In this document: piece after piece, positions 1 to 64,000 of the stretch
Layout of the letters: each line of letters starts with the position of its first letter
Position numbering within the stretch: the stretch's first letter is position 1
Virus record (IMG/VR): IMGVR_UViG_3300045988_144418
Location: 37,631 to 101,630 of that record
Strand: one strand, 5' to 3'
From: a virus
DNA: 64,000 bases
Position numbers and translations under genes: made by a program
Notes under the pieces: model-generated
What the model saw: the letters and a program-made list of their open reading frames with translations, nothing else
Databases searched by the model: none
Told to the model about the DNA's origin: nothing

Positions 1-59
1 GAAGACGCTGAGAAGAGTGGCGTGCAAGTGTGGATAACTATTAAAAATGAAAAGTGATT

Positions 60-698
60 ATGTGGAAAGTTGTCTGGAGATTTGTCTGTAGAAATTGGAA
101 GTGGGTCATGATGGGGTTGCTTGTTGTGGCTTTGCTTGCTTCTATGACTTATTCCAGAAACATGCGGTTGCGGTGGCTTCGTGAAAAGGGTAATACGGAG
201 GCACTTACCATGAAATATCGGTTGTCCGAGACAAAGCGGGGTGAAGCAGTGACCACCATTCAGGAGTTGCAATATACGGTTGATGAGTTTAAGAAGCGTC
301 AAGCAGATGATGCTGCAACCATAAAAGAACTAAAGATTCGTGCAAGTGAGGTGCGTGAGGTGGTGAAGACGGTCGTTGAGACGAAGATTATGTATAAAGA
401 TACAGTGATTTTGATGCGACCTGATTCTATTCTACACTGGAATCGTGATACAAAGTGGTGGTCAGTGCAACAGACGATAGATTTGGCAAAAAATCCGCCT
501 ATTACGGAATTTAATCTACATACTCGGGATAGTTTGACACATTACCTGTATTGTGTCCCTAAATGTCGGTTTTTAGGTTTGCATTTTGGTGCTAAAAGGT
601 ATGAGATAAAGGTTGTGAATCACAACCCTAATTCTACGATAAGCTATGCGAGGTGGATTTCTGTGTCAAAGGATAAACAAAAAAGGTATAGAGAATAG
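60..698 (+). CDS. hypothetical membrane-anchored coiled-coil protein
   Basis: ORF track 54..698; first ATG is at 60. It has an N-terminal hydrophobic segment (WVMMGLLVVALLASM) followed by a charged helical region. No family recognised. Confidence 0.5.
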   Translation: MWKVVWRFVCRNWKWVMMGLLVVALLASMTYSRNMRLRWLREKGNTEALTMKYRLSETKRGEAVTTIQELQYTVDEFKKRQADDAATIKELKIRASEVREVVKTVVETKIMYKDTVILMRPDSILHWNRDTKWWSVQQTIDLAKNPPITEFNLHTRDSLTHYLYCVPKCRFLGLHFGAKRYEIKVVNHNPNSTISYARWISVSKDKQKRYRE

Positions 699-3236
699 AT
701 GGCTTCATTTGTATTGGCGGAGTTTCCGCAGGTCGGGACAGGATTCACGGTAAAGACACAGTCAATTCCATTGGCTGGACTTGTCTGTGTTATGCGTATG
801 GCGAGAGCTAACTCCGGAAGCCTATTTAGATATTCGCTTGATGGTGGGCTGACATACACTGAATGGTTCACTGTCAATGATGAATCTCTAAAGGCGTGTC
901 TTGATATGAAGGATACGTTTGAGGTGGTGCTTGACTATGTAACCAAGGTTAAGGGTTCAGATCCTTCAGGAAGGATAGTTTTTAATAAGGACATTTTGAA
1001 TATGCCGTCCAGCGGTGCTCCAGTACAGAATGGCATATCTTCCAGTGATGAGTGGGAGATAACCATTGGTGCTGAAAGTGAATCTACCGAGCCTATTGAA
1101 GATGGAATGCAGCCTGTTGATTCAGTGGTGTATGACAGAACAGGCTTTAAAAGTTTCTTTGATGTAAATGATCTGGATGTTGTTGGGTGGGCTTGGAACG
1201 TTCTCGAAAAGATGTATATACATGGAGTTGTTCCCATCTATATTTCCAGAATTAATGCTGATGACTTTAATTCCTTCTTTTTGGCCATTACCCATTTATT
1301 TGCGATAATAGTGGTCTATGGACGAAAGTATCGCAGAATAGAGGACAGTGAGGTTTTGATGAAGACGTTTCTGGAGCAGTGGGGTATTGTATATGAGACA
1401 ATATTCACTCAAGAGGAACGAACCAATATTTTCAATGATTGGATAGGGGTCTTCAGCGAGAGGGGCACTTCGCAGATTGCTGACGAGGGTGTGCCCAATA
1501 GAGAGCTTCGCAGATTGCTTGGATATGGTAGGCCAAGTGAGTTTCTATTTGCCGTTCTGGAACCTTGTAATGTTGGGTGGTGTGTCGGTTATTCCTCTCC
1601 TATGTGGTACGGCACGGAATCAGTGAATGCCGTTTCAAAAGGGTGGGACTATGGTTTGGATTGGCTTCGTGGTAGTGAGATGAGAGGTGTTGGTTCTATG
1701 CAGCACTATCCTGTTGTTGGCAGTATTTCCAGAATCAACACGACTGATGGGTATGTTTTTCAGACAGGTTCCGGACGATGCGGTCTATATTCCACTAACA
1801 AGTCCAAGGCTATTGAGGTTTATTCCGGAATGGACTATGAAGTGACTGTTTGGGTTAAGGCTTTATCAAGTGGTGCGCAGAATATTGACTTTGGTGTCAA
1901 CTGTTTTGATGCCAATGGTGGAGTTTTGAAACAGGTCGGCCTTACCGATCTCCGAATCTCGGATAGCTTTTTTGATAGGGATGCTGATCATAGCCCTTGC
2001 CTTGTTCCTAACGTGTGGTATAGGTTACGGGGTGTTATTTATAACGTGCTTGCTGACAGGGATTTAAATTTAGCATTGAATTTTAAGGGTGGGAGACCTT
2101 TGAAGTTTGCCAACGGTACGGCATATCTGGCTCCATACATTATTCAAGATGGTCAGTCCAGTGTCACGATGCAGATTGGCGGTGTGACGGTGAAGCCGTT
2201 GTATCTTTTTCCAAGACACCAGACATACAATGTATCTATTGGTGATTCAGTTCCTATGCTGATGGATGGATATCCAGTGCAGGAACATTCGTGGAAGAAC
2301 GGTGCTGGAAATGATATGGTTACGACCATATCTCCAGTGGGGCAGGGTTTTTTGGGGTCAAAGGATGTTGTAGCCATTTATTCGCAGATTAATTCCGCCA
2401 GAACCAAGAAGGATGTAGAGTTATTTATTAGGAATTATCTTCTCTCCTATAAGGAGGTCTTCTGGGGTGCATGGCTTGATTATATTCGTCGTTCATCCTA
2501 TTATCTTACATTTGCCGTGACAAAGGCAATTAATGGGGTTCCTCTTGAGGGTGTTGTTGTTACATTAAGTAATGGTTTGTCGGGAACAACGGATGAGGAG
2601 GGTTATATTCGATTTGAGGTTGAGACAGGCGTCACAGTGAACTGGGATGCTGTGATGAAGGGTGTTCGTGAGGTTGGCACAGTACAGATGACTGATGATA
2701 GGCTGGTGGAGGTGGCCTTGAATTTGCCTGTGAATGTGAATGTTTCCATTTATCAGGACGGTTGGGGTACGGTTAAGGTTGGAGGTTCTCTTATTCCTGG
2801 ATCCATTATGACGTTGACAGCTGTTGGTAAGAAAGGGTTCACGTTTAAGTCCTGGGAGGTGAACTATGAAGGGTTTACGGTTAATCCATTGAATTATCCT
2901 ATTACAGGTTATGTGGATCCTATTGATGTGCTTGCCATTTTTGAGCGAAGTGGTGAGTTTGTGTTTGTTCCTCATAGGGTTGAGATTCCTTATGATGGGG
3001 GAACTGCTATTGTTCAGGCCTTATCATCCAAGAAGTGGGCTTTGGATGCTATTGATGCAGATTGGGTGTCTGTAAGTCCGAAGTCAGGAGGGGCAGGGGC
3101 GACTGAGATAAGAATTAATGTAAGTGACACTACCTATGACAAGTTCACTGTAAAGTCTGAGGGTTCTGATGGCTATGAAGCCTTTACCTGTGAGACCGGA
3201 GGAAGTATTGCTGATGAATTGTTTGTAAAAAAATAA
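699..3236 (+). CDS. multidomain tail fibre / receptor-binding protein with C-terminal BACON domain
   Basis: 845 aa. The middle resembles a CBM/jelly-roll (AIEVYSGMDYEVTVWVKALSSGAQNIDFGVNCFD). A carboxypeptidase-regulatory-like segment follows (GVVVTLSNGLSGTTDEEGYIRFEV), then an InlB-B-repeat-like segment (GSIMTLTAVGKKGFTFKSWEVN). The C-terminal BACON-like segment reads WALDAIDADWVSVSPKSGGAGATEIRINVSD. Confidence 0.6.
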   Translation: MASFVLAEFPQVGTGFTVKTQSIPLAGLVCVMRMARANSGSLFRYSLDGGLTYTEWFTVNDESLKACLDMKDTFEVVLDYVTKVKGSDPSGRIVFNKDILNMPSSGAPVQNGISSSDEWEITIGAESESTEPIEDGMQPVDSVVYDRTGFKSFFDVNDLDVVGWAWNVLEKMYIHGVVPIYISRINADDFNSFFLAITHLFAIIVVYGRKYRRIEDSEVLMKTFLEQWGIVYETIFTQEERTNIFNDWIGVFSERGTSQIADEGVPNRELRRLLGYGRPSEFLFAVLEPCNVGWCVGYSSPMWYGTESVNAVSKGWDYGLDWLRGSEMRGVGSMQHYPVVGSISRINTTDGYVFQTGSGRCGLYSTNKSKAIEVYSGMDYEVTVWVKALSSGAQNIDFGVNCFDANGGVLKQVGLTDLRISDSFFDRDADHSPCLVPNVWYRLRGVIYNVLADRDLNLALNFKGGRPLKFANGTAYLAPYIIQDGQSSVTMQIGGVTVKPLYLFPRHQTYNVSIGDSVPMLMDGYPVQEHSWKNGAGNDMVTTISPVGQGFLGSKDVVAIYSQINSARTKKDVELFIRNYLLSYKEVFWGAWLDYIRRSSYYLTFAVTKAINGVPLEGVVVTLSNGLSGTTDEEGYIRFEVETGVTVNWDAVMKGVREVGTVQMTDDRLVEVALNLPVNVNVSIYQDGWGTVKVGGSLIPGSIMTLTAVGKKGFTFKSWEVNYEGFTVNPLNYPITGYVDPIDVLAIFERSGEFVFVPHRVEIPYDGGTAIVQALSSKKWALDAIDADWVSVSPKSGGAGATEIRINVSDTTYDKFTVKSEGSDGYEAFTCETGGSIADELFVKK

Positions 3237-3248
3237 ATAGATTGCGAT

Positions 3249-4133
3249 ATGAGCAGAATTAATATTCACAGAGGAACATTCTTGGAGAAAGAGGAGCTTG
3301 TGCGAATGTTGTCATTCCTGGAGGACAGAGATGATATATCAGCGGTTCTTTCCTCCTCTTTGACATACGGCATTGTTTCTCCAGGAGCAAAGGCAGGAAC
3401 GGCATTTTCTATCTCTATTTCGGCGAAGGGTAATGCGGTCGACGTTGTAGGAGGATACATTATTACATCAGCTAATAAGGCCTTTAGATTACCTGATACG
3501 ACAGAGTTTGCTATTCCAGAGGACAATCAGTTCTATTGGCTGAAGATTAGTCCAAGGGAACGGAACTATGAGGATGGAACTGTTCAAGTGGATGTGTCTG
3601 GAAATGTTTCCGGAAGTGTATCCTTTAATGGTGTTGTTCGTAGTCAGTCATCGGGTGTTCCTACGTGTATTAAGTTTGTGAAGGATAATGGTTTCACACC
3701 GAAGAACAGTCAGGTTTATCAGGTTGTGGATATTGTGGATGATAATAATATCATTCTATCTGGCGGTCAGGCGTTTGTGAAGGAATCTGATCTCAAGGTT
3801 GTGGTGCTTGGTTCCATTCCGATGGGTAGGAGGTTTACTGATGAACAGTTGGAGGGTCTTTATACCTTTACTGATGTAGAGATTAGTCTTGTTGAGGAAG
3901 TGGTTACTGGGGAAGCTCCACAGAAAGACAATGATGAATACTATATTGCCAGAATAAAGAACAACGGTGGAAATATTGTGTGGAGTGATGAACGTTCTGA
4001 ATTTTGGAGTCTTGGAGGTGGTGGGGGTGTTCCAGTACCACAAGGATATGAAAGTTTTCAGGTTCTTACCGAAACTGGCTTGTATGAGAACTTTGAGGTT
4101 ATTGACGGGATTTTGCAGGTGGTTGAACAGTAA
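3249..4133 (+). CDS. hypothetical protein, probably virion/tail associated by position
   Basis: 294-aa ORF packed tightly after the fibre gene. No motif recognised. Confidence 0.45.
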   Translation: MSRINIHRGTFLEKEELVRMLSFLEDRDDISAVLSSSLTYGIVSPGAKAGTAFSISISAKGNAVDVVGGYIITSANKAFRLPDTTEFAIPEDNQFYWLKISPRERNYEDGTVQVDVSGNVSGSVSFNGVVRSQSSGVPTCIKFVKDNGFTPKNSQVYQVVDIVDDNNIILSGGQAFVKESDLKVVVLGSIPMGRRFTDEQLEGLYTFTDVEISLVEEVVTGEAPQKDNDEYYIARIKNNGGNIVWSDERSEFWSLGGGGGVPVPQGYESFQVLTETGLYENFEVIDGILQVVEQ

Positions 4134-4145
4134 AGGAAGTGAATT

Positions 4146-4721
4146 ATGCAACTCTACTATACAACGACAACAGGCTATAATGCTATTCAGACAAATCCAA
4201 GCAGGTCACTTGGAGGATTTAAGTCATCAACGCTTGTTATTAATGATGATTTTTCTAATCTTTTTGATGACGTGTCCATTATGACGGTGCGTAATGCACG
4301 TCCGGAATATAGGGCTATCATTCTGAGGAATGAATTTATGAGTCAGGTTCGCAAGGTGAAAGTGTCGGTGAAGAATGCGGCAGATTCTATATGCCGATAT
4401 AAGATGGCTGTGGAATATCTTGTTACGACTGACAAGTATGGTACAAAGAAAATGAGTAACGTTCAGTCGGCTCAGAGTAGGCCGTTTGCCGCACAGTTTG
4501 TGGATATGTCAGAGGGTGTGGTGCTTGATCTTGCAGAAACGCTTAATTCGGGTCAGGAAGTTGGTATCTGGATATGTCGTGAAATTGACAAAGTAAAGGC
4601 TAAAGAGCAATATGACAATGTCTGCAAGCCTGATCCGACAGATCCTACTGGAAGACGCTATGTGGCGGTGGAACGACTAACCGAGGAAGCCGTTGATATA
4701 GTGGTTGACTGGAAAGGTTAG
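4146..4721 (+). CDS. hypothetical protein
   Basis: 191-aa ORF, same strand and close spacing. No motif recognised. Confidence 0.45.
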   Translation: MQLYYTTTTGYNAIQTNPSRSLGGFKSSTLVINDDFSNLFDDVSIMTVRNARPEYRAIILRNEFMSQVRKVKVSVKNAADSICRYKMAVEYLVTTDKYGTKKMSNVQSAQSRPFAAQFVDMSEGVVLDLAETLNSGQEVGIWICREIDKVKAKEQYDNVCKPDPTDPTGRRYVAVERLTEEAVDIVVDWKG

Positions 4722-4752
4722 TCAGTCTGATTAAGTTAGAAATGATTTCGTT

Positions 4753-5280
4753 ATGTTGTATGACACAGACATTTATCAGAACATTGTTCTGACTCTATAT
4801 GATTATCTTCAACGAAGTGTGAAGAAGATGCCACGTTCCATAAAGTGGGAAAAACCGTCTCATCGAAAGACGGTTATTTCTTTTATAGAAAGTCTTCCTG
4901 ATACAGCAGGGGTACAGTTTATTTGGGATTTTCTGGTTTTCCAGTTTTACATCTATAATTTTCAGGATCAAAAGTTGCGACCTCTTCCCGCTTGGTTTAT
5001 GGGTAAGGAAGCGTGGGATCGGTGGAAATCTTATGATAGTGGTGCAAGGTATCACGCTTTTGAATGGGCAGGTGAACATCATATAGAAAATCCATTGAGA
5101 AATGTAAATTATAAAAATGTTGCACAGAGTGTGTTGGAAGCGGAAAGGCTGAGAATGTCTCGTATATCTGGGCCGAATTATTGTGGTTTGAAGTATGATA
5201 ACCCCTATGATGGATCCAGTAGAATGTGCATGTCATGTCCATTTGTATGGGACTGTGATACTCTTTATGGAGGGAAATGA
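4753..5280 (+). CDS. hypothetical protein
   Basis: 175-aa ORF preceded by the conserved agaaatgatttcgttATG initiation motif. Confidence 0.45.
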   Translation: MLYDTDIYQNIVLTLYDYLQRSVKKMPRSIKWEKPSHRKTVISFIESLPDTAGVQFIWDFLVFQFYIYNFQDQKLRPLPAWFMGKEAWDRWKSYDSGARYHAFEWAGEHHIENPLRNVNYKNVAQSVLEAERLRMSRISGPNYCGLKYDNPYDGSSRMCMSCPFVWDCDTLYGGK

Positions 5281-5281
5281 T

Positions 5282-5677
5282 ATGGGTGTAAAGGGAGTTT
5301 GTCGTAAGTGTGGACGTGAGACAGTGATAGTTAATAAGACGCACTGTTTGTGTAGTGGCTGTAATTATAGGCGACTGCATAATGGTCTGTCACGGTTTGA
5401 ATATAAGTTTATGACGATGAAGTTTCCGGAGCGAGCACGGAAAAAGCGTACTGGGGAGGCGGAGCTTTTTAGGGAGATATGGGCGGAGCGACCACACATT
5501 TGTTCACATTGTGGCCGACAGCTTCCTCCTCCTATGCGAGCAGGTTATTTCAGCCATATTCATTCCAAGGGGGCAAGACCTGACTTGCGGCTTTGCAAGG
5601 ATAATATAGAATTGTTATGTCTGGAGTGTCATTCACGGCACGAATTTGGATTTAATTATGAAAGAGATTCTCATTAA
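5282..5677 (+). CDS. HNH endonuclease-like zinc-finger protein
   Basis: Has Cys pairs CRKCG...CSGC and an HNH-like signature SHIHSKGARPDLRLCKDNIELLCLECH. The ATG at 5282 is 1 nt after the upstream stop; the track start at 5195 would overlap 86 nt. Confidence 0.6.
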   Translation: MGVKGVCRKCGRETVIVNKTHCLCSGCNYRRLHNGLSRFEYKFMTMKFPERARKKRTGEAELFREIWAERPHICSHCGRQLPPPMRAGYFSHIHSKGARPDLRLCKDNIELLCLECHSRHEFGFNYERDSH

Positions 5678-6047
5678 GTTAAAGTTACTGGCTGACTCCT
5701 TAGGAATAGGTGCTGTGTCAGCGGAGGTTGAAAAGATTATGCTTCAGGAACAGCAGGTGTCAACGGAAACGGTTCTTCGTCTGCTTGGCGAGTTGCTGTC
5801 AATGCTGTCCACTATGGGCAGAAGGATGATGCACTTTAGGGACAGGACAGGCCAGATTCTTTCCAAGGGCTTTATCATTATGTTCCGTAAGAGTGAGACA
5901 GTTGAGGGTGAGCCTACTATTGTTATCAATGACTTTGGTGCAGGACTAAAGGCGGAGAACAACCCTGTTATAGAACTGGAGCTTGTTTATGACGATGTTG
6001 ACGTGCGTGATGAGGACTTTGACACGTTATTATTAATGAAAAACTAA
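5658..6047 (+). CDS. hypothetical protein
   Basis: ORF track 5646..6047 starts at TTG; first ATG is at 5658. No motif recognised, and its position beside HNH/terminase is the only context. Confidence 0.4.
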   Translation: MKEILIKLKLLADSLGIGAVSAEVEKIMLQEQQVSTETVLRLLGELLSMLSTMGRRMMHFRDRTGQILSKGFIIMFRKSETVEGEPTIVINDFGAGLKAENNPVIELELVYDDVDVRDEDFDTLLLMKN

Positions 6048-6060
6048 AAATGATTTTGTT

Positions 6061-6720
6061 ATGAATTCCACGATTAGGTACATAATTGTTGGTGACAGTG
6101 AGACTGGAGGGCTTCCTAATAAGGGCAAACAGGCTTTCTATGACATTGCACTGTGTGAATTTGCCTTTGTCGTTATAGATATTCAGGAAATGAAAGTGGT
6201 GGAGGAATGGAGTACACTCTTTAGACCCTATAAGGACAATCTTGAGTATAACCCCCAGGCACTTGAGGTCAATGGTCTTACGGTTGAACAGTTGCAGAAA
6301 AGCGGTGATGACCTGAAGAACATCTATAAGGAAATGATCATGTTGTTTAAGAAGTATAAGAATCCTCGTATAGGAGCGGTACTTGCAGGACATAATTTTC
6401 AGCCGTTTGATATGCCTTTTCTCACTAATATGTTTGAGTTTTGCGGTGATAGCATCTGGAATTATGTCACGTTCGTGGAGGACACCATGAAGCTGGCTTG
6501 GTATCGTGCCAAGGAGCAGGAAAATTACAAGCTCGGAACGTGCTGTCGTATGGAGGGTGTTGATTTGGTTAACGCTCATCGTGCGCTTGCTGACACAAAG
6601 GCGAACGCCCTGTTGCTTTTGAAATACATTTCCTATATGCGTGGCTCTGGAGAGGGTTCGAGCGTTGCGATTCCAAGAATGAAGCCGTCTTCCTTTAGAG
6701 AGACCTTTCAACTTGTGTAG
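6061..6720 (+). CDS. DnaQ-like DEDDh 3'-5' exonuclease
   Basis: ExoI VGDSETGG, ExoII HNFQPFDMPFL, ExoIII HRALADTKANA. Confidence 0.75.
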   Translation: MNSTIRYIIVGDSETGGLPNKGKQAFYDIALCEFAFVVIDIQEMKVVEEWSTLFRPYKDNLEYNPQALEVNGLTVEQLQKSGDDLKNIYKEMIMLFKKYKNPRIGAVLAGHNFQPFDMPFLTNMFEFCGDSIWNYVTFVEDTMKLAWYRAKEQENYKLGTCCRMEGVDLVNAHRALADTKANALLLLKYISYMRGSGEGSSVAIPRMKPSSFRETFQLV

Positions 6721-6722
6721 TG

Positions 6723-8822
6723 ATGATTGAGTTTAATGAGAATAACAGTCTTTCTTTTCGGCAGCTGGATAGTATTATAGACACCACAACGAGAATAGTG
6801 CAGAATCTCCCTGTAAAAGCCATAAATCAGCTTATGGAGGGGTATAGGGGGGATCAGGATGCTATGTTGTCAGAGATGTTTCGTCAGACAGAGAATGTTC
6901 TGAAGTTGAACACTACATTGGAAACTGAACGTCTTTCCTATGTCGATCAGCTTATTGAGAGCATGGATGAGTCCTTGAAGATAATGTCATACAATTACTT
7001 CAAGACTACAATGCTTCCTAATTTTAGACAGGGGTGGAGAAATCTTGAGTGGGGTAATATGATTCAGCTGTACCCGAATAGTGCTTATCTTGCGGCTCGT
7101 TCTCATGGGAAGTGCTTTTTGGCTGGAACTCACATCTTGATGGCTGATTGGACAGTGAAGAATGTGGAGGACATCTATCCTGGGATGGAGGTGATGGGTA
7201 TGGACTTTACCCCAAGAAAGGTTTTCACACGGCATATTGGTCGGTCACAGATGTTTACGGTGCACCAGGAGAATGGCATTTCCTATACCGTGAATAGATT
7301 CCACATTCTCTGCCTATGGGATACAAAGAGGAAACACTATGTTGAGGTTCCGATGGGAAATTTTCTGAAATATCCTCAAGAAAAACAGAATAGGTTTAGA
7401 GGGTACAGAGTGTTTTCGAGCGACAACCCTATACTGGAATATTCTCCTATAGCGGTTGAACCGTATGGTGATGGATCCTACTATGGTTTTGCCTGTGACG
7501 GTGATCATAAGTTTCTTCTGGAGGACAATACTGTTGTTCATAATTCGTATGAATTTTGTATGGGGCTTCCTCTGTGGAGGATGTACTCCTATCGTAGACC
7601 AAATTTTATGAAGCCTGATATTCCGGACAATAGGAATAGAAAGGAAACTTGCATTATAACCAACACGGAGACACTCGGTAAGGAGCATCTGGATAAGATT
7701 AAGGAGGAGATTCATACCAATGAAGCACTTTCAGCGGTGCTTAATCCGAACGGCAAGGCTTCGCTTGGAGCTACTGGCTTTGAGTGTGAGAATGGATCCA
7801 AACTGCATCTTAGAGGGAAGGACGGATTCATTCGAGGTCTTCACGTGGGTGCGGCTGTGTCTGATGACCTCCCTGATGATAGCTCCATCTATAGTCTGGA
7901 GCAGAGAGAGAAGTTGAGAGACCTGTTTAAGGGTGCTATCACCCCTATTGTAGAGCCGTATGGATATAATATCGTGGATGGCACACCGTATCAGGCACAG
8001 GATCTTTATTATGAGTTGAAGCAGGATCCGAAATTTATGGTGTTTGAGTATCCAGCCATATTTCCTGACGGCAGACTTTTGGCACCTGATCGTTTTACGT
8101 TTGACAAGTTGATGGAGGAAAAGAAGTCCGTGGGTACGCTTGTGTTTAGCCGTGAGTATCTTGTTGTTCCTATTTCTGACGATTCCACCATTTTTCCTAT
8201 GGAGATATTAATGCGAAGCACGATAGGAATGGAGAATGTGCGACTTGTAGATAATATTGAATCGTTTCCATTCAAGTTGTCCAGAGTGGTTGTAGGGTGT
8301 GATTTTGCCGTGTCAGGAAATGTGGGTGCTGACTACACTTGTTATACGGTATGGGGGAAGGATTTGAATGGTTCCTATTATCTTCTGTACATCTATCGGG
8401 AAAAAGGTTTGTCACATAATGAGCAGATAAACAAGATAGAGTACTTGAACACGGTGTTTAAGCCGAATGAGATTGTGGTGGAGAATAACGGTTTTCAGTC
8501 CATTCTTGCTGATATGTGTGTACAGAGAGGAATCAAAAATATATATCCGTTTACCACTACTTCAGGAAACAAGAAGGACTTGCGAACAGGGTGGGCGTCG
8601 CTTGCAGCTCTATTTGAGAGAGGTGATATACGATGTCCGTATCATCCTGACACACGACAGAGGATAGACACTATGTTTGGGGAGTTTACATCTATTGCGT
8701 TTCGTTCTGATAAAGGTACACTGGAATCCATTAGCGGTCACGATGACACAGTATCATCCTCGTTTATGGCAATAAATAGATTACGTGAATCAGCTGTTCA
8801 GATAAAGGTTGATGCAGTATAA
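6723..8822 (+). CDS. terL: terminase large subunit, intein-containing
   Basis: The Walker-A loop AARSHGK|S is interrupted by an intein. The C-terminal half looks like an RNaseH-fold nuclease region (VVGCDFAVSG...DYTCYTVWG, GHDDTVSS). ATG at 6723; the track's GTG at 6720 overlaps the upstream stop. Confidence 0.8.
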   Translation: MIEFNENNSLSFRQLDSIIDTTTRIVQNLPVKAINQLMEGYRGDQDAMLSEMFRQTENVLKLNTTLETERLSYVDQLIESMDESLKIMSYNYFKTTMLPNFRQGWRNLEWGNMIQLYPNSAYLAARSHGKCFLAGTHILMADWTVKNVEDIYPGMEVMGMDFTPRKVFTRHIGRSQMFTVHQENGISYTVNRFHILCLWDTKRKHYVEVPMGNFLKYPQEKQNRFRGYRVFSSDNPILEYSPIAVEPYGDGSYYGFACDGDHKFLLEDNTVVHNSYEFCMGLPLWRMYSYRRPNFMKPDIPDNRNRKETCIITNTETLGKEHLDKIKEEIHTNEALSAVLNPNGKASLGATGFECENGSKLHLRGKDGFIRGLHVGAAVSDDLPDDSSIYSLEQREKLRDLFKGAITPIVEPYGYNIVDGTPYQAQDLYYELKQDPKFMVFEYPAIFPDGRLLAPDRFTFDKLMEEKKSVGTLVFSREYLVVPISDDSTIFPMEILMRSTIGMENVRLVDNIESFPFKLSRVVVGCDFAVSGNVGADYTCYTVWGKDLNGSYYLLYIYREKGLSHNEQINKIEYLNTVFKPNEIVVENNGFQSILADMCVQRGIKNIYPFTTTSGNKKDLRTGWASLAALFERGDIRCPYHPDTRQRIDTMFGEFTSIAFRSDKGTLESISGHDDTVSSSFMAINRLRESAVQIKVDAV
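7113..7544 (+). mobile_element. mini-intein (144 aa, no homing-endonuclease domain) in the terminase P-loop
   Basis: Starts with Cys (tgc at 7113-7115; CFLAGTHILMADW). Ends ...YYGFACDGDHKFLLEDNTVVHN (aat at 7542-7544), followed by the +1 Ser (tcg at 7545-7547). These are classic block A and block F/G signatures. Confidence 0.8.
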
Positions 8823-8842
8823 TAAAATAGAAATGATTTTGT

Positions 8843-10381
8843 ATGCAGACAAAGAAATTTGATGCGGTCTTGAGTCCGACATTTGTTGAAGAAATGCTTC
8901 GGCTCGCATATTCCAACAAGACATTCGCAGGGCTTGTGGTTGAGAATGTTAATGTAAGCAATTTTCCTCGTGAGCTTGGTGCGTGTAAGGCAATGCTCAA
9001 GGTACTGGCTGATAACTATCGTAATGGAGTATTTGCCACCTTGGGAATGGTTGAGATGGCCTTTCCGAAGAGTGATGAAGTAGCCAAGAAGATTTCTGAA
9101 ATTAAGAATATGCCTGTTCCTCCCTATGATGGGATGGTTAAGCAGTTGGAAACATTCATTCGTCGGCAGACATTTGTGGCTGTGCAGCATGAAGTGAGTG
9201 ATATGTATAATGAGGGTAAGCCTGACGAAGCGATGGACTTGTTGGGGCGCAGGATGTCTGAAATACTGTCCTTTTCTTTGAAGCAGGGTGCAAAGGGGAA
9301 ATTTTCCAGAATATATAGGGACTTTGTGCGTAACATAGCGATTGCACAGCAGAAGCAGGATGATGAGGTTAAGCGTCCAAAGATTCCTCTTGGCATCACG
9401 TCTTTGGATGATTTAACTGACGGTGGTGTTCCTCGGCAGGATACTGTTCTTTGGATTATGCGTTCCGGAGTGGGAAAATCCACGGCCTTGAAATATCATG
9501 CTTGGTACAATACGTCAATATCACATAATCACTGTCTTCACATCCAGCTGGAGGGTGGTGAGCAGGAGGCAGTGGTGAAGTTTGATCAGATGCTTGCACA
9601 GACAACCTATGCAAAGGTTTTGCGAGGTGATATTACGTCTGACACTCAGAAGCGTGTGCAGTCACTTATCAGAAGGGCTGTTACGGTGAATTCTGATATA
9701 GACGTGTATGCTTCCGAGGAGATGATGGAAATGACGATAGCTGACATTGTCAAGGTGGTGGAGGATTATTATCTGGAGTATGGCTATTATCCTGATCTGA
9801 TAACAGTTGATTCCATTGATCTTTTGCTTACAGGGCAGAACAGCAAGATAGACTATGATCCTAACTTTATTAAGTATAGACTACAGAAGTGTGCACAGCG
9901 GTTAAAGGATCTTGCCACGAAGTATGATTGTGTCGTGATGACAGCCACTCAGACCTGTGATGTTCCTATGGAACTATGGAACGATCCATCTCGTGTCATA
10001 ACACGTCAGCACACAGAGGGTGATAGAACACTGGTCAAGCCGTTTTCCTTTGTGTTTACAGGTAATGTAACCATTGAGGAGGGTGCTCAGAACGTTATGC
10101 GTATATTCTGTGATAAGTTTCGAAATTATCGAAATAACGGAATAATTGTGAAGATACCGACCAACTATGAGAACGGCTTCTTTTACGACCTAAAACGTTC
10201 CGTAAAGGAGGAACAGGTACTTGATATGAACGCTATGCTGAAGATGGATGGCGCTCCTACACGCAGAAGACGCACAAGTGATGGCAGACAGACGGAGACA
10301 AAGACGGTTGAGGTGTCAAGCGGTGTGTTCGTGACTCAGAATGTTGAGAAGAAGAAAGTGCCGCAGAAAAGGGGTGTCTGA
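8843..10381 (+). CDS. DnaB-like replicative helicase (RecA-fold C-terminal domain)
   Basis: IPLGITSLDDLTDGGVPRQDTVLWIMRSGVGKSTALKY matches the DnaB/gp4 C-terminal Walker-A context. A Walker-B-like LITVDSIDLL is also present. Confidence 0.7.
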   Translation: MQTKKFDAVLSPTFVEEMLRLAYSNKTFAGLVVENVNVSNFPRELGACKAMLKVLADNYRNGVFATLGMVEMAFPKSDEVAKKISEIKNMPVPPYDGMVKQLETFIRRQTFVAVQHEVSDMYNEGKPDEAMDLLGRRMSEILSFSLKQGAKGKFSRIYRDFVRNIAIAQQKQDDEVKRPKIPLGITSLDDLTDGGVPRQDTVLWIMRSGVGKSTALKYHAWYNTSISHNHCLHIQLEGGEQEAVVKFDQMLAQTTYAKVLRGDITSDTQKRVQSLIRRAVTVNSDIDVYASEEMMEMTIADIVKVVEDYYLEYGYYPDLITVDSIDLLLTGQNSKIDYDPNFIKYRLQKCAQRLKDLATKYDCVVMTATQTCDVPMELWNDPSRVITRQHTEGDRTLVKPFSFVFTGNVTIEEGAQNVMRIFCDKFRNYRNNGIIVKIPTNYENGFFYDLKRSVKEEQVLDMNAMLKMDGAPTRRRRTSDGRQTETKTVEVSSGVFVTQNVEKKKVPQKRGV

Positions 10382-11415
10382 TGAAGTACGATAAGGAGAA
10401 TATTATTGACGAGCTTGGGCTTGTTCCGTTCGGTTCTCAGGGGTGGTTATCGAACAAGGAGATGGTCTGTCCGTTTTGTGGTAAGTCCGGAAAATGGGGT
10501 GTTATATTTAATGATACTGGAGGGGCGACATTTCATTGCTGGAAGTGTCCACGTAAGACTTCTTTGTATGAATTTCTTAAAAAGATAGGTAGAACGGATC
10601 TTGCAAGGGTTACATACACGGCCAAGCCTGATGAGGTGTGCCCAAGGATAGGTGAGGAGCAGACGGAGGAATCACAGTGGATGACCTCCATGGAGTTGCA
10701 GCCTTTGGAGTTGCAGCCTGTTGCGCTTCCATTGCGACTGAAACCACTTGTGGGGGATGAGTATCTTGAAAGCAGGGGGTTCAATGACTATCACTATAGA
10801 CTATTTGAACCATCCTACACAAATACACCACTGGAGCCGAAGTTGAAAAACTATATTGTGTTTAAGATGAAGATGAACGGTGTGTGTGTGGCTTGGTGGG
10901 CGAGAAGTCGTTATTCAAAGGAATGGCATAAGGAGAATCTGGAACTTTATAAGCAGCATAAGGCTGAGCTTGTGCTTCGGTATAGGAACTCAGAAAGCAA
11001 TTTTCAGGACTTGCTTGGTGGTTATGATCAACTTGTTGAGGGTGTTACACAGACAGTGATTCTGGTGGAAGGCATTTTTGATATGATTAATATCACGAAC
11101 ATTCTTGGACTTGCTGATGTGAATGATGTTAAGTGCTGTTTTACATTCGGTAATAGCATAGGAAAGGGACAGATAGAGTCATTGTTGAGGAAAAAAGTTA
11201 GGAATATAGTACTTTTGTATGATGATGGGACAATAGACGAAAGTCGTGAAGCGGCCTTGCGGATGAGGGAACTGTTTGATACTGTGATGGTGGCGGCTAT
11301 ACGACGCAGAGGTGTTGATCCTGGAAACATAGACATAGACTATCTGATGGAGGTGTTGGAGTCAGCGTGTGATTCTCTAACATTCTCTTACAATAGGCTT
11401 GAAATGAAGATTTGA
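10381..11415 (+). CDS. DNA primase (zinc finger + TOPRIM)
   Basis: Zinc ribbon CPFCGKSGKWGV...FHCWKCP. TOPRIM-like VILVEGIFDM ... NIVLLYDDGT. Confidence 0.7.
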   Translation: MKYDKENIIDELGLVPFGSQGWLSNKEMVCPFCGKSGKWGVIFNDTGGATFHCWKCPRKTSLYEFLKKIGRTDLARVTYTAKPDEVCPRIGEEQTEESQWMTSMELQPLELQPVALPLRLKPLVGDEYLESRGFNDYHYRLFEPSYTNTPLEPKLKNYIVFKMKMNGVCVAWWARSRYSKEWHKENLELYKQHKAELVLRYRNSESNFQDLLGGYDQLVEGVTQTVILVEGIFDMINITNILGLADVNDVKCCFTFGNSIGKGQIESLLRKKVRNIVLLYDDGTIDESREAALRMRELFDTVMVAAIRRRGVDPGNIDIDYLMEVLESACDSLTFSYNRLEMKI

Positions 11416-11418
11416 GGT

Positions 11419-11877
11419 ATGAGCAAGGAAATGATTAGGTCTCAGAAGGAATTTATTCACAAGTTGGAAATGGAGTATCTTACACACAAGTTGAGATCAC
11501 TTGTGTATCGTAAGATGAAGTACATAAAGCTCTCCAGAGATATGGCTGTGAAGAAGAAGGAAAAGATTCAGGCACTCGGCATGAAGTTTGGCATTTCTAC
11601 AATGTTTGATACAGGTGTAGAGAAGTTCGTGAATGAGCATTTCTGGAATAAGTGTGGGCTTCCAAATTTTTCCTATAAGGATAGTGAGCAGAAGCGTGTG
11701 CAGGGTAATTATGACGCTTGGTATCTTCTCTATCGTGGGGTTGTGATAATGTATAATGGTGAGCCTTATACTGTTGTAAGCAACAACCCTTCGACAAGGA
11801 CAGTTCAGGTGCTTGATGGTTGTTTTGCAATGAGTTATGATGAGATATCTCTTGTGAACGATTATGACTGGGAATAA
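11419..11877 (+). CDS. hypothetical protein
   Basis: 152-aa ORF. No motif recognised. Confidence 0.45.
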   Translation: MSKEMIRSQKEFIHKLEMEYLTHKLRSLVYRKMKYIKLSRDMAVKKKEKIQALGMKFGISTMFDTGVEKFVNEHFWNKCGLPNFSYKDSEQKRVQGNYDAWYLLYRGVVIMYNGEPYTVVSNNPSTRTVQVLDGCFAMSYDEISLVNDYDWE

Positions 11878-11904
11878 CGTTTTACTAAAAAGACAAAATA
11901 AAAG

Positions 11905-12360
11905 ATGATTAAGGTAAGGATTTTTAATGAAAGTAAGTTTCTGGGGTCGGAGTATTTTCCAGAATATAAGAGTTTGGGTGCGTCAGGCGTGGATCTTAGG
12001 GCTGACATCGGTGAGGATATTGTGCTTCATCCAATGCAGCGAATGTTGATTTCAACAGGTCTGCGAATAGCTATTCCTCAGAATTATGAGGCACAGGTTC
12101 GCTCTCGTTCAGGGCTTACAGTGAAGAACGGTGTTATTGTTCTTTCTCCAGGTACCATAGATAGTGATTATAGAGGGGTTATTGGTGTTCCTTTGGCCAA
12201 TCTGGGTGATGAGGATTTTGTAATTCATAGAGGGGATTGTATTGCACAGCTTGTTTTTCAGAAAGTGGAAAGAGTTTGGTTTGAGGGTGTCAGCTCTATT
12301 GAAGCACTTGGTCTAACTGATCGCGGTGAAGGAGGCTTTGGTCATACAGGCGTGAAATAG
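11905..12360 (+). CDS. dut: dUTP diphosphatase (trimeric dUTPase)
   Basis: Canonical motifs GASGVDLRA, SRSGL, GTIDSDYRG, DRGEGGFGHTG. Confidence 0.9.
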   Translation: MIKVRIFNESKFLGSEYFPEYKSLGASGVDLRADIGEDIVLHPMQRMLISTGLRIAIPQNYEAQVRSRSGLTVKNGVIVLSPGTIDSDYRGVIGVPLANLGDEDFVIHRGDCIAQLVFQKVERVWFEGVSSIEALGLTDRGEGGFGHTGVK

Positions 12361-12379
12361 AAATTTTCAAGAATATTCT

Positions 12380-12409
12380 TTGGATATCTAAGATAAGTGA
12401 CTATATTTG
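12380..12409 (+). promoter_or_regulatory. conserved phage promoter, copy 1
   Basis: TTGGATATCTAAGATAAGTGAC-TATATTTG, with the leader ...aattaaatca... before the ATG at 12446. Confidence 0.6.
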
Positions 12410-12445
12410 CACTGTGAAATTTTAACAATTAAATCAAAAACGTTT

Positions 12446-13039
12446 ATGGAACAGAAAGAATTGTCCGTAAGGATGAAAATTCGTAAGTTTAAGAATGACG
12501 CTGCCAAGCTGTCAGAAATCATTGAGTCAGAGGCTTCCACCGAACTGGAAAAGAAAGTGGCTTCGGAGTATCTTGCCAAGTTGCAGGAACTCCCGCAGTC
12601 TGAACAGCCAGAAGCACCGCAAGCTCCGGAGGAGACGACACTTTTTCCTGAGGAAGAGGAGAAGTCAGCCCCTAAGAAGGAAGAGTCTATCAGTTCCGAG
12701 CTTACTCCTGAGGAAGTCGCTCGTCTTGATGCAGCGGAGAAGAAGTTCGATGAGCGTCAGGCCAGTCGTAAGACACCATCAAAGGGTGACAAGAATATGC
12801 GTGAGGAGCGTAAGAAGAAAAGTTCAACGGCTAATCTGCATGAGGGCAAACGTGAGAATCTTGAAGAATCCACGGAGGTTCCTGGTCTGAAGGTTGGTTC
12901 TACTGTAAAGGTGGGTAATGAGGAAGGCTCTGTCATTCGTGTCTATCGTAGCACCGACGGCAAGGAGAAGTGTATGGTCAAGATCGGAGACGGCAAGCCT
13001 GTCAAGAAGCGTGTTACTTCCGTGGAACTTGTAAAATAG
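12446..13039 (+). CDS. hypothetical Lys/Glu-rich protein with small beta-rich C-terminal domain
   Basis: The track start at 12407 is a TTG inside the promoter -7 box; first ATG is at 12446 (MEQKELSV). Low-complexity E/K/P middle. Confidence 0.5.
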   Translation: MEQKELSVRMKIRKFKNDAAKLSEIIESEASTELEKKVASEYLAKLQELPQSEQPEAPQAPEETTLFPEEEEKSAPKKEESISSELTPEEVARLDAAEKKFDERQASRKTPSKGDKNMREERKKKSSTANLHEGKRENLEESTEVPGLKVGSTVKVGNEEGSVIRVYRSTDGKEKCMVKIGDGKPVKKRVTSVELVK

Positions 13040-13048
13040 TCGGGATTT

Positions 13049-13783
13049 ATGGTTACGGATTCAGGAACCATAATTCTTATCAAGGGGGTCAGTGGAAGCG
13101 GTAAATCCACAAGGGTTTATTGCTTCCTTGATTTCCTGGAAAGCATTGGAATGAAACTGAAGCCATATCAGTTTGTGAATATACTTGGACAGACACAGGA
13201 GATAGGCTTGTATTCAGAGGAGTTGAATATGCTTTTTCTGGGAAAGTTCTATGACGACAATGGTGTTCGTAGGTGGCAGGGGTTGGATGCTGTTACAGGG
13301 CGATTGCACACGGCTGAGGGTCTTTCCTATTTCCTGAAGTGGGCTGGTCAGCGGAAGTTGAATGTTGTGCTGGAGGGGGCTGGAACGTCCGTGACGTGGC
13401 GATTGCGTCCGATGGAGATATGTGCCGAGTATGAGTATCTAAATATTCTCTATTTGGTCTATACGTTCAAACTGGAGCAGTATGATGACTATATCAGGAG
13501 AATAGAGTATCGCTCGGGCAAGGCTCCGAAAAGCGACGCTATGTGGCGGAAGCGCAAGGGGTTTGAATCAGACTATACTCAGACTGTTGCGGAAGCGAAG
13601 GACTTGAATGCAGCAGGAGCGGACATTGTCATCAAGTACAATCTTTTCGATGTTGAAGCATGGGATCTCGGTGTAAGCATTATGCAGTATTTCGGTCTTG
13701 ACGAGTTGTGCGATGAGTTCAAGCTGTTTGTGGAGGGTGGTGGTTATATTGGGCAGAATTCCTATGAAAACATTGGTAGATGA
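13049..13783 (+). CDS. P-loop kinase (candidate 5-hmdU DNA kinase-type enzyme)
   Basis: Walker A IKGVSGSGKST near the N-terminus. It overlaps the next gene by 4 nt. The function is inferred from context only. Confidence 0.5.
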   Translation: MVTDSGTIILIKGVSGSGKSTRVYCFLDFLESIGMKLKPYQFVNILGQTQEIGLYSEELNMLFLGKFYDDNGVRRWQGLDAVTGRLHTAEGLSYFLKWAGQRKLNVVLEGAGTSVTWRLRPMEICAEYEYLNILYLVYTFKLEQYDDYIRRIEYRSGKAPKSDAMWRKRKGFESDYTQTVAEAKDLNAAGADIVIKYNLFDVEAWDLGVSIMQYFGLDELCDEFKLFVEGGGYIGQNSYENIGR

Positions 13784-14793
13784 GTAAAATAGTTCCAAAT
13801 GACAATTTGACGTACCTCTTCTATTGGTGCTGTGAACGAATGAACATATTCTGGAAGCGGTATAATGGAGAGCAGTATCCATGGACTGATGATGAGATAT
13901 TACAGCAGTATAAGTTCACAAATGTGTATCGGGTGCTGGATAGGTCAAGTCAGTATATGCTTCGTAACGTTATCTATAATGGTAAGCAGTATTCTCCGGA
14001 GGATATGTTTTTTCGTATTTTACTTTATAAGCATTTTAATCTTCCTGACACGTGGGGTGCCCTGATTAAGGAGTTTGGTGATATTACATACGACACCGGA
14101 TGGGAGAACATTGCACGTTTTCTGGATGATAGAGGTAGACAGGACATCACCATCTATTCTAATGCCTTTATGTTGACAGGGTGGTTTTATTCTCTTCCGG
14201 AGTATGCTAATATTCGTGGGACTTCAAAACATCGTGGATATTTTGAGGTGTTTAAGCGTCGAATTTTTGATAATGGTAAGATTGATGCTTTTCTCAGTGC
14301 TGCAAGTTTTGAAGAGCTTTTTGGTATGTTTAAGGAGCTTGAACCATTTAGCGACTTCATGTCACAGCAGTATTGTCTTGACATGAATTATTCCCCTTTA
14401 TACAACTTTACTGAGAATGACTTTGTGGTTGTCGGCCCTGGAAGTAAAAGGGGGATTCAATTTGCATTTAAGGGGGATCATAGAGATGACGGTGAAGTTG
14501 TTATCAGGTGGATGCAGGAGCACTTTGAGGAACTGATGACAAAGTTCTGTCAGGATTCAGGTATGATTTGGAATCCATTGCCGTGGGAGCCAGTGCCTAC
14601 ACTGACGAACATTCAAAATTGTTTTTGTGAGCTATCAAAGTATGCTAAATGTATGGGTGTGCAGTTTAAGAAGAATACTAAAGGTAGGATGAAAAATCTT
14701 TATACTACACCAAAATCAGAAATTTCTTATATGTTTCCACGGAAATGGAATGTTAAGATGCCGTTAAAAGGGCAGATAGAAACTTATAAATAA
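13780..14793 (+). CDS. DNA base hypermodification-family protein (aGPT-Pplase / 5-hmdU-kinase helical-domain-like)
   Basis: The N-terminal pattern ERMNIFWKRYNGEQYPWTDDEILQQYKFTNVYRVLDRSSQ resembles, from memory, proteins annotated as putative DNA base hypermodification / nucleotide kinase domain proteins. Not verified by search. Confidence 0.4.
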   Translation: MSKIVPNDNLTYLFYWCCERMNIFWKRYNGEQYPWTDDEILQQYKFTNVYRVLDRSSQYMLRNVIYNGKQYSPEDMFFRILLYKHFNLPDTWGALIKEFGDITYDTGWENIARFLDDRGRQDITIYSNAFMLTGWFYSLPEYANIRGTSKHRGYFEVFKRRIFDNGKIDAFLSAASFEELFGMFKELEPFSDFMSQQYCLDMNYSPLYNFTENDFVVVGPGSKRGIQFAFKGDHRDDGEVVIRWMQEHFEELMTKFCQDSGMIWNPLPWEPVPTLTNIQNCFCELSKYAKCMGVQFKKNTKGRMKNLYTTPKSEISYMFPRKWNVKMPLKGQIETYK

Positions 14794-14802
14794 AAAACGA
14801 TT

Positions 14803-15930
14803 ATGGATTTTGTATTTGATAATCTTAGTCAGGCTTTTGTTGGGCTTTTAAGGGATCTTAAGGCTTTTGGTACTTGGACACAGAGGGGAACCAATTCAGC
14901 AGGAAATATGTGCTTGGAATTTCCAGAGCCAGTGCTTATAAAGATATATAATCCACTGAATAGATATGTTTTTGTTCCGGAGCGCAAGTGGAACAAGACG
15001 TTGGGGTGGATTGAATCACTCTGGATTGCCAGAGGTGACAACTCGCTTGAAATGCCGTCAGCCTATGTCAAGAACCTGTTGACGTTCTCCGATGACGGTG
15101 AGACAATGCGTGCAGGATACGGCCCGAGGATTCGTGCCTTTGGTGGTCATCTGTGGAAGAAAGGTGTTCGATTTGAAGAGGGTTCACCGCTATACTGGAT
15201 GAAGCAGCAGTATGATTCCAGATATGGGAATGGTACGGTTGCCGTTGTGGATCAGTTGAAATTTGTGATTGACAAATTTAAGCAGGATCCAACCACGAGG
15301 GAGGCTGTCATTACGATTCATGACCCTATGGCTGATGACTTCAGTGGCAAGGAGATTCTTAGAACGAAGGACACCCCTTGCACACGCTCCATTCACTTTA
15401 TGATCGTAGATGGCAAGATGAACTGTTACGTGGATATGAGATCTAATGATCTGTTCTGGGGCTTCAGTGCTGTCAATGTCTTCAATTTCACTTTGATGCA
15501 GGAGTATGTCGCCGCGATGGTGGGTGTGCCTGTGGGGGTATATTATCACAAAGTTGATAATTTGCACATGTACGAAGGATCTTTGCCTATGGCTAGGAAT
15601 ATTACTTCTATTTATGGAACAATGGCAGCAGTTGAAAAATGGTCTGACTTATATAGTTTTGATGAGGAATTAGATTGGCACGGTTATAAACATACATTTA
15701 CCACATTGGAGGTCTTTGACAATCTAATAGCGTTGCTATCTGAGTTTGAGCGTGGGATGCGTGGTGTCGATGATTTGCCGTACAGCAAGGATGAAGCTCT
15801 GGAAACAATGAACATGATGTTTGGGGGTGAGCCGATGTTTATGGACTGGGCAAAGGTTATCTATCGTAAGTGGTCAAAGGACACGACCGTGACATTTGAC
15901 AATCCGTATCTGACAAAGTTATTTGTCTGA
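14803..15930 (+). CDS. thymidylate synthase-family enzyme (ThyA-like; possible dUMP hydroxymethylase)
   Basis: Catalytic-Cys context KDTPCTRSIHF and MRSNDLFWGFSAVNVFNF (compare TS QRSxDxxLGxPFN). The 375-aa length includes a C-terminal extension beyond typical ThyA. Confidence 0.7.
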   Translation: MDFVFDNLSQAFVGLLRDLKAFGTWTQRGTNSAGNMCLEFPEPVLIKIYNPLNRYVFVPERKWNKTLGWIESLWIARGDNSLEMPSAYVKNLLTFSDDGETMRAGYGPRIRAFGGHLWKKGVRFEEGSPLYWMKQQYDSRYGNGTVAVVDQLKFVIDKFKQDPTTREAVITIHDPMADDFSGKEILRTKDTPCTRSIHFMIVDGKMNCYVDMRSNDLFWGFSAVNVFNFTLMQEYVAAMVGVPVGVYYHKVDNLHMYEGSLPMARNITSIYGTMAAVEKWSDLYSFDEELDWHGYKHTFTTLEVFDNLIALLSEFERGMRGVDDLPYSKDEALETMNMMFGGEPMFMDWAKVIYRKWSKDTTVTFDNPYLTKLFV

Positions 15931-16050
15931 AGTTACTTTGTAGAAACCATAAGAACAGCCGTGCAACCTCTGGTCGGGAAGCCTGTGATAGGTAAGGAGG
16001 AAGTTCGAGACTTCTCACGGCTGCAAGAACTAAATAAAAATGATTTCGTT

Positions 16051-16590
16051 ATGAACTACAAAAAGATTGACTATCTACTTCAGATGAAGCAGATACAGAG
16101 ACTTCCAAATGTCCCCCATCATAGAAGTTATAATATTCTTGAGCACAGCTTTGTAGTCGGTATGCTTTTCAGGTGGTTTGCTTCCGCCTGTGATGTCTCC
16201 TACGATATAAATGTGTGGGATAAGGTGCTTATGCACGACTATCTTGAAGCATTTACAGGGGATTTGAACTTTGTTGTTAAGAATTTGACAGAGAAGACAT
16301 CAAGTGCGTGGGCGACGATAGAGAAGGAGGTCTGTGATCATGACACTGTTTTGAATCATTATTCTGATGAAGCCATAAAGTCCGCCATGACGGAGGAGCA
16401 GCGCATTCTCTTTAAGGTGTGTGACTATCTTGATTTGTGGATTTTCTGCAAGCAGGAGGAGGCACTTGGTAATACCACGATTGGAAACAAGACCGTTATA
16501 GATAACTGTAAGAAGCTCATCTATGGTCTCTGTGGGCAGGATAGAAAGTGGTTTCCTATCTTTGATTTTATGTGCAAATATACAGCGTAG
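16051..16590 (+). CDS. HD-domain phosphohydrolase, YfbR-like 5'-deoxynucleotidase
   Basis: HHRSYNILEHSFVVG and LMHDYLEAFTGDLNFVVK match the YfbR-type H..HD..D pattern. The ATG at 16051 follows the aaaaatgatttcgttATG motif; the track start at 15961 is a GTG. Confidence 0.6.
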   Translation: MNYKKIDYLLQMKQIQRLPNVPHHRSYNILEHSFVVGMLFRWFASACDVSYDINVWDKVLMHDYLEAFTGDLNFVVKNLTEKTSSAWATIEKEVCDHDTVLNHYSDEAIKSAMTEEQRILFKVCDYLDLWIFCKQEEALGNTTIGNKTVIDNCKKLIYGLCGQDRKWFPIFDFMCKYTA

Positions 16591-16592
16591 CT

Positions 16593-17255
16593 ATGGATGA
16601 AAGAACCCCAGTTGAGATATATGCCTTTGTCGGGGTGATTGGCTCCGGCAAGAGCTATCGGCTTGAGCAGATGAAGAGAGAATACAATGGTGTCGGTCAG
16701 GTTGTCATTACCGCTGACTTTTCAGATGGTATTCGAGATCTAACACGTCAGCTTTTGGGGTATGGTGCTAACTTCGGTGATGTGAATTCACAGGAATATC
16801 GTGACTGGAAGGAGAACGTGGCCTGTGTGACAGTTCACAATGGAGCGGTGGTGAATTCTTTCACTGGACGTGATGTGTTGCGTAATGTGGGAGAGTCCAC
16901 GAAGTGTATTGCAGGTCAGAACGTGTGGGCGAGATATACGACACAGTCCTTATATTCACGCATAGCGTATCAGGCATTTCGCTCTGATTTATGTGTGAGT
17001 GGTGTTCGGGTGCTTATAGGGTCAGTGCGATTCAAGTGCGAGGCTCGGAGCATATTTGAGCTCTTTAGCGATGTAGCAGCCAATATGGATAGCTTTATGA
17101 ATCCGTCCTTGCACTTTATATTCTGCGACTATCACTCGTCGAGCTATGATGCGGCAAGTGGTCACGTCAGTGAGGCACTTGCACAGATCGTGTTGAATAC
17201 AGGCAAGTACAAGGATGGTGATGATATCACCGAACTGATAGACACAATGGTATGA
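16593..17255 (+). CDS. P-loop dNMP kinase-like protein
   Basis: N-terminal Walker A YAFVGVIGSGKSY. The ATG at 16593 is 2 nt after the upstream stop. Function assigned by analogy with phage dNMP kinases. Confidence 0.45.
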   Translation: MDERTPVEIYAFVGVIGSGKSYRLEQMKREYNGVGQVVITADFSDGIRDLTRQLLGYGANFGDVNSQEYRDWKENVACVTVHNGAVVNSFTGRDVLRNVGESTKCIAGQNVWARYTTQSLYSRIAYQAFRSDLCVSGVRVLIGSVRFKCEARSIFELFSDVAANMDSFMNPSLHFIFCDYHSSSYDAASGHVSEALAQIVLNTGKYKDGDDITELIDTMV

Positions 17256-20200
17256 GACAGGAATTTGAACAGTATCTACAGAGGAACCTGATGTCATATA
17301 CGGAGGTCAGTCCTTATGTGTATGAAATAGATGGTAGGACATTCGAACTCTATAAGCCTGACAATGATGGCGCATTGTTTGACGATGACTTCAGGTTTAC
17401 AGGCATTCCGGCCAATTTAGCGAGATACACCTCCACTGAGAAAACGGTGGACACACAGTGTGACTTTTATGCCTATAAGTTTGGAGGAGTGTGGTATATG
17501 CTTCCAAGGGATGATAGAGACAAGGTTAAGTTGAAGCGCCTGAAATATCTTGGGGAAGCGGTGCAGGAGATTCCAACACCTGTCTTTATGGGTGTTCATG
17601 GTCAGTATGAGATTATGTCGGGCTCCGGAACGTATGCTGATTGGTGTGCAAAGGCGAAGTTCTACGGTGTTACGACACTTGGTATCTGTGAGAAGAACAC
17701 TTTGTCGGGTGTCTTGAAATTTCAGGTGGAATGTCAGAAGAACGGCCTGAAGCCTGTTATCGGGATGGAATGCACTGTATATGATATTGTCAAGGACTTT
17801 AGGTTCACGGCCAAGGTGTTTGTCAGAAATGAGGTGGGTTGGCAGAGCATCCTCACTATGTCGGAAGCCATTAACTGTGATAATCCTGGGTATATTCTCA
17901 TTGACCAGTTTAGAGAGGAAATAAGCCGAAATGCGGAAGGATTGGTGGTGGTTGCAGACCCCAAGACGACTGACTATGACAAGTTCGCTGAAATCGGTCT
18001 AAAAATAGATTACTATCAACTTGACCCTGTTAGATATGCGGAAGAATCTCGTGATGAAGTGTATTTGAAGAACCTGAGAAAATTTTATCATAGTGGTATG
18101 CTTGCTCTTCCTATGGCTGATGCTTGGTATCTGGACGAGGAGTATAGCTGTATCAGATCGAGACTTGCAAGCATAGGTGGATCTAACTTTTATGACAGTG
18201 ATGATCAGTGGTTTAAGCCGAATGATGTATTGTTCTGTCAGCTTGCTGACATGTTTCCAAGCACGGATGATGGTCTGGGGCTTGCGTACCAGGACTTTTT
18301 AGATGGGCTTGAAAGGTTGATGGATCTTGCTGATAGCATTGGCTTTATCGTGGACACAACCAAACGCCATCTTCTACGCTACATTATGACAGAGGATGAA
18401 GCCGCTAAGTATGTCACCAATGAGGATATGTTCTGGGGGCTTATTGACGAGGGACTTCAGCGGCATCCTGAGCTGATTGAACAGTACGGTGAGGATGTGG
18501 TGATGGAACGCATTGATAGAGAAGTTGGTGTAATTAAGTTGGGGGATACAATCGATTACTTCCTAATTACGAGGGATATTGTGAATTGGTGTCATCATAA
18601 TGATATTATGACAGGTATATCCAGAGGTTCGGCAGGAGGGTGTCTTATCTCGTATCTTCTTGGGATCACAAAGTTGGATCCAATAGGCTATAATCTACTT
18701 TTTGAGAGGTTTTTGAACGAGGGTCGTGTAAAGAAAAGTCTTCCTGATATAGATACGGATTTCCCTGGAGAAGACCGAGGAAAAGTCAAGCAGTATATGG
18801 AACAACGATTTGGGGAGGTTAATGTCTGTTCTGTGGGTACTTATTCCGCCTTGCAGCTGAGAGCGGCTATCAAGGACATGTCTCGTGTGTATGGGCTGGA
18901 GTTTCAAGAGGTGAATGATATGATGAAACTCTTTGCCGTGGATGATCGTAAGCCTGAAGACCTGTTTAGGATAGCGTGTGCACAGCCACGTGTGAAGAAG
19001 TTTGTTAGAGAGCATTCTGACTTGGTGAATGAGGTGATGCTGATTATGCCAGCCCCCAAGGCACGTTCCGTTCACGCCTGTGCCACTATGATATTTCCGA
19101 AGGAGCACGATATGTTTCACTGGACACCTATTCGCAAACAGAACGGAGAGTATGTGACTGAGTGGGAGGGTGGTGAAATGGACGGTGCAGGATTTCTGAA
19201 GAATGATATCTTGGGTATTAAGCAGCTTGATAAATTTCAGAATATGGTGCGTCTTGTCAAGGAGAACGAGGGTGTTGATGTGGATATTTTCAATGTGCCG
19301 CTTGACGATTCAGAGGTGTATCGTTACTTTCAGAACGGCTGGACGGAGGATAATTTTCACTTCGGCTCTCGTGGTTTGACAGGCTACTGTAAGGAGATGA
19401 AGCCTGAAAACATAGAGGACTTGATTGTGGCCATCGCCCTGTATCGTCCTGGAGCAATGGAGAACGGCTTCCATACGGAGTATGTTAAGCGTAAGGAGGG
19501 TGCGCCTGTAAGTTACTTTGTAGGTTCCGAGGAAATTCTTTCCAATACTTATGGGATTTTCTGTTTTCAGGAACAGATCATGGAGTTGTGTAAGCATCTT
19601 GGGGGGCTTTCACTTGTGGAAGCTGATGACGTGCGAAAGGCGATGGTGAAGAAGAAGTACGAAGCACTTCATCAGTATCATCCAAGATTTGTTGACAACT
19701 ATGTGACACAGTTCGGTGTCACGAATGAATATGCTGAAAGTGTGTGGGATGCTATTGACAAGGCTTCCACTTACCTGTTTAACCGTTCTCATGCTGTCGC
19801 CTATGCTCTTACTGGCTATATCTCGCAGTGGATGAAAGTACACTACCCAATAGAATACTGGAGTGTTGCGTTCAAGGAAGCGATGACGGAGGATTACCCT
19901 CGCTATATTGCTGAGATTAACAAGACAGGTGTCTGCACGGTGAGGTCTGTGGATATCAATCTGTCGGGAACAGGCGTGTATATTGACTTTGCGGCCAGAA
20001 CGCTCTATTGGTCTGTCACAGGCGTTAAGCAGGTGGCTGAAAAGGCGGCTACACAGATACTCAAGGAACGTGATGAGAATGGTAGGTATTGGTCTTTGGA
20101 TGACTTTGTGACACGACATAAGTGGAAAGGGTCAGCGGTGAACACGAGGGTTGTGCAGAATCTTATTCTCGCAGGGGCATTTGATGACGTGGAGAACATC

Positions 20201-20734
20201 ACTGATGCCTCTCAGAGGGTGGAACTATTGATATCCTATCTTGCTTCCACAAAAAACAAGTTGAATGAGACTGATCCTATTATAGCAGGGTTTGACATTC
20301 ACAGGAATGATGCTTGGTGGTGGCAGCTTATGCAGAAGAAACTTTCAGGGCTTGCATTCTTTGACTATGCAGGTCTTTATGACAAGGTGAAGCAGTTTTT
20401 CCCTGTTGACTATGAGTATTATACCTTTGAGGAATGTAGTGACGTGGAATATCGTCCTAACAGGGGATATGTCATTGTTGGTGGGTATGTGTCAGCGATA
20501 GACCTGAAAAAAACCAAGAAAGGAGACATTCTATGCCGTATAACACTGGAGAACAACTATGAGTTTCTGGACTTGGTTGTATTCCAGACGGAATATGAGC
20601 GGCTTCAGGAGGAGATTGCTGCAAGCAAGGATAATATCGTGCTTTTGAATGCAACACTTTACTATGACGCACGGAATGATAAAAACGCCTTGCGTGCTGA
20701 TATGGAGACATCCATTGTGACATTTAAGTTATAA
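17252..20734 (+). CDS. dnaE: DNA polymerase III alpha subunit (DnaE-type, N-terminal PHP domain)
   Basis: 1160 aa. PHP start FMGVHGQYEIMSGSGT, palm signature GRVKKSLPDIDTDFP, then GISRGSAGGCLISYLLGITKLDP and FNRSHAVAYA. Confidence 0.85.
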   Translation: MRQEFEQYLQRNLMSYTEVSPYVYEIDGRTFELYKPDNDGALFDDDFRFTGIPANLARYTSTEKTVDTQCDFYAYKFGGVWYMLPRDDRDKVKLKRLKYLGEAVQEIPTPVFMGVHGQYEIMSGSGTYADWCAKAKFYGVTTLGICEKNTLSGVLKFQVECQKNGLKPVIGMECTVYDIVKDFRFTAKVFVRNEVGWQSILTMSEAINCDNPGYILIDQFREEISRNAEGLVVVADPKTTDYDKFAEIGLKIDYYQLDPVRYAEESRDEVYLKNLRKFYHSGMLALPMADAWYLDEEYSCIRSRLASIGGSNFYDSDDQWFKPNDVLFCQLADMFPSTDDGLGLAYQDFLDGLERLMDLADSIGFIVDTTKRHLLRYIMTEDEAAKYVTNEDMFWGLIDEGLQRHPELIEQYGEDVVMERIDREVGVIKLGDTIDYFLITRDIVNWCHHNDIMTGISRGSAGGCLISYLLGITKLDPIGYNLLFERFLNEGRVKKSLPDIDTDFPGEDRGKVKQYMEQRFGEVNVCSVGTYSALQLRAAIKDMSRVYGLEFQEVNDMMKLFAVDDRKPEDLFRIACAQPRVKKFVREHSDLVNEVMLIMPAPKARSVHACATMIFPKEHDMFHWTPIRKQNGEYVTEWEGGEMDGAGFLKNDILGIKQLDKFQNMVRLVKENEGVDVDIFNVPLDDSEVYRYFQNGWTEDNFHFGSRGLTGYCKEMKPENIEDLIVAIALYRPGAMENGFHTEYVKRKEGAPVSYFVGSEEILSNTYGIFCFQEQIMELCKHLGGLSLVEADDVRKAMVKKKYEALHQYHPRFVDNYVTQFGVTNEYAESVWDAIDKASTYLFNRSHAVAYALTGYISQWMKVHYPIEYWSVAFKEAMTEDYPRYIAEINKTGVCTVRSVDINLSGTGVYIDFAARTLYWSVTGVKQVAEKAATQILKERDENGRYWSLDDFVTRHKWKGSAVNTRVVQNLILAGAFDDVENITDASQRVELLISYLASTKNKLNETDPIIAGFDIHRNDAWWWQLMQKKLSGLAFFDYAGLYDKVKQFFPVDYEYYTFEECSDVEYRPNRGYVIVGGYVSAIDLKKTKKGDILCRITLENNYEFLDLVVFQTEYERLQEEIAASKDNIVLLNATLYYDARNDKNALRADMETSIVTFKL

Positions 20735-20750
20735 CTAATACACACGAATT

Positions 20751-21281
20751 ATGATAATTACAACACACTTTGCGAATGTTCCGGTGGAACTGGAGACAAA
20801 CGGCTTTGACGGTCGAATAGACATAGACCGCCTGACAAGTATTGACTATCAGAATCTGTTCGGAGAGGCCGTCACCGTAAGTGCCCTCCTTAACAAGGTG
20901 GGTCTCCTGAGAGCGGAAGCCGAAAAGGCTGTGGCTGAGAAGAAACTGGAGAAGGACATCTATGAAGCCGACAGGAAGAAATTCTATCGTAGACAGGCGC
21001 AGAAGAACGGTGGTAAGTTCTTCTTTGACAATGACGAGATAAAGATGTCAGAAAAGGCTCTTGAGGAGGTTATTCTCCTTGATGAGGACTATCAGCAGCT
21101 GTCCTGTGAACTTATAGAAGCCCAGAAGAACTTCGCCATTCTGGACACGTTACAGTGGTCAGTGCAGGACAAGAGCCGCAAGCTGAACAATCTCCTGAAG
21201 CCTGTCACTCCAGCGGAGTTTCTGCAGGAGCTTGTGGAGGGTGAAGTGAACTCCTTCCTAATACGTAAGAAAGGATTTTGA
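20751..21281 (+). CDS. hypothetical coiled-coil protein
   Basis: 176-aa ORF. No motif recognised. Confidence 0.45.
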   Translation: MIITTHFANVPVELETNGFDGRIDIDRLTSIDYQNLFGEAVTVSALLNKVGLLRAEAEKAVAEKKLEKDIYEADRKKFYRRQAQKNGGKFFFDNDEIKMSEKALEEVILLDEDYQQLSCELIEAQKNFAILDTLQWSVQDKSRKLNNLLKPVTPAEFLQELVEGEVNSFLIRKKGF

Positions 21282-21300
21282 AGAATTCCTGATAAACTTC

Positions 21301-21330
21301 TTGGATATTCAAGAAAATTGACTACCTTTG
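21301..21330 (+). promoter_or_regulatory. conserved phage promoter, copy 2
   Basis: TTGGATATTCAAGAAAATTGAC-TACCTTTG, with the leader gtaatcattaaatca before the ATG at 21356. Confidence 0.65.
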
Positions 21331-21355
21331 CAGTGTAATCATTAAATCACACGTT

Positions 21356-21619
21356 ATGAAAACACTTACAAGCAAAGAAATTGCACAGTTGATTCAGGAA
21401 AAGGTTCAGGATCGCAAGATTGAGTTAGGTGTTAACTTTACATATTACGATAAGATTCTTAAAAAGGATCGTTCAGATGTTCTTTGTGCAGTAGATTATT
21501 TATATAGAGGTAATTGCTGTCATGTCGGTGTTCAATTATTGAATGAAGGGTGGGTTAATTATAGGGACTTCAACTATTCAGATAGAAGACAGCTTGAACT
21601 GTTCATTAGGAATGCTTAA
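21356..21619 (+). CDS. hypothetical protein
   Basis: 87-aa ORF directly downstream of a promoter plus leader motif. Confidence 0.45.
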   Translation: MKTLTSKEIAQLIQEKVQDRKIELGVNFTYYDKILKKDRSDVLCAVDYLYRGNCCHVGVQLLNEGWVNYRDFNYSDRRQLELFIRNA

Positions 21620-21661
21620 TGAGAAATCGTTTATTTATTAACAAATTCATAACAACGAATT

Positions 21662-23077
21662 ATGGCAAGTTTTAACAGAGACAGATTTAGGGCTACTCCC
21701 CTGTCAACGGTGAATTCAACTGTCACCGAGACGAAGCAGTACGACACCTTTTACGGTGGAAACAGTGATTATGCACCGTTCTTTAAGAATGTGGAGGGCG
21801 TGACCGTCAAGAGGGTGCTTCCAGCGCACGAGCCTGGAGACAGCCCGTATGTTCCTATGATGACCTCAATGCTTGAGTGTGAGGTTGAGGACAAGAAGGA
21901 CGGTGTGGTTATTGGCAAGAAGATTGCCAAGAAGAAGATCTTCATCGCCACGCTTCATGCAGGGTCAAAGTATGACATCATTGATGAGTACATCAAGAGG
22001 GTCTATGCCCTTGCAGAGCAGTATCAGGACAAGGACGAGCGTAGCCGCTTCCTTAACCCCATAACTGGGTATCGTATGGGCAAGCAGTGGGTGTCAGGAA
22101 TTCGTCCACAGCTGGAGTACGTTTACTATGCGCTTATCAACGGTCAGATCTATAGGGACAGCCTGAAGCCGAAGCAGATGGAAGCCCTCAACAAGGAATC
22201 CGCTGAGATGTGTGCTCAGGATGACACAGCCGCAATCGACATCTTCAGTGACCCTACGACTGGATATCCTATTCAGTGGTCACGTGAAAAGGATGAGAAC
22301 GGCAAGACGGTTGAGGTGCTCAAGGCATTGCCGCTCCCTCGTACAATGTCCTGGGATCAGTACTTTGAGAAGTATGCCGTTCCTGACAGGGTGCTGGAGG
22401 ATCTTCTCAAGCTTCCTTCCCTGAAAAGCCTGTATGTCGGCTCCTATCGCAAGAAGGACTTTGAGTATGCACTGGATGGTCTGAAGAGGTTTGATCAGAA
22501 CAATAACTACAACATCTTCGCTGATGAGGACTATCTGGACTACATCGAGCGAGCGGAAGCCGAGCTTTCCAAGAAGTGGGGGTCAGAGGGTGATGATTCA
22601 GCCTCACAGCCACAGGCAACATCTCAGGTGGAAACTTCAGTGAAGCCGAAGCCTCTTGCAAAGAAGCCGACGGCTAAAAAGGCCGCTCCGGAGGAGACGA
22701 AGGAGCCGACGCTGGAGGAGAAGTTGAAAGTAATCAACGAGGAGTTCGTTAGGCAGTACGGCAACGAGTATGAGGACATCACCGCTGATGTCCTTGGTGA
22801 TGACCTTGATTCCACCTATGCTCTTGCAGTCAAGAAGGAGGATCTCGGTTACGACCTTGACCATGTTCCTGGATGGGACGCAAAGCCTGAAGTTCCTGCA
22901 AAGCCGAAGCCAAAGGCAGCACCAAAGGTGGAGGAACCGAAGTCGGAACCTGAAGCAGCCCCAGAACCACAGCCGCAGACAGCAGCCGCTCCACAGCCAT
23001 CAGGCAACGCAACGGCACAGTCCGCTCTTGAACGAATCAAGGCTATGCGTGAGAGAGCCAAGCAGAACAAGCAGTAA
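21662..23077 (+). CDS. hypothetical protein with Pro/Lys/Ala/Glu-rich C-terminal tail (possible ssDNA-binding or recombination-mediator role)
   Basis: 471-aa ORF. The C-terminal 150 aa are low complexity (KPKPLAKKPTAKKAAPEE ... PKPKAAPKVEEPKSEPEAAPEP). It sits between a strong promoter and a clean terminator, just upstream of SbcD/RecA/SbcC. The function is a guess. Confidence 0.45.
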   Translation: MASFNRDRFRATPLSTVNSTVTETKQYDTFYGGNSDYAPFFKNVEGVTVKRVLPAHEPGDSPYVPMMTSMLECEVEDKKDGVVIGKKIAKKKIFIATLHAGSKYDIIDEYIKRVYALAEQYQDKDERSRFLNPITGYRMGKQWVSGIRPQLEYVYYALINGQIYRDSLKPKQMEALNKESAEMCAQDDTAAIDIFSDPTTGYPIQWSREKDENGKTVEVLKALPLPRTMSWDQYFEKYAVPDRVLEDLLKLPSLKSLYVGSYRKKDFEYALDGLKRFDQNNNYNIFADEDYLDYIERAEAELSKKWGSEGDDSASQPQATSQVETSVKPKPLAKKPTAKKAAPEETKEPTLEEKLKVINEEFVRQYGNEYEDITADVLGDDLDSTYALAVKKEDLGYDLDHVPGWDAKPEVPAKPKPKAAPKVEEPKSEPEAAPEPQPQTAAAPQPSGNATAQSALERIKAMRERAKQNKQ

Positions 23078-23095
23078 CAAAGTGATGGTATGATT

Positions 23096-23125
23096 GAGGG
23101 GTGGCTGAAACCACCCCTTTATTTC
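23096..23125 (+). terminator. rho-independent terminator
   Basis: aggggtgg-ctgaaa-ccacccct followed by ttatttc. Confidence 0.7.
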
Positions 23126-23132
23126 AATTCTT

Positions 23133-24158
23133 ATGAAACAACCTTTAGCGATAATCAGCACCGATTGGCATCTCAAGACTGACAACAAGGAATCTATTTT
23201 GAGCATTGCGAAGCAGGAGATTCAGTCGGCTCAGGATCGTGGTGTGGACACGGTTATATGGCTTGGTGATATGTTTGACAGCAGAACAAGCCAGAGTCAG
23301 GAACTTCTTACCTTTATGGATAGCATTCTGAATATGTACTATCTTGCAGGGTTGACCGTACACTGCATTCCTGGAAACCACGATAAGACAGACTATGGGG
23401 ATGACAGAAGTTTTTTGACAGTGTTCAAGTATCATCCTGACTTTCATCTTCATGAAACGCCTGATATGGTGGATTTTGGTGGCGTGAAGTTCTGGTTTAT
23501 GCCGTTTTATCGGCAGGATGTGTATCTGGATAGATTTCAGATGTGTATGCCGTTGGGTCGATGTGTTCTGTTTAGTCATACGGCTATCTCAGGTTCAATT
23601 AACAATGACGGCAGTAAGGTGGAATCACCTATCAATGCTTCACTGTTTAAGGGGTTTGAAAAGGTCTTTCTTGGGCACTATCATAATAGACAGCAGCCAG
23701 CGAAGAATATCTTTCATCTACCGAGTGTTCAGCAGAACAATTTTGGGGAGGATGAGGATAAGGGTTTTACCGTGCTATATGATGACTTATCCTTTGAACT
23801 TGTAAGGTCGGTTTTTAAGCCTTACAAAGAGATTGTGGTTGATGCACGGACAGTCACCTCGGAGGAACTTGTGGAACTCTCTAAATCGTCCGTTGATGGG
23901 GTGAACTTGCGTCTTACATTCACGGGAGATCAACAGGCGGTGAAGAAGATTGATCGTAAGAAGTTTACAGCCGTCGGCATAAGTGTGCAGGTCAAGTATG
24001 ATGATGTTGATGTGGATGAAGTGGATAGACAGCAGGACATTGTTGCTATGACTGGAACAAATATTGCAGAGAAATTTGAGGAATTCTGTAAGGAAAAAGG
24101 TTATGATTATGTAAGGGGCTATGAATTATTAAAGGAGGTAATGAAATGGCAGGAATAG
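23133..24158 (+). CDS. sbcD: SbcD/Mre11-family nuclease
   Basis: Calcineurin-like phosphoesterase motifs: ISTDWHL, LGDMFD, IPGNHD, LGHYH. Confidence 0.8.
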   Translation: MKQPLAIISTDWHLKTDNKESILSIAKQEIQSAQDRGVDTVIWLGDMFDSRTSQSQELLTFMDSILNMYYLAGLTVHCIPGNHDKTDYGDDRSFLTVFKYHPDFHLHETPDMVDFGGVKFWFMPFYRQDVYLDRFQMCMPLGRCVLFSHTAISGSINNDGSKVESPINASLFKGFEKVFLGHYHNRQQPAKNIFHLPSVQQNNFGEDEDKGFTVLYDDLSFELVRSVFKPYKEIVVDARTVTSEELVELSKSSVDGVNLRLTFTGDQQAVKKIDRKKFTAVGISVQVKYDDVDVDEVDRQQDIVAMTGTNIAEKFEEFCKEKGYDYVRGYELLKEVMKWQE

Positions 24159-25108
24159 AAGAACTTGTATCAACATTGCAGAAGAAGTTCGGCAAGGAGA
24201 TTGTGGCTGGAAACACTTCACAGGAGGTAACTTTCATATCATCAGGCAGTATGGGTCTTGACTTGGCTCTGGGTGGTGGATACCCTCTCGGCAGAATAGT
24301 GGAACTCAGAGGGTATGAATCCAGTGGCAAGACAACGCTTGCTCTGACAGCTTGTGCAAGCATACAGAAACAGACAGGCAAGGCGATTGTCTATGTGGAC
24401 AGAGAGAACGCCATTGATATGGACTATGTTAAGGCACTGGGTGTGGATATTTCACCACAGATGTTCATTCTTACACAGGCCGGAACGGCTGAGGAGTGTC
24501 TGGAGATTATACGTGAATCAGCGAAGTCTGATGCAGTGGGTGGCATCGTTATGGATTCAGTGGCCGCTATGTTTCCACGATGCTATCTGGAAGCGGAGGT
24601 GGGGGATGCCAAGATGGGTGTTCTGGCACGTCTGATGTCAGCGTGGCTTCCAGGGATTGTGGGTGACTTGAAAAGAAACAACATTATCGCTTTATTTATC
24701 AATCAGTATCGTGAAAAGATAGGTGTGATGTATGGTTCGCCTAAGACAACCCCAGGAGGAAAGAGTTTGGGTTTTTACGCAAGTCAGATTCTGGATATTG
24801 CCAAGTCAGGTGTTATTGGTGACAAGGGTGAGGAATCAGCCATTCACGTTAAGGTGCGTGTGGAAAAGAACAAGGTTGCTCCACCGTTGCGTAAGGCGGA
24901 GTTTGATATTCGCTTCGGTGAGGGTGTGGACAGAGCGTCCGAGGTGCTTGACCTTGCCGTTGAATATGGTGTTGTGGACAAGAAAGGATCGTTCTTCCGT
25001 TATAACGGTGACTTAATCGGTCAGGGTTCGGAAAAGGCAAGGACTTTTCTTGCTGACAATCTTGAACTGATGCAGGAGATAGAAGCAAAGGTGACTGAAA
25101 AGATTTAG
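24146..25108 (+). CDS. recA: RecA recombinase
   Basis: SGSMGLDLALGGGYPLGRIVELRGYESSGKTTLAL and a bacterial RecA-like core throughout. Confidence 0.9.
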   Translation: MAGIEELVSTLQKKFGKEIVAGNTSQEVTFISSGSMGLDLALGGGYPLGRIVELRGYESSGKTTLALTACASIQKQTGKAIVYVDRENAIDMDYVKALGVDISPQMFILTQAGTAEECLEIIRESAKSDAVGGIVMDSVAAMFPRCYLEAEVGDAKMGVLARLMSAWLPGIVGDLKRNNIIALFINQYREKIGVMYGSPKTTPGGKSLGFYASQILDIAKSGVIGDKGEESAIHVKVRVEKNKVAPPLRKAEFDIRFGEGVDRASEVLDLAVEYGVVDKKGSFFRYNGDLIGQGSEKARTFLADNLELMQEIEAKVTEKI

Positions 25109-25112
25109 GCTT

Positions 25113-27107
25113 ATGAGGCTGGAAACGTTAAGATTAAAGAATTTTCTCTCTTTTAAGGAATTGAACCATACATTTCGTAATGGGGCAATCCTTATACAGG
25201 GGCGCAACCTTACGGAGGACAGTAAGGAGACAAACGGTGCAGGAAAGTCAACGATGGAAGCAGGAATCTCCTATGCGTTGATGGCCACACCACTTCGTAA
25301 GCAGACACTTGATAGAGATTTGATAAGGTGGGGTGAGGATGAAGCGGAGATTGAACTGACGGTGTTCTGTCCAGTGCGTAGTCAGCGACTACGTATATTT
25401 AGGAGGATACGTGTTAAGGGGTCAGCGACACTGGAACTGTACCTGAATGAACAGTCTGTGCAGTTTGCTTCCGTGCTGGAGGGTAATAGGTATATTCTGG
25501 ACTGGATAGCGATAACACCTGAGGACTTGAAGTCCTTTTACATCCTGAACAAGGAGAACTACAAGTCATTTTTGAGCGCATCCAACACGGACAAGCTCGC
25601 TTTGATCAATCGTTTTATGAAAGCGGAGCGACTGGAGGCGGCTGATGATGTCATAAAGGAGCAAAGTGCTCCTTATGTTGAGAAGCGTGATGCGGCTCAG
25701 AGAAAGGTCTTTTCCATTGAAGGCGAATTAAACGCCTATAAGGGTCAGTTGGTCTATGAGCAGTCCCGTAACCTTGATGAGGAGCTGGAGCAGCAGGTGG
25801 CGACGATTAACGAGCAAATAGAGCAGTATGGGCGGAAGATTCAGGCATGTGATGATGATAGTAGGCGAGTGGAGAAATCCAGGGGTGAAGTTGAAGCCGA
25901 TATCACGCAGAGGAGGGAAAGCCTGGACACGGTGAAGCGGTCACTCGAAGCGATGGTCGCCGACAACAGCCTTGAACGGCAGAAGGAATCCATTAGGCAG
26001 GAGCGTCAAGGGTTGGACAATGCCGCCTTTGAAGCCAGAAACTTTCGCAGTGAGGAACATAGACAACTTGATGAAACGAACAGAAAGTTGGCTGAACTAA
26101 ACAAAATGCTTGCAGGTGTGGTCACGTGTCCACACTGTCATCACAGATTCCTACTTAATGATACGGAACGTTCTGTTGCTGAACTGGAGAATGAGAAAGT
26201 TGCTGTAACATACGATGTGGACGCTCACAGTAGTGCAATAGAGGAGGTTAATGCGGTGCTTGATGAACTTGCGGCTGATCTTTCCACTTATGACTGCAAG
26301 GAAAAGGAGCTTGCTGAAGCGATGAACAGGCGTGATGCTGAGATGTCAACATTGCGTAGGCAGGTGGCTGACGCCGAGCGTGTTATCTATGCCAAGGAGG
26401 CCGTATTGGGTCAGTGCAGTGAAACTGTTAGGCGTAATAACTCCACCATTGAAAGTCTGCGGAAGGACATTCAGCAGGAACAGCAAAGGATTGCTGTGCT
26501 TATGGAGGATGGTATTCAGACCAAGGTCGAGGATTATAAGGGACTGATAACCCTGACAGAGAAGAAGCTGGATCGTGCTCAGAAGGAACTTGAAAAGGCG
26601 GAGGGTGAGCTTGGAGAACTTCAGCAGTGGGGTCAGCGGTTTAAGGACTTCAGAATGTCACTTGCCTGTGGACAGTTAAAGGTTATTCAGGATGTGGCCA
26701 ATCTGTCCCTGGAAAGGCAGAAGTCTGAGCTTCGTGTGTCCATTGACGGCTTTAAGGTGAACGCCAAGGGTCAGATCAAGAGTGAGATTACGGTGCTTGT
26801 TATTAACGGTGAGGGTGAGTATAAGAGTTTCTGGTCGTACAGTGGCGGTGAGCGTGCCAGAGTGGAGATGGCTATGATTCAGGCCTTTCAGGAAATGCTG
26901 AATGCTACCAATCCTTATGGTGGGCTGGATTTTTTGATGATTGATGAAGTGCTGGAGGGGACTGACCCTCTTGGCTTGAACCTACTTATTGAATCGTTGA
27001 AGGATGTTGAAAATCCAGTTTATATCATTAGTCACGTGATGAACATTAAGGCTGGAGTGCCGACCTTGACTATCACGAAGGAAAACGGTATAAGCAGAAT
27101 AGAATGA
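25113..27107 (+). CDS. sbcC: SbcC/Rad50-family ATPase
   Basis: Walker A ETNGAGKST, long coiled coil with zinc hook CPHCHH, ABC signature YSGGERARV, Walker B FLMIDEV. Confidence 0.8.
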   Translation: MRLETLRLKNFLSFKELNHTFRNGAILIQGRNLTEDSKETNGAGKSTMEAGISYALMATPLRKQTLDRDLIRWGEDEAEIELTVFCPVRSQRLRIFRRIRVKGSATLELYLNEQSVQFASVLEGNRYILDWIAITPEDLKSFYILNKENYKSFLSASNTDKLALINRFMKAERLEAADDVIKEQSAPYVEKRDAAQRKVFSIEGELNAYKGQLVYEQSRNLDEELEQQVATINEQIEQYGRKIQACDDDSRRVEKSRGEVEADITQRRESLDTVKRSLEAMVADNSLERQKESIRQERQGLDNAAFEARNFRSEEHRQLDETNRKLAELNKMLAGVVTCPHCHHRFLLNDTERSVAELENEKVAVTYDVDAHSSAIEEVNAVLDELAADLSTYDCKEKELAEAMNRRDAEMSTLRRQVADAERVIYAKEAVLGQCSETVRRNNSTIESLRKDIQQEQQRIAVLMEDGIQTKVEDYKGLITLTEKKLDRAQKELEKAEGELGELQQWGQRFKDFRMSLACGQLKVIQDVANLSLERQKSELRVSIDGFKVNAKGQIKSEITVLVINGEGEYKSFWSYSGGERARVEMAMIQAFQEMLNATNPYGGLDFLMIDEVLEGTDPLGLNLLIESLKDVENPVYIISHVMNIKAGVPTLTITKENGISRIE

Positions 27108-27607
27108 GTGGTGTTAAAACTATAATAGGGGTGGATCCTGGAAAGGAGGGGTATATTACATTGATGATAGGTGCTTGCTTTAGACACTATCCTATTCCTA
27201 TGATAGGAAACAAGGAACTGGATATGGTGGCACTTTCATCATTGATTGTTGAGATAGCGAGCCTATGTGATCCAAGCAAAACACAGGTTGTCATAGAGGA
27301 CGTTCACGCAATATATGGAAGTTCCGCTGGAGCGACCTTTACATTCGGTGGAATAGCGTATGCGTTGCGAATGGGATTCCTTATGGTGGGGCTTCCTGTT
27401 GTGCTTGTGTCACCGAAGAAGTGGCAGAAGGAGATGTTTGAGGGGATAAAACCTGATCCAGACAAGAAAGTGATGTCCATTGCAGCAGCAAAGCGTCTGT
27501 GTCCGACAGCGGACTTGCGACGCACGCCACGATGCACCAAGCCTGATAACAACCTCACGGATTCACTCCTCATAGCGATATACGGATCAAGACACTATGT
27601 ACTATGA
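27104..27607 (+). CDS. RuvC-like Holliday junction resolvase
   Basis: IIGVDPGKEGY, VVIEDVHAIYG, LTDSLLIAIYG give the acidic catalytic residues in RuvC-fold order. Confidence 0.65.
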   Translation: MSGVKTIIGVDPGKEGYITLMIGACFRHYPIPMIGNKELDMVALSSLIVEIASLCDPSKTQVVIEDVHAIYGSSAGATFTFGGIAYALRMGFLMVGLPVVLVSPKKWQKEMFEGIKPDPDKKVMSIAAAKRLCPTADLRRTPRCTKPDNNLTDSLLIAIYGSRHYVL

Positions 27608-27957
27608 AATGGGTTTTGAAGTGTTCAAATAGAGCGAATTGTAAATTTGCTCAGGATGACAGGTGGCTGGAATCAGGTCACTATGTGCTGAAGTATGACA
27701 GGAAGCGTAAGCGAATGTTTCCAGCCTCAGATGAGGAAGTGAGGTGTCCAGTGTGCGGTGAGCCGCTTCGATGGGAGGAACAGACGGTTCCTATATCGGA
27801 CTTTGGTGTCAGCACGTTTAACGGCCTTTCAGATGAAGCGAAGAAAAAGGTGTTACGGGAGCGCTTTGATGCTGACAATAGACGCACTGGGGATGACATT
27901 AAGGCAAACAACCATCGTAGAGCGGTGGAAAAGATGATAGGTTATGACAAGCAATGA
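27604..27957 (+). CDS. hypothetical zinc-ribbon protein
   Basis: 117 aa with CSNRANC ... CPVCGEPL. Confidence 0.45.
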   Translation: MKWVLKCSNRANCKFAQDDRWLESGHYVLKYDRKRKRMFPASDEEVRCPVCGEPLRWEEQTVPISDFGVSTFNGLSDEAKKKVLRERFDADNRRTGDDIKANNHRRAVEKMIGYDKQ

Positions 27958-28261
27958 AATGTTTTTGGATGCCTGTCAGGGCATCGTGATGAACTGCAAC
28001 AGGCAGATTCTTGTGATTAGGATTATGGATGAGTGGCGTGCAGTGCTCACGCAGTATGTTCGTCTTCCTAACAGGGAGGTTCGCTATTCAGAGGTGTCAG
28101 GTCAGGACATAACTCGAATTGTGAAGAATGTTCAGAGTAATTTCCAGAGCATGACGGAACAGCGTCTGGATGAGTTGGTGCAGTCAATATGTGTTCAGAC
28201 ATTTAAGTTTGAAACGAAGGATTATATCTGGCTGACCAAGGTGGATTTGAATCGAGGCTGA
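27944..28261 (+). CDS. hypothetical protein
   Basis: 105-aa ORF overlapping the upstream gene by 14 nt. Confidence 0.4.
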   Translation: MTSNEMFLDACQGIVMNCNRQILVIRIMDEWRAVLTQYVRLPNREVRYSEVSGQDITRIVKNVQSNFQSMTEQRLDELVQSICVQTFKFETKDYIWLTKVDLNRG

Positions 28262-28308
28262 TATAATCGATGTGAAATGATTAAATTTGGGTCGTATATT
28301 AATGCTTT

Positions 28309-28932
28309 ATGATGATGAATACGACACAGATTGTAAGTTCGGCGATTGATACAGGCAAGGCGATTGGCGACGTTGGTATGATGGCCGTTACGGCTGGATT
28401 TTTTCTTGTTCTTTCCGGGATTTTGATGGTGGTGTGCTTTAAGTGGTTCATTCGCCTGATTAATAGCATGCTTCAGGATCAGAAACGAACGATGGAAGAA
28501 CTCTTGAAGGAGACACGAGATCAAAATTCAAAACTTGCGGAACTATCAGAATGTCTTGCTCCTGGAAATCAGTTAAAGACAAAAGTGATTTCAAATGCTT
28601 TCTTTGATTTAGGTGTCGAAAAGGTTTGCCGTGTTATCAAAAAGGTTAGGGCAGAAAATCACATTGTTGACAGGGAAACAACAACGGCAAAGGTTCATAA
28701 ATTGCTGAAGAATTTGCATGATGACAGGAATAGTAAACTGGATTCATTTACTTATTTAGGCCGACCTCTTTCAAGTTACACTGATGAAAAATGGGTTGTT
28801 AAGGTTGCGGAAGTCGTTCTTAGCGAAATTTATAATGAAAATGGAGCTAATGATGAAAGAGCCTGTACAAATGTTACAGCCGTGTATGATCAAATAAAGT
28901 TGGATTTTTATAGTAATATGATGCAGAGATAG
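28309..28932 (+). CDS. hypothetical membrane protein
   Basis: N-terminal TM helix (MMAVTAGFFLVLSGILMVVCF). It is the first gene of the effector cassette. Confidence 0.5.
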   Translation: MMMNTTQIVSSAIDTGKAIGDVGMMAVTAGFFLVLSGILMVVCFKWFIRLINSMLQDQKRTMEELLKETRDQNSKLAELSECLAPGNQLKTKVISNAFFDLGVEKVCRVIKKVRAENHIVDRETTTAKVHKLLKNLHDDRNSKLDSFTYLGRPLSSYTDEKWVVKVAEVVLSEIYNENGANDERACTNVTAVYDQIKLDFYSNMMQR

Positions 28933-28934
28933 TT

Positions 28935-30068
28935 ATGGGTCTTTTTGAATTTATAGCTAAATCACGTTCTGGAGTTTATAAGAATACTTCAGAAAATCGT
29001 AGACTCCATCGTGTGGGGCAAAGATATGGTGAGCAGAGGCAACTGGCGGATGAGGGTGAACTGATTCCAGGAATGCCTAATTTCACCAAGGTGAATCTGA
29101 AGAAGTATTTGTCTGACAAGATAAAGAAACAGGTGGATGACTATATTGTTAATGTCTCAACCACTCCAGGATGGAATAATCCTGAGCAGGTCTCCCTTAT
29201 GGTAAAAGTTGTGCAGAAGCACTTCAATGAAGCTTTTGATGATATGACCAAGGCGCAGAGAGCCTACTGGGTGGAATTGGCAAAGCGGCTTTTGGGGCGA
29301 ATGGAATCTCTTAATGCAGGTGGCGACAAGGAGGAATCCGTTAAGCCTGAAGAGACACCAAAGCCTACATTGAAGGAACGTGTTGACAATTTTGAACAGA
29401 AGGAAAAAGCGAAGAATATCTTTGAACAGGCAGCACAGAAGTACGGAATTGAACATGGTAAGCCGATGTCCATTGATAGAGCTGATCGTAAGCACGCCAA
29501 CCCGAAATTTCTGACGCTTGTAGATGGAAGTTTTCGTCCATACACTTCAAACTGTCAGACCTGTGTGGTTGCCTATGAACTTCGTAAGAGGGGTTATGAC
29601 GTTGAAGCAAAGGGTGTTGGTGTTAAGCCGAAGTCCTATGTAAATAATTTTCAAAGAGAAATGGCCTATGATAGTACCTTTGCTTTTGCTGATAAGGATA
29701 TAGATCTTATTAGGCCGAACTTTACAGGTGAGATTAAGTTCAATACGGATAAGGGTCGTAGGCAGTTTCGAATGAAAATTTTTGACGCCATAAAAGAGCA
29801 GGGAACTTATTTCTTATCTTTTAAGAACAAGGGGCGTCAGAGTGGTCATATTGTGGTGCTTGAACACACGACTAATAATTTTTTGTTGATAGATCCACAG
29901 TCCAATAGAAGAATTGATCTTAAATCTGACGAATTCATGCAGTATCTTGCTGGAGTGGATGTTACACATAAAAATAATAGACTATTTAGGGTGAATGACT
30001 TGACATTCAAACCTGAGGTATTTTCTGTGATGGAAAAGGCAAATACAGAACCAGATATATATGATTAA
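28935..30068 (+). CDS. effector with shared N-terminal leader and C-terminal papain-fold toxin-like (glutamine-deamidase-like) domain
   Basis: N-terminus MGLFEFIAKSRSGVYKNTSENRRLHRVGQRYG is shared with the 30355 gene. The C-terminus has TSNCQTCVVAYELRKRGYDV ... SGHIVVLEHTTNNFLLIDPQSN, a Cys...His...Asp pattern that resembles, from memory, the Pfam 'papain fold toxin 1'. Confidence 0.5.
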   Translation: MGLFEFIAKSRSGVYKNTSENRRLHRVGQRYGEQRQLADEGELIPGMPNFTKVNLKKYLSDKIKKQVDDYIVNVSTTPGWNNPEQVSLMVKVVQKHFNEAFDDMTKAQRAYWVELAKRLLGRMESLNAGGDKEESVKPEETPKPTLKERVDNFEQKEKAKNIFEQAAQKYGIEHGKPMSIDRADRKHANPKFLTLVDGSFRPYTSNCQTCVVAYELRKRGYDVEAKGVGVKPKSYVNNFQREMAYDSTFAFADKDIDLIRPNFTGEIKFNTDKGRRQFRMKIFDAIKEQGTYFLSFKNKGRQSGHIVVLEHTTNNFLLIDPQSNRRIDLKSDEFMQYLAGVDVTHKNNRLFRVNDLTFKPEVFSVMEKANTEPDIYD

Positions 30069-30297
30069 TGAAAAGGATATTTTGAAAATCTGCGAAGCGG
30101 CAGGTTGGAAAGGCGGCGAACTGATTTACGGTGGGTTTGCTGACGGCAAGTATTATGTCTCCTATGGAGCTGAGAGTGACGGTGCAGAACTTGCGTGTGT
30201 GGGCGCTCCTATAATTCTTGTCGTGGAGAACGGCAGATGTAGGACAGCTACTGACAAGGAATGGGTTTATTTTTATGAAAATTTTGTGAAAGATTAA
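30061..30297 (+). CDS. small protein, candidate immunity/antidote to the upstream effector
   Basis: 78 aa, overlapping the upstream stop by 8 nt (translational coupling). No motif recognised. Confidence 0.4.
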   Translation: MINEKDILKICEAAGWKGGELIYGGFADGKYYVSYGAESDGAELACVGAPIILVVENGRCRTATDKEWVYFYENFVKD

Positions 30298-30307
30298 GGA
30301 TTAATCC

Positions 30308-30337
30308 TTGGATATTTCAGAATAATGATTATATTTG
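30308..30337 (+). promoter_or_regulatory. conserved phage promoter, copy 3
   Basis: ggattaatccTTGGATATTTCAGAATAATGAT-TATATTTG, upstream of the SAS-like gene. Confidence 0.65.
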
Positions 30338-30354
30338 CGTAGTAAAATTCAATT

Positions 30355-31083
30355 ATGGGTTTATTTGAATACATAGTTAAGTCCAGATCAGGTGTCTATA
30401 AGGATAATTCTGAAAATAGGCGGCTTCACAGGGCTGGACTGCAATATGGTCAGAAAAAGCAGCAGGAAAGCGTTCCTGATGTAAACAAGAAGGATCTTGA
30501 ACTTGCGGAAGCAAAGGTTAAGAAAATGCTTGTCGTGAAGCAGAACTTTGATGATGTTTCACAGGCGGTGTGTCAGGAGGTTGGCTGTATTGTTTCTCCT
30601 ACTAATATTAAAAAGCCCGTAAGAATTGCTCAGAAAATGGCTTCTGATGGTTCTACTATTGATGAGATTAAGGATGTTATGCGTAACACCTTTGTTGTTA
30701 ATAGTGACGATGATGTTGGCAAGGTTATAGAAGCCATATCCAAGCATTATAAAGTTGTTAGGGTAAAGTATCAAACGCCCGACAGGTTCGCTGGATATAG
30801 CGGCAATATTGTCAATGTGGAGCTTCCTAATGATGAAATTGGTGAAATGCAGGTGAATACGCCACAAATGATATTTGGCAAGGAAGTTGAACGTGATGCC
30901 AGAATGATTTTGGGTGATGGCCTATGGGAACGATTGAAAGCCAATGCAGGAAATCTTATTCCAGGACTTGGTCATAGGATGTATGAGGTGCTTCGGGATG
31001 ATTCCATTGACGATGAAAGGCTTGATATTGTCGAACGCAATAGTAGAATTTATTATGATAGAATTAGAAAGATTTCGCTATGA
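30355..31083 (+). CDS. effector with shared N-terminal leader and RelA/SpoT-like nucleotidyltransferase (small alarmone synthetase / toxSAS-like) domain
   Basis: N-terminus MGLFEYIVKSRSGVYKDNSENRRLHRAGLQYG. Synthetase-like motifs: KKPVRIAQKM, IKDVMRNTFVV, AGYSGNIVNVEL, IGEMQVNTPQMIF (compare DIxGxRV, GYRSxH, EIQIRT). Confidence 0.6.
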   Translation: MGLFEYIVKSRSGVYKDNSENRRLHRAGLQYGQKKQQESVPDVNKKDLELAEAKVKKMLVVKQNFDDVSQAVCQEVGCIVSPTNIKKPVRIAQKMASDGSTIDEIKDVMRNTFVVNSDDDVGKVIEAISKHYKVVRVKYQTPDRFAGYSGNIVNVELPNDEIGEMQVNTPQMIFGKEVERDARMILGDGLWERLKANAGNLIPGLGHRMYEVLRDDSIDDERLDIVERNSRIYYDRIRKISL

Positions 31084-31328
31084 GAACTGTAACTAACAAG
31101 GAACTGGGGGAGTTGCTCCGCTCCAATGAAATGGTCTATCTTCTGGACGACACTGATGAAATCGCATGGGGATTTCTCGGTGATGGAAAGAACCGTAGAA
31201 GAGTGGTGAGCAAGGCAAAGGGCAGGGAACCTGTTGAGCACAATCCCAAGCAGCAGAACTCCAATAGTATGATTCGTGCCTATCTGAATAAGGATGTGAT
31301 GACCAAGGAGGAGTTTGAAAACTATTAG
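31080..31328 (+). CDS. small protein, translationally coupled to the SAS-like gene (candidate antitoxin/immunity)
   Basis: 82 aa, with an ATGA start/stop overlap at 31080-31083. Confidence 0.4.
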   Translation: MRTVTNKELGELLRSNEMVYLLDDTDEIAWGFLGDGKNRRRVVSKAKGREPVEHNPKQQNSNSMIRAYLNKDVMTKEEFENY

Positions 31329-31336
31329 AATTTTCC

Positions 31337-31366
31337 TTGGAAATTCAAGAACAATGACTATATTTG
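31337..31366 (+). promoter_or_regulatory. conserved phage promoter, copy 4
   Basis: TTGGAAATTCAAGAACAATGAC-TATATTTG, upstream of the alarmone hydrolase gene. Confidence 0.65.
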
Positions 31367-31394
31367 CACTGTGAAAATTAAAAATGATTTTGTT

Positions 31395-31847
31395 ATGATT
31401 AAGATTGTCACTAAATCTCAGGACAGATTTCGTCAGGCCGTTGAAATAGCTGTCCAGGCACATCAGGGTCAGGTTGACCGAAATGGTGTTCCGTATATCT
31501 GTCATTCTATTGCCGTTGCTCAAAAGTGCTCATTCTATACAGCCAAGTGTGTGGCTATGCTTCACGATGTGCTGGAGGACACGGAGGTTACGGCACAGGA
31601 TCTATTTAAGATGGGTGTTGAGGAATATATCATTGAATGTGTGGAAAAATTGACGCACGATCCAAAGGTTCCATATCTGGATTATATTCAAAGCATAATT
31701 GACACCAGAGATGCTAATATCATATCGGTTAAGTACGCTGATCTATGTGATAATCTCGATCCTACGAGGGGTGGAATGAATGAAAAGAAAGTGCCTCTGT
31801 ATCGCAAGGCCAGAAGAATGATGGAGGAAGCATTATGTTTCATATAG
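31395..31847 (+). CDS. HD-domain small alarmone hydrolase (SpoT/Mesh1-like)
   Basis: AVEIAVQAHQGQVDRNGVPYICHSIAVAQ and AMLHDVLEDTEVT are the SpoT hydrolase HD signature. The ATG at 31395 follows aaaatgattttgttATG; the track start at 31371 is a GTG. Confidence 0.75.
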   Translation: MIKIVTKSQDRFRQAVEIAVQAHQGQVDRNGVPYICHSIAVAQKCSFYTAKCVAMLHDVLEDTEVTAQDLFKMGVEEYIIECVEKLTHDPKVPYLDYIQSIIDTRDANIISVKYADLCDNLDPTRGGMNEKKVPLYRKARRMMEEALCFI

Positions 31848-33769
31848 AACTAAGAAATGAAATCCTCCGTTTGAATTCTCTGTATAGGCAGGGCAAGCCG
31901 GAGGTCAGTGATGTTGAGTACGATTCACTTGTGGAGCAACTGAGGGCTATATCTCCTGATGATGATTTCTTCAAGTCTGGTGTTGCTGAAAAGGCAACGG
32001 ATAGAATGCAGAAACTCCCTCTTCCTATGTTTTCTCTGGAGAAAATAAAGACGTTTAAGGAGTTTTTGACGTGGGTTGATAGGATGGTTATGGCTGGGTG
32101 TAAAAATCTCGTAATAACGCCTAAATATGACGGAATAAGTCTTCTTATCAGTGAACTGTCACAGGCTGCCTGGACAAGGGGTGACGGTGTGCAGGGTCAG
32201 CGGAGTGACGCACACTTTTCACGAATGAAGAATGGTGAGGTTGAACAGCCTGTGTTTGAATACATATGGGGTGAAGCTATCTGTTCCAAAAAGGATTTTG
32301 AATCCGTTAAGGGTGAGTACAAGAATGCTCGCAATATGGTTGCAGGTTTGTTCAATTCTCCTATGGGGGCTAATACAGAACAGATAGGGGCTGTCACCTT
32401 TGTAAGGTATGGCATTGATTCTGATGAAAATAAATCCGTTCAACTGGATTATCTTAATGGTCGTTACCAATATACTACAACATACAGACTGATACAGATT
32501 GAAAACATTCTTATGTATAATGAGAATGATGTGCTGGATATGTTGGATAGGTTTTATAGAGAATGGAAGCTGGAGTATCAAATAGACGGTCTGGTGATTG
32601 AAGCTAATGAAAACAGTGTTCGAAAGAAGCTGGGTCGTAAGCCGAATGGAAATCCTGACTATGCTATTGCATTTAAGAGGGAGGAGTGGTTGCAGTTCTA
32701 TACAACGACCGTGGAAAAGGTTGAATGGAATGTTAGCAAGGATGGCTGTCTGTGTCCTGTGGTATGCGTAAAGCCTGTTGAAATGGAGAGTGCTACTGTT
32801 TCCAAGGTGACAGGGTATAATGCTAAATATATTCTTGACAATCATATTGCAGGTGGTTCTACAATAGACATCATTCGTAGTGGCGACGTCATTCCAAAGC
32901 ACATTAGAACACTTGGTTATTCTCCAGAAATATGTTCGAAGGAATTTCCTACTGTCTGTCCATGCTGTGGTAAGCCTGTTCAATGGGATGCTACGCATAC
33001 TGAGCTTGTATGTGTGAATGAGAACTGTAAACAGCAGGTCATTTCTCGTATGGTGTATTTCTTCAGGACGATGGGCTGCGAGGGTTTTGATGAACCTATT
33101 GTACGTCGCCTGTATGACGCTGGAATGGATAGTGTTCAGCTTGTTGTGGCAAGTAGGTCAATGGCATTTATGCACATACTTGGGGAGAACAAGGGGCTGG
33201 CTGTGTATAATGAGATTCAGAATAGGGTGCTTAATACAAAGAACCCTGTCGCAAGACTTATGACTGCATATAATGTTTTTGGAGGCGTTCTTGCCGAAAA
33301 GACGGCTCAAAGCATTATAGATGGCAGTGAAGCAGTTCAATATCTGTTGGATATCCATGAACCTATCAGGGATAATGATATTCTGGCAGATATTCTGGCA
33401 GTTCTTCGTGCGGAGCTTTGTTCTATTCCTGGTGTGGGTGCTGTCACGGCTGATACATTCATCACAGGTATGAATAAGTTTTTGGATATGAGATGCCTGT
33501 ATCTTTATTACATTTGCACTCCTAAGAAAATTTTGGCTGACAACTGTATGTATGTCTGCATGACAGGTTTTAGGGATAAGGAACTGGAGAATGAGCTTAT
33601 AAAACAGGGACATGAGGTTCTGAATGGCGTTACGGCCAAGTGTACAGTTCTTGTGGTGGCTGATTTGAATTCAACAAGCAGTAAGATGCAAAAGGCTCAG
33701 AAGATGGGAATTCGTATTGTGGACAGAAAGACATTTGAAAATGAAATATACGGCAAAGAAAATAAGTAA
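31835..33769 (+). CDS. ligA: NAD-dependent DNA ligase
   Basis: Adenylation motif ITPKYDGISL, zinc finger CPCCGKPVQWD...LVCVNENC, HhH region, C-terminal BRCT-like MYVCMTGFRDKELENELIKQG. Confidence 0.9.
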   Translation: MFHIELRNEILRLNSLYRQGKPEVSDVEYDSLVEQLRAISPDDDFFKSGVAEKATDRMQKLPLPMFSLEKIKTFKEFLTWVDRMVMAGCKNLVITPKYDGISLLISELSQAAWTRGDGVQGQRSDAHFSRMKNGEVEQPVFEYIWGEAICSKKDFESVKGEYKNARNMVAGLFNSPMGANTEQIGAVTFVRYGIDSDENKSVQLDYLNGRYQYTTTYRLIQIENILMYNENDVLDMLDRFYREWKLEYQIDGLVIEANENSVRKKLGRKPNGNPDYAIAFKREEWLQFYTTTVEKVEWNVSKDGCLCPVVCVKPVEMESATVSKVTGYNAKYILDNHIAGGSTIDIIRSGDVIPKHIRTLGYSPEICSKEFPTVCPCCGKPVQWDATHTELVCVNENCKQQVISRMVYFFRTMGCEGFDEPIVRRLYDAGMDSVQLVVASRSMAFMHILGENKGLAVYNEIQNRVLNTKNPVARLMTAYNVFGGVLAEKTAQSIIDGSEAVQYLLDIHEPIRDNDILADILAVLRAELCSIPGVGAVTADTFITGMNKFLDMRCLYLYYICTPKKILADNCMYVCMTGFRDKELENELIKQGHEVLNGVTAKCTVLVVADLNSTSSKMQKAQKMGIRIVDRKTFENEIYGKENK

Positions 33770-33959
33770 AGGGCATTATTTGTATCGTGGTTATCGTATC
33801 AATTGTGTTGGTTATTATGCCCCTGATAAACATAAATGTTGGGAAGCAGTTGATAAGGACGGTACTGGATTCGCTCATTCTTATTCTTTGCGTATGACCA
33901 AGGCACTTGTGGATGACGAGGTGGCCAGAAAGGAACGTGGTGAGGAGGACGGATGGTGA
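33741..33959 (+). CDS. hypothetical small protein
   Basis: The track ORF 33717..33959 starts at TTG; first ATG is at 33741. It overlaps the end of the ligase gene. Confidence 0.35.
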   Translation: MKYTAKKISKGHYLYRGYRINCVGYYAPDKHKCWEAVDKDGTGFAHSYSLRMTKALVDDEVARKERGEEDGW

Positions 33960-35623
33960 TGCGGTATTTCTATCGTGACAGTGCTTGGTGGCACATCGGG
34001 TTTAGTTATGATCCAGAGTTGGTAAAGGAAGTCAAGTCCTTTGCCAATTCCGGATTTAACCCTGAATTGCGTGAATGGTATGTTCCTGTTCATATAACTA
34101 CATCGGCAGCGGTGCAGAAGTGGCTTGCAGACCACAATTTTCGGGAAGAAAGGGTATATACACCATCCAAGAGAGTTGTGGAGTATCAGGAACCACCTGA
34201 AGTGATTACGGCTGACGATGTGCTTGCGGCATGTAAGGAAGTTAGCCTGAAGCGCACACCACGACACTATCAGGCGGAGGGCATTGCCTATATGATTAAT
34301 CACGGTAACTGCATCAATGGAGATGGCTGTGGGCTTGGTAAAACCGGACAATCTATTGTTACTGTAGAGCTTATGGATGTCTTTCCTACGCTTGTCATCT
34401 GTCCAGCGTCCGTTAAATACAACTGGAAAAAGGAGTGGCAGAAGTGGAATCCAGCCAGAACGGTGGGTATAGTGGAATCGGGAAAGAAGTATGATGAATC
34501 CGTATGGAACAGTGACGTGGTGGTTATAAACTTTGATATTCTCGGTGAGCGAAGTACGGATAAGCCAAAGGTGAAATACAAGGAGCTTCTGAAAAAATAC
34601 TGGGGTTCGTGTATAATTGATGAGATCCACTTTTTAAAGTCAGAAAAGGCGATACGCACCCGAATGACTAAGAAGATAACGAAGCATATTGCTCACGTGT
34701 GGGGGTTGACTGGAACGCTGACGCAGAACCGTCCTTTGGAACTCATTCAGCCTTACCAGATACTTCGTAGGTTCAGCGAAATCTTTGGTGACACTCTTGC
34801 ATTCAAGTTCAGGTACTGTGATGCAAAGAAGACGATGTTTGGTTTTGATGCGAGTGGATTCAGCAACTTGGAGGAGCTTCACGAATTGTTGCGAATGGCT
34901 GGATATATTCGACGGGATAAGAGGGATGTGCTTACGGAACTTCCACCTGTCATAGAGCAGATTGTGGATGCTCCTATAAGCAATGCGAGAGAATATCATC
35001 ATGCGAAGGATGATCTATTGAATTATCTGGAAACAATAGACGTGGAAAAGACAAGTTCAGCGGCCAATGCTCCTCATCTTGTTATGTTGAATACACTTCG
35101 TACGTTGAGCATTGTCGGGAAGATGGCCTTTATTAAGTCCTATATTCAGGAATGGCTGGAATCCAACGAGGAGAAGCAGCTTGCTGTCTTTGGTGTGCAT
35201 CGTGAGCTGCTTCAGGAGCTTGCTGATCATTTTAAGGCTCCAGTCATACAGGGTGGTGTGTCCATAGAGAACAAGCAGAGAATCGTGGATGCCTTTGCGG
35301 CACGGAAGCATCGTCTTCTGTTTGCCAATATTCAGTCGGCTGGAACTGGAACGGACGGTCTTCAGACACACTGTTCGGACATGATATACATAGAGCTTCC
35401 GGATAGAAGCACTGATGTTGAGCAGACAAACGCTCGACTGGAGCGTATGGGGCAGAAGAATACCATAACAGTCACCTATCTGCTGTCACCTGAAACAATT
35501 GATGTTGAGATGAAGGAAACACTGGACGGCAAGAAGATGCTTACTGACATTGTAAATGCAGGACACAGTGAGAATGAACTTATTGCTATGAAATTCTTTA
35601 GAAATCGCAGGAGGAATTCTTGA
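33953..35623 (+). CDS. SNF2-family helicase/translocase
   Basis: Motif I GLGKTGQSI, II IIDEIHFLKS, III LTGTLTQNRPLEL, V QSAGTGTDGLQ, VI QTNARLERMGQ. Confidence 0.85.
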   Translation: MVMRYFYRDSAWWHIGFSYDPELVKEVKSFANSGFNPELREWYVPVHITTSAAVQKWLADHNFREERVYTPSKRVVEYQEPPEVITADDVLAACKEVSLKRTPRHYQAEGIAYMINHGNCINGDGCGLGKTGQSIVTVELMDVFPTLVICPASVKYNWKKEWQKWNPARTVGIVESGKKYDESVWNSDVVVINFDILGERSTDKPKVKYKELLKKYWGSCIIDEIHFLKSEKAIRTRMTKKITKHIAHVWGLTGTLTQNRPLELIQPYQILRRFSEIFGDTLAFKFRYCDAKKTMFGFDASGFSNLEELHELLRMAGYIRRDKRDVLTELPPVIEQIVDAPISNAREYHHAKDDLLNYLETIDVEKTSSAANAPHLVMLNTLRTLSIVGKMAFIKSYIQEWLESNEEKQLAVFGVHRELLQELADHFKAPVIQGGVSIENKQRIVDAFAARKHRLLFANIQSAGTGTDGLQTHCSDMIYIELPDRSTDVEQTNARLERMGQKNTITVTYLLSPETIDVEMKETLDGKKMLTDIVNAGHSENELIAMKFFRNRRRNS

Positions 35624-35658
35624 TATTTTCGTTATATGTGTAATAAATAATTTTGTGG

Positions 35659-35835
35659 ATGGAAACACTAAAAAGATTCAAGTGTCGGTTCTTTGGCAGC
35701 AAGGAACGTAAGGGTCAGATCACACGGCAGACTGTTTTTGTCACGACCTATGATCGTGCTATGGTTGAGGAAGTTCTCAACAATCAGGGGTGGATTAAGA
35801 TTAACGGTCTGAAGATAAGGGAATGCGAAGAATAG
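35659..35835 (+). CDS. hypothetical small protein
   Basis: The track ORF 35653..35835 starts at TTG; first ATG is at 35659. Confidence 0.35.
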   Translation: METLKRFKCRFFGSKERKGQITRQTVFVTTYDRAMVEEVLNNQGWIKINGLKIRECEE

Positions 35836-36299
35836 ACATATACACTGACGGCAGCTGTAACGCACGAATTAGAGTAGGTGGCTACGGTGTGTATGTTAAG
35901 GAGGAAGGACGTGAAACGGTTATTCATCAGGGCTATACTCACACCACGACGGCACGGATGGAAATGAGGGCTGTGCTTCATGCGATACGCTTGGTATCCA
36001 ACGAATCCATGGACGTTTATATTCATTCTGATTCTCAATTTGTGGTAAATGCGTTTAAGGAAGGATGGCTGTCCAGATGGCGGCTATCTAATTTTGTTGG
36101 GGTGAAGAACACTCCTATCTGGAAGGCTATTGCGCTTGAATTGGCAAAAAGACCACAGGTTCATTTTCACATTAGATGGCTTCACGGACACCAGAAGGAT
36201 ATTCTGGACGAGACCGTGTTCGGGAACACGGTGGCGGATGCACTTGCCGACTACAAGAATCAGGAATCATACATTAAAGACACTGATGACAATATATGA
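35823..36299 (+). CDS. rnhA: ribonuclease HI
   Basis: IDIYTDGSC, TNARMEMRAVLHAI, IHSDSQFVVNA, GNTVADALA give the DEDD order of RNase H1. Confidence 0.85.
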   Translation: MRRIDIYTDGSCNARIRVGGYGVYVKEEGRETVIHQGYTHTTTARMEMRAVLHAIRLVSNESMDVYIHSDSQFVVNAFKEGWLSRWRLSNFVGVKNTPIWKAIALELAKRPQVHFHIRWLHGHQKDILDETVFGNTVADALADYKNQESYIKDTDDNI

Positions 36300-37750
36300 C
36301 ACCAGACAAGTATCAACAGGCGGTGATTGATGAATATAGGCGCACCAATCACAATATCTTTATAAGCGCGACGGCAGGAAGTGGCAAGACCACCTGTCTT
36401 TTGGAACTTGCCAAGAGAACTCCTCCTATTAAGTCTTCCATCTTTCTTGCATTTAACAAGTCTATTGCCGAGGAACTTGGCAGGAAGCTTCCTCCTACGG
36501 TTAAGGCTATGACGCTTCACGGATGTGCACTGGCGGCTCTTTGTAAGGCGTTTTCTCTGAAGTTTACAATCAAGGAAAACAAGTATTTTAGTATAGCGAG
36601 TGAGATTCTGGAATCACATAAGGTGCATTTCAAGCGGATTCCTGGACTTGCCGTGCGTATGTGCAGACTGCACGATCTTATGCGATACAATCTTGTCAGT
36701 GGTGGTGTGGATGAGATCTGTGTCCTTGCTGAGAGATACGGTGAGGACTGTGATGAGAAAATGGCTGGATACGCCTATGAGCTGTATTCAGCGGCAAGGC
36801 GAGCGGCTGACACGTTCTTTTCAGGTGGCGGTCAGGGAACCATCTCCATGGACTTCACGGATATGCTTGTGTGGGCGGTGAAATATGTACCTCAAGCGGA
36901 GTTCAAGCAGTATAGTGTGGTGATGTGTGATGAGTGTCAGGACATTAGTGCATTACAATATGAGTTGATAAAGAGATTGAAGACTCCAAAGGGGCGTCTT
37001 GTGGCTGTGGGTGATCCAAGACAGTCCATCTATTCATTTCAGGGTTCTAATCTGGATTCGCTCCATGCCATACAGAATTCGCTTAATACAGTGACGCTAC
37101 CTTTGTCCATCACCTATCGTTGTGCCAAGGCCATTGTCAAGGAGGCTCAAAGGGTGTTTCCGGAGGGCATAGAAGCGGCTCCGACAGCTGTTGAGGGTAC
37201 GGTCACGAGGGGGCGACTTAATGAGGCCGTTGAGGGTGACTTCATCCTATGTCGTAATAATGCACCATTGATAGATGCTTGGTTGAAGCTTGTTAAGATG
37301 GGTCGTAGGTGCGTGATACTCGGCAAGGATTTCGGTGATGCTCTTATGGAGCTTCTGGACAATGCGGAGTGTGTGGATGACCTGGAGAAGCCGCTTGTGG
37401 ATCTTCTGGAGCGACTGCATCGTAAGGGCATTGAAAGACCTGAGAGAACAGAGGCATACGCCAATCTGGATGAAAAGGTGAATATTCTGCTGAACCTGTT
37501 TGACTTCTTTGGTAGCCTTGAGGCAGTGAGAGAAAGAATTTTTGATATTTTTGTGGAAAACGCTGATGAGAAGCACGTTATTTTATCAACAATTCACAAA
37601 TCCAAGGGGCTTGAAGCTGATAGAGTGTTCTTCCTTGAACCAGAGTTGATTCCAAGCAGGTTTGCGACAACGGAATTGTCTATGTATGCCGAGAAGTGCC
37701 TTATGTTTGTGGCTATTACACGAGCGAAGAAAGAATTGATTTACATATAG
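36296..37750 (+). CDS. UvrD/PcrA-like superfamily-1 helicase (copy 1)
   Basis: Walker A ISATAGSGKTT, motif II VMCDECQD, VGDPRQSIYSFQG, TIHKSKGLEADRVF, VAITRAK. Confidence 0.8.
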   Translation: MTPDKYQQAVIDEYRRTNHNIFISATAGSGKTTCLLELAKRTPPIKSSIFLAFNKSIAEELGRKLPPTVKAMTLHGCALAALCKAFSLKFTIKENKYFSIASEILESHKVHFKRIPGLAVRMCRLHDLMRYNLVSGGVDEICVLAERYGEDCDEKMAGYAYELYSAARRAADTFFSGGGQGTISMDFTDMLVWAVKYVPQAEFKQYSVVMCDECQDISALQYELIKRLKTPKGRLVAVGDPRQSIYSFQGSNLDSLHAIQNSLNTVTLPLSITYRCAKAIVKEAQRVFPEGIEAAPTAVEGTVTRGRLNEAVEGDFILCRNNAPLIDAWLKLVKMGRRCVILGKDFGDALMELLDNAECVDDLEKPLVDLLERLHRKGIERPERTEAYANLDEKVNILLNLFDFFGSLEAVRERIFDIFVENADEKHVILSTIHKSKGLEADRVFFLEPELIPSRFATTELSMYAEKCLMFVAITRAKKELIYI

Positions 37751-37752
37751 TT

Positions 37753-38172
37753 ATGGAAAAAAAAAAGGAATTTAAGATTTACATTATTGTACCAAGGGGT
37801 AAGAATCGTGTATTGCTTAACTGTAATAACATGAAGTCTATGCAGGGCTTAACACCGACAGCTGAGATTCTTGCCACACATTTTCAAGCGGAGCGGGTGC
37901 GTGTGGAAATCTGGAAAAGAGACCACCCCGAATGGTGTAGATTATCAGTTAATCAAAAAAGGGCTTCAGCGGAACAGTCTTACAGGCCACAGCCTCTCTA
38001 CATCGAAACGGAGCCTGACAGGTTCCAGGACATTGTGGACGAGGTTAAGAATAAGGTTACTGGATGTAATGACTTATCACATATTGCTCTGACAATGGGT
38101 TCCGTCTATATACCTTGCTGTATCATAAGTGCGTTCCATCCTGAGGAATACGAAAAACAATCCATTAAATAA
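37753..38172 (+). CDS. hypothetical protein
   Basis: First ATG is at 37753 (MEKKKEFKIY), 2 nt after the upstream stop. Confidence 0.45.
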   Translation: MEKKKEFKIYIIVPRGKNRVLLNCNNMKSMQGLTPTAEILATHFQAERVRVEIWKRDHPEWCRLSVNQKRASAEQSYRPQPLYIETEPDRFQDIVDEVKNKVTGCNDLSHIALTMGSVYIPCCIISAFHPEEYEKQSIK

Positions 38173-38184
38173 AAGAAGATTACG

Positions 38185-39801
38185 ATGAACACAAGAATTC
38201 TTTTTGGAAAGGACGCAAGAGCAGCTCTGCTCGCTGGAGCGGAGGAGCTCTATTCAGCGGTGGCGTCCACACTCGGACCGAGAGGTCACACGGTTGCGAT
38301 TGATAAGGGGTACGGCATACCTCATATCACCAAGGATGGTGTGACGGTGGCTCGTGCCTATGACATTGATGATCCGATGAAGCGAATGGGCGCAACACTC
38401 GTTAAGATGGTGGCTGCAAAGACCTGTGATCAAGCAGGTGACGGAACCACCACGGCCACGATATTGTCCTACGCTATGATGAAGCGTGGTGTGTGTGGCT
38501 CGGTGAACATACAGAATCCGCATGAGTATCGCAGAGGTATGGAAGACGCACTGGATGAGGCTGTCAGCTATATTAAGTCCAGTGCTGTAAAGATAGAGCC
38601 TGACGAGATTGACAAAATCAGACAGGTGGCCAAGGTGTCAGCCAACGGTGATGATATGGTGGCTGATCTTATTACATCGGCGATAGAGAGTGTCGGCAAT
38701 GACGGCATCATTACCGTTGAGGAGAGCACCAAGGGAGATGAATCCACGGTGGAGGTTACAACTGGCTTTCAGTGGAGTAAGGGGATTATAAATCCATATT
38801 TTGTTACTGACAGTGAGCGAATGGAGTGTGTTCTGGATAAGCCGTATGTTCTTATCTGGGGTCAAAACATCAATTATGTTCAGGAGATTCTTGCTGTGGT
38901 GCAGACTGTATATACAGCCAAGAGATCCCTTTTGATTGTAGCTCCAAACGCTTCCAATGACGTGATAAAGTTTCTTGTCACAAACGTTCAGCAGAATAAC
39001 GGTCTAAAGGCATGTTTTGTAAAGGCTCCAGGATTCGGTCAGATGCAGAAAGACTTGATGCAGGATTTGGCTGTAAAGGTGGGCGGCAAAATTGTTGGTG
39101 AGGAATACGGTAATGCCATGGAGTCATTTGGAACTGACTGGCTTGGTGAGGTGGACAAGGCCACAATCTCAGCCAATAGAACCGTTCTCGTGGGCGGTGC
39201 TGGAAAGTCTGTGGATATAGATGCTCGAATAGAATTCATCAGGAATGAAATGGCTGAAAACTCCAACACCTATGATAGAGAAAAGTATAGAGAGCGCATC
39301 AGTCGTCTTACAGGCGGTGCGGCTGTCATCTATGTAGGTGCGGACAGTGAAGTGGAGATGAATGAGCGCAAGGATAGAGTGGATGACGCCATTGCGGCCA
39401 CCAGAGCCGCTCTTGATGAGGGTTATGTTCCGGGAGGGGGGACAATTCAGTATAAGATAGCCAAGATTCTGGAAAGGTCACTGGATGACAACCCAAAATG
39501 GAGCACCGATTATTTGGAGGGCTACCGTACTGTGATTGATGCCCTGAAGAAACACTTTCACATTCTATGTGAGAATGCAGGAGTGGAGCCTATTCGGATT
39601 GAGGTTATGATGGACTTGAAGTCCACGGCATTACAGCAGGGCTACAATCCATTTACTAACAGTATAGAGGATATGTATAAGGCTGGCGTGATAGATCCAG
39701 CCAAGGTCACACGAACATCACTGGAGAATGCTGTGTCGGTGGCCGTTCAGTTCCTCGGTATGTCGTGCGCTATGTCAGGTGAGGAGGCTAAGAAAGTATG
39801 A
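38185..39801 (+). CDS. groL: GroEL-family chaperonin (Cpn60)
   Basis: DAGDGTTTATIL-type ATP motif (QAGDGTTTATIL), ITVEEST, AALDEGYVPGGG; length 538 aa. Confidence 0.9.
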   Translation: MNTRILFGKDARAALLAGAEELYSAVASTLGPRGHTVAIDKGYGIPHITKDGVTVARAYDIDDPMKRMGATLVKMVAAKTCDQAGDGTTTATILSYAMMKRGVCGSVNIQNPHEYRRGMEDALDEAVSYIKSSAVKIEPDEIDKIRQVAKVSANGDDMVADLITSAIESVGNDGIITVEESTKGDESTVEVTTGFQWSKGIINPYFVTDSERMECVLDKPYVLIWGQNINYVQEILAVVQTVYTAKRSLLIVAPNASNDVIKFLVTNVQQNNGLKACFVKAPGFGQMQKDLMQDLAVKVGGKIVGEEYGNAMESFGTDWLGEVDKATISANRTVLVGGAGKSVDIDARIEFIRNEMAENSNTYDREKYRERISRLTGGAAVIYVGADSEVEMNERKDRVDDAIAATRAALDEGYVPGGGTIQYKIAKILERSLDDNPKWSTDYLEGYRTVIDALKKHFHILCENAGVEPIRIEVMMDLKSTALQQGYNPFTNSIEDMYKAGVIDPAKVTRTSLENAVSVAVQFLGMSCAMSGEEAKKV

Positions 39802-40022
39802 GCAGAAAGATCATTGGTAAGGGCGACATTGTTCGCATACGCCACAATACGTCAGATCATTTCTTCAAGGAGAACGAGCTTGTGGTTGTCAAGGAGACGT
39901 ACCCTCTATATGAGGATGATCCTGAATATCTAAAGTGTGCCAACAGAGAGACACACTGGATGGTTAATATGGAGGACGTCACTCTGTTTGAGCGCAACCC
40001 ACACCCTGACGACGATGAATAA
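39798..40022 (+). CDS. hypothetical small protein (not recognisably GroES)
   Basis: 74 aa, coupled to groL by a 4-nt overlap. No GroES mobile-loop pattern seen. Confidence 0.4.
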   Translation: MSRKIIGKGDIVRIRHNTSDHFFKENELVVVKETYPLYEDDPEYLKCANRETHWMVNMEDVTLFERNPHPDDDE

Positions 40023-40049
40023 AGATCAAGTTTAATCAATTAAATAAAA

Positions 40050-40514
40050 ATGATTATGTATTACGAAGTAAGAGTTAAGAGAACGTGCATCACTGACGGC
40101 AACGCCTATGGCACGCTGAAGGAGTCCTATCTGGTCAATGCGGTGAGCTACACTGACGCTGAGGCAAGTGTGGCTCGCTATATGGAGACTGTTTATCCAG
40201 GAGCCGAGTACAGCGTTCAGCGCATTTCCAAGAGCAGGGTTGAGGACTATGTTCAGAAGGAATCGGCCGATGGTCAGAAAAAGCCTGAAGCTTATTACAA
40301 GGTGCGTTGTGCCTATGTGGAGGACATTGACGGTCACGCCAAGAAGCGTAAAGTGATGGTACTCGTGAACGCTTTTGACGTGGAAGAGGCCGCTTTAACG
40401 GCATTGTCCATCTATGACCCTGATGGAGATCTGAAGCATGAAGAAGTCGTGAAAGTGGAGAAGACATCCATTGTTGACGTTATAGACATAAGTGGTGAAG
40501 AACTTAGGTCATAG
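40050..40514 (+). CDS. DUF4494-like protein
   Basis: YYEVRVKRT...GTLKESYLVNAVSYTDAEASVARYM resembles, from memory, Bacteroidetes DUF4494 (WFECKVKYEK...VTEPYLVDALSFTEAEARI). An alternative ATG lies at 40056. Confidence 0.5.
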   Translation: MIMYYEVRVKRTCITDGNAYGTLKESYLVNAVSYTDAEASVARYMETVYPGAEYSVQRISKSRVEDYVQKESADGQKKPEAYYKVRCAYVEDIDGHAKKRKVMVLVNAFDVEEAALTALSIYDPDGDLKHEEVVKVEKTSIVDVIDISGEELRS

Positions 40515-40530
40515 TTTAGTGTGTGAATCA

Positions 40531-40575
40531 CCCCTGTCGTGGAGGAAGTCTTCGGCAGGGGTTAATTTCTTTTAC
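40531..40575 (+). terminator. rho-independent terminator
   Basis: cccctgtcg...cggcagggg followed by ttaatttctttt. Confidence 0.6.
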
Positions 40576-40577
40576 CT

Positions 40578-42023
40578 ATGTCGAATGGAAAATCAGTACC
40601 GAAGCGAGTGATAACTGAGCAGGACGTGGAACGCATTATGCGAACAGCTCCTGACTGGATTATGGATGCGGCTGACGAGATACATGATTTATATGTGGCG
40701 GCTGAATGGGCAAAGGAGGAGCGTGACCTGTCTCCAAAACGATATTTTGATATTACCCTGAATGCAGGCACGGCCAAGGAGAAGGAACTTCACATTGACT
40801 TCCAGCAAACGGTGAATCCGTCATCAGTTATCAAGTCATCAGGCGGCACACTGGAGGATATGCAGAGAGCCAATGGAGCACGTCTCGGCTATCTGGCTCT
40901 TGACCGTGCCTACAACAATGCTGTTCTCGCCCTGAATACGGCCTTGGGCATACGAAGTCGCAAGCCAAGGAACATCGTGGACTATACAGGCACGATAATG
41001 GAGCTGTTCGGCAAGTTCTACACTGTGGCTGACGTGCACAACGTGTTAAGCAAGGAGTATCGTATAAAGGTTCCTGAGGACGAGCTTCGTAAGTTCTATG
41101 TGGAGCATCGTGATCTGATAACCAAGCGTAGAGCCGAGTATGTACTGAATAGCAAGGAGTTCAGAATAGCCACTGAAACAGGTCGTCTGGAGGTGTTGAA
41201 CAAGCTTCTTGTGGAGTTCGAGGTGAAGAACAAGGCGGCAGGAGGAAGCAATCTGGAGATATCCAGCATGATTTTGCGCATCATTGAACAGGCACGCAAG
41301 GAGGTCAAGGGGAACGAGCTGAAGATGACCGTGGACGGACGAATAGACGTGTCAGCCACGGTTCACGCAGAATCCAACGTGATGGATGTGATGAAGCATC
41401 TGTCCATTAACGCTCTTGTCATCGGTCTGACAGCGGCCAAGGCAGGACTGAATCCAGCCGTGTTGATAGGACAGCTCGCGAACAGTTGGTATAGTCAGTT
41501 TAACGGATTCAACGGCAACATTATGGAGGGTAAGGAAGTGCGTCTTCCTTCCGCACTGATACGTTCCTATGACTGGGATGTGATAGCCAAGGAGAGCAAG
41601 GCGTTTATCGGGGAATTTAAGCCCATTACGGATGTTGTTGATGAGCAGGACACCATTGCTCGGGAACAGGGTGAAAGTCGTCGTGAGGAGCTTGTAAATC
41701 GTCTTAGAAACATAAAGAATGCGAAGAACAGAGAACAGGAAAGAGCCAACCCTTACACCACGGACGGACTGCCAGAGGAGGCCTCCGGAGGTCTGGTGGC
41801 AGCCCCTGTCACGGCAGGAGAAGGAGCAGCGGAGCCAAAGCATGAATTTGAAGTGGATTACGCCTTAAATAACAATCAGAAGCAGAAACATAACATTCGC
41901 ATTCGGGGGAAGATACGTGAATCCATTGACCGTCATGCGGCTCAGAGGGGGGTTACGGCTGAGAAAAGGCGCAAGGCCAGAGTCGTGCGTAGGAAGGACG
42001 CCAATAAGGGCAAGAATGAATAG
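40578..42023 (+). CDS. hypothetical protein with basic C-terminal tail
   Basis: 481-aa ORF between two hairpins. No catalytic motif recognised; in particular I saw no serine- or tyrosine-recombinase signature. Confidence 0.5.
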   Translation: MSNGKSVPKRVITEQDVERIMRTAPDWIMDAADEIHDLYVAAEWAKEERDLSPKRYFDITLNAGTAKEKELHIDFQQTVNPSSVIKSSGGTLEDMQRANGARLGYLALDRAYNNAVLALNTALGIRSRKPRNIVDYTGTIMELFGKFYTVADVHNVLSKEYRIKVPEDELRKFYVEHRDLITKRRAEYVLNSKEFRIATETGRLEVLNKLLVEFEVKNKAAGGSNLEISSMILRIIEQARKEVKGNELKMTVDGRIDVSATVHAESNVMDVMKHLSINALVIGLTAAKAGLNPAVLIGQLANSWYSQFNGFNGNIMEGKEVRLPSALIRSYDWDVIAKESKAFIGEFKPITDVVDEQDTIAREQGESRREELVNRLRNIKNAKNREQERANPYTTDGLPEEASGGLVAAPVTAGEGAAEPKHEFEVDYALNNNQKQKHNIRIRGKIRESIDRHAAQRGVTAEKRRKARVVRRKDANKGKNE

Positions 42024-42044
42024 AATTGCTATATTTGCAGCGTT

Positions 42045-42431
42045 ATGAAGATAGTGTATAACAAAATAATTCCCTTTAAGGGGTATCTCTGCATTAATCT
42101 GTTCGAGGTGCTCTTTGTGCGTGGTACGAGGGTGAAAAAGGAACATCGAATCACCGCCAAGGTGGTGAATCATGAGGGGATTCACACGGCACAGATGAGG
42201 GAGATGGGTTACATTTTCTTTTATCTGTGGTACTTCGTGGAATACTGTATCATCAGGCTCTTTCATCAGAAGCAGGGTTGTGCCTATCGGGACGTTTCCT
42301 TTGAGGAGGAAGCCCATCGTCACGAGAATGACTATCAATATCTGCAGAACAGACGTCACTATGCTTGGTTCAAGTACCTCAGGGCGAGAAGCAACCATTT
42401 GCATACTGGACACGGCTACTGTCAGAGGTGA
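42045..42431 (+). CDS. hypothetical HExxH metallopeptidase-like protein
   Basis: VVNHEGIHTAQMRE (HExxH). A TATATTTG box at 42030-42037 lies only 7 nt before the ATG. Confidence 0.45.
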   Translation: MKIVYNKIIPFKGYLCINLFEVLFVRGTRVKKEHRITAKVVNHEGIHTAQMREMGYIFFYLWYFVEYCIIRLFHQKQGCAYRDVSFEEEAHRHENDYQYLQNRRHYAWFKYLRARSNHLHTGHGYCQR

Positions 42432-42449
42432 TATATGTATGTAAATCAG

Positions 42450-42471
42450 GGACGCCCAGACGTGGGCGTCC
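42450..42471 (+). terminator. GC-rich hairpin upstream of the fibre gene (no T-tract)
   Basis: ggacgccca-gacg-tgggcgtcc. The lack of a U-tract makes terminator function uncertain. Confidence 0.35.
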
Positions 42472-42507
42472 TCCAAAATGTTTAATAATTATTAAATCTA
42501 ATTCATT

Positions 42508-43422
42508 ATGGCAAAACCAGATTGGATAACATTAAGCAAGACGTCAGGTACAGGCAATGATACTGTTACCGTGACGGCTGCGAAGAACACGGGCACCTCT
42601 GCAAGGAGCGGCTCAATCACTGTCAAGTCAGGATCTCTATCAAAGGTGGTGACGATAAGTCAAGAGGCGCAGACCCAGAATTCTCTCGTGTGGCCTACAA
42701 GTGGGCTGGCGTTTCCTCCGATTCAGAATTATAGTTCTAACAATTCTACTCACCTGGATGTGGATCTTAAATACTTTGACGGTTCACTCACCACACTGGA
42801 CGCTACAATCTTTATGGTGAATGGTGAGGAAGAATCCTCCAGCCGAGTTCTATCTGACTTCGGTCTATCCTTGACAGGGTCTATCATAAAGACAAACGGT
42901 GACACCACGACAGTCAGGTTCCAGGTGACAGTCACTGATTCCACCAAGCTGGAGGCCGAGCTGGACACTTCCCATTATGGAGAGGGAACCGAGACGGAGC
43001 CATATTATGGAGACATGAGTTTTTACATCACTGGATTGAAAGGTGAGGACGGTGTGGGTGTTGCAAGCGAAACGTATGCGCTTACAATCTACAAGGTAGT
43101 GCCACAAAGCCCTGTTGGTAAAATTACATTATCGCCTGAAACTGTGGAGATTGATCTTGAGGGTAATGCTTCCGTTACCGTAACTTATTCCAACATCGTT
43201 CCTTCCTCCATCCAAATAGACACAAGTGAAGTCCCTGACAGCATTACAATTGCCCCTCAGAACCTGCCTGTCGGACAGGAAATAAGTAGTGGAACACTTG
43301 ATCTCTTTATTACCGTTAGTTCAGAAGCGACAACGGATTTCAACCACGAATTTAACGTTTCAGGTCGTGATTCTGAAGGTCAGACAATCACGGCAACAGG
43401 TACAATCTATATTAGACCGTAG
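42508..43422 (+). CDS. BACON-domain tail fibre / receptor-binding protein, currently expressed variant
   Basis: The N-terminus PDWITLSKTSGTGNDTVTVTAAKNTGTSARSGSITVKSGSLSKVVTISQ is BACON-like. Codons 35-53 lie inside the left 55-bp inverted repeat. Confidence 0.65.
   Translation: MAKPDWITLSKTSGTGNDTVTVTAAKNTGTSARSGSITVKSGSLSKVVTISQEAQTQNSLVWPTSGLAFPPIQNYSSNNSTHLDVDLKYFDGSLTTLDATIFMVNGEEESSSRVLSDFGLSLTGSIIKTNGDTTTVRFQVTVTDSTKLEAELDTSHYGEGTETEPYYGDMSFYITGLKGEDGVGVASETYALTIYKVVPQSPVGKITLSPETVEIDLEGNASVTVTYSNIVPSSIQIDTSEVPDSITIAPQNLPVGQEISSGTLDLFITVSSEATTDFNHEFNVSGRDSEGQTITATGTIYIRP
42611..42665 (+). repeat. left 55-bp inverted repeat (IR-L)
   Basis: gctcaatcactgtcaagtcaggatctctatcaaaggtggtgacgataagtcaaga is the exact reverse complement of 44477-44531. 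Confidence 0.95.
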
Positions 43423-43448
43423 GTTTTGTGAATTTAATTGCAAATTCA

Positions 43449-43474
43449 AGGGAACGTCCTATTGGGCGTTCCCT
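43449..43474. terminator. shared hairpin between the two convergent fibre cassettes (bidirectional terminator candidate)
   Basis: agggaacg-tcctattgg-cgttccct, flanked by A/T-rich sequence on both sides. Confidence 0.55.
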
Positions 43475-43521
43475 AATTATTTAGAAGATTGTAGGATACA
43501 TATAAATTCTGACAATCTTCT

Positions 43522-44496
43522 TTATGATATATCAAGGAACTCATCATCACAATATAAGGTGATAATTATATCGTCCTTAATAGATACATAACCATTTAAA
43601 TCTAACAAAGATGGATTTTGCATCTCAAGCACGACAGACGAATCAAATCCAGGAACTTCTGTTCCGAAATAAGTCTCTGACAAATCAAAGGTAGGCAAAT
43701 TTAATAAACTTAAATTACCTGTTTTGATCTCTGAAATTGACACAACACCGATTTGGGTAGCTTCTATGGCAGCAAAATCAGTAACAAAGGCTAGATTATT
43801 TAGTTTGAAAACTGAGAACGGCATTGGAATGCACCTATATACATCCATCCTAAGTTCTGGTACTGATCCACCTGCATCTACACCTGTTACGTAAGGAAAT
43901 ATAGGTAAGTAACTTGTATTGTTATCCCTGTTTATTAACCAAACAAGACCGAACTTCTCACTGGTAAATTGTGATGGCATTCTGGAGAGGAAAATCGAAT
44001 CTGATCTAATGACTGCGTGGTATCTGGTTTGATATTCTTCAACAATACAATCAGATTCAAGTATAATTGAAGAATCATGAGAAGTAACGACATTCTCAAC
44101 TTTGGTAAAGAGATCTGCTTGAACTTTTGCAATTTCACATAACAAGAAGTTCTCATTGTTATAAAAGTCTGTATGTGCAGACGTTTCATTATTATAAACA
44201 GTATCAGGATTAGTGGATCCGTTTAATATATGAACATATAAGAACTGATTATATTTCCAGTCAACCTGCAACTTGTTGTATAATTCGGTAACATTAGACT
44301 TTGGAATATCAATGTATATGTATTGTGAATCCATTGATACGATTGTTCCCAAAGATAAACCATCCGTTACAGTCAAGCCATTGGTATTAATATATACTTC
44401 TGTATCATGATTCGTTACATCTAAATTTTGATCAGCATTTGATATTGCAATCTTCATTGCAACAACGGTAGAAGCATCTTGACTTATCGTCACCAC
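43522..44496 (-). CDS. start-less alternative C-terminal cassette for the BACON-domain fibre (silent in this orientation)
   Basis: This is the only convincing minus-strand ORF in the window. Its 5' end is the right inverted repeat (…SITVKSGSLSKVVTISQ|DAST…). There is no ATG in frame before or inside the repeat after the in-frame TAA at 44545-44547; the track's 'M' is a GTG at 44496. Confidence 0.55.
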   Translation of the reverse strand: MVTISQDASTVVAMKIAISNADQNLDVTNHDTEVYINTNGLTVTDGLSLGTIVSMDSQYIYIDIPKSNVTELYNKLQVDWKYNQFLYVHILNGSTNPDTVYNNETSAHTDFYNNENFLLCEIAKVQADLFTKVENVVTSHDSSIILESDCIVEEYQTRYHAVIRSDSIFLSRMPSQFTSEKFGLVWLINRDNNTSYLPIFPYVTGVDAGGSVPELRMDVYRCIPMPFSVFKLNNLAFVTDFAAIEATQIGVVSISEIKTGNLSLLNLPTFDLSETYFGTEVPGFDSSVVLEMQNPSLLDLNGYVSIKDDIIITLYCDDEFLDIS

Positions 44497-44531
44497 CTTT
44501 GATAGAGATCCTGACTTGACAGTGATTGAGC
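44477..44531 (-). repeat. right 55-bp inverted repeat (IR-R)
   Basis: The + strand reads tcttgacttatcgtcaccacctttgatagagatcctgacttgacagtgattgagc, an exact reverse complement of IR-L. Confidence 0.95.
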
Positions 44532-44566
44532 ATTTGACGGAACGTTATTTGTAAACATATATTAAA

Positions 44567-45025
44567 ATGACAGTTATGACAGAGGAAAACATTATCATTA
44601 GACGGTTGAATGAGTTATTAGGCTCACACTTCACCGTGATGACCTACGCTTGGGGCTGTCACTGGAACGTGACAGGAATGGGATTTAAGGCGGCTCATGA
44701 CTTTTTGAAGGATCTTTATGAGGCCGAGCAGGAGCGTGTGGACGCCACGGCTGAAAGAATTCGTGCTCTGGGCGGCATGGCTTCAGCATCCATAGAGGAG
44801 ATGGAGCGTAGAACGCTTATATCCGCCGACGGTGATACCGTGAACAGTCATGACATGGCTTCCGTGTGGAGCAGCCTTGCTCGTCTATGGGGCAGTCTCA
44901 TCAACATTATAGCTGATGTTCATGGGGTCACGGCTGAGGCTGACATCGCGACACGGTCATTTCTGGAGAATATGACAGAGGAGATGCAGAAGGAACTATG
45001 GATGATCACGGCAAATCTTAAATAG
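44567..45025 (+). CDS. Dps/ferritin-like protein
   Basis: CHWNVTGMGFKAAHDFLKDLYEAEQERVDATAERIRALGG matches the Dps ferroxidase-helix pattern (HWNV.G..F..lH..f.e.y......D..AERi..LG). Confidence 0.75.
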   Translation: MTVMTEENIIIRRLNELLGSHFTVMTYAWGCHWNVTGMGFKAAHDFLKDLYEAEQERVDATAERIRALGGMASASIEEMERRTLISADGDTVNSHDMASVWSSLARLWGSLINIIADVHGVTAEADIATRSFLENMTEEMQKELWMITANLK

Positions 45026-45028
45026 GTT

Positions 45029-45460
45029 ATGAAATACAGTATCTGGAAGAGAATAATGATGGTATTCAGTCCAAGGCGGCTGGAACAGGCCATCGATGAG
45101 GAAGTGCAGAGGGTGAACTTGGGGTGGCATAAGGTGTTGAACTCCATCTACACTGACAGACCTCTTGATCCCGACGTTACACCATTCGTGTCACGTCACG
45201 TGACCAAGGCTGGAATCTGGTGTAACGGCAAAAAATGGCGCAGAAGTGATGTCATGTTCCAGCAGAGATCCGGAGGGCAAGCAATGGACTTTAGTCCGGC
45301 TGTTATGCAGGAGTTCTGGGGTGAGGTTACAAAGGCGCTCGGTGCGTACATCCTGGAGCACGGCTATGGTCAGGTAGTGCTGTCCACCGATCCTATGGAC
45401 AGTAGGGTGAAGATTGCCAATGTACGGTTGAACGCCTATAATCCAGAGATAGATAGGTAA
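45029..45460 (+). CDS. hypothetical protein
   Basis: 143-aa ORF followed by a strong terminator. Confidence 0.45.
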   Translation: MKYSIWKRIMMVFSPRRLEQAIDEEVQRVNLGWHKVLNSIYTDRPLDPDVTPFVSRHVTKAGIWCNGKKWRRSDVMFQQRSGGQAMDFSPAVMQEFWGEVTKALGAYILEHGYGQVVLSTDPMDSRVKIANVRLNAYNPEIDR

Positions 45461-45496
45461 CTTTCCGCAAGTCCATTATCAAGTTTTATCAGTTGG

Positions 45497-45530
45497 AAAT
45501 GGTCAGAATGTATTTTCTGACCATTTTTAT
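45497..45530 (+). terminator. rho-independent terminator
   Basis: aaatggtcagaa-tgtatt-ttctgaccattt followed by ttat. Confidence 0.75.
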
Positions 45531-45549
45531 GAATTATCTGGAGTAATTC

Positions 45550-45580
45550 TTGGATATTCCAGGACGATTATGCAACTTTG
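45550..45580 (+). promoter_or_regulatory. conserved phage promoter, copy 5
   Basis: TTGGATATTCCAGGACGATTATG-CAACTTTG. Confidence 0.55.
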
Positions 45581-45607
45581 CATTCGTAATTAAAAACACA
45601 CTGAACA

Positions 45608-45922
45608 ATGAAGTCACTAAAGAAATTATTGATGAATCTTTTGACTAAACCTGTGTCGGATCACGTCTACATGAACGGCAAGTCAGTCAAGGAAAAGCTG
45701 GAACTGATAGCCAGAGCGCACACAATCTACTTCAGTAGGGTTAATCTCATAAACTATGAGGCCACCGTGCGTGGGTGGTTTGAAGCCGCTGGGTTTGTGG
45801 TGCGGCAGAGCTATTCTAATATCACACCGTTCACGGCCAGAATCACCGTTAACCTCTTCTATCCGAACGGTGATGGCAGCGTGATGTCACATATTGTGGA
45901 GCTGTTTACCAGAACTGCATAG
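45608..45922 (+). CDS. hypothetical protein
   Basis: 104-aa ORF downstream of a promoter motif. Confidence 0.45.
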   Translation: MKSLKKLLMNLLTKPVSDHVYMNGKSVKEKLELIARAHTIYFSRVNLINYEATVRGWFEAAGFVVRQSYSNITPFTARITVNLFYPNGDGSVMSHIVELFTRTA

Positions 45923-45924
45923 AT

Positions 45925-46524
45925 ATGGCATACGTTATGAAGAGAACAAGGAGGGAAGCGGACTTCTTTCTTGTGCAGAGGGCAATCTGCGGTGATCAGT
46001 CCGCCTACACCAAGATATATGAGGACTATCAGAAGTCCGTTCGATATGTTGTGACCAAAATTTTATATAGAAGACCGATGGAAGTGGAGGATGTGTGCAT
46101 GGAGACGTTCGAGAGGGCGTTCTCCCTACTGCACAGATTTCAGCCTGACTATCAGCTATCGGCTTGGCTTGTGAGGATAGCGTCCAACAGAGCGCTGGAC
46201 TGTCTACGGAGGGGCAATAGACTGGACGTCACGGCTGATGATGACAGCCCTGTTCTGGAGTTGCAACTGATGGATGACGCACCTCTTCCCATGGAGCAGG
46301 TGGAACGTACACAGGACATCTCCTATCTGAACAGTCTTATGGAGGAGCTTCCAGACAATGAGCGTGACGCACTTCGCATGAGATGTCTGGACGGCCTTTC
46401 AAGCGACGAGTGCGCAGAGCAGATGGGAACCACCAGACGCACGGTGCGTCACTCCGTGCGTGACGGCATACACCACCTGAAGAGTATGGTGGACAAGACT
46501 GATGTTGAACTTAGAAGCAAATAG
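45925..46524 (+). CDS. ECF-type sigma-70 family RNA polymerase sigma factor
   Basis: Region 2: VEDVCMETFERAFSLLHRFQPDYQLSAWLVRIASNRALDCLRR. Region 4: LPDNERDALRMRCLDGLSSDECAEQMGTTRRTVRHSVRDG. Confidence 0.8.
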   Translation: MAYVMKRTRREADFFLVQRAICGDQSAYTKIYEDYQKSVRYVVTKILYRRPMEVEDVCMETFERAFSLLHRFQPDYQLSAWLVRIASNRALDCLRRGNRLDVTADDDSPVLELQLMDDAPLPMEQVERTQDISYLNSLMEELPDNERDALRMRCLDGLSSDECAEQMGTTRRTVRHSVRDGIHHLKSMVDKTDVELRSK

Positions 46525-46530
46525 TGTGTT

Positions 46531-46833
46531 ATGGCAACAAATGGAATGGACTCTCTTGTGCGCAGAATAAGGCAGGGGGCAGGTGTCGTGGTGGATCGCG
46601 GCACATTAAGGTGTGACTGGATTGAGGGTGGCAGCAACGGAGTGCAGACGTTCTTCATGACGGCTGAGGAGCTGGAGGCCTTTAACGAGAGGCAGATGAA
46701 GAAATTTGGGCGTATAAATCTACGAACGCTGCAAACAGAGCACTGGGTGAAGGATCACTGGGAGGTGGATGAGGATGGGGAGCCGACCGCCAATGATATG
46801 GAGGACACTGACTATGATGAGGAAAATGAATAG
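46531..46833 (+). CDS. hypothetical protein with acidic C-terminal tail
   Basis: 100 aa, immediately after the sigma factor. An anti-sigma or partner role is speculative. Confidence 0.45.
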   Translation: MATNGMDSLVRRIRQGAGVVVDRGTLRCDWIEGGSNGVQTFFMTAEELEAFNERQMKKFGRINLRTLQTEHWVKDHWEVDEDGEPTANDMEDTDYDEENE

Positions 46834-47299
46834 TATGGATCCACGTGTGGAAGCCGTTCGGCAGTCCATAGACAAGAGCTCCATTCCTGAGGAGATGGCT
46901 TCCTGCATGGTTATGGCCACAGCCATGGAGACAGTGATGAATGACGTCATGGAACGCATCAGGATGAAATACAAGGCCGTGGGTCTGGATGTTAGGCGCA
47001 ATGACGTGCTCAAGGGGCTGAAAGGCTACTGTCAGGCCGTGAAGACGGCTGGATACTGGTTTGATAGAGAGGTTGAGCCGAGAAACGTTGAGTGTACCTT
47101 TGGAACATACGGAACGGCCTCCTCCTATGACGGCTTTCGCGCAAGATGCGGTGAGGTGGCAGAGCTGATGTCCATGATTGTGCAGGCAAGCAAGGATCCC
47201 TCCGCAATGGAGAAAATTAGAGATGCAGCGAGAGAGGCCGCTCGTGACCGAGGAGTTACCCTTGAGGACTGGACAAGACTGCATCTAAGGACGGATTAA
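46826..47299 (+). CDS. hypothetical protein
   Basis: Track ORF 46769..47299. The start is uncertain, with in-frame ATGs at 46769, 46826 and 46835; 46826 gives an 8-nt overlap. Confidence 0.4.
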   Translation: MNSMDPRVEAVRQSIDKSSIPEEMASCMVMATAMETVMNDVMERIRMKYKAVGLDVRRNDVLKGLKGYCQAVKTAGYWFDREVEPRNVECTFGTYGTASSYDGFRARCGEVAELMSMIVQASKDPSAMEKIRDAAREAARDRGVTLEDWTRLHLRTD

Positions 47300-47871
47300 T
47301 GACTAACATTATAAAAAGGAGAATTATGAACTTTTACGAGGCAGCGATAAGGACGGTCTGCACGGCCTATGACATAACACCGGAGGTGTTGAGGGGGGAT
47401 CGCAGAGATGAGCGAATAGTTGAGGCACGAAAGTGGTACTGCCTACTCACGACGCCACGACCCCTGGAGAGGTCAGGCAGATACATCAATCGTGATCACG
47501 CCACCGTTCTGCACCACAGAAGAGAGATGCGTGAGGCCATAGGCATCTATCCTCTCCATGAGGAAAGATGGCGTGTGATGAAGCGCCTATTCAACAGCAT
47601 TCTTGTGGAGGAACGAATGAATGGGTGTCACGTGGGTGTGAAGGAATACAGGGCTGAATGGAGAAACTATCAGGATCTACTGTCAGCCGCTGAGAATGCG
47701 AGACATAGACTGGAGGAGCTGTCCACGGCCGTCACGGGGGAGCCGTGCGTGGTGTGTGAGAACGGTGACGGTGGATTCCATGTGGTGAAAGTGAGGGACA
47801 GGATTGGCAGACCGCTGCCGTTGGTCTATATGCTGAACGTCATAAGGAGGAGAGATGGACAACCAATATAA
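47299..47871 (+). CDS. DnaA C-terminal-domain-like helix-turn-helix DNA-binding protein
   Basis: ITPEVLRGDRRDERIVEARKWYCLL...GRYINRDHATVLHHRREM matches DnaA domain IV (..R...i..aRq.amyL......iG..f.rDHtTVlha). Confidence 0.6.
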   Translation: MTNIIKRRIMNFYEAAIRTVCTAYDITPEVLRGDRRDERIVEARKWYCLLTTPRPLERSGRYINRDHATVLHHRREMREAIGIYPLHEERWRVMKRLFNSILVEERMNGCHVGVKEYRAEWRNYQDLLSAAENARHRLEELSTAVTGEPCVVCENGDGGFHVVKVRDRIGRPLPLVYMLNVIRRRDGQPI

Positions 47872-47883
47872 AGAAAAGAAGCC

Positions 47884-48270
47884 ATGAATATTGATGAATG
47901 TATTAAGATTCTGGATGCCGTAAGGCAGCAGAAGCCTGTTGAGTATCGCTTTAGGGGTGATGATGTCTGGAAGGACTTGCTGATGGAGGATTCTCGGATG
48001 GATAACGTGACCCTGAACTTCCACAAGAAGGAATACAGGTTGAAGAAGCCCATCAGGTATAGATCCTACACCGGAGTGGACGAGTTTGTGAATGAGGCCT
48101 GTAATCATGAGTGTATGCTTATGAGAAGGAGAGATACAGGGGTAGTTCTTGTTCCATCCACAATCACCAATGACGGTGTTCAGTGCGGTGATTATTACAT
48201 CAATTATTCCGAGCTTCTGGATAGGGTGGTGTGGTATGACGATGGAACGCCTGTGGGGATGAAGATATAG
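47884..48270 (+). CDS. hypothetical protein
   Basis: 128-aa ORF, followed by the terminator at 48341-48388. Confidence 0.45.
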   Translation: MNIDECIKILDAVRQQKPVEYRFRGDDVWKDLLMEDSRMDNVTLNFHKKEYRLKKPIRYRSYTGVDEFVNEACNHECMLMRRRDTGVVLVPSTITNDGVQCGDYYINYSELLDRVVWYDDGTPVGMKI

Positions 48271-48340
48271 AGTAGAGACAGGTGCATAATTAAATCTTAT
48301 CACCCTCGATAAGCAGAACTTATAGTTGATCATAATTGAT

Positions 48341-48388
48341 AGACACACAGAGAATCCGGAGATTGGTCTTGACCCTGTGTGTCTTTTC
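48341..48388 (+). terminator. rho-independent terminator (long loop)
   Basis: agacacacag...ctgtgtgtct followed by tttc. Confidence 0.55.
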
Positions 48389-48414
48389 GTGTGAACTCCG
48401 TAGGATGTTCACAC
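48389..48414 (+). other. hairpin (8-bp stem)
   Basis: gtgtgaac-tccgtaggat-gttcacac. Confidence 0.6.
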
Positions 48415-48416
48415 AT

Positions 48417-48439
48417 GGAACGTTCGAACAGAACGTTCC
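48417..48439 (+). other. hairpin / palindrome (9-bp stem)
   Basis: ggaacgttc-gaaca-gaacgttcc. Confidence 0.6.
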
Positions 48440-49131
48440 CCAACTCCCTGATATTCAGAACACTTCACTATTTCTATGATAAGCATTTCTTATAATGGGT
48501 GATAATCCTTCCTTATATGGAGCACTTGAATACAGGCATTGAGGGTGTGGAGGTGAATGACATCAAGGGAGAGGGTTCAGTCAGGAGACTCGGTTTAGGA
48601 GGGTATGGAATGGGTTTAGGAGGAGAGGGTCGGTTGGGGTGTATTGATTCAGGTTCAGTATGGGGTATCTTGAGGTCGGTTTGGATTGAGAGGTTCTGGG
48701 TATTTAGAGCCGTGCGGAACCATCCGCTCCCAAATCCCTTTCGCTCACGTCGTGGCTGTTTTCGGGCGAAATTAGCCGATGACAGGGTGCTTCCGACATG
48801 GATGCACCACCTATGAGCGGCCAGTTCCCTAAACTCCGGGATTTTCGGTACTTAACGGAAGCTCATCGGGATAGGCGGATGCCGAGATTTTGTGAAAAAC
48901 TGGGTGTGAAAATGCCGTGAAAAATATAATTCGCTGATAATGAGTGACTGATTTCAAATGTTAAGTGGTTGATACCAAAATCCCGGAGAGTATTAAAACG
49001 AAATTAAGCAAAAATCCCGAAATTACGTAAAATGTTAAGCAGTTTTTGAAGTCCGTTCCTATAACTCCACTCAGGTATCCCGAGTTATGATGATTAAAAT
49101 TGTAAGTAATAGAATTTTCGTGAAAACTTCA

Positions 49132-49161
49132 TTGGATATTCAAGAAAATACACCAACTTTG
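49132..49161 (+). promoter_or_regulatory. conserved phage promoter, copy 6
   Basis: TTGGATATTCAAGAAAATACAC-CAACTTTG, with the leader gtaatcgttaaaatcattaaa. Confidence 0.6.
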
Positions 49162-49189
49162 CACCGTAATCGTTAAAATCATTAAAATT

Positions 49190-49453
49190 ATGGATGCACA
49201 GAAACAACTTCAGGAGCGTATCAGATGTTCCGAAGCTTTGATTAAGGGGCTGGATTTGCAGATTAGTCAAAAAATCAACGAACTTCATAATCTGCAGAGC
49301 CGTATGGTAAGGAATAGGGATAGGCTTGCTGCCATCAGGGACGCAAGGGGCGGCATCTACGATAAGTGGTATCGGCATCATAGGGAGGACAATTTTGCAT
49401 ACGACACACAGTGGGAAATAGAGAAAGGGCTTATGTTGTTAGAGGGGGTATGA
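49190..49453 (+). CDS. hypothetical coiled-coil protein
   Basis: 87-aa ORF right after a promoter plus leader motif. Confidence 0.5.
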   Translation: MDAQKQLQERIRCSEALIKGLDLQISQKINELHNLQSRMVRNRDRLAAIRDARGGIYDKWYRHHREDNFAYDTQWEIEKGLMLLEGV

Positions 49454-49506
49454 GGGTGAATTCAAGGTTGTGGAGGGGTAATAACTTTTGCTTATAATTA
49501 AAACTT

Positions 49507-49689
49507 ATGGATATGACACAGAAGGAACGAAACGCACACATCGTACGAAATGCGGTGGCCACGTCGGACACCGTCACAATACGTCTCGGGGATGGAACCG
49601 AGCTCTGCTTCTATCGCAGCCAAGCCTTGGCTGCACGGCAGTTCAGGGAGGAACTCGGCAGAATAGTGGAACAGTATCTATTGGCATGA
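49507..49689 (+). CDS. hypothetical small protein
   Basis: 60 aa with protein-like composition. Preferred over the overlapping frame 49488..49700, which is Gly/Arg/His junk. Confidence 0.4.
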   Translation: MDMTQKERNAHIVRNAVATSDTVTIRLGDGTELCFYRSQALAARQFREELGRIVEQYLLA

Positions 49690-49711
49690 CAAACCTATAA
49701 TCAGAATCTAT

Positions 49712-49876
49712 ATGAACACACCTACATGGAGAATCTCCTGGTTGGAGAAAGGGTCAGAGGTCGTTCACACGACACGCCTCACAAGACAGTGCAGTCGTAT
49801 TGAAGCGGAGCGGTACATAAAGAGAATAAGGCCGGACATTGTGTGGTGTGAGGTCGTTCTCGAGGGTATAAGGTAG
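49712..49876 (+). CDS. hypothetical small protein (54 aa, below the track's length cutoff)
   Basis: My own translation: MNTPTWRISWLEKGSEVVHTTRLTRQCSRIEAERYIKRIRPDIVWCEVVLEGIR*. It fills an otherwise empty gap on the coding strand. Confidence 0.3.
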   Translation: MNTPTWRISWLEKGSEVVHTTRLTRQCSRIEAERYIKRIRPDIVWCEVVLEGIR

Positions 49877-49904
49877 AACTGATGAGTGGAGAGCCTTGCT
49901 TCTC

Positions 49905-49926
49905 CATTTATCATATATGATAAATG
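49905..49926. promoter_or_regulatory. 22-bp perfect palindrome, candidate operator
   Basis: catttatcata|tatgataaatg, ending 4 nt before the ATG at 49931. Confidence 0.5.
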
Positions 49927-49930
49927 AAAA

Positions 49931-50164
49931 ATGAACGATAGGAAATATTGCTGTGCAAGTTGCAGACACTGGGAGCCAGGAGATTCGTGGAGAACCACTC
50001 CCATAGGTATGGAACGCAGGGTTCCAACGGCTATTATGGCACAGGGCACGTGTCATGTCACGGATAGACCCTATGGACGAATGAACTATATGAAGCCCTG
50101 TAAGAGATTCGAATGCAGACTATATGAAAATCTAGGATTAATTTCACGAAATTTTCAGAAATAG
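49931..50164 (+). CDS. hypothetical Cys-rich small protein
   Basis: 77 aa (CCASCRHW...C...C..C), preceded by a 22-bp perfect palindrome. Confidence 0.45.
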   Translation: MNDRKYCCASCRHWEPGDSWRTTPIGMERRVPTAIMAQGTCHVTDRPYGRMNYMKPCKRFECRLYENLGLISRNFQK

Positions 50165-50166
50165 TC

Positions 50167-50197
50167 TTGGAAGATTCAAGAAATAGCCCCAACTTTG
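50167..50197 (+). promoter_or_regulatory. conserved phage promoter, copy 7
   Basis: TTGGAAGATTCAAGAAATAGCCC-CAACTTTG. Confidence 0.55.
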
Positions 50198-50260
50198 TAT
50201 CGTTGGTTCAGTTGAGCGCTGCCAACAAGGGTTAAAGTTTAATATCTAAATCATTTCGTT

Positions 50261-50767
50261 ATGAACGCTACAATCATTCTTCCGGACGTCGATCAGTCAT
50301 TCAGGTCACACATTCTCGCCAAGGACAAGACGGCTATGAAATATGTTACCACGGCACAGATTCAGAGAGAGCTTCACCTTTTATATGAGGCAGTTCGCAA
50401 AGCTGGGGCAAACATTATCATACCACGCAGAGAGGTGAAGTCCAAGACTGATCTTATGGACATATACGGCTGTTTCTATAGGGAATGCGAGAAGTATAAT
50501 GCGGAGGTTCTGGCTGAGCGTCAGGCCAAGGTGGAGCAGGAATCAGCGGAAAGGGCACTGAAGTCATCCAATAGGCACGAGCGTAAGGCCGCACGTCTGA
50601 GTGACGCTGAGGAAAGGTTCACACGTTACAGCGAAGAGCTTGCCAAGCGTGAGGCAGGAGACATGATGGGGCTGGACGCAAAGGGGCAGAAGCATCGCAT
50701 AGCCAGTCTGAAGCGTAAGATTGCTCGTGCTGAAGCGAGCCTGAAGAAACTTCAGGAGAATTCATAG
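50261..50767 (+). CDS. hypothetical protein
   Basis: 168 aa. The C-terminal helix SLKRKIARAEASLKKLQ is paralogous to the end of the next gene. Confidence 0.5.
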   Translation: MNATIILPDVDQSFRSHILAKDKTAMKYVTTAQIQRELHLLYEAVRKAGANIIIPRREVKSKTDLMDIYGCFYRECEKYNAEVLAERQAKVEQESAERALKSSNRHERKAARLSDAEERFTRYSEELAKREAGDMMGLDAKGQKHRIASLKRKIARAEASLKKLQENS

Positions 50768-50775
50768 GGTGGTTC

Positions 50776-50806
50776 TTGGATATTCCAGAAATTCACCCCA
50801 ACTTTG
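50776..50806 (+). promoter_or_regulatory. conserved phage promoter, copy 8
   Basis: TTGGATATTCCAGAAATTCACCC-CAACTTTG, with the leader gtaatcgttaaatcatt. Confidence 0.6.
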
Positions 50807-50835
50807 TGGGCGTAATCGTTAAATCATTATTAACT

Positions 50836-51405
50836 ATGGCAGCAGCATCAAAGTCAATCGCTATTCAGCAGTCGTTTCTTGATCTCGGTCTTACGGCAAG
50901 CGAGATTCAGTTCATAAAGGATGTTATCCTTAACGGCTATTGGGGTGACGCCTCCATTGAAATCAACGGTGCCGTCGTACTGTCTAATGGGTACATCATC
51001 AATAATAATCAAGTCTATGGGACTTATAAGGGCAAGCAGGTAAGTGGTTATGCAAGCAGCGTGTCCAGAAAATTGGACGCTCATCAATGTTCGTTTATGA
51101 AGCACTGCCCTGACTACTGGGGAGACGGTGGCGGAGATGTCTTCTTCTTTTCAGAAGCCTTTGCCTCCTATGACGAACTGATGAAGTGGGCAAAGTCATC
51201 CACCAAAGCCGAAAGGCTTGAGCGTAAGCACAATGAGCGCATCAAGGCCGTTGAGGATAGGCGTGACAGCTATATGGCCGAGTTCTATAAGTGTCAGGAC
51301 AGGAAGCGCAACGCATCCCTGTTGCGCAAGATAGCCAGAGCGGAAGCCAGACTGGAGGTGCTCCGCTCCATTGACGGCCTGTTTAGGAAACCTGAAGAAA
51401 AGTAG
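50836..51405 (+). CDS. hypothetical protein
   Basis: The track start at 50776 is a TTG inside the promoter; first ATG is at 50836 (MAAASKS). C-terminal helix: LLRKIARAEARLEVLRS. Confidence 0.5.
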   Translation: MAAASKSIAIQQSFLDLGLTASEIQFIKDVILNGYWGDASIEINGAVVLSNGYIINNNQVYGTYKGKQVSGYASSVSRKLDAHQCSFMKHCPDYWGDGGGDVFFFSEAFASYDELMKWAKSSTKAERLERKHNERIKAVEDRRDSYMAEFYKCQDRKRNASLLRKIARAEARLEVLRSIDGLFRKPEEK

Positions 51406-51414
51406 AGAAGTTCC

Positions 51415-51443
51415 TGGGAAATCCAGGACTCCCTTATATTTGC
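51415..51443 (+). promoter_or_regulatory. conserved phage promoter, copy 9 (variant)
   Basis: CTGGGAAATCCAGGACTCCCT-TATATTTG, with the leader gtaatcattaattca. Confidence 0.55.
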
Positions 51444-51469
51444 ATCGTAATCATTAATTCATACACGTT

Positions 51470-52369
51470 ATGTCACATTTCAACAGCATCACATCGTTTC
51501 AGAATCTCAAGGATCAGTACAGAATCCTTGCTATGGCCAACCACCCTGACAGGGGCGGTGACACAGCCACTATGCAGGAGATCAATGCCGAATACAGCCG
51601 CCTGTACGCCATCTGGGTGAACAGGATAGAGGACGCAAACGTTCGCCCCACGATGACGGCCGAGCAGTCCATCCACCACTTCTACACGCAGAACGGATGG
51701 GAGGGTTCCAACTATGACTCCAGTCTCAGCACCAAGGACATCGCCGCTCTGGTTCGTGAATACTGCAAGCAGAACTGGAATCAGTGGAAGTTCTCTATCA
51801 GATGCCACTTTGCCTCCATGTGCAGCGAAATTAGGGTATATCTTCAGGGTGGCCCGATAGCTTCAGGTCTGGTCGGGGAGCAGGGTGAATGCTGTCAGGA
51901 GTTCGGCTACCAGACGAGATACCAATACAGAAGTGAGCGTGACGACAGGGTGGCACCTGAGGCGGAGATTGTGATGCAGGACGTCATCGCCTACCTTAAA
52001 TCCTTCAACTATTACGACAGTGACAGTATGATCGACTACTTCGACACGAACTTCTATCTGTCTGAATACATCGCTGGCAGCAAGGAATGGAAGCACGTCC
52101 AGAGACAGGCTCGCATCACAGCCCCACAACCTACACCGAGTGAGGAACAGGCCTCAGCCCCAGGCCTTGGCGAGGGTGTGGACATCATCACCTATTCTGA
52201 CAGGGCTCTGGCCGTGGTGGGGGATACCAAGCCGCTGAGAGCACGCCTGAAGGAGCTCAAGGGTCGCTTCAATCCAGGCCTGACGGTGGATGGTGTTAGG
52301 AGGGCTGGATGGGTGTTCAGCGCAAAGACCTACACGGTTGACACCCTGAGACAGGCGATATTCGCCTGA
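51470..52369 (+). CDS. J-domain (DnaJ-like) protein with unrelated C-terminal domain
   Basis: N-terminal J domain LKDQYRILAMANHPDRGGDTATMQEINAEYSRLY (HPD motif). No DnaJ zinc finger or G/F region. Confidence 0.7.
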   Translation: MSHFNSITSFQNLKDQYRILAMANHPDRGGDTATMQEINAEYSRLYAIWVNRIEDANVRPTMTAEQSIHHFYTQNGWEGSNYDSSLSTKDIAALVREYCKQNWNQWKFSIRCHFASMCSEIRVYLQGGPIASGLVGEQGECCQEFGYQTRYQYRSERDDRVAPEAEIVMQDVIAYLKSFNYYDSDSMIDYFDTNFYLSEYIAGSKEWKHVQRQARITAPQPTPSEEQASAPGLGEGVDIITYSDRALAVVGDTKPLRARLKELKGRFNPGLTVDGVRRAGWVFSAKTYTVDTLRQAIFA

Positions 52370-52462
52370 ATTTGCGTTAAAATCACGAAAATTAGGAGGT
52401 GTTGCTCCCCATCTGATACATCCGGCAGGACACACCTCCACAATCGTAAATAATGACACAAT

Positions 52463-52804
52463 ATGACGTTTTTACAAATCAACATAGGCACGAGAAAGGT
52501 GGCGTCACTGGAATGCGGCAAGGCCGTGTCTGATTCAGTCAAGGGCTTCTTCCGCATTCCAGTGACGGAATTAAGGGCGTGCGTTCTGGACGAGCGCAGC
52601 GGCTTCCTATCTCTGAGGATGCGACATGAGACGCTTAACCTCCACTCCACGGGCTGGAAATGGGAAGATCTTCTGGACGCATTCGTCGCGACCACTGAAG
52701 CCCTGATGAGCCACTATGCCGACAGACCTGACATGGAGAGCATGATAACCATAACCGAGACAGGAAACATCACAACACTTGTAAATCTATATTACGATGA
52801 ATAG
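52463..52804 (+). CDS. hypothetical protein
   Basis: 113-aa ORF. Confidence 0.45.
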   Translation: MTFLQINIGTRKVASLECGKAVSDSVKGFFRIPVTELRACVLDERSGFLSLRMRHETLNLHSTGWKWEDLLDAFVATTEALMSHYADRPDMESMITITETGNITTLVNLYYDE

Positions 52805-53708
52805 TAGAAAAGAAACACAGGCCGAGCCGTTCTTGAAGTGGGTCGGTGGAAAGGCTCGCAGGGTGAATGAGATACTTGACCTTATGCCTGAACAGATTGA
52901 TTACTACATGGAGCCGTTCCTGGGAGGTGGTGCGGTGGCACTGGAGGTTCTCCGGAGAAATCCTGATTGCAAGGCTCTGCTCTCGGATCTAAATCCACAC
53001 CTCATCGACTGTTGGCGACAGGTCAAGGAGAACCCACAGGATGTCATACGTTCCGTCCACGCACTGGATGACCGCTATCTGCGTCTAAAGTTCGCCTCTG
53101 AGCAGAAGTCGTTCTATATGGCCGTGCGTGAAAGGTGGAACATATATATGGCCGTGCTTGAGCGGTGTAACGAGAGTATGGGTGATGATGACAGCGGTGG
53201 CGAGGCTGGCAGAGCCGGAATGTTCCTGTGGCTGAATCGCAACTGTTTTCAGGGGATGTGGCGTGTGAACTCCAGGGGTGAGTTCAACGTTCCTTCAAGA
53301 CAGTCCCGCACAAGGGAGAGTCGTGTGAACTATGAGGCGATAGAACAGGCGTCCGCTCTGCTGAGAAACGCTGATATCCAGCAGGGAGGCTTTGATGAAT
53401 TCGTTATGGCTCCAGGAACGGTCGTCTTCGTGGATCCACCCTATATACGTGAAAATAACGGTCGTGGATTCACGGCATACACCAAGGACGGCTTCACCGA
53501 TGCGGATCATCTTGCACTGGCCGAGAAGCTGAGGCTAAGCGGAGCCACCTATGTGCTGACGATAGGCGGTGATGAGGACATCGTGCGTGAGATATACGGA
53601 CAGCCTGACAGCGTGTCAGAGATTCCCTGTACGTTTGCAGCCACCAACGCAGGAAGACGGACGAGAAATGAGTTTATAATTACAAACAATCTACGTAAAT
53701 TAAAATAA
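52797..53708 (+). CDS. dam: Dam-family (D12 class) N6-adenine DNA methyltransferase
   Basis: FLKWVGGK near the N-terminus and the catalytic VFVDPPYI. It contains a 30-bp in-frame tandem duplication at 53115-53174. Confidence 0.85.
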   Translation: MNSRKETQAEPFLKWVGGKARRVNEILDLMPEQIDYYMEPFLGGGAVALEVLRRNPDCKALLSDLNPHLIDCWRQVKENPQDVIRSVHALDDRYLRLKFASEQKSFYMAVRERWNIYMAVLERCNESMGDDDSGGEAGRAGMFLWLNRNCFQGMWRVNSRGEFNVPSRQSRTRESRVNYEAIEQASALLRNADIQQGGFDEFVMAPGTVVFVDPPYIRENNGRGFTAYTKDGFTDADHLALAEKLRLSGATYVLTIGGDEDIVREIYGQPDSVSEIPCTFAATNAGRRTRNEFIITNNLRKLK

Positions 53709-53720
53709 CGGAGAAGAATT

Positions 53721-54104
53721 ATGAACGATAAACTAAAAGAACTAATTCAGCCTTACTGGGTTGAGGAGCAACAGGGGGTATATATTCCATTGATTGATAA
53801 AGTGTTGCTTAAAGACAATGTTCCTGCGATGCCATATCACGATTTTATGGAATATGCAAAATCCAATGGAGTTCAAATTGCTACAAAAGACGAACTCCTA
53901 CAAATATATCTTCAGAGAGATCAAATCAATAAGATACTTAAAAAGCATAATGGAGACATTCTTGCATTTACTTGGTTTGGTTCTTCATCGAAGTCTGATT
54001 CAGATATGGAGTTGGTCGTTCATCTTGGCTCAGGCGTTAGCAACTACACATATATGGATTATTATTATGCCAGTAAGGCGGTCGTAGATTTGAAATCAAA
54101 ATAA
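53721..54104 (+). CDS. hypothetical protein (AT-rich island)
   Basis: 127-aa ORF in a visibly AT-rich stretch. Confidence 0.45.
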   Translation: MNDKLKELIQPYWVEEQQGVYIPLIDKVLLKDNVPAMPYHDFMEYAKSNGVQIATKDELLQIYLQRDQINKILKKHNGDILAFTWFGSSSKSDSDMELVVHLGSGVSNYTYMDYYYASKAVVDLKSK

Positions 54105-54110
54105 GTAAAT

Positions 54111-54563
54111 ATGGAACAGTTTAATTTAGCAAAATATCTTGAAAATCCCAATCGAAAGATTGTCACAAGAGATGGTGAAAGTGTAAGAATTATCTGTACC
54201 GATAGAAAAAGTGAAAATCGCCCAATTGTAGCACTTATTCAAGACAATCCTTACAATGAGGAGTATGTATATTATTATACAATAGATGGTAAGTTGGCTT
54301 TTAATAGAATGAAATCGATGGACTTATTTTTCGCTACAGAAAAACAAGAGTGCCCCTTTAAAAAGGGTGACAGGGTACTGGTTCGTGATTATGATAACGA
54401 AAGCTGGCGTCCTCGCATCTTCAGCAGTTACGACAGTTACGACAAAGAATGTAAGTATAAGTATGAGTGCGAGGGTGATGATGATAAATATATACAGTGT
54501 ATCCCTTATAACGAACACACATGGAAATTATTAGACACGACTGATGAATACAAGGAGGAATAA
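54111..54563 (+). CDS. hypothetical protein (AT-rich island)
   Basis: 150-aa ORF. Confidence 0.45.
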   Translation: MEQFNLAKYLENPNRKIVTRDGESVRIICTDRKSENRPIVALIQDNPYNEEYVYYYTIDGKLAFNRMKSMDLFFATEKQECPFKKGDRVLVRDYDNESWRPRIFSSYDSYDKECKYKYECEGDDDKYIQCIPYNEHTWKLLDTTDEYKEE

Positions 54564-54725
54564 TATGAAGCAGCATTCCAAAAAGAGAATTTGTATTATT
54601 GGCAGAAGCAAATTGTTGTGGAATTTGTAGGGTGTAGGGGAGATGGGAAGTACATATTTAACACCAAGATCAAGTGCAAACTCAAATATCTGAAGACCAA
54701 TAGAATTGAAATAATCATAATCATT

Positions 54726-54944
54726 ATGGCAACAATAATAGATAAGGCGAGAGAATATTCTCCTGACAATAATGAAAGTAAGGATGCGTTCCTGAACGGT
54801 GCTCTGTGGATGCTTGAAAAAGCAATAGACTGGTTGCAGGGGCATGTAAACGACTACCTCTTTGATGATGGCACTCCTGAAAGACCGTGGTTAAAGTGTA
54901 AATCAGAGATGTTCGTTGATTTCAAGAAAGCAATGGAGAAATAA
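54726..54944 (+). CDS. hypothetical small protein (AT-rich island)
   Basis: The track ORF 54591..54944 has a non-ATG start; first ATG is at 54726 (MATIIDKAREY). Confidence 0.4.
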   Translation: MATIIDKAREYSPDNNESKDAFLNGALWMLEKAIDWLQGHVNDYLFDDGTPERPWLKCKSEMFVDFKKAMEK

Positions 54945-54954
54945 TTATATATTT

Positions 54955-55029
54955 AAGGCAATCGGGTGGGAGGGGCACTTTACGAGTAGAGAGTATCTAA
55001 AATCGGATTTGCACATTCCCGATTGCCTT
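54955..55029. repeat. 12-bp inverted repeat pair with about 51-nt spacer at the edge of the AT-rich island
   Basis: aaggcaatcggg (54955-54966) and cccgattgcctt (55018-55029). Confidence 0.6.
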
Positions 55030-55064
55030 TCATTAGTGATACAGTTATTATAAATTCTAAATTT

Positions 55065-55451
55065 ATGAGCAAGCGAACGAATGAAGCTGAGGGTCTGCTG
55101 AATAGGCTTATGGAGATGCACGACGGATGGGTAGCCTACGGATGTGAGCCTGGAGACATCATGAAACTGACAGCCGCCATGATGGCCGTGCTGACACAAA
55201 AGGCATTTCCACGGAATCCTACCCAGAGTGATCTTATGGAGTTCCCAACTCGTCTGCTGAACTGCAATATGGTGTGGGAGAAGTTCGTGTCCGGACACAG
55301 GGACGCACTCTTCTACACAGCTGACATGTTCCGAAAATGGGTCTGGGGGCTGTATCGTGGCCACACGAAAACGAGGGCTGGTCTATGGAAGATACTCGGG
55401 TGGGAGACGTTCAACACCGATGATGAGGAGGTGAACAATGAAAAAGAATAA
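55065..55451 (+). CDS. hypothetical protein
   Basis: The track start at 55023 is a TTG inside an inverted-repeat arm; first ATG is at 55065 (MSKRTNEAEG). Confidence 0.45.
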   Translation: MSKRTNEAEGLLNRLMEMHDGWVAYGCEPGDIMKLTAAMMAVLTQKAFPRNPTQSDLMEFPTRLLNCNMVWEKFVSGHRDALFYTADMFRKWVWGLYRGHTKTRAGLWKILGWETFNTDDEEVNNEKE

Positions 55452-55791
55452 GGGACACGTCAACGGTGACATTCGCAAGGTCGTCGATGACGTGCTGATG
55501 AAAGGCTCCGAACGCTGCCCCTATGCCGGACTTGCAGGAAGCCTGTTCGGTATGACACCTGACGACTATCGTCTGGATGGATGGACAGAGTGTGCATCGT
55601 TTACGACCAAAGCCACGCTTACGCACATGAAGAGCACCATCGAGGAGAATATGAAGAAATGCAACGTGGAAGACGTGATAGGCGTGTCCTATGGGTCTGG
55701 ATATCGTCAGGGTGTGCGGGACGTGCTGGACTTGCTTGATGAGATGATTAAACAACTAAATGAAGAAGACAATGCTAAACGGATGGATTAG
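55438..55791 (+). CDS. hypothetical protein
   Basis: 117-aa ORF. Confidence 0.45.
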   Translation: MKKNKGHVNGDIRKVVDDVLMKGSERCPYAGLAGSLFGMTPDDYRLDGWTECASFTTKATLTHMKSTIEENMKKCNVEDVIGVSYGSGYRQGVRDVLDLLDEMIKQLNEEDNAKRMD

Positions 55792-56194
55792 ATGGTTCAG
55801 CATTCTGATGGGAGTGATGAATCTGGCGTGCTGCATCTATAATGGGTGCACAGACAAATGGGAGGTGGCGTGCTGTGAATTCACGACCTCTATGGTGTTC
55901 CTTACGCTTGCCCTGCATGACTGGGCGGTGAAGCGAATACTTTCAGTCACACGTCGAAGATGGTTCCGCAACGGATGGATACAGTGTCAAAGCACAATGG
56001 ATGAGAAGCTTTTGAATCGATACAGACTACTTCTACAGTGGAAGCAGTCCACGTCAAATCCACGTGTGAACGAGGTGAATCATATTCGATGCCACACAGT
56101 TTATAGCCTAAGGGATTCCCTCAGAAATAGAATGATAAATGACAATTTTGAGCACTACGACTATGAAAGCAAGAATAGCACTGAAGATTGTTAG
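55760..56194 (+). CDS. hypothetical protein, probably membrane-associated
   Basis: Hydrophobic N-terminal half (WFSILMGVMNLACCIY ... TTSMVFLTLAL). Start uncertain. Confidence 0.4.
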   Translation: MKKTMLNGWIRWFSILMGVMNLACCIYNGCTDKWEVACCEFTTSMVFLTLALHDWAVKRILSVTRRRWFRNGWIQCQSTMDEKLLNRYRLLLQWKQSTSNPRVNEVNHIRCHTVYSLRDSLRNRMINDNFEHYDYESKNSTEDC

Positions 56195-56396
56195 GCGTAT
56201 TCAAGAGAGACCTGAACTCTTCCGCTCCTATAATAGAAGAACAGTAGAGCGTGCCGTAAACACGGTGTATTGTAGAAATCGACTTGCATCATGGATGAAG
56301 TCTCACGTGAGACTTCGCCTTGATGACAGAACGGTAGTTATGATGCCGGACGGGACATTCAGTTTTATTCTAAACGAGCAATTTGACAAATTATGA
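56139..56396 (+). CDS. hypothetical small protein
   Basis: 85-aa ORF. An alternative ATG lies at 56163. Confidence 0.4.
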   Translation: MTILSTTTMKARIALKIVRRIQERPELFRSYNRRTVERAVNTVYCRNRLASWMKSHVRLRLDDRTVVMMPDGTFSFILNEQFDKL

Positions 56397-56623
56397 ATGC
56401 ACGACAGACACGACGAGCCAGACGGCTCATAGCCCGAAAGGGGTACTGGAAAGCACGATGGCTTCAAATGAGGATGAATCTAAGGGATCTTCAACTGGAC
56501 TATACCACCTACACGAATGAAATAGACGGTGACGCCAATATGGATCCTGGATTATTTCAGTGGTACAGAGACAGATATGTAAGAATATCCAAGAAAATAG
56601 CATACTACGAGAGAAAAATGTAA
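56393..56623 (+). CDS. hypothetical small basic protein
   Basis: 76 aa, with a 4-nt overlap with the upstream gene. Confidence 0.4.
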   Translation: MNARQTRRARRLIARKGYWKARWLQMRMNLRDLQLDYTTYTNEIDGDANMDPGLFQWYRDRYVRISKKIAYYERKM

Positions 56624-56706
56624 CGAAAAAGCGTTATATATATGAATGAGTTTAGTCATAGCTAAAATGACAAATCAATTGTCTTAGGTGAATTAATGAT
56701 TATCAG

Positions 56707-56740
56707 AAACAGGGTCGCAGGGATGCGCTCCTGTTTTTCT
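56707..56740 (+). terminator. rho-independent terminator
   Basis: aaacagg...cctgttt running into tttttcttt. Confidence 0.65.
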
Positions 56741-56797
56741 TTAGCGGAATCACGAATTCTATATTATGAAATTTCAGAATAATTCTTAGAATTTATC

Positions 56798-56828
56798 TTG
56801 GATATTTCAAGAATTCACCCCAACTTTG
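56798..56828 (+). promoter_or_regulatory. conserved phage promoter, copy 10
   Basis: TTGGATATTTCAAGAATTCACCC-CAACTTTG, with the leader gtaatcattaaaaca. Confidence 0.6.
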
Positions 56829-56856
56829 CCGTGTAATCATTAAAACATCACGTCTT

Positions 56857-57213
56857 ATGGCAAACAGATCAAAGCAAAGCCCGAAGGGCATTTTATTCAT
56901 CAAGTGGCATCACAAAAATTCCACTTGCATCTGTTACGGCACACTCGCAGGTCTTGTCAGTGAGGTGTTCAACTATACGCTTGAATGCGGTCATTCCTGG
57001 GATCCTTCCATTTCTATGGAACCAAAGAGCCTCAAGTCGCTCGTAAGAGCCCTAAACAACTCCTATGACGTTCTTAACAGGTACTCTACTTATGTGGAGG
57101 AAAGCAACTTTCAGGAGTTCCTTCAGGCTTATGGCAGTGACTTTGATAGAGGAATTCTTACCGCAAAGGCGGCTATTGACCCTATGTTTCACGATAGAAT
57201 TGAAGTAAGATAA
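56857..57213 (+). CDS. hypothetical protein
   Basis: 118 aa, directly after a promoter plus leader motif. Confidence 0.5.
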   Translation: MANRSKQSPKGILFIKWHHKNSTCICYGTLAGLVSEVFNYTLECGHSWDPSISMEPKSLKSLVRALNNSYDVLNRYSTYVEESNFQEFLQAYGSDFDRGILTAKAAIDPMFHDRIEVR

Positions 57214-57227
57214 GGAGGGGGTACATC

Positions 57228-57587
57228 ATGAACAACACGATAAACATTTTCGAAATCAACATCAGTATCCCTATATGGACTATTGAACAACAGACAGGCT
57301 ACAAGCCTGAGACAACGTTCTGGCAGGACTTTTCCATCGCTGAAAAGGTGGGTGGTCTAAAGAGCATCCAGGAAACGTTTGACAGGGTATTTAAGGAATG
57401 GTCAGACAAGTACAGGTATCTCACGGAGCTTGTTCTTGTGCTCAACTGGAAGTGTTGGGATTGGTATGATCAGGGCGATGATGATCTGTCAATGCTGTAT
57501 CAGAATCTCTTTTATCAGGCAAGAGAATACGCACTGGACAACCTTAAGGACGAGGAACTTTCCTATTTCGTGGAAACTACGGATTAA
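57228..57587 (+). CDS. hypothetical acidic protein
   Basis: 119 aa, preceded by an SD-like aaggaggggg. Confidence 0.5.
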   Translation: MNNTINIFEINISIPIWTIEQQTGYKPETTFWQDFSIAEKVGGLKSIQETFDRVFKEWSDKYRYLTELVLVLNWKCWDWYDQGDDDLSMLYQNLFYQAREYALDNLKDEELSYFVETTD

Positions 57588-57590
57588 TCC

Positions 57591-57620
57591 TTGGATATTT
57601 CAAAAATATGACTACCTTTG
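57591..57620 (+). promoter_or_regulatory. conserved phage promoter, copy 11
   Basis: ggattaatccTTGGATATTTCAAAAATATGAC-TACCTTTG, with the leader ttaatcattaaatca. Confidence 0.65.
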
Positions 57621-57649
57621 TGGCAGTTAATCATTAAATCATCTACATT

Positions 57650-59143
57650 ATGGGATTCACACCGAGCAAGTATCAGCAGCGCATCTACGATTTCATCGAA
57701 AGGGGATCAGGCAATGCGGTCATCAACGCAGTCGCGGGAAGCGGCAAGACAACGACTCTAATCAGTCTTCTGGAGCGTGTTCCGTCCACAAGCAGGGTTC
57801 TCTTCCTTGCGTTCAACAAGTCCATCGTGGAGGAGCTTAAGATAAAGACCTCACGATTCAGTAACGTGGATGTCAAAACTCTGCACTCACTCGGGTGCTC
57901 GGCTCTTCGCAAGCAGATATCCACCATCGGTGACATCAACAGCAGCAAGTATCGTCAGTACGTCACGGAGCAGCTGAAGTCCGGTGCATACGCACCTACA
58001 AGGGAGCTGTCACTGGAGGAGAAGTCCGAGTATAAGTCCAACATTATCAACCTCATTGACCTTGCACGTGTCAATCTGTGTCAGTCCACACAGGACATCA
58101 TCAGTGTGGCTCACAAGCACGGCATCTTCCTGTACGATAACGAGGTTCAGCTCGTCACGAATGCAATCGTCTGGGGTCGCAGCGAAAGCGGTCTATCCAC
58201 CATTGACTTCACGGACATGATTTACCTCCCGTGTTATCTCAAGGACATCAGGTTCTTCAGATACGACCTTGTCCTTATAGATGAGTGCCAGGACTTGAAT
58301 GCGGCACAGAGAACCCTGTTCCTGAAGACCATCAAGCGCAACGGACGCTTCGTGGCGGTGGGCGACCCACGTCAGGCTATCTACGGCTTTGCAGGTGCGG
58401 ACGTGGAGTCCTTCACGCTTCTCACCAAGCTCCCTAACACGGTGGAGCTTCCACTTTCAGTATGCTATCGCTGTGACATGGACATCATCAAGAGGGCACA
58501 GACTGAGGTTCCCCAGATTGAATGGAGAGAGGGTGCTGGTGCTGGCATTGTAAATGATTCTGCAAAGGTCGCTGACATCCAGGACGGTGACATGGTTCTG
58601 TGCCGTCTTTCAGCCCCTCTGGTGGCACTCTGCATCAAGTACATCGGAGAGGGTGTCAAGGCCTACATCAAGGGTCGTGACATCGGTGTTAATCTCATCA
58701 ATATGCTCAAGAAGACCAACAAGGTTCGCATCAGGGACGCACTCAAGATAATGGACAAGGAGCTTGCACGTGTTCAGGCTGAAATCGTAAAGACCACTGG
58801 GTTGACTGTTGACGAAGCTGTCCAGCACACGTCCTACATCCTCTATGCTGACAAGATTAAGGCTATTGAGGTCATCAGTGAGGGTCTCACCAAGGTTGAG
58901 GAGGTCTGTGATCGCATCAACGCCATCTTCAGTGACGAGAGCAAGCAGGGCATCTGCCTGTCCACCGTTCACAAGTCCAAGGGTCTGGAGGCTGACAGGG
59001 TGTTCATTCTGTGTCCGGACAAGTTCCTTCTGAAAAGAGCTATGCAGATAGACTGGATGGCCGAGCAGGAGCACAATCTCATCTACGTGGCCTACACAAG
59101 AGCAAAGCACTATCTCGGCTTCGTAACGGACTTCAAGATATAG
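57650..59143 (+). CDS. UvrD/PcrA-like superfamily-1 helicase (copy 2)
   Basis: Walker A INAVAGSGKTT, VLIDECQD, VGDPRQAIYGFAG, TVHKSKGLEADRVF, VAYTRAK. It is a paralogue of 36296..37750. Confidence 0.8.
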   Translation: MGFTPSKYQQRIYDFIERGSGNAVINAVAGSGKTTTLISLLERVPSTSRVLFLAFNKSIVEELKIKTSRFSNVDVKTLHSLGCSALRKQISTIGDINSSKYRQYVTEQLKSGAYAPTRELSLEEKSEYKSNIINLIDLARVNLCQSTQDIISVAHKHGIFLYDNEVQLVTNAIVWGRSESGLSTIDFTDMIYLPCYLKDIRFFRYDLVLIDECQDLNAAQRTLFLKTIKRNGRFVAVGDPRQAIYGFAGADVESFTLLTKLPNTVELPLSVCYRCDMDIIKRAQTEVPQIEWREGAGAGIVNDSAKVADIQDGDMVLCRLSAPLVALCIKYIGEGVKAYIKGRDIGVNLINMLKKTNKVRIRDALKIMDKELARVQAEIVKTTGLTVDEAVQHTSYILYADKIKAIEVISEGLTKVEEVCDRINAIFSDESKQGICLSTVHKSKGLEADRVFILCPDKFLLKRAMQIDWMAEQEHNLIYVAYTRAKHYLGFVTDFKI

Positions 59144-59159
59144 TTTCCTGGATTGCTCC

Positions 59160-59189
59160 TTGGATATCCAAGGAGCAGCCTTATATTTA
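59160..59189 (+). promoter_or_regulatory. conserved phage promoter, copy 12
   Basis: The upstream element here is a perfect palindrome, CCTTGGATATCCAAGG (59158-59173). The -7 variant is TATATTTA. Confidence 0.55.
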
Positions 59190-59212
59190 CACACGAATTA
59201 AACACATACGAT

Positions 59213-59683
59213 ATGACAAAGGAGCTTACAATCACCCTTGACGGATGGGCAAGGAACTACAGCGTGACCGAAATAACGGCCAATGAGGACGGAACGGTAA
59301 CGCTTCGATGCACACCTCAGGAACAAGAGGCGGAAGTCGCCCAGAGGGCGGAAAACTCGGGAGCCGTGACACGACCACGCATCCGCTCCTATATGCACTG
59401 TTCAGGTCTTGTCCGTCTGCTTGTGAACGGCAGAATGGTCACAGCGGCTGTCACGCACTGCACGGACAGAGCTGTGCGTGTATTAAATCTGGATCTCGGT
59501 GTGGCCTGGATGCCGAAGAATGTGCTTCGGTGGTCAGAGGTCGCTGGAATGCTCTGTGTGGTGGACGCAGACTACTGGCCGGACTTCACCACGAAAATCA
59601 GTGATTCCATGGCGGAGTATCCTGTCCTGTTTAATGCAGAGGAGCTCTATGATAGAGAATTCTGTCAAAATACCTACCTTTAA
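59213..59683 (+). CDS. hypothetical protein
   Basis: The track start at 59153 lies inside the promoter palindrome; first ATG is at 59213 (MTKELTITL). Confidence 0.45.
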   Translation: MTKELTITLDGWARNYSVTEITANEDGTVTLRCTPQEQEAEVAQRAENSGAVTRPRIRSYMHCSGLVRLLVNGRMVTAAVTHCTDRAVRVLNLDLGVAWMPKNVLRWSEVAGMLCVVDADYWPDFTTKISDSMAEYPVLFNAEELYDREFCQNTYL

Positions 59684-59709
59684 TCCCACTTTGGAAACCA
59701 CATATAATT

Positions 59710-59871
59710 ATGAAAATGGAAGAAATAGTGGATGGAACACTTCTGTGGCTTGGTAGCCTGAATATCGTCAGCAGAATGATGGCCGTGGTCGCCATAATGC
59801 TTGGAGCGGTCATTGTGGGGGCACTTCTGGCCTTTGCTATGGTGGGAATTCTATGCCTGATAGCCAATTAG
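59710..59871 (+). CDS. small hydrophobic protein, holin candidate (53 aa, below the track's length cutoff)
   Basis: My own translation: MKMEEIVDGTLLWLGSLNIVSRMMAVVAIMLGAVIVGALLAFAMVGILCLIAN*. It has two hydrophobic stretches and lies immediately upstream of the endolysin. Confidence 0.45.
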   Translation: MKMEEIVDGTLLWLGSLNIVSRMMAVVAIMLGAVIVGALLAFAMVGILCLIAN

Positions 59872-59887
59872 TTAAACTAAAATAGAA

Positions 59888-60403
59888 ATGATTATGAAAG
59901 AAAGAACACTATGGCCTGTCGTGCTTGGAATAGTGACACTTGTGGGCATCACGATAGGCGTGTCACGATGCACACACAAAAATGATGAACTAACGGAGGA
60001 TCATGAAAGGGAACGCCATTTTAATGACAGCGTGCAGAACACAGAAATCATGGAGTCCGTCTATGACAGAATCTTCCAGCTTCGTCTGGATCATCCTGAC
60101 ATCGTTATGGCTCAGTGCATACTGGAGAGCGGTGAATTCACCTCCGACCTGTTCAGAGAGGGCAACAACTGTCTCGGAATGAAAGTTTCAGGGCAGCGAC
60201 CGACGTTTGCAGTAGGTGTGTGCAGAGGGCACGCCAGATTTAAATCATGGCATGACTGCATCGCCGACTATGCTCTGTGGCAGAGCGCCTATGGAAGAGG
60301 TCTGTTAGATGACGCCTATCTCGCCTTGCTGGACAGAATATACGCTGAGGACGGCTCCTACACGGCCAAGCTAAAATCAATCATTCGTAAATATAATCTT
60401 TAG
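59888..60403 (+). CDS. endolysin, glucosaminidase (mannosyl-glycoprotein endo-beta-N-acetylglucosaminidase-like) domain with N-terminal signal anchor
   Basis: AQCILESGEFTSDLFREGNNCLGMK matches the glucosaminidase motif (..lESg.g.S.la...nN.fGiK). N-terminal TM: LWPVVLGIVTLVGITIGV. An alternative ATG lies at 59894. Confidence 0.7.
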   Translation: MIMKERTLWPVVLGIVTLVGITIGVSRCTHKNDELTEDHERERHFNDSVQNTEIMESVYDRIFQLRLDHPDIVMAQCILESGEFTSDLFREGNNCLGMKVSGQRPTFAVGVCRGHARFKSWHDCIADYALWQSAYGRGLLDDAYLALLDRIYAEDGSYTAKLKSIIRKYNL

Positions 60404-60408
60404 TGCCT

Positions 60409-60564
60409 ATGTGGAGAGTGGTGAAGTCAAGAATGGACAAGAATGAGGAATTCTTTCAGCGGATGGAGGATCAGGGGTGGAAGCTGAAGTCAGCCCTCTA
60501 CTCGTGTATGGACGGAATGTATCACTACATATTCAGGAAAAGGGATGATGAGCAACAAAGGTAG
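60409..60564 (+). CDS. hypothetical small protein (51 aa, below the track's length cutoff)
   Basis: My own translation: MWRVVKSRMDKNEEFFQRMEDQGWKLKSALYSCMDGMYHYIFRKRDDEQQR*. It fills the gap after the endolysin. Confidence 0.3.
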   Translation: MWRVVKSRMDKNEEFFQRMEDQGWKLKSALYSCMDGMYHYIFRKRDDEQQR

Positions 60565-60937
60565 AGCGGAACGATTTTATCCGCACTGTCTCGTGGTTCC
60601 GGACAACGTCACACTCGTCCTGTATTACATTACACGTGTTGTCGGGAAGCCCGTGTTCGTCGGGACGCAACTCTCCATCTTTCGCACTCCTCTGTGGTGG
60701 CGGTGGATCAAGGAGAACAATCTTCCTCCATCAATAGCGAATCTTATGGACGGCACACTGGAGGAAAACTATGGATTGAAGATAGAGAACGCTGACGTAG
60801 AGACGACTAACATAAATCTTGCTGATGACAGCGCTCTTATCTGTGAACGGTGGCTGGAGGGGTGGCGCAAGCAGTGCACACATCGCTCATACAGGCAGCA
60901 CGACAGCACCGAATTTAGGTCTCTACTTGCAAATTAG
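60545..60937 (+). CDS. hypothetical protein
   Basis: 130-aa ORF. Confidence 0.45.
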   Translation: MMSNKGRAERFYPHCLVVPDNVTLVLYYITRVVGKPVFVGTQLSIFRTPLWWRWIKENNLPPSIANLMDGTLEENYGLKIENADVETTNINLADDSALICERWLEGWRKQCTHRSYRQHDSTEFRSLLAN

Positions 60938-60946
60938 ACGGACATG

Positions 60947-60966
60947 TCCACGGAATATTCCGTGGA
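60947..60966. promoter_or_regulatory. 20-bp perfect palindrome upstream of the HU-like gene
   Basis: tccacggaat|attccgtgga, between the stop at 60937 and the ATG at 61003. No T-tract follows. Confidence 0.45.
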
Positions 60967-61002
60967 ACATACGTTAAGTCTCTATATAAGTTATAAATAG
61001 AT

Positions 61003-61341
61003 ATGAGACAGTCAGAACTATGCAGGGAGATAGCGGACAGAACGTCCGTGAAGCCCAAGGAAGTAAGATCCTGTCTGGAGTCACTTTCAGATGTCCTGAA
61101 GGAGAAGACTCTGGGGGAGGGGGTGGAGGTGATAACACCGTTCGGAAAGTTCAGTCGTAAGACGTTTGCGGCAAGAAAGTGTCGCAACCCTAAGACAGGC
61201 AAGATCACCATGACACAGGAGACACGTTCTCTGGCGTTCAGCACCAGAAAGAAACTAAAGCTCCACCTGATGGAGGATGGTTCCTATGAGGCCGTCCCTC
61301 CACGCAGACGCAACCCTCATAAATCAACATCAAACAGATAG
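61003..61341 (+). CDS. HU/IHF-family DNA-binding protein
   Basis: MRQSELCREIADRTSVKPKEVRSCLESLSDVL...FGKFSRKTFAARKCRNPKTGKITMTQETRSLAFSTRKKLK matches the HU fold pattern, including R.ARxGRNPxTGe. Confidence 0.8.
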   Translation: MRQSELCREIADRTSVKPKEVRSCLESLSDVLKEKTLGEGVEVITPFGKFSRKTFAARKCRNPKTGKITMTQETRSLAFSTRKKLKLHLMEDGSYEAVPPRRRNPHKSTSNR

Positions 61342-61347
61342 ACGGCC

Positions 61348-61836
61348 ATGGCAGCAACGAGGAATAAAACAGCGACAGCGACCGTGACGGCTCCAAAGTG
61401 GAATGCACGGTTCGAGATTCAGCCTGTGCAGTTTGATCTCTTCAATCACATTGACTTTCATCACAGATGGTGGCCAAGGGTTATCTGGATGGATGGCGTA
61501 TGGCCGAAGCATAACAGCAACATTGTCGTGGACGTCACAGGGCAGACGTACACGTTTCGTCAGGTGTCAGTTCGCTCCACAGGCATGGAGACACCGTTCC
61601 CGACAGAGAGCCTTTACCTGATAGAGACCCCGAACACCGTCACCGTGTGCACCTATGCGTCCTTCTGGAGCTATGGTGGAAAGGTTCTTGCCGAGAGACG
61701 CAAGGGGGAGCGTATGTGGCCGTCCTATCTCCACTATCTAATGGAATTCGCCCTTGTGACGTATAGCCGTGAGGACTGGGACAGGCTTCAGGCAGAGGGT
61801 CACATCACCATCGTGGAAAATCAAATCAAACAGTAA
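61348..61836 (+). CDS. hypothetical protein
   Basis: 162-aa ORF. Confidence 0.45.
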   Translation: MAATRNKTATATVTAPKWNARFEIQPVQFDLFNHIDFHHRWWPRVIWMDGVWPKHNSNIVVDVTGQTYTFRQVSVRSTGMETPFPTESLYLIETPNTVTVCTYASFWSYGGKVLAERRKGERMWPSYLHYLMEFALVTYSREDWDRLQAEGHITIVENQIKQ

Positions 61837-61844
61837 CGTATATC

Positions 61845-62255
61845 ATGAAGAAGTGGATAAAGAAAAGGTTTAAGGGGTTCCTTGAATGGGCTTTCAGTGA
61901 GGAATTCGACAACATGAGAACCACCTGTGAGCAGCAGCAGCGCACAACCACACAGATGCAGAAGGAGATTGAGGACTTGCGTATCCTCCAGAATCAGCTC
62001 GGCATCTATGAGAAGAAGCTGAAATCTCTACTGGGAACCATCTCCGTCTCAGCCAATCTGCCGAAGAAGGCCGAGAACTGGGCTGTCATCTCCATTCAGG
62101 GTGAGAAGATAGACTATGTAAAGTTCATCGCTCTACCTAAGAATGACATGATTGCCATCAGCAGGTTCCTTGCACAGTTTCAGGATCACGCACTGGAGAC
62201 AAGTCCAGCCAACTATGATCTTATAAACGGTAAGATAATCGAAATCAAACAGTAA
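61845..62255 (+). CDS. hypothetical coiled-coil protein
   Basis: 136-aa ORF. Confidence 0.45.
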   Translation: MKKWIKKRFKGFLEWAFSEEFDNMRTTCEQQQRTTTQMQKEIEDLRILQNQLGIYEKKLKSLLGTISVSANLPKKAENWAVISIQGEKIDYVKFIALPKNDMIAISRFLAQFQDHALETSPANYDLINGKIIEIKQ

Positions 62256-62283
62256 TAAGAATGAAACTATCCGAAAAAGAATT

Positions 62284-63030
62284 GTGTTTGTCGACATGGA
62301 CGACACTCTAATCAAGACAGTGTCAGACGGGACATTTTCTCTGGGCATATATGACATGACACTCCGCCTGGACGTGTTCGCCAAGATAAAGATGCTTGCA
62401 CCTAATGCGGTGTTCATCGTGTCCAATCAGGGCGGCATTGAGGCAGGGTATGTCAATCCGACACTCTTTCAGCACAAGTTTATGTATGTTCTGGCGGCTC
62501 TGCAGGGGTTTCTTGGACTGCACACCTTTGTGGCAGGGAGATTCTGTCCGACTCAGAACCCGAAGTTCGAGGGACGCAAGCCGAACACGGCAATGCTGAC
62601 CATCATGCTGGACGAGTTCGAACAGATAGTCAAGGACTATAGGTTCTCCAAGGAAGAATGTGTCTACATCGGTGACACGCTTATTGACACGGAGCGCAGA
62701 ACGGCAGAAAACTTCGGCTGTGACTTCGTGCCTGTGGAGGACTTTCTCCGTATGCACATTGACCCTCCGACATATCGTATCGTCAGCAAGAAGGACTGTT
62801 CCGACTATGACGGTCGCGTCATTAGCAAGGCGGAGGCCGTGCAGATAGTGCGTGAACACACTAACGAGAACGGTGAGACCGAGTGGGACATCGTGCCGAG
62901 CAAGTTCCTGCCTCTAAAACTTGATGCAGCTCCGGAGCCTGAGAACAGACCAAAACTGAAGAAGGAAGCCAAGGTGGTCGTTCCTCCATTCGCGAAAAAA
63001 GCGACTGAGAAAGAAAAACTGAAAAACTAA
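62284..63030 (+). CDS. HAD-IIIA-type phosphatase (GmhB/HisB-N or polynucleotide 3'-phosphatase-like)
   Basis: DxDxT FVDMDDTLIK, VSNQGGI, GRKPNTAML, YIGDTLIDT. A GTG start at 62284 is forced, because the in-frame TAA at 62254-62256 leaves no ATG before the catalytic Asp. Confidence 0.65.
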   Translation: MFVDMDDTLIKTVSDGTFSLGIYDMTLRLDVFAKIKMLAPNAVFIVSNQGGIEAGYVNPTLFQHKFMYVLAALQGFLGLHTFVAGRFCPTQNPKFEGRKPNTAMLTIMLDEFEQIVKDYRFSKEECVYIGDTLIDTERRTAENFGCDFVPVEDFLRMHIDPPTYRIVSKKDCSDYDGRVISKAEAVQIVREHTNENGETEWDIVPSKFLPLKLDAAPEPENRPKLKKEAKVVVPPFAKKATEKEKLKN

Positions 63031-63034
63031 GATT

Positions 63035-63060
63035 TTCGGGAAGTAATCCCCGAATTTCTT
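63035..63060 (+). terminator. rho-independent terminator
   Basis: ttcggg-aagtaatc-cccgaa followed by tttctt. Confidence 0.55.
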
Positions 63061-63098
63061 ATGAATATCAGTTATATCATCAATAAACATTTAGAATT

Positions 63099-63788
63099 AT
63101 GAATTCAGTAAATTACTTTTACTATTTTGTGTTTAAGGATATGGATAGTTCCTGTGGTCGGGTCAAGGAGATGGTCTTTCCTATGGAGAATCCAAGCAAG
63201 AACAGCCTAAAGAAAAAGGTTAAGAACATTATTGATAACTCCAAAAAAGTCGGAATAAATCTGGCTTTACTGGAAGCCTTTCCAGCCACAGAAAGCGTGA
63301 CTCAGAATCTACCAAGGCTGTCACGTCACACCAGAAGTGAGCACATCTATAAGTATGAAGTTATCATGGGAAACATCCATGGTGATGACATAATCAGAGA
63401 CACCGTCTATGAATGCAGCACAGCTCCATATCTTCTGAATGAGAAGCGCATTAAGGTTGTATCTGAGGAGTATGTGCAGGATGACATTCGCAGGGGCTAC
63501 GAGATACTTGGAATCGCCTATCTGGGAGAGGAAAACTTCTGCACCGAGCCTGTTAGTGATAGTGTGATGGAAAAGTCTCGCAAATCGCCTAAAAGGGATG
63601 AATATGTCTGGATAAAGGTCAAGGACGGTGACGACGGCAGCGGCATCAACTGGATTCCGGCTCGCAGAACGGCCAACGGTGAGGTCGTGTCCTTCGTGGG
63701 GCTTATGTTCACGAAGACACCTGAGGAGGACACTCGCTCGTTCACGGACTGTCCAGTCCCTGGGTACGTTATAACAACAACGATGTAG
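63099..63788 (+). CDS. hypothetical protein
   Basis: 229-aa ORF followed by a terminator. Confidence 0.45.
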   Translation: MNSVNYFYYFVFKDMDSSCGRVKEMVFPMENPSKNSLKKKVKNIIDNSKKVGINLALLEAFPATESVTQNLPRLSRHTRSEHIYKYEVIMGNIHGDDIIRDTVYECSTAPYLLNEKRIKVVSEEYVQDDIRRGYEILGIAYLGEENFCTEPVSDSVMEKSRKSPKRDEYVWIKVKDGDDGSGINWIPARRTANGEVVSFVGLMFTKTPEEDTRSFTDCPVPGYVITTTM

Positions 63789-63831
63789 CAGTGCATCGTG
63801 TCATGTATATATTCCATAGTTTAGATTGCTT

Positions 63832-63865
63832 CCCGATCGCCTGTGATAGGTCATCGGGTTTTTCT
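63832..63865 (+). terminator. rho-independent terminator
   Basis: cccgat...atcggg followed by tttttctttc. Confidence 0.6.
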
Positions 63866-63877
63866 TTCATACATTCC

Positions 63878-63908
63878 TTGGATAATTACAGACATTCCAC
63901 TATATTTG
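63878..63908 (+). promoter_or_regulatory. conserved phage promoter, copy 13
   Basis: TTGGATAATTACAGACATTCCAC-TATATTTG, with the leader ataatcattaaatca. Confidence 0.6.
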
Positions 63909-63936
63909 CCGTATAATCATTAAATCACATCACACC

Positions 63937-64000
63937 ATGAACAGTAACATCACACTAAAGTCATTCAAATATCAGAACGGCTCAGGATACGTCAAGACGG
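63937..64000 (+). CDS. hypothetical protein, 5' fragment running off the window
   Basis: An ATG at 63937 follows a full promoter plus leader motif. It reads MNSNITLKSFKYQNGSGYVKT... and stays open to the end of the window. Confidence 0.4.
   Translation, partial: MNSNITLKSFKYQNGSGYVKT

Follow-up and report, generated by a model that had tools for sequence, protein, structure and literature searches.

In the ~101-kb genome of a gut Bacteroidales phage, a segment of about 1.9 kb between 55-bp inverted repeats carries two alternative C-termini of one gene on opposite strands, and genome comparisons strongly support its inversion in nature. With moderate confidence, we favor the reading that the cassettes form an invertible switch, which probably works through homologous recombination and acts on a probable surface-binding adhesin. 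The analysis started from a 64-kb stretch of the phage DNA, referred to below as the window, and was extended to related genomes.

The repeat analysis showed that the two arms (Table 1) are 58 nt long and 98% complementary, with a perfect part of 55 nt (42611-42665 / 44477-44531), exactly as the preliminary description of this DNA had claimed. The 64-kb window gave just a single further inverted repeat with a length of 25 nt or more, which was only 71% complementary; a random match of a 55-mer within 64 kb is effectively impossible. According to the ORF list, the left copy spans codons 35-53 of the plus-strand gene 42508..43422 (304 aa), and the right copy heads the minus-strand ORF 43522..44496 in the same frame, which reads from ...SITVKSGSLSKVVTISQ directly into DASTVV. 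The in-frame TAA placed ahead of this ORF was found at 44547-44545, making cassette c2 start-less, and the hairpin said to be shared by the converging cassettes proved real (11-bp stem, fold z-score of -4.4 on the plus and -6.6 on the minus strand). The first possible start codon past the stop is a GTG within the repeat. The nucleotide identity between the arms reaches 35 nt upstream of this GTG and the in-frame stop follows 13 nt further. The spacing between the repeat and the Dps start codon is 35 bp and therefore leaves no room for a promoter. Directly upstream of 42508, no canonical Bacteroidota -7 motif (TAnnTTTG) was seen. Each cassette is a single ORF fragment and every genome examined contains exactly two repeat arms.

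Table 1. Features of the invertible segment and of the recombination gene cluster (window coordinates).
Feature	Position	Strand	Remarks
SbcD	23133..24158	+	flanks recA; recombination/repair gene cluster 23133..27107
RecA/UvsX-like recombinase	24146..25108	+	Pfam RecA 7e-77; phrog_97 UvsX-like 1.5e-65
SbcC	25113..27107	+	flanks recA; same cluster
RuvC-like Holliday-junction resolvase	27104..27607	+	phrog_1770, 1.8e-16
Constant gene part before repeat	42508..42610	+	start codon, codons 1-34, first BACON strands (ORF list; PF13004)
Left repeat arm	42611..42668	+	55 nt perfect; codes for the last BACON strands, ...GSITVKSGSLSKVVTISQ(E)
Cassette c1, present variable C-terminus	42666..43422	+	~252 aa, GC 0.46; expressed slot
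G+C-rich hairpin between converging cassettes	43449..43474	.	terminator-like on + strand, folds on - strand too
Second hairpin	43476..43528	-	directly after and overlapping the c2 stop codon; inverted repeat, fold z = -6.6
Cassette c2, silent alternative C-terminus	43522..44476	-	318 codons, GC 0.335; no start codon or visible promoter
Right repeat arm	44474..44531	-	pairs with left arm 42611..42668
In-frame stop (TAA on minus strand)	44545..44547	-	just upstream of the repeat copy of the silent cassette

A metagenome scan with the constant N-terminus confirmed at least 10 loci. Ten related ~100-kb genomes bear the repeat and the same architecture recurred in over 10 assemblies that are independent of each other and come from different assemblers. 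The lineage is uncultured and, judging by sample names, occurs in many human gut assemblies. Scans with the repeat-core pattern gave no further IMG/VR genomes and none among GTDB genomes, and a megablast search of the locus against GenBank phages returned no match. Short contigs with cassette fragments (L126-L128) were considered as isolated invertible segments and rejected, being low-coverage fragments.

Both orientations of the segment were found among these phages. Cassette c1 is expressed and c2 silent in the window and in L119; the reverse holds in L011, L122 and L124/L125. In four relatives (L011, L018, L122 and L124), c2 occupies the expressed slot as a 371-aa fusion, and in three of them (L011, L122 and L124) c1 sits in the silent position. 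The proposal that inversion joins the alternative cassette to the constant N-terminus of 52 codons is thus matched by close relatives that carry the flipped state as an intact gene. The exact flipped proteins of the window strain were absent from a collection of 15 billion proteins. When L124 was aligned with the window flipped in silico, a single HSP of 6,037 bp with 93.3% identity was obtained, whereas the alignment with the native window was split into three HSPs, of which the central one was inverted (42607-44531). L122 behaved in the same way, being collinear with the flipped window and broken against the native one. L011 gave two collinear HSPs with the flipped window, split at the inter-cassette gap, and the breakpoints of the native-window alignments of all three genomes fell at the repeats. 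L119 was collinear with the native window. In a tree of the 3.3-kb upstream flank of eight genomes, differing by 2-7% of nucleotides, the orientation states were mixed. Two further cassettes, c3a and c3b, were found in either the silent or the expressed slot, with c3b truncated in L018 and L120. The comparison with relatives proposed in the preliminary description thus revealed the same repeat and N-terminus with at least four cassette types shuffled, and at least four types joined to one constant N-terminus were also seen in the protein database. Sister lineages carry one gene (L109) or three tandem complete genes (L004).

MEGAHIT contigs assembled with k longer than the repeat pass straight through the locus in L018, L022, L119 and L121, and therefore one orientation was dominant in these samples. 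In two cases, the contig stops precisely at the edge of a repeat: L118, with a SPAdes-style name, has a length of 105 kb and a coverage of ~967x, and L122 is a scaffold of 57 kb. Such ends are what an assembler produces when both junctions are supported by reads, and failure to resolve the repeat could give the same. The genome comparisons fit recurrent inversion on an evolutionary time scale as well as they fit frequent switching.

The sequences of the two arms show concerted evolution. The perfect repeat is 42-68 nt long across the ten genomes. The shared core of 40 nt has 8 columns that vary between genomes, and at these the arms of the same genome agree in 79 of 80 cells. Such concerted evolution requires gene conversion of the heteroduplex type between the arms, as carried out by homologous recombination. 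The inner boundary of the repeat shifts between genomes, from directly after ISQ up to directly after ISQEGQTQ, and the repeat of L003 has seven changes of the synonymous type, present in both arms. The moving boundary and the L003 changes imply that what is conserved is the identity between the arms, not a particular site sequence. A central block, CAAAGGTGGT, is invariant in 10 of 10 genomes because the repeat is coding and the peptide SKVV is conserved. The dyad TTATC-N12-GATAG, previously likened to Hin/Gin half-sites, occurs in the window but lacks conservation among relatives that have retained the system: L003 has lost it (TGATT...GAAAG) and L018 carries an altered form. A Hin-like crossover site was rejected on the grounds of this lack of conservation, the wrong spacing and the failure to find a serine invertase.

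Even at 33% GC, the silent cassettes have kept intact ORFs, with lengths of 257-327 codons. Comparisons between silent cassettes gave dN/dS values of 0.14-0.37, one pair having saturated dS (dS > 2, omega 0.14), and c2 gave 0.37-0.60. These values show purifying selection on the silent cassettes, and its persistence over a long divergence is hard to explain unless the silent cassettes are regularly expressed.

The lower G+C content noted before for the minus cassette was confirmed, as it amounts to 0.335 versus 0.459 in the plus cassette (0.451 in the whole window). The suggestion that this is a horizontally mobile module also held, the same module being present with 85-86% amino acid identity in other Bacteroidales phages and in a prophage. 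There, the c2 relatives form the C-terminus of a 921-aa multi-BACON protein with a GC of 0.33-0.35. In L015, the gene for the 921-aa protein lies just upstream of a match to tail-fibre/host-specificity families, with one short ORF between them, and in the Bacteroidales prophage it is placed just before holin and integrase genes. The Bacteroidota host named in the preliminary description is plausible, given TerL relatives that infect B. thetaiotaomicron, the cassette relative in the Bacteroidales prophage and promoter-like motifs. The intergenic motifs have the look of Bacteroidota-type promoters when judged by eye.

The protein encoded by 42508..43422 matched the BACON domain (PF13004) in residues 3-53 with E = 2.8e-14, and the score of 53.3 bits passed the gathering cut-off of 25. 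The AlphaFold model of the c1 fusion (pLDDT 85) consisted of three tandem beta-sandwich/Ig-like domains, two of them contributed by cassette c1. Fold searches with this fusion retrieved only generic Ig-like arrays (TM 0.2-0.3) and for this reason no specific function can be claimed for it. The modeling of both fusions proposed earlier succeeded only for this form; the model of the c2 fusion, with just 8 close sequences, was unusable (pLDDT 32). Searches of c2 and the other cassette types against PHROGs, Pfam and PDB sequences yielded nothing besides the BACON domain. The gene had been labelled a tail-fibre gene and this label had to be dropped, since ~40 kb separate the locus from the genes for baseplate and tail, neither protein form matched a tail-fibre family in PHROGs or Pfam, and three Ig-like domains were modeled. 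Its neighbors are a protease-like gene on one side and Dps on the other, with GroEL, Dps and sigma-factor genes in the wider surroundings. The switch gene stands outside the structural module, an observation that counts against the putative association of its product with the virion. De Jonge et al. 2019 (PMC6949934) placed tandem BACON arrays near tail genes and single-BACON phage ORFs generally elsewhere, away from the tail genes. Most likely, the product is an adhesin of Ig-like domains that is displayed on the virion or binds surfaces in some other way, and its distal domains most likely set the binding target on Bacteroidales cells or glycans. That the switch changes the host range, as the preliminary description had it, may be proposed solely from the genomic context of c2 in other phages.

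The search for a dedicated recombinase was negative throughout. When all ORFs of the window were searched by phmmer with Hin as the query, the best E was 0.83, and Pfam detected no serine or tyrosine recombinase among the plus-strand ORFs of at least 120 aa in the window. None was present in the precomputed Pfam matches of the 10 kb upstream and 10 kb downstream in the source genome, or by Pfam in a close relative from upstream of the portal gene to just before the tape-measure gene, the 722-aa tape-measure-like ORF of the relative being left out of the scan. Together, these checks span the ~101-kb genome, partly as read from the close relative or from precomputed Pfam matches, and the earlier statement that no serine or tyrosine recombinase is recognisable in the window holds on extension to the rest of the genome. 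A very divergent, unknown, host-encoded or shorter (<120 aa) recombinase may act instead. No integrase was found in the phage genome, and the phage looks virulent or plasmid-like. The window does encode a RecA/UvsX-like protein, which is a candidate catalyst of the exchange between the repeats, and a RuvC-like protein as a candidate resolving enzyme (Table 1).

The following mechanism may be proposed. The constant BACON N-terminus is encoded by 42508..43422 and the last ~18 codons of the domain would serve as the recombining sequence, being repeated in inverted orientation 1.8 kb downstream, where they head the start-less alternative cassette on the opposite strand. A reciprocal exchange between the 55-bp arms would flip the segment 42611-44531, so that the other cassette would come to lie in frame behind the unchanged promoter, start codon and BACON domain, giving a protein of 370 aa instead of 304 aa. 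The outer two-thirds of the protein would be swapped and the formerly expressed cassette would turn silent, and the inter-cassette hairpins would terminate transcription in both states. General homologous recombination acting on the short coding repeats, with the phage RecA/UvsX-like and RuvC-like proteins or host equivalents, would be the catalyst, a dedicated invertase being less likely. We also put forward, as a tentative extension with less than even chances, that the phage flips horizontally acquired adhesin modules as an invertase-less bet-hedging switch by means of its own RecA/UvsX-RuvC machinery and a coding repeat of ~55 bp at a domain boundary, with a repeat length near the minimum for homologous recombination setting the rate.

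The main competitor, possible but clearly less probable than the favored reading, is the same switch flipped in trans by an invertase of the Bacteroidales host (Mpi-type serine or Tsr-type tyrosine) or by an unrecognised phage enzyme acting on a core site in the repeat. The architecture is that of the classical invertase-driven systems such as Mu G and P1 C. Bacteroidales genomes are rich in trans-acting invertases, and the survey of programmed inversions (PMC9881135) found such families to be enriched in the vicinity of these loci. The invariance of the CAAAGGTGGT block would suit a core site, and the scan covered the larger ORFs and relied in part on the relative or on precomputed matches. 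However, the ~101-kb genome yielded no recombinase domain, the repeat is coding sequence with the invariant block accounted for by the SKVV peptide, and L003 is altered at seven positions with the Hin-like dyad lost. Moreover, site-specific recombinases do not provide the heteroduplex repair that is needed to explain the moving boundaries and arms evolving in concert over 42-68 nt.

It is improbable, although less so than an artefact, that no working switch exists and that the inverted cassette is a storage copy, i.e., material for occasional replacement without bet-hedging, comparable to the modular exchange of tail fibres, the inversions being rare accidents of recombination between strains. 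The two states are known between genomes only, the contigs with k above the repeat length show a single dominant orientation, and sister lineages manage with one gene or three tandem complete genes. Cassettes are also exchanged horizontally, as shown by c2 in other phages, by the truncated c3b and by states that do not follow the flank tree. Against such a storage role stand the arms, which are perfectly identical within each genome and diverge between genomes, and the selection on the silent cassettes (dS > 2, omega 0.14); the contigs that end at the repeat edge in L118 and L122 point the same way, but repeat-resolution failure could do the same. There is very little to recommend the remaining possibility, namely an assembly artefact or a minus-strand ORF that is either a normal gene in its own right or a decaying duplicate. 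The in-repeat GTG could act as a start codon, but the identity of the arms continues upstream of this only start codon, up to the stop, and promoter space is lacking in the 35 bp before Dps; an independent gene was rejected on these grounds. A decaying duplicate does not agree with intact ORFs under selection, and an artefact was rejected as many assemblers and samples agree.

Two other kinds of variation system were considered. The targets of diversity-generating retroelements (DGRs), frequent in gut Bacteroidetes phages, come with a reverse transcriptase and a template/variable pair of direct repeats with adenine-specific differences. A DGR was rejected, as the repeats here are inverted and identical and the Pfam scans revealed no reverse-transcriptase domain. 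R64-type shufflons consist of several segments with many short sfx repeats and an adjoining Rci tyrosine recombinase; a shufflon was rejected since there are two arms only and no tyrosine recombinase was found.

Bacteroidales evade phages by flipping the promoters of capsule and surface-protein genes and, to our knowledge, switches on the phage side have hardly been described in the gut. In 2026, a report (PMC13501310) laid claim to the first putative invertons from viral genomes of the gut. The present locus offers a clear, comparatively validated phage-side example, in which one constant BACON anchor serves four or more exchangeable distal modules and both orientations occur in nature. The modules are candidate determinants of the binding targets of the phage. 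If the bet-hedging reading is true, the phage would possess an equivalent of the phase variation seen in the capsules and surface proteins of its Bacteroidales hosts. If general recombination drives it, searches for neighboring recombinase genes would miss such loci, and the locus would show how a repeat at a domain boundary can make a switch from tandem paralogues.

With gut-phage BACON proteins of crAss-like and other phages, the locus shares the N-terminal BACON domain, a poorly conserved C-terminus, horizontal transfer at the level of domains and a proposed binding role (PMC6949934); an invertible BACON cassette is not described in the available text of that study and a full-text literature search on BACON-domain phage inversion found none. 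The locus also carries the signature of programmed inversion, namely inverted repeats within a gene and a shorter, start-less homologous fragment in the opposite orientation. The same signature and a C-terminal swap characterise the gene-altering programmed inversions of Milman et al. 2023 (NAR 51:553, PMC9881135), whose target families include phage tail genes and Bacteroidetes surface genes (SusC), with no BACON proteins seen among them in the accessible part of the paper. That survey concerns bacterial genomes with recombinase genes enriched beside the loci, whereas the phage genome with the present locus is not integrated and no recombinase gene was found in it.

Selected start-less silent cassettes, a single expression site and general recombination at short stretches of common sequence are also features of Neisseria pilE/pilS, Borrelia vlsE and pneumococcal hsdS. 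The variation of pilE/pilS and vlsE from silent cassettes is RecA-dependent, and hsdS inverts independently of a recombinase across longer repeats. These bacterial systems mostly rely on non-reciprocal gene conversion with many cassettes, unlike the reciprocal inversion of two cassettes proposed here for a phage.

The closest likeness is to Mu (G/Gin), P1 (C/Cin), e14 (P/Pin) and p15B (Min), in which inverted repeats also lie within a gene, with a constant N-terminus outside and alternative C-termini on opposite strands inside, inversion swaps the distal specificity part of a phage surface protein (putative in the present case) and both orientations occur in nature. The assignment to the Mu G/P1 C/p15B Min architecture made in the preliminary description stands for the layout of repeats and cassettes and for both orientations, seen here among relatives, but not for the invertase, the gix/hix site or the fibre target. 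All four systems have an adjoining serine invertase of the Gin/Hin family, none of which was found in this phage genome, and a conserved 26-bp site of the gix/hix type, in place of which only the weak, wrongly spaced dyad was detected. The Mu cassettes hold a fibre-assembly gene (U/U') and not a single ORF fragment each, and the Mu target is an S-type tail fibre, in contrast to a protein of BACON and Ig-like domains encoded outside the tail module. The hosts of the four systems are enterobacterial and not Bacteroidales, and, unlike them, the present phage is without an integrase and its arms show concerted evolution and shifting boundaries. In the best reading, the locus differs from a Mu G-type switch in being an invertase-less cassette switch, and as such a new form.

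The switch gene joins a constant BACON N-terminus to a variable C-terminal cassette, c1 being the plus-strand cassette expressed in the window and c2 the silent one on the minus strand. The two repeat arms were 98% identical over 58 nt, including the 55 perfect nt that the preliminary description had placed, exactly, at 42611-42665 and 44477-44531; the search of the 64-kb window listed a single further inverted repeat of 25 nt or more, which was just 71% complementary. The described position of the left copy within the gene was also returned by the ORF analysis. On the minus strand, the frame across the right arm reads (stop)RSVKC-SITVKSGSLSKVVTISQ-DASTVV..., and the claimed ORF in frame with the repeat was borne out: no start lies between the stop and the repeat, the earliest possible one being a GTG within the repeat, and c2 runs for 318 codons to 43522. 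The G+C content of c2 was 0.335 versus 0.459 for c1 (window 0.451), in agreement with the poorer minus cassette noted before. The hairpin on which the cassettes had been said to converge was recovered together with a second one (fold z-scores between the cassettes of -4.4 on the plus and -6.6 on the minus strand).

Positions of the switch locus and of other features in the window
Feature	Position	Strand	Remark
Switch gene	42508..43422	+	304 aa; first 53 residues form a BACON domain (PF13004, E = 2.8e-14)
Left repeat arm	42611-42668	+	Inside switch gene, codons 35-53
Right repeat arm	44474-44531	-	Heads cassette c2
In-frame stop ahead of c2	44547-44545	-	Frame reading across right arm
Strong hairpin	43449-43474		Convergence point of c1 and c2; repeat and fold analysis
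Second hairpin	43476-43528		Repeat and fold analysis
845-aa ORF	699-3236		First large gene past Baseplate_J in source genome; InlB B-repeat-like domain
Large terminase subunit (TerL)	6720-8822		700 aa; Hint/homing-endonuclease-type match (PF05203, precomputed annotation) before nuclease domain
HMUD2	13049..13783		5-hmdU DNA kinase gene
HMUDK_hel	13780..14793		5-hmdU DNA kinase gene; E = 1.2e-72
Whole region of 5-hmdU DNA kinase, thymidylate-synthase-like and dUTPase genes	13049-15930, also 11905-12360		Last two adjoin the kinase genes
GroEL (Cpn60) and Dps/ferritin-like protein	38185-39801, 44567-45025		Encoded by the phage
Sigma factor	45925..46524		Sigma-70 family
Intergenic motif, 11 copies	12365, 21286, 30295, 31322, 45537, 49117, 50746, 56768, 57578, 59147, 63885		About 45-60 nt (TTGGATATTCAAGAA ... 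TAxxTTTG)

The repeat was present in 10 genomes of the lineage, with perfect arms of 42-68 nt; these genomes come from IMG/VR and ENA and were built with a variety of assemblers. Comparing relatives for the same repeat had been proposed as a check, and it returned the cassettes c1, c2, c3a and c3b. Written as expressed/silent, the state was c1/c2 in the window and the related genome L119; c2/c1 in the relatives L011, L122 and L124 (with the same layout in contig L125); c1/c3a in L001 and L121; c3b/divergent c1 in L003; c2/truncated c3b in L018; and c1/truncated c3b in L120. The window segment 42611-44531 was flipped in silico and the relatives were aligned to both forms. L124 matched the flipped form in one 6,037-bp HSP of 93.3% identity, whereas the native form gave three HSPs, the middle one inverted and ending at 42607 and 44531. 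L122 behaved in the same way, L011 gave two collinear HSPs with the flipped form, parted at an inter-cassette gap, and L119 was collinear with the native window. The proposed fusion of the constant N-terminus to the alternative cassette is thus found between genomes, in L011, L122 and L124. When the 3.3-kb upstream flank was used for a neighbour-joining tree, eight of the genomes lay only 2-7% apart in nucleotide sequence with their states interspersed, so inversion and cassette replacement have both recurred in this narrow clade.

In the protein database, the constant N-terminus was fused at the ...VVTISQEG... joint to c1, c1-like, c2, c3a-like, c3b-like and short c4 cassettes; the protein look-up gave no flipped proteins of the window's exact strain. 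Long contigs assembled with k-mers exceeding the repeat crossed the locus in one orientation. The related contig L118 (105 kb, about 967x) ended exactly at the inner repeat edge and L122 exactly at the outer edge, which fits mixed junction support, though a failure to resolve the repeat would give the same picture.

Within a 40-nt core common to the 10 genomes, eight columns were polymorphic between genomes, whereas the arms of one genome matched in 79 of 80 cells, the sole mismatch lying at the inner edge of the window's own repeat. The arms thus evolve in concert, which requires gene conversion between them. The inner end of arm identity varied by genome, from ...ISQ to ...ISQEGQTQ, and the outer flank of the right arm had three forms. 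A C5 DNA methyltransferase gene lies between the right arm and Dps in L003 (4326-5501), L121 (5481-6659) and L119 (5544-6722, broken into three ORFs and likely a pseudogene) and is absent from the window, so the outer flank itself is variable.

The absence of a serine or tyrosine recombinase among the ORFs, already remarked upon, extended to the rest of the phage genome, where a search had been advised: none was found by a Hin query against all window ORFs of at least 90 codons, by a Pfam scan of plus-strand window ORFs of at least 120 aa, among precomputed Pfam matches for the 10 kb that flank the window on either side in the source genome, or by Pfam in a close relative's genome over the stretch that begins upstream of the portal gene and stops just short of the tape-measure gene. 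The TTATC-N12-GATAG dyad, likened earlier to a Hin/Gin site, was not conserved; L003 has TGATT...GAAAG and keeps the system, and L018 has TTATT. The conserved feature is arm-to-arm identity and not a site sequence. Repeats of 42-68 bp are near the minimum for efficient RecA-type recombination. The phage has genes of its own for a RecA/UvsX-like protein (Pfam 7e-77), for a RuvC-like Holliday-junction resolvase (1.8e-16) and for SbcCD. The main rival is a host invertase acting in trans on the repeat; because no recombinase was found, identity is kept over site, the phage has these recombination genes and the repeats are of such length, we favour flipping of the segment by homologous recombination.

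The silent cassettes were open over 257-327 codons. Silent-versus-silent dN/dS was 0.37 for c2 (window and L119), 0.37 for c3a (L001 and L121), 0.36 for c1 in L011 and L122, and 0.14 for c1 in L011 and L003, where dS was saturated. Open frames and low ratios are not the pattern of never-expressed cassettes. At the same position in sister lineages, L109 has one such gene without a cassette and L004 three complete tandem genes, a layout which suggests that the switch derives from tandem paralogues. The L004 genes (5304-7406; 225, 229 and 228 aa) each have their own BACON N-terminus, differ in their C-termini and show no inverted repeat; this arrangement is possibly a precursor of the switch or an alternative to it.

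The tail-fibre label did not hold: the model of the c1 fusion (mean pLDDT 85) had three beta-sandwich domains in series, with no support for a trimeric fibre, and fold searches matched nothing beyond generic Ig-like arrays and BACON proteins of other phages. The gene is flanked by a protease-like gene and Dps, with the baseplate genes about 40 kb away, and so lies among accessory, early-looking genes. No family was detectable for c2 and its structure prediction was not usable. Elsewhere, c2 makes up the last ~317 aa of a multi-BACON protein of 921 aa (85-86% identity, always 0.33-0.35 G+C), which supports the suggested horizontal acquisition. This protein is encoded in contig L015 just 5' of a 1138-aa tail-fibre/host-specificity-family match, with one short ORF between, and in a Bacteroidales MAG at a prophage end right before holin, integrase and hisS, which supports an adsorption-related role in those phages. 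We infer that the BACON-cassette protein of the window phage is an adhesin displayed on the virion, constant in its anchor part and variable at its tip. In the prophage end from the uncultured Bacteroidales genome (L133; CAKVCK010000001, 201437-212378), the order is 550-aa and 921-aa BACON proteins, holin, DUF6808, tyrosine integrase and hisS, and c2 (0.33) lies within DNA of 0.45-0.58 GC and is thus foreign there as well. The 845-aa ORF, whose C-terminus is BACON-like by eye (WVSVSPKSGGAGATEIRINVS), makes a stronger candidate for a tail fibre than the switch gene does. In L106, a structural module of the same lineage (815-4850), 210-aa and 849-aa proteins with BACON-like N-termini (below threshold for the latter) are encoded just 5' of sheath and tube genes, putative by position and size; the C-terminal region of the 849-aa protein resembles by eye the part preceding c2 in the 921-aa protein of other phages.

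The phage genome is about 101.5 kb, with circular permutation differing between the assemblies of two samples, and its TerL shares 34% identity with the TerL of phages DAC19 and SJC03, which infect B. thetaiotaomicron. Besides the recombination genes, the window encodes DnaB, primase, a PolIII-alpha-like polymerase, NAD ligase, several helicases, TerL, GroEL, Dps, a sigma-70-family factor and the 5-hmdU DNA kinase genes. A tape-measure-like gene, a tube initiator and Baseplate_J lie 5' of it; a short minus-strand block and then portal and capsid genes lie 3'. The block, just past the window's end, carries a Rep3-family initiator with WH1 and WH2 domains (L022 11371-14972, L025 1610-5087); with no integrase found anywhere in the phage genome, this hints at plasmid-like maintenance. 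The phage DNA probably contains hypermodified thymidine, and the match in TerL suggests an intein or Hint insertion. Dps-like genes have been noted previously in gut Bacteroidetes phages (PMC8008677). The intergenic motif resembles promoters of the Bacteroidota type and includes a conserved upstream element; the phage's own sigma factor may recognise it. No copy lies immediately 5' of the switch gene.

The full-text literature search returned no report of a phage BACON protein with an inversion switch, and the available text of a gut-phage BACON survey (PMC6949934) describes none; in a 2026 paper, 16 putative invertons are put forward as the first from viral genomes of the gut (PMC13501310). 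Membership in the Gin/Cin family was rejected, as an invertase, a gix-type site, a fibre-assembly partner gene and an S-type fibre were all absent. We rate as new the Bacteroidales phage setting, the BACON/Ig-like target outside the tail module, an inversion with no invertase gene found and the evidence that recombination homogenises the arms. The general kind of switch is already known: the locus shares its anatomy and logic with the tail-fibre inversion systems of Mu G, P1 C, e14 and p15B and with the gene-altering programmed inversions catalogued for bacteria (PMC9881135).
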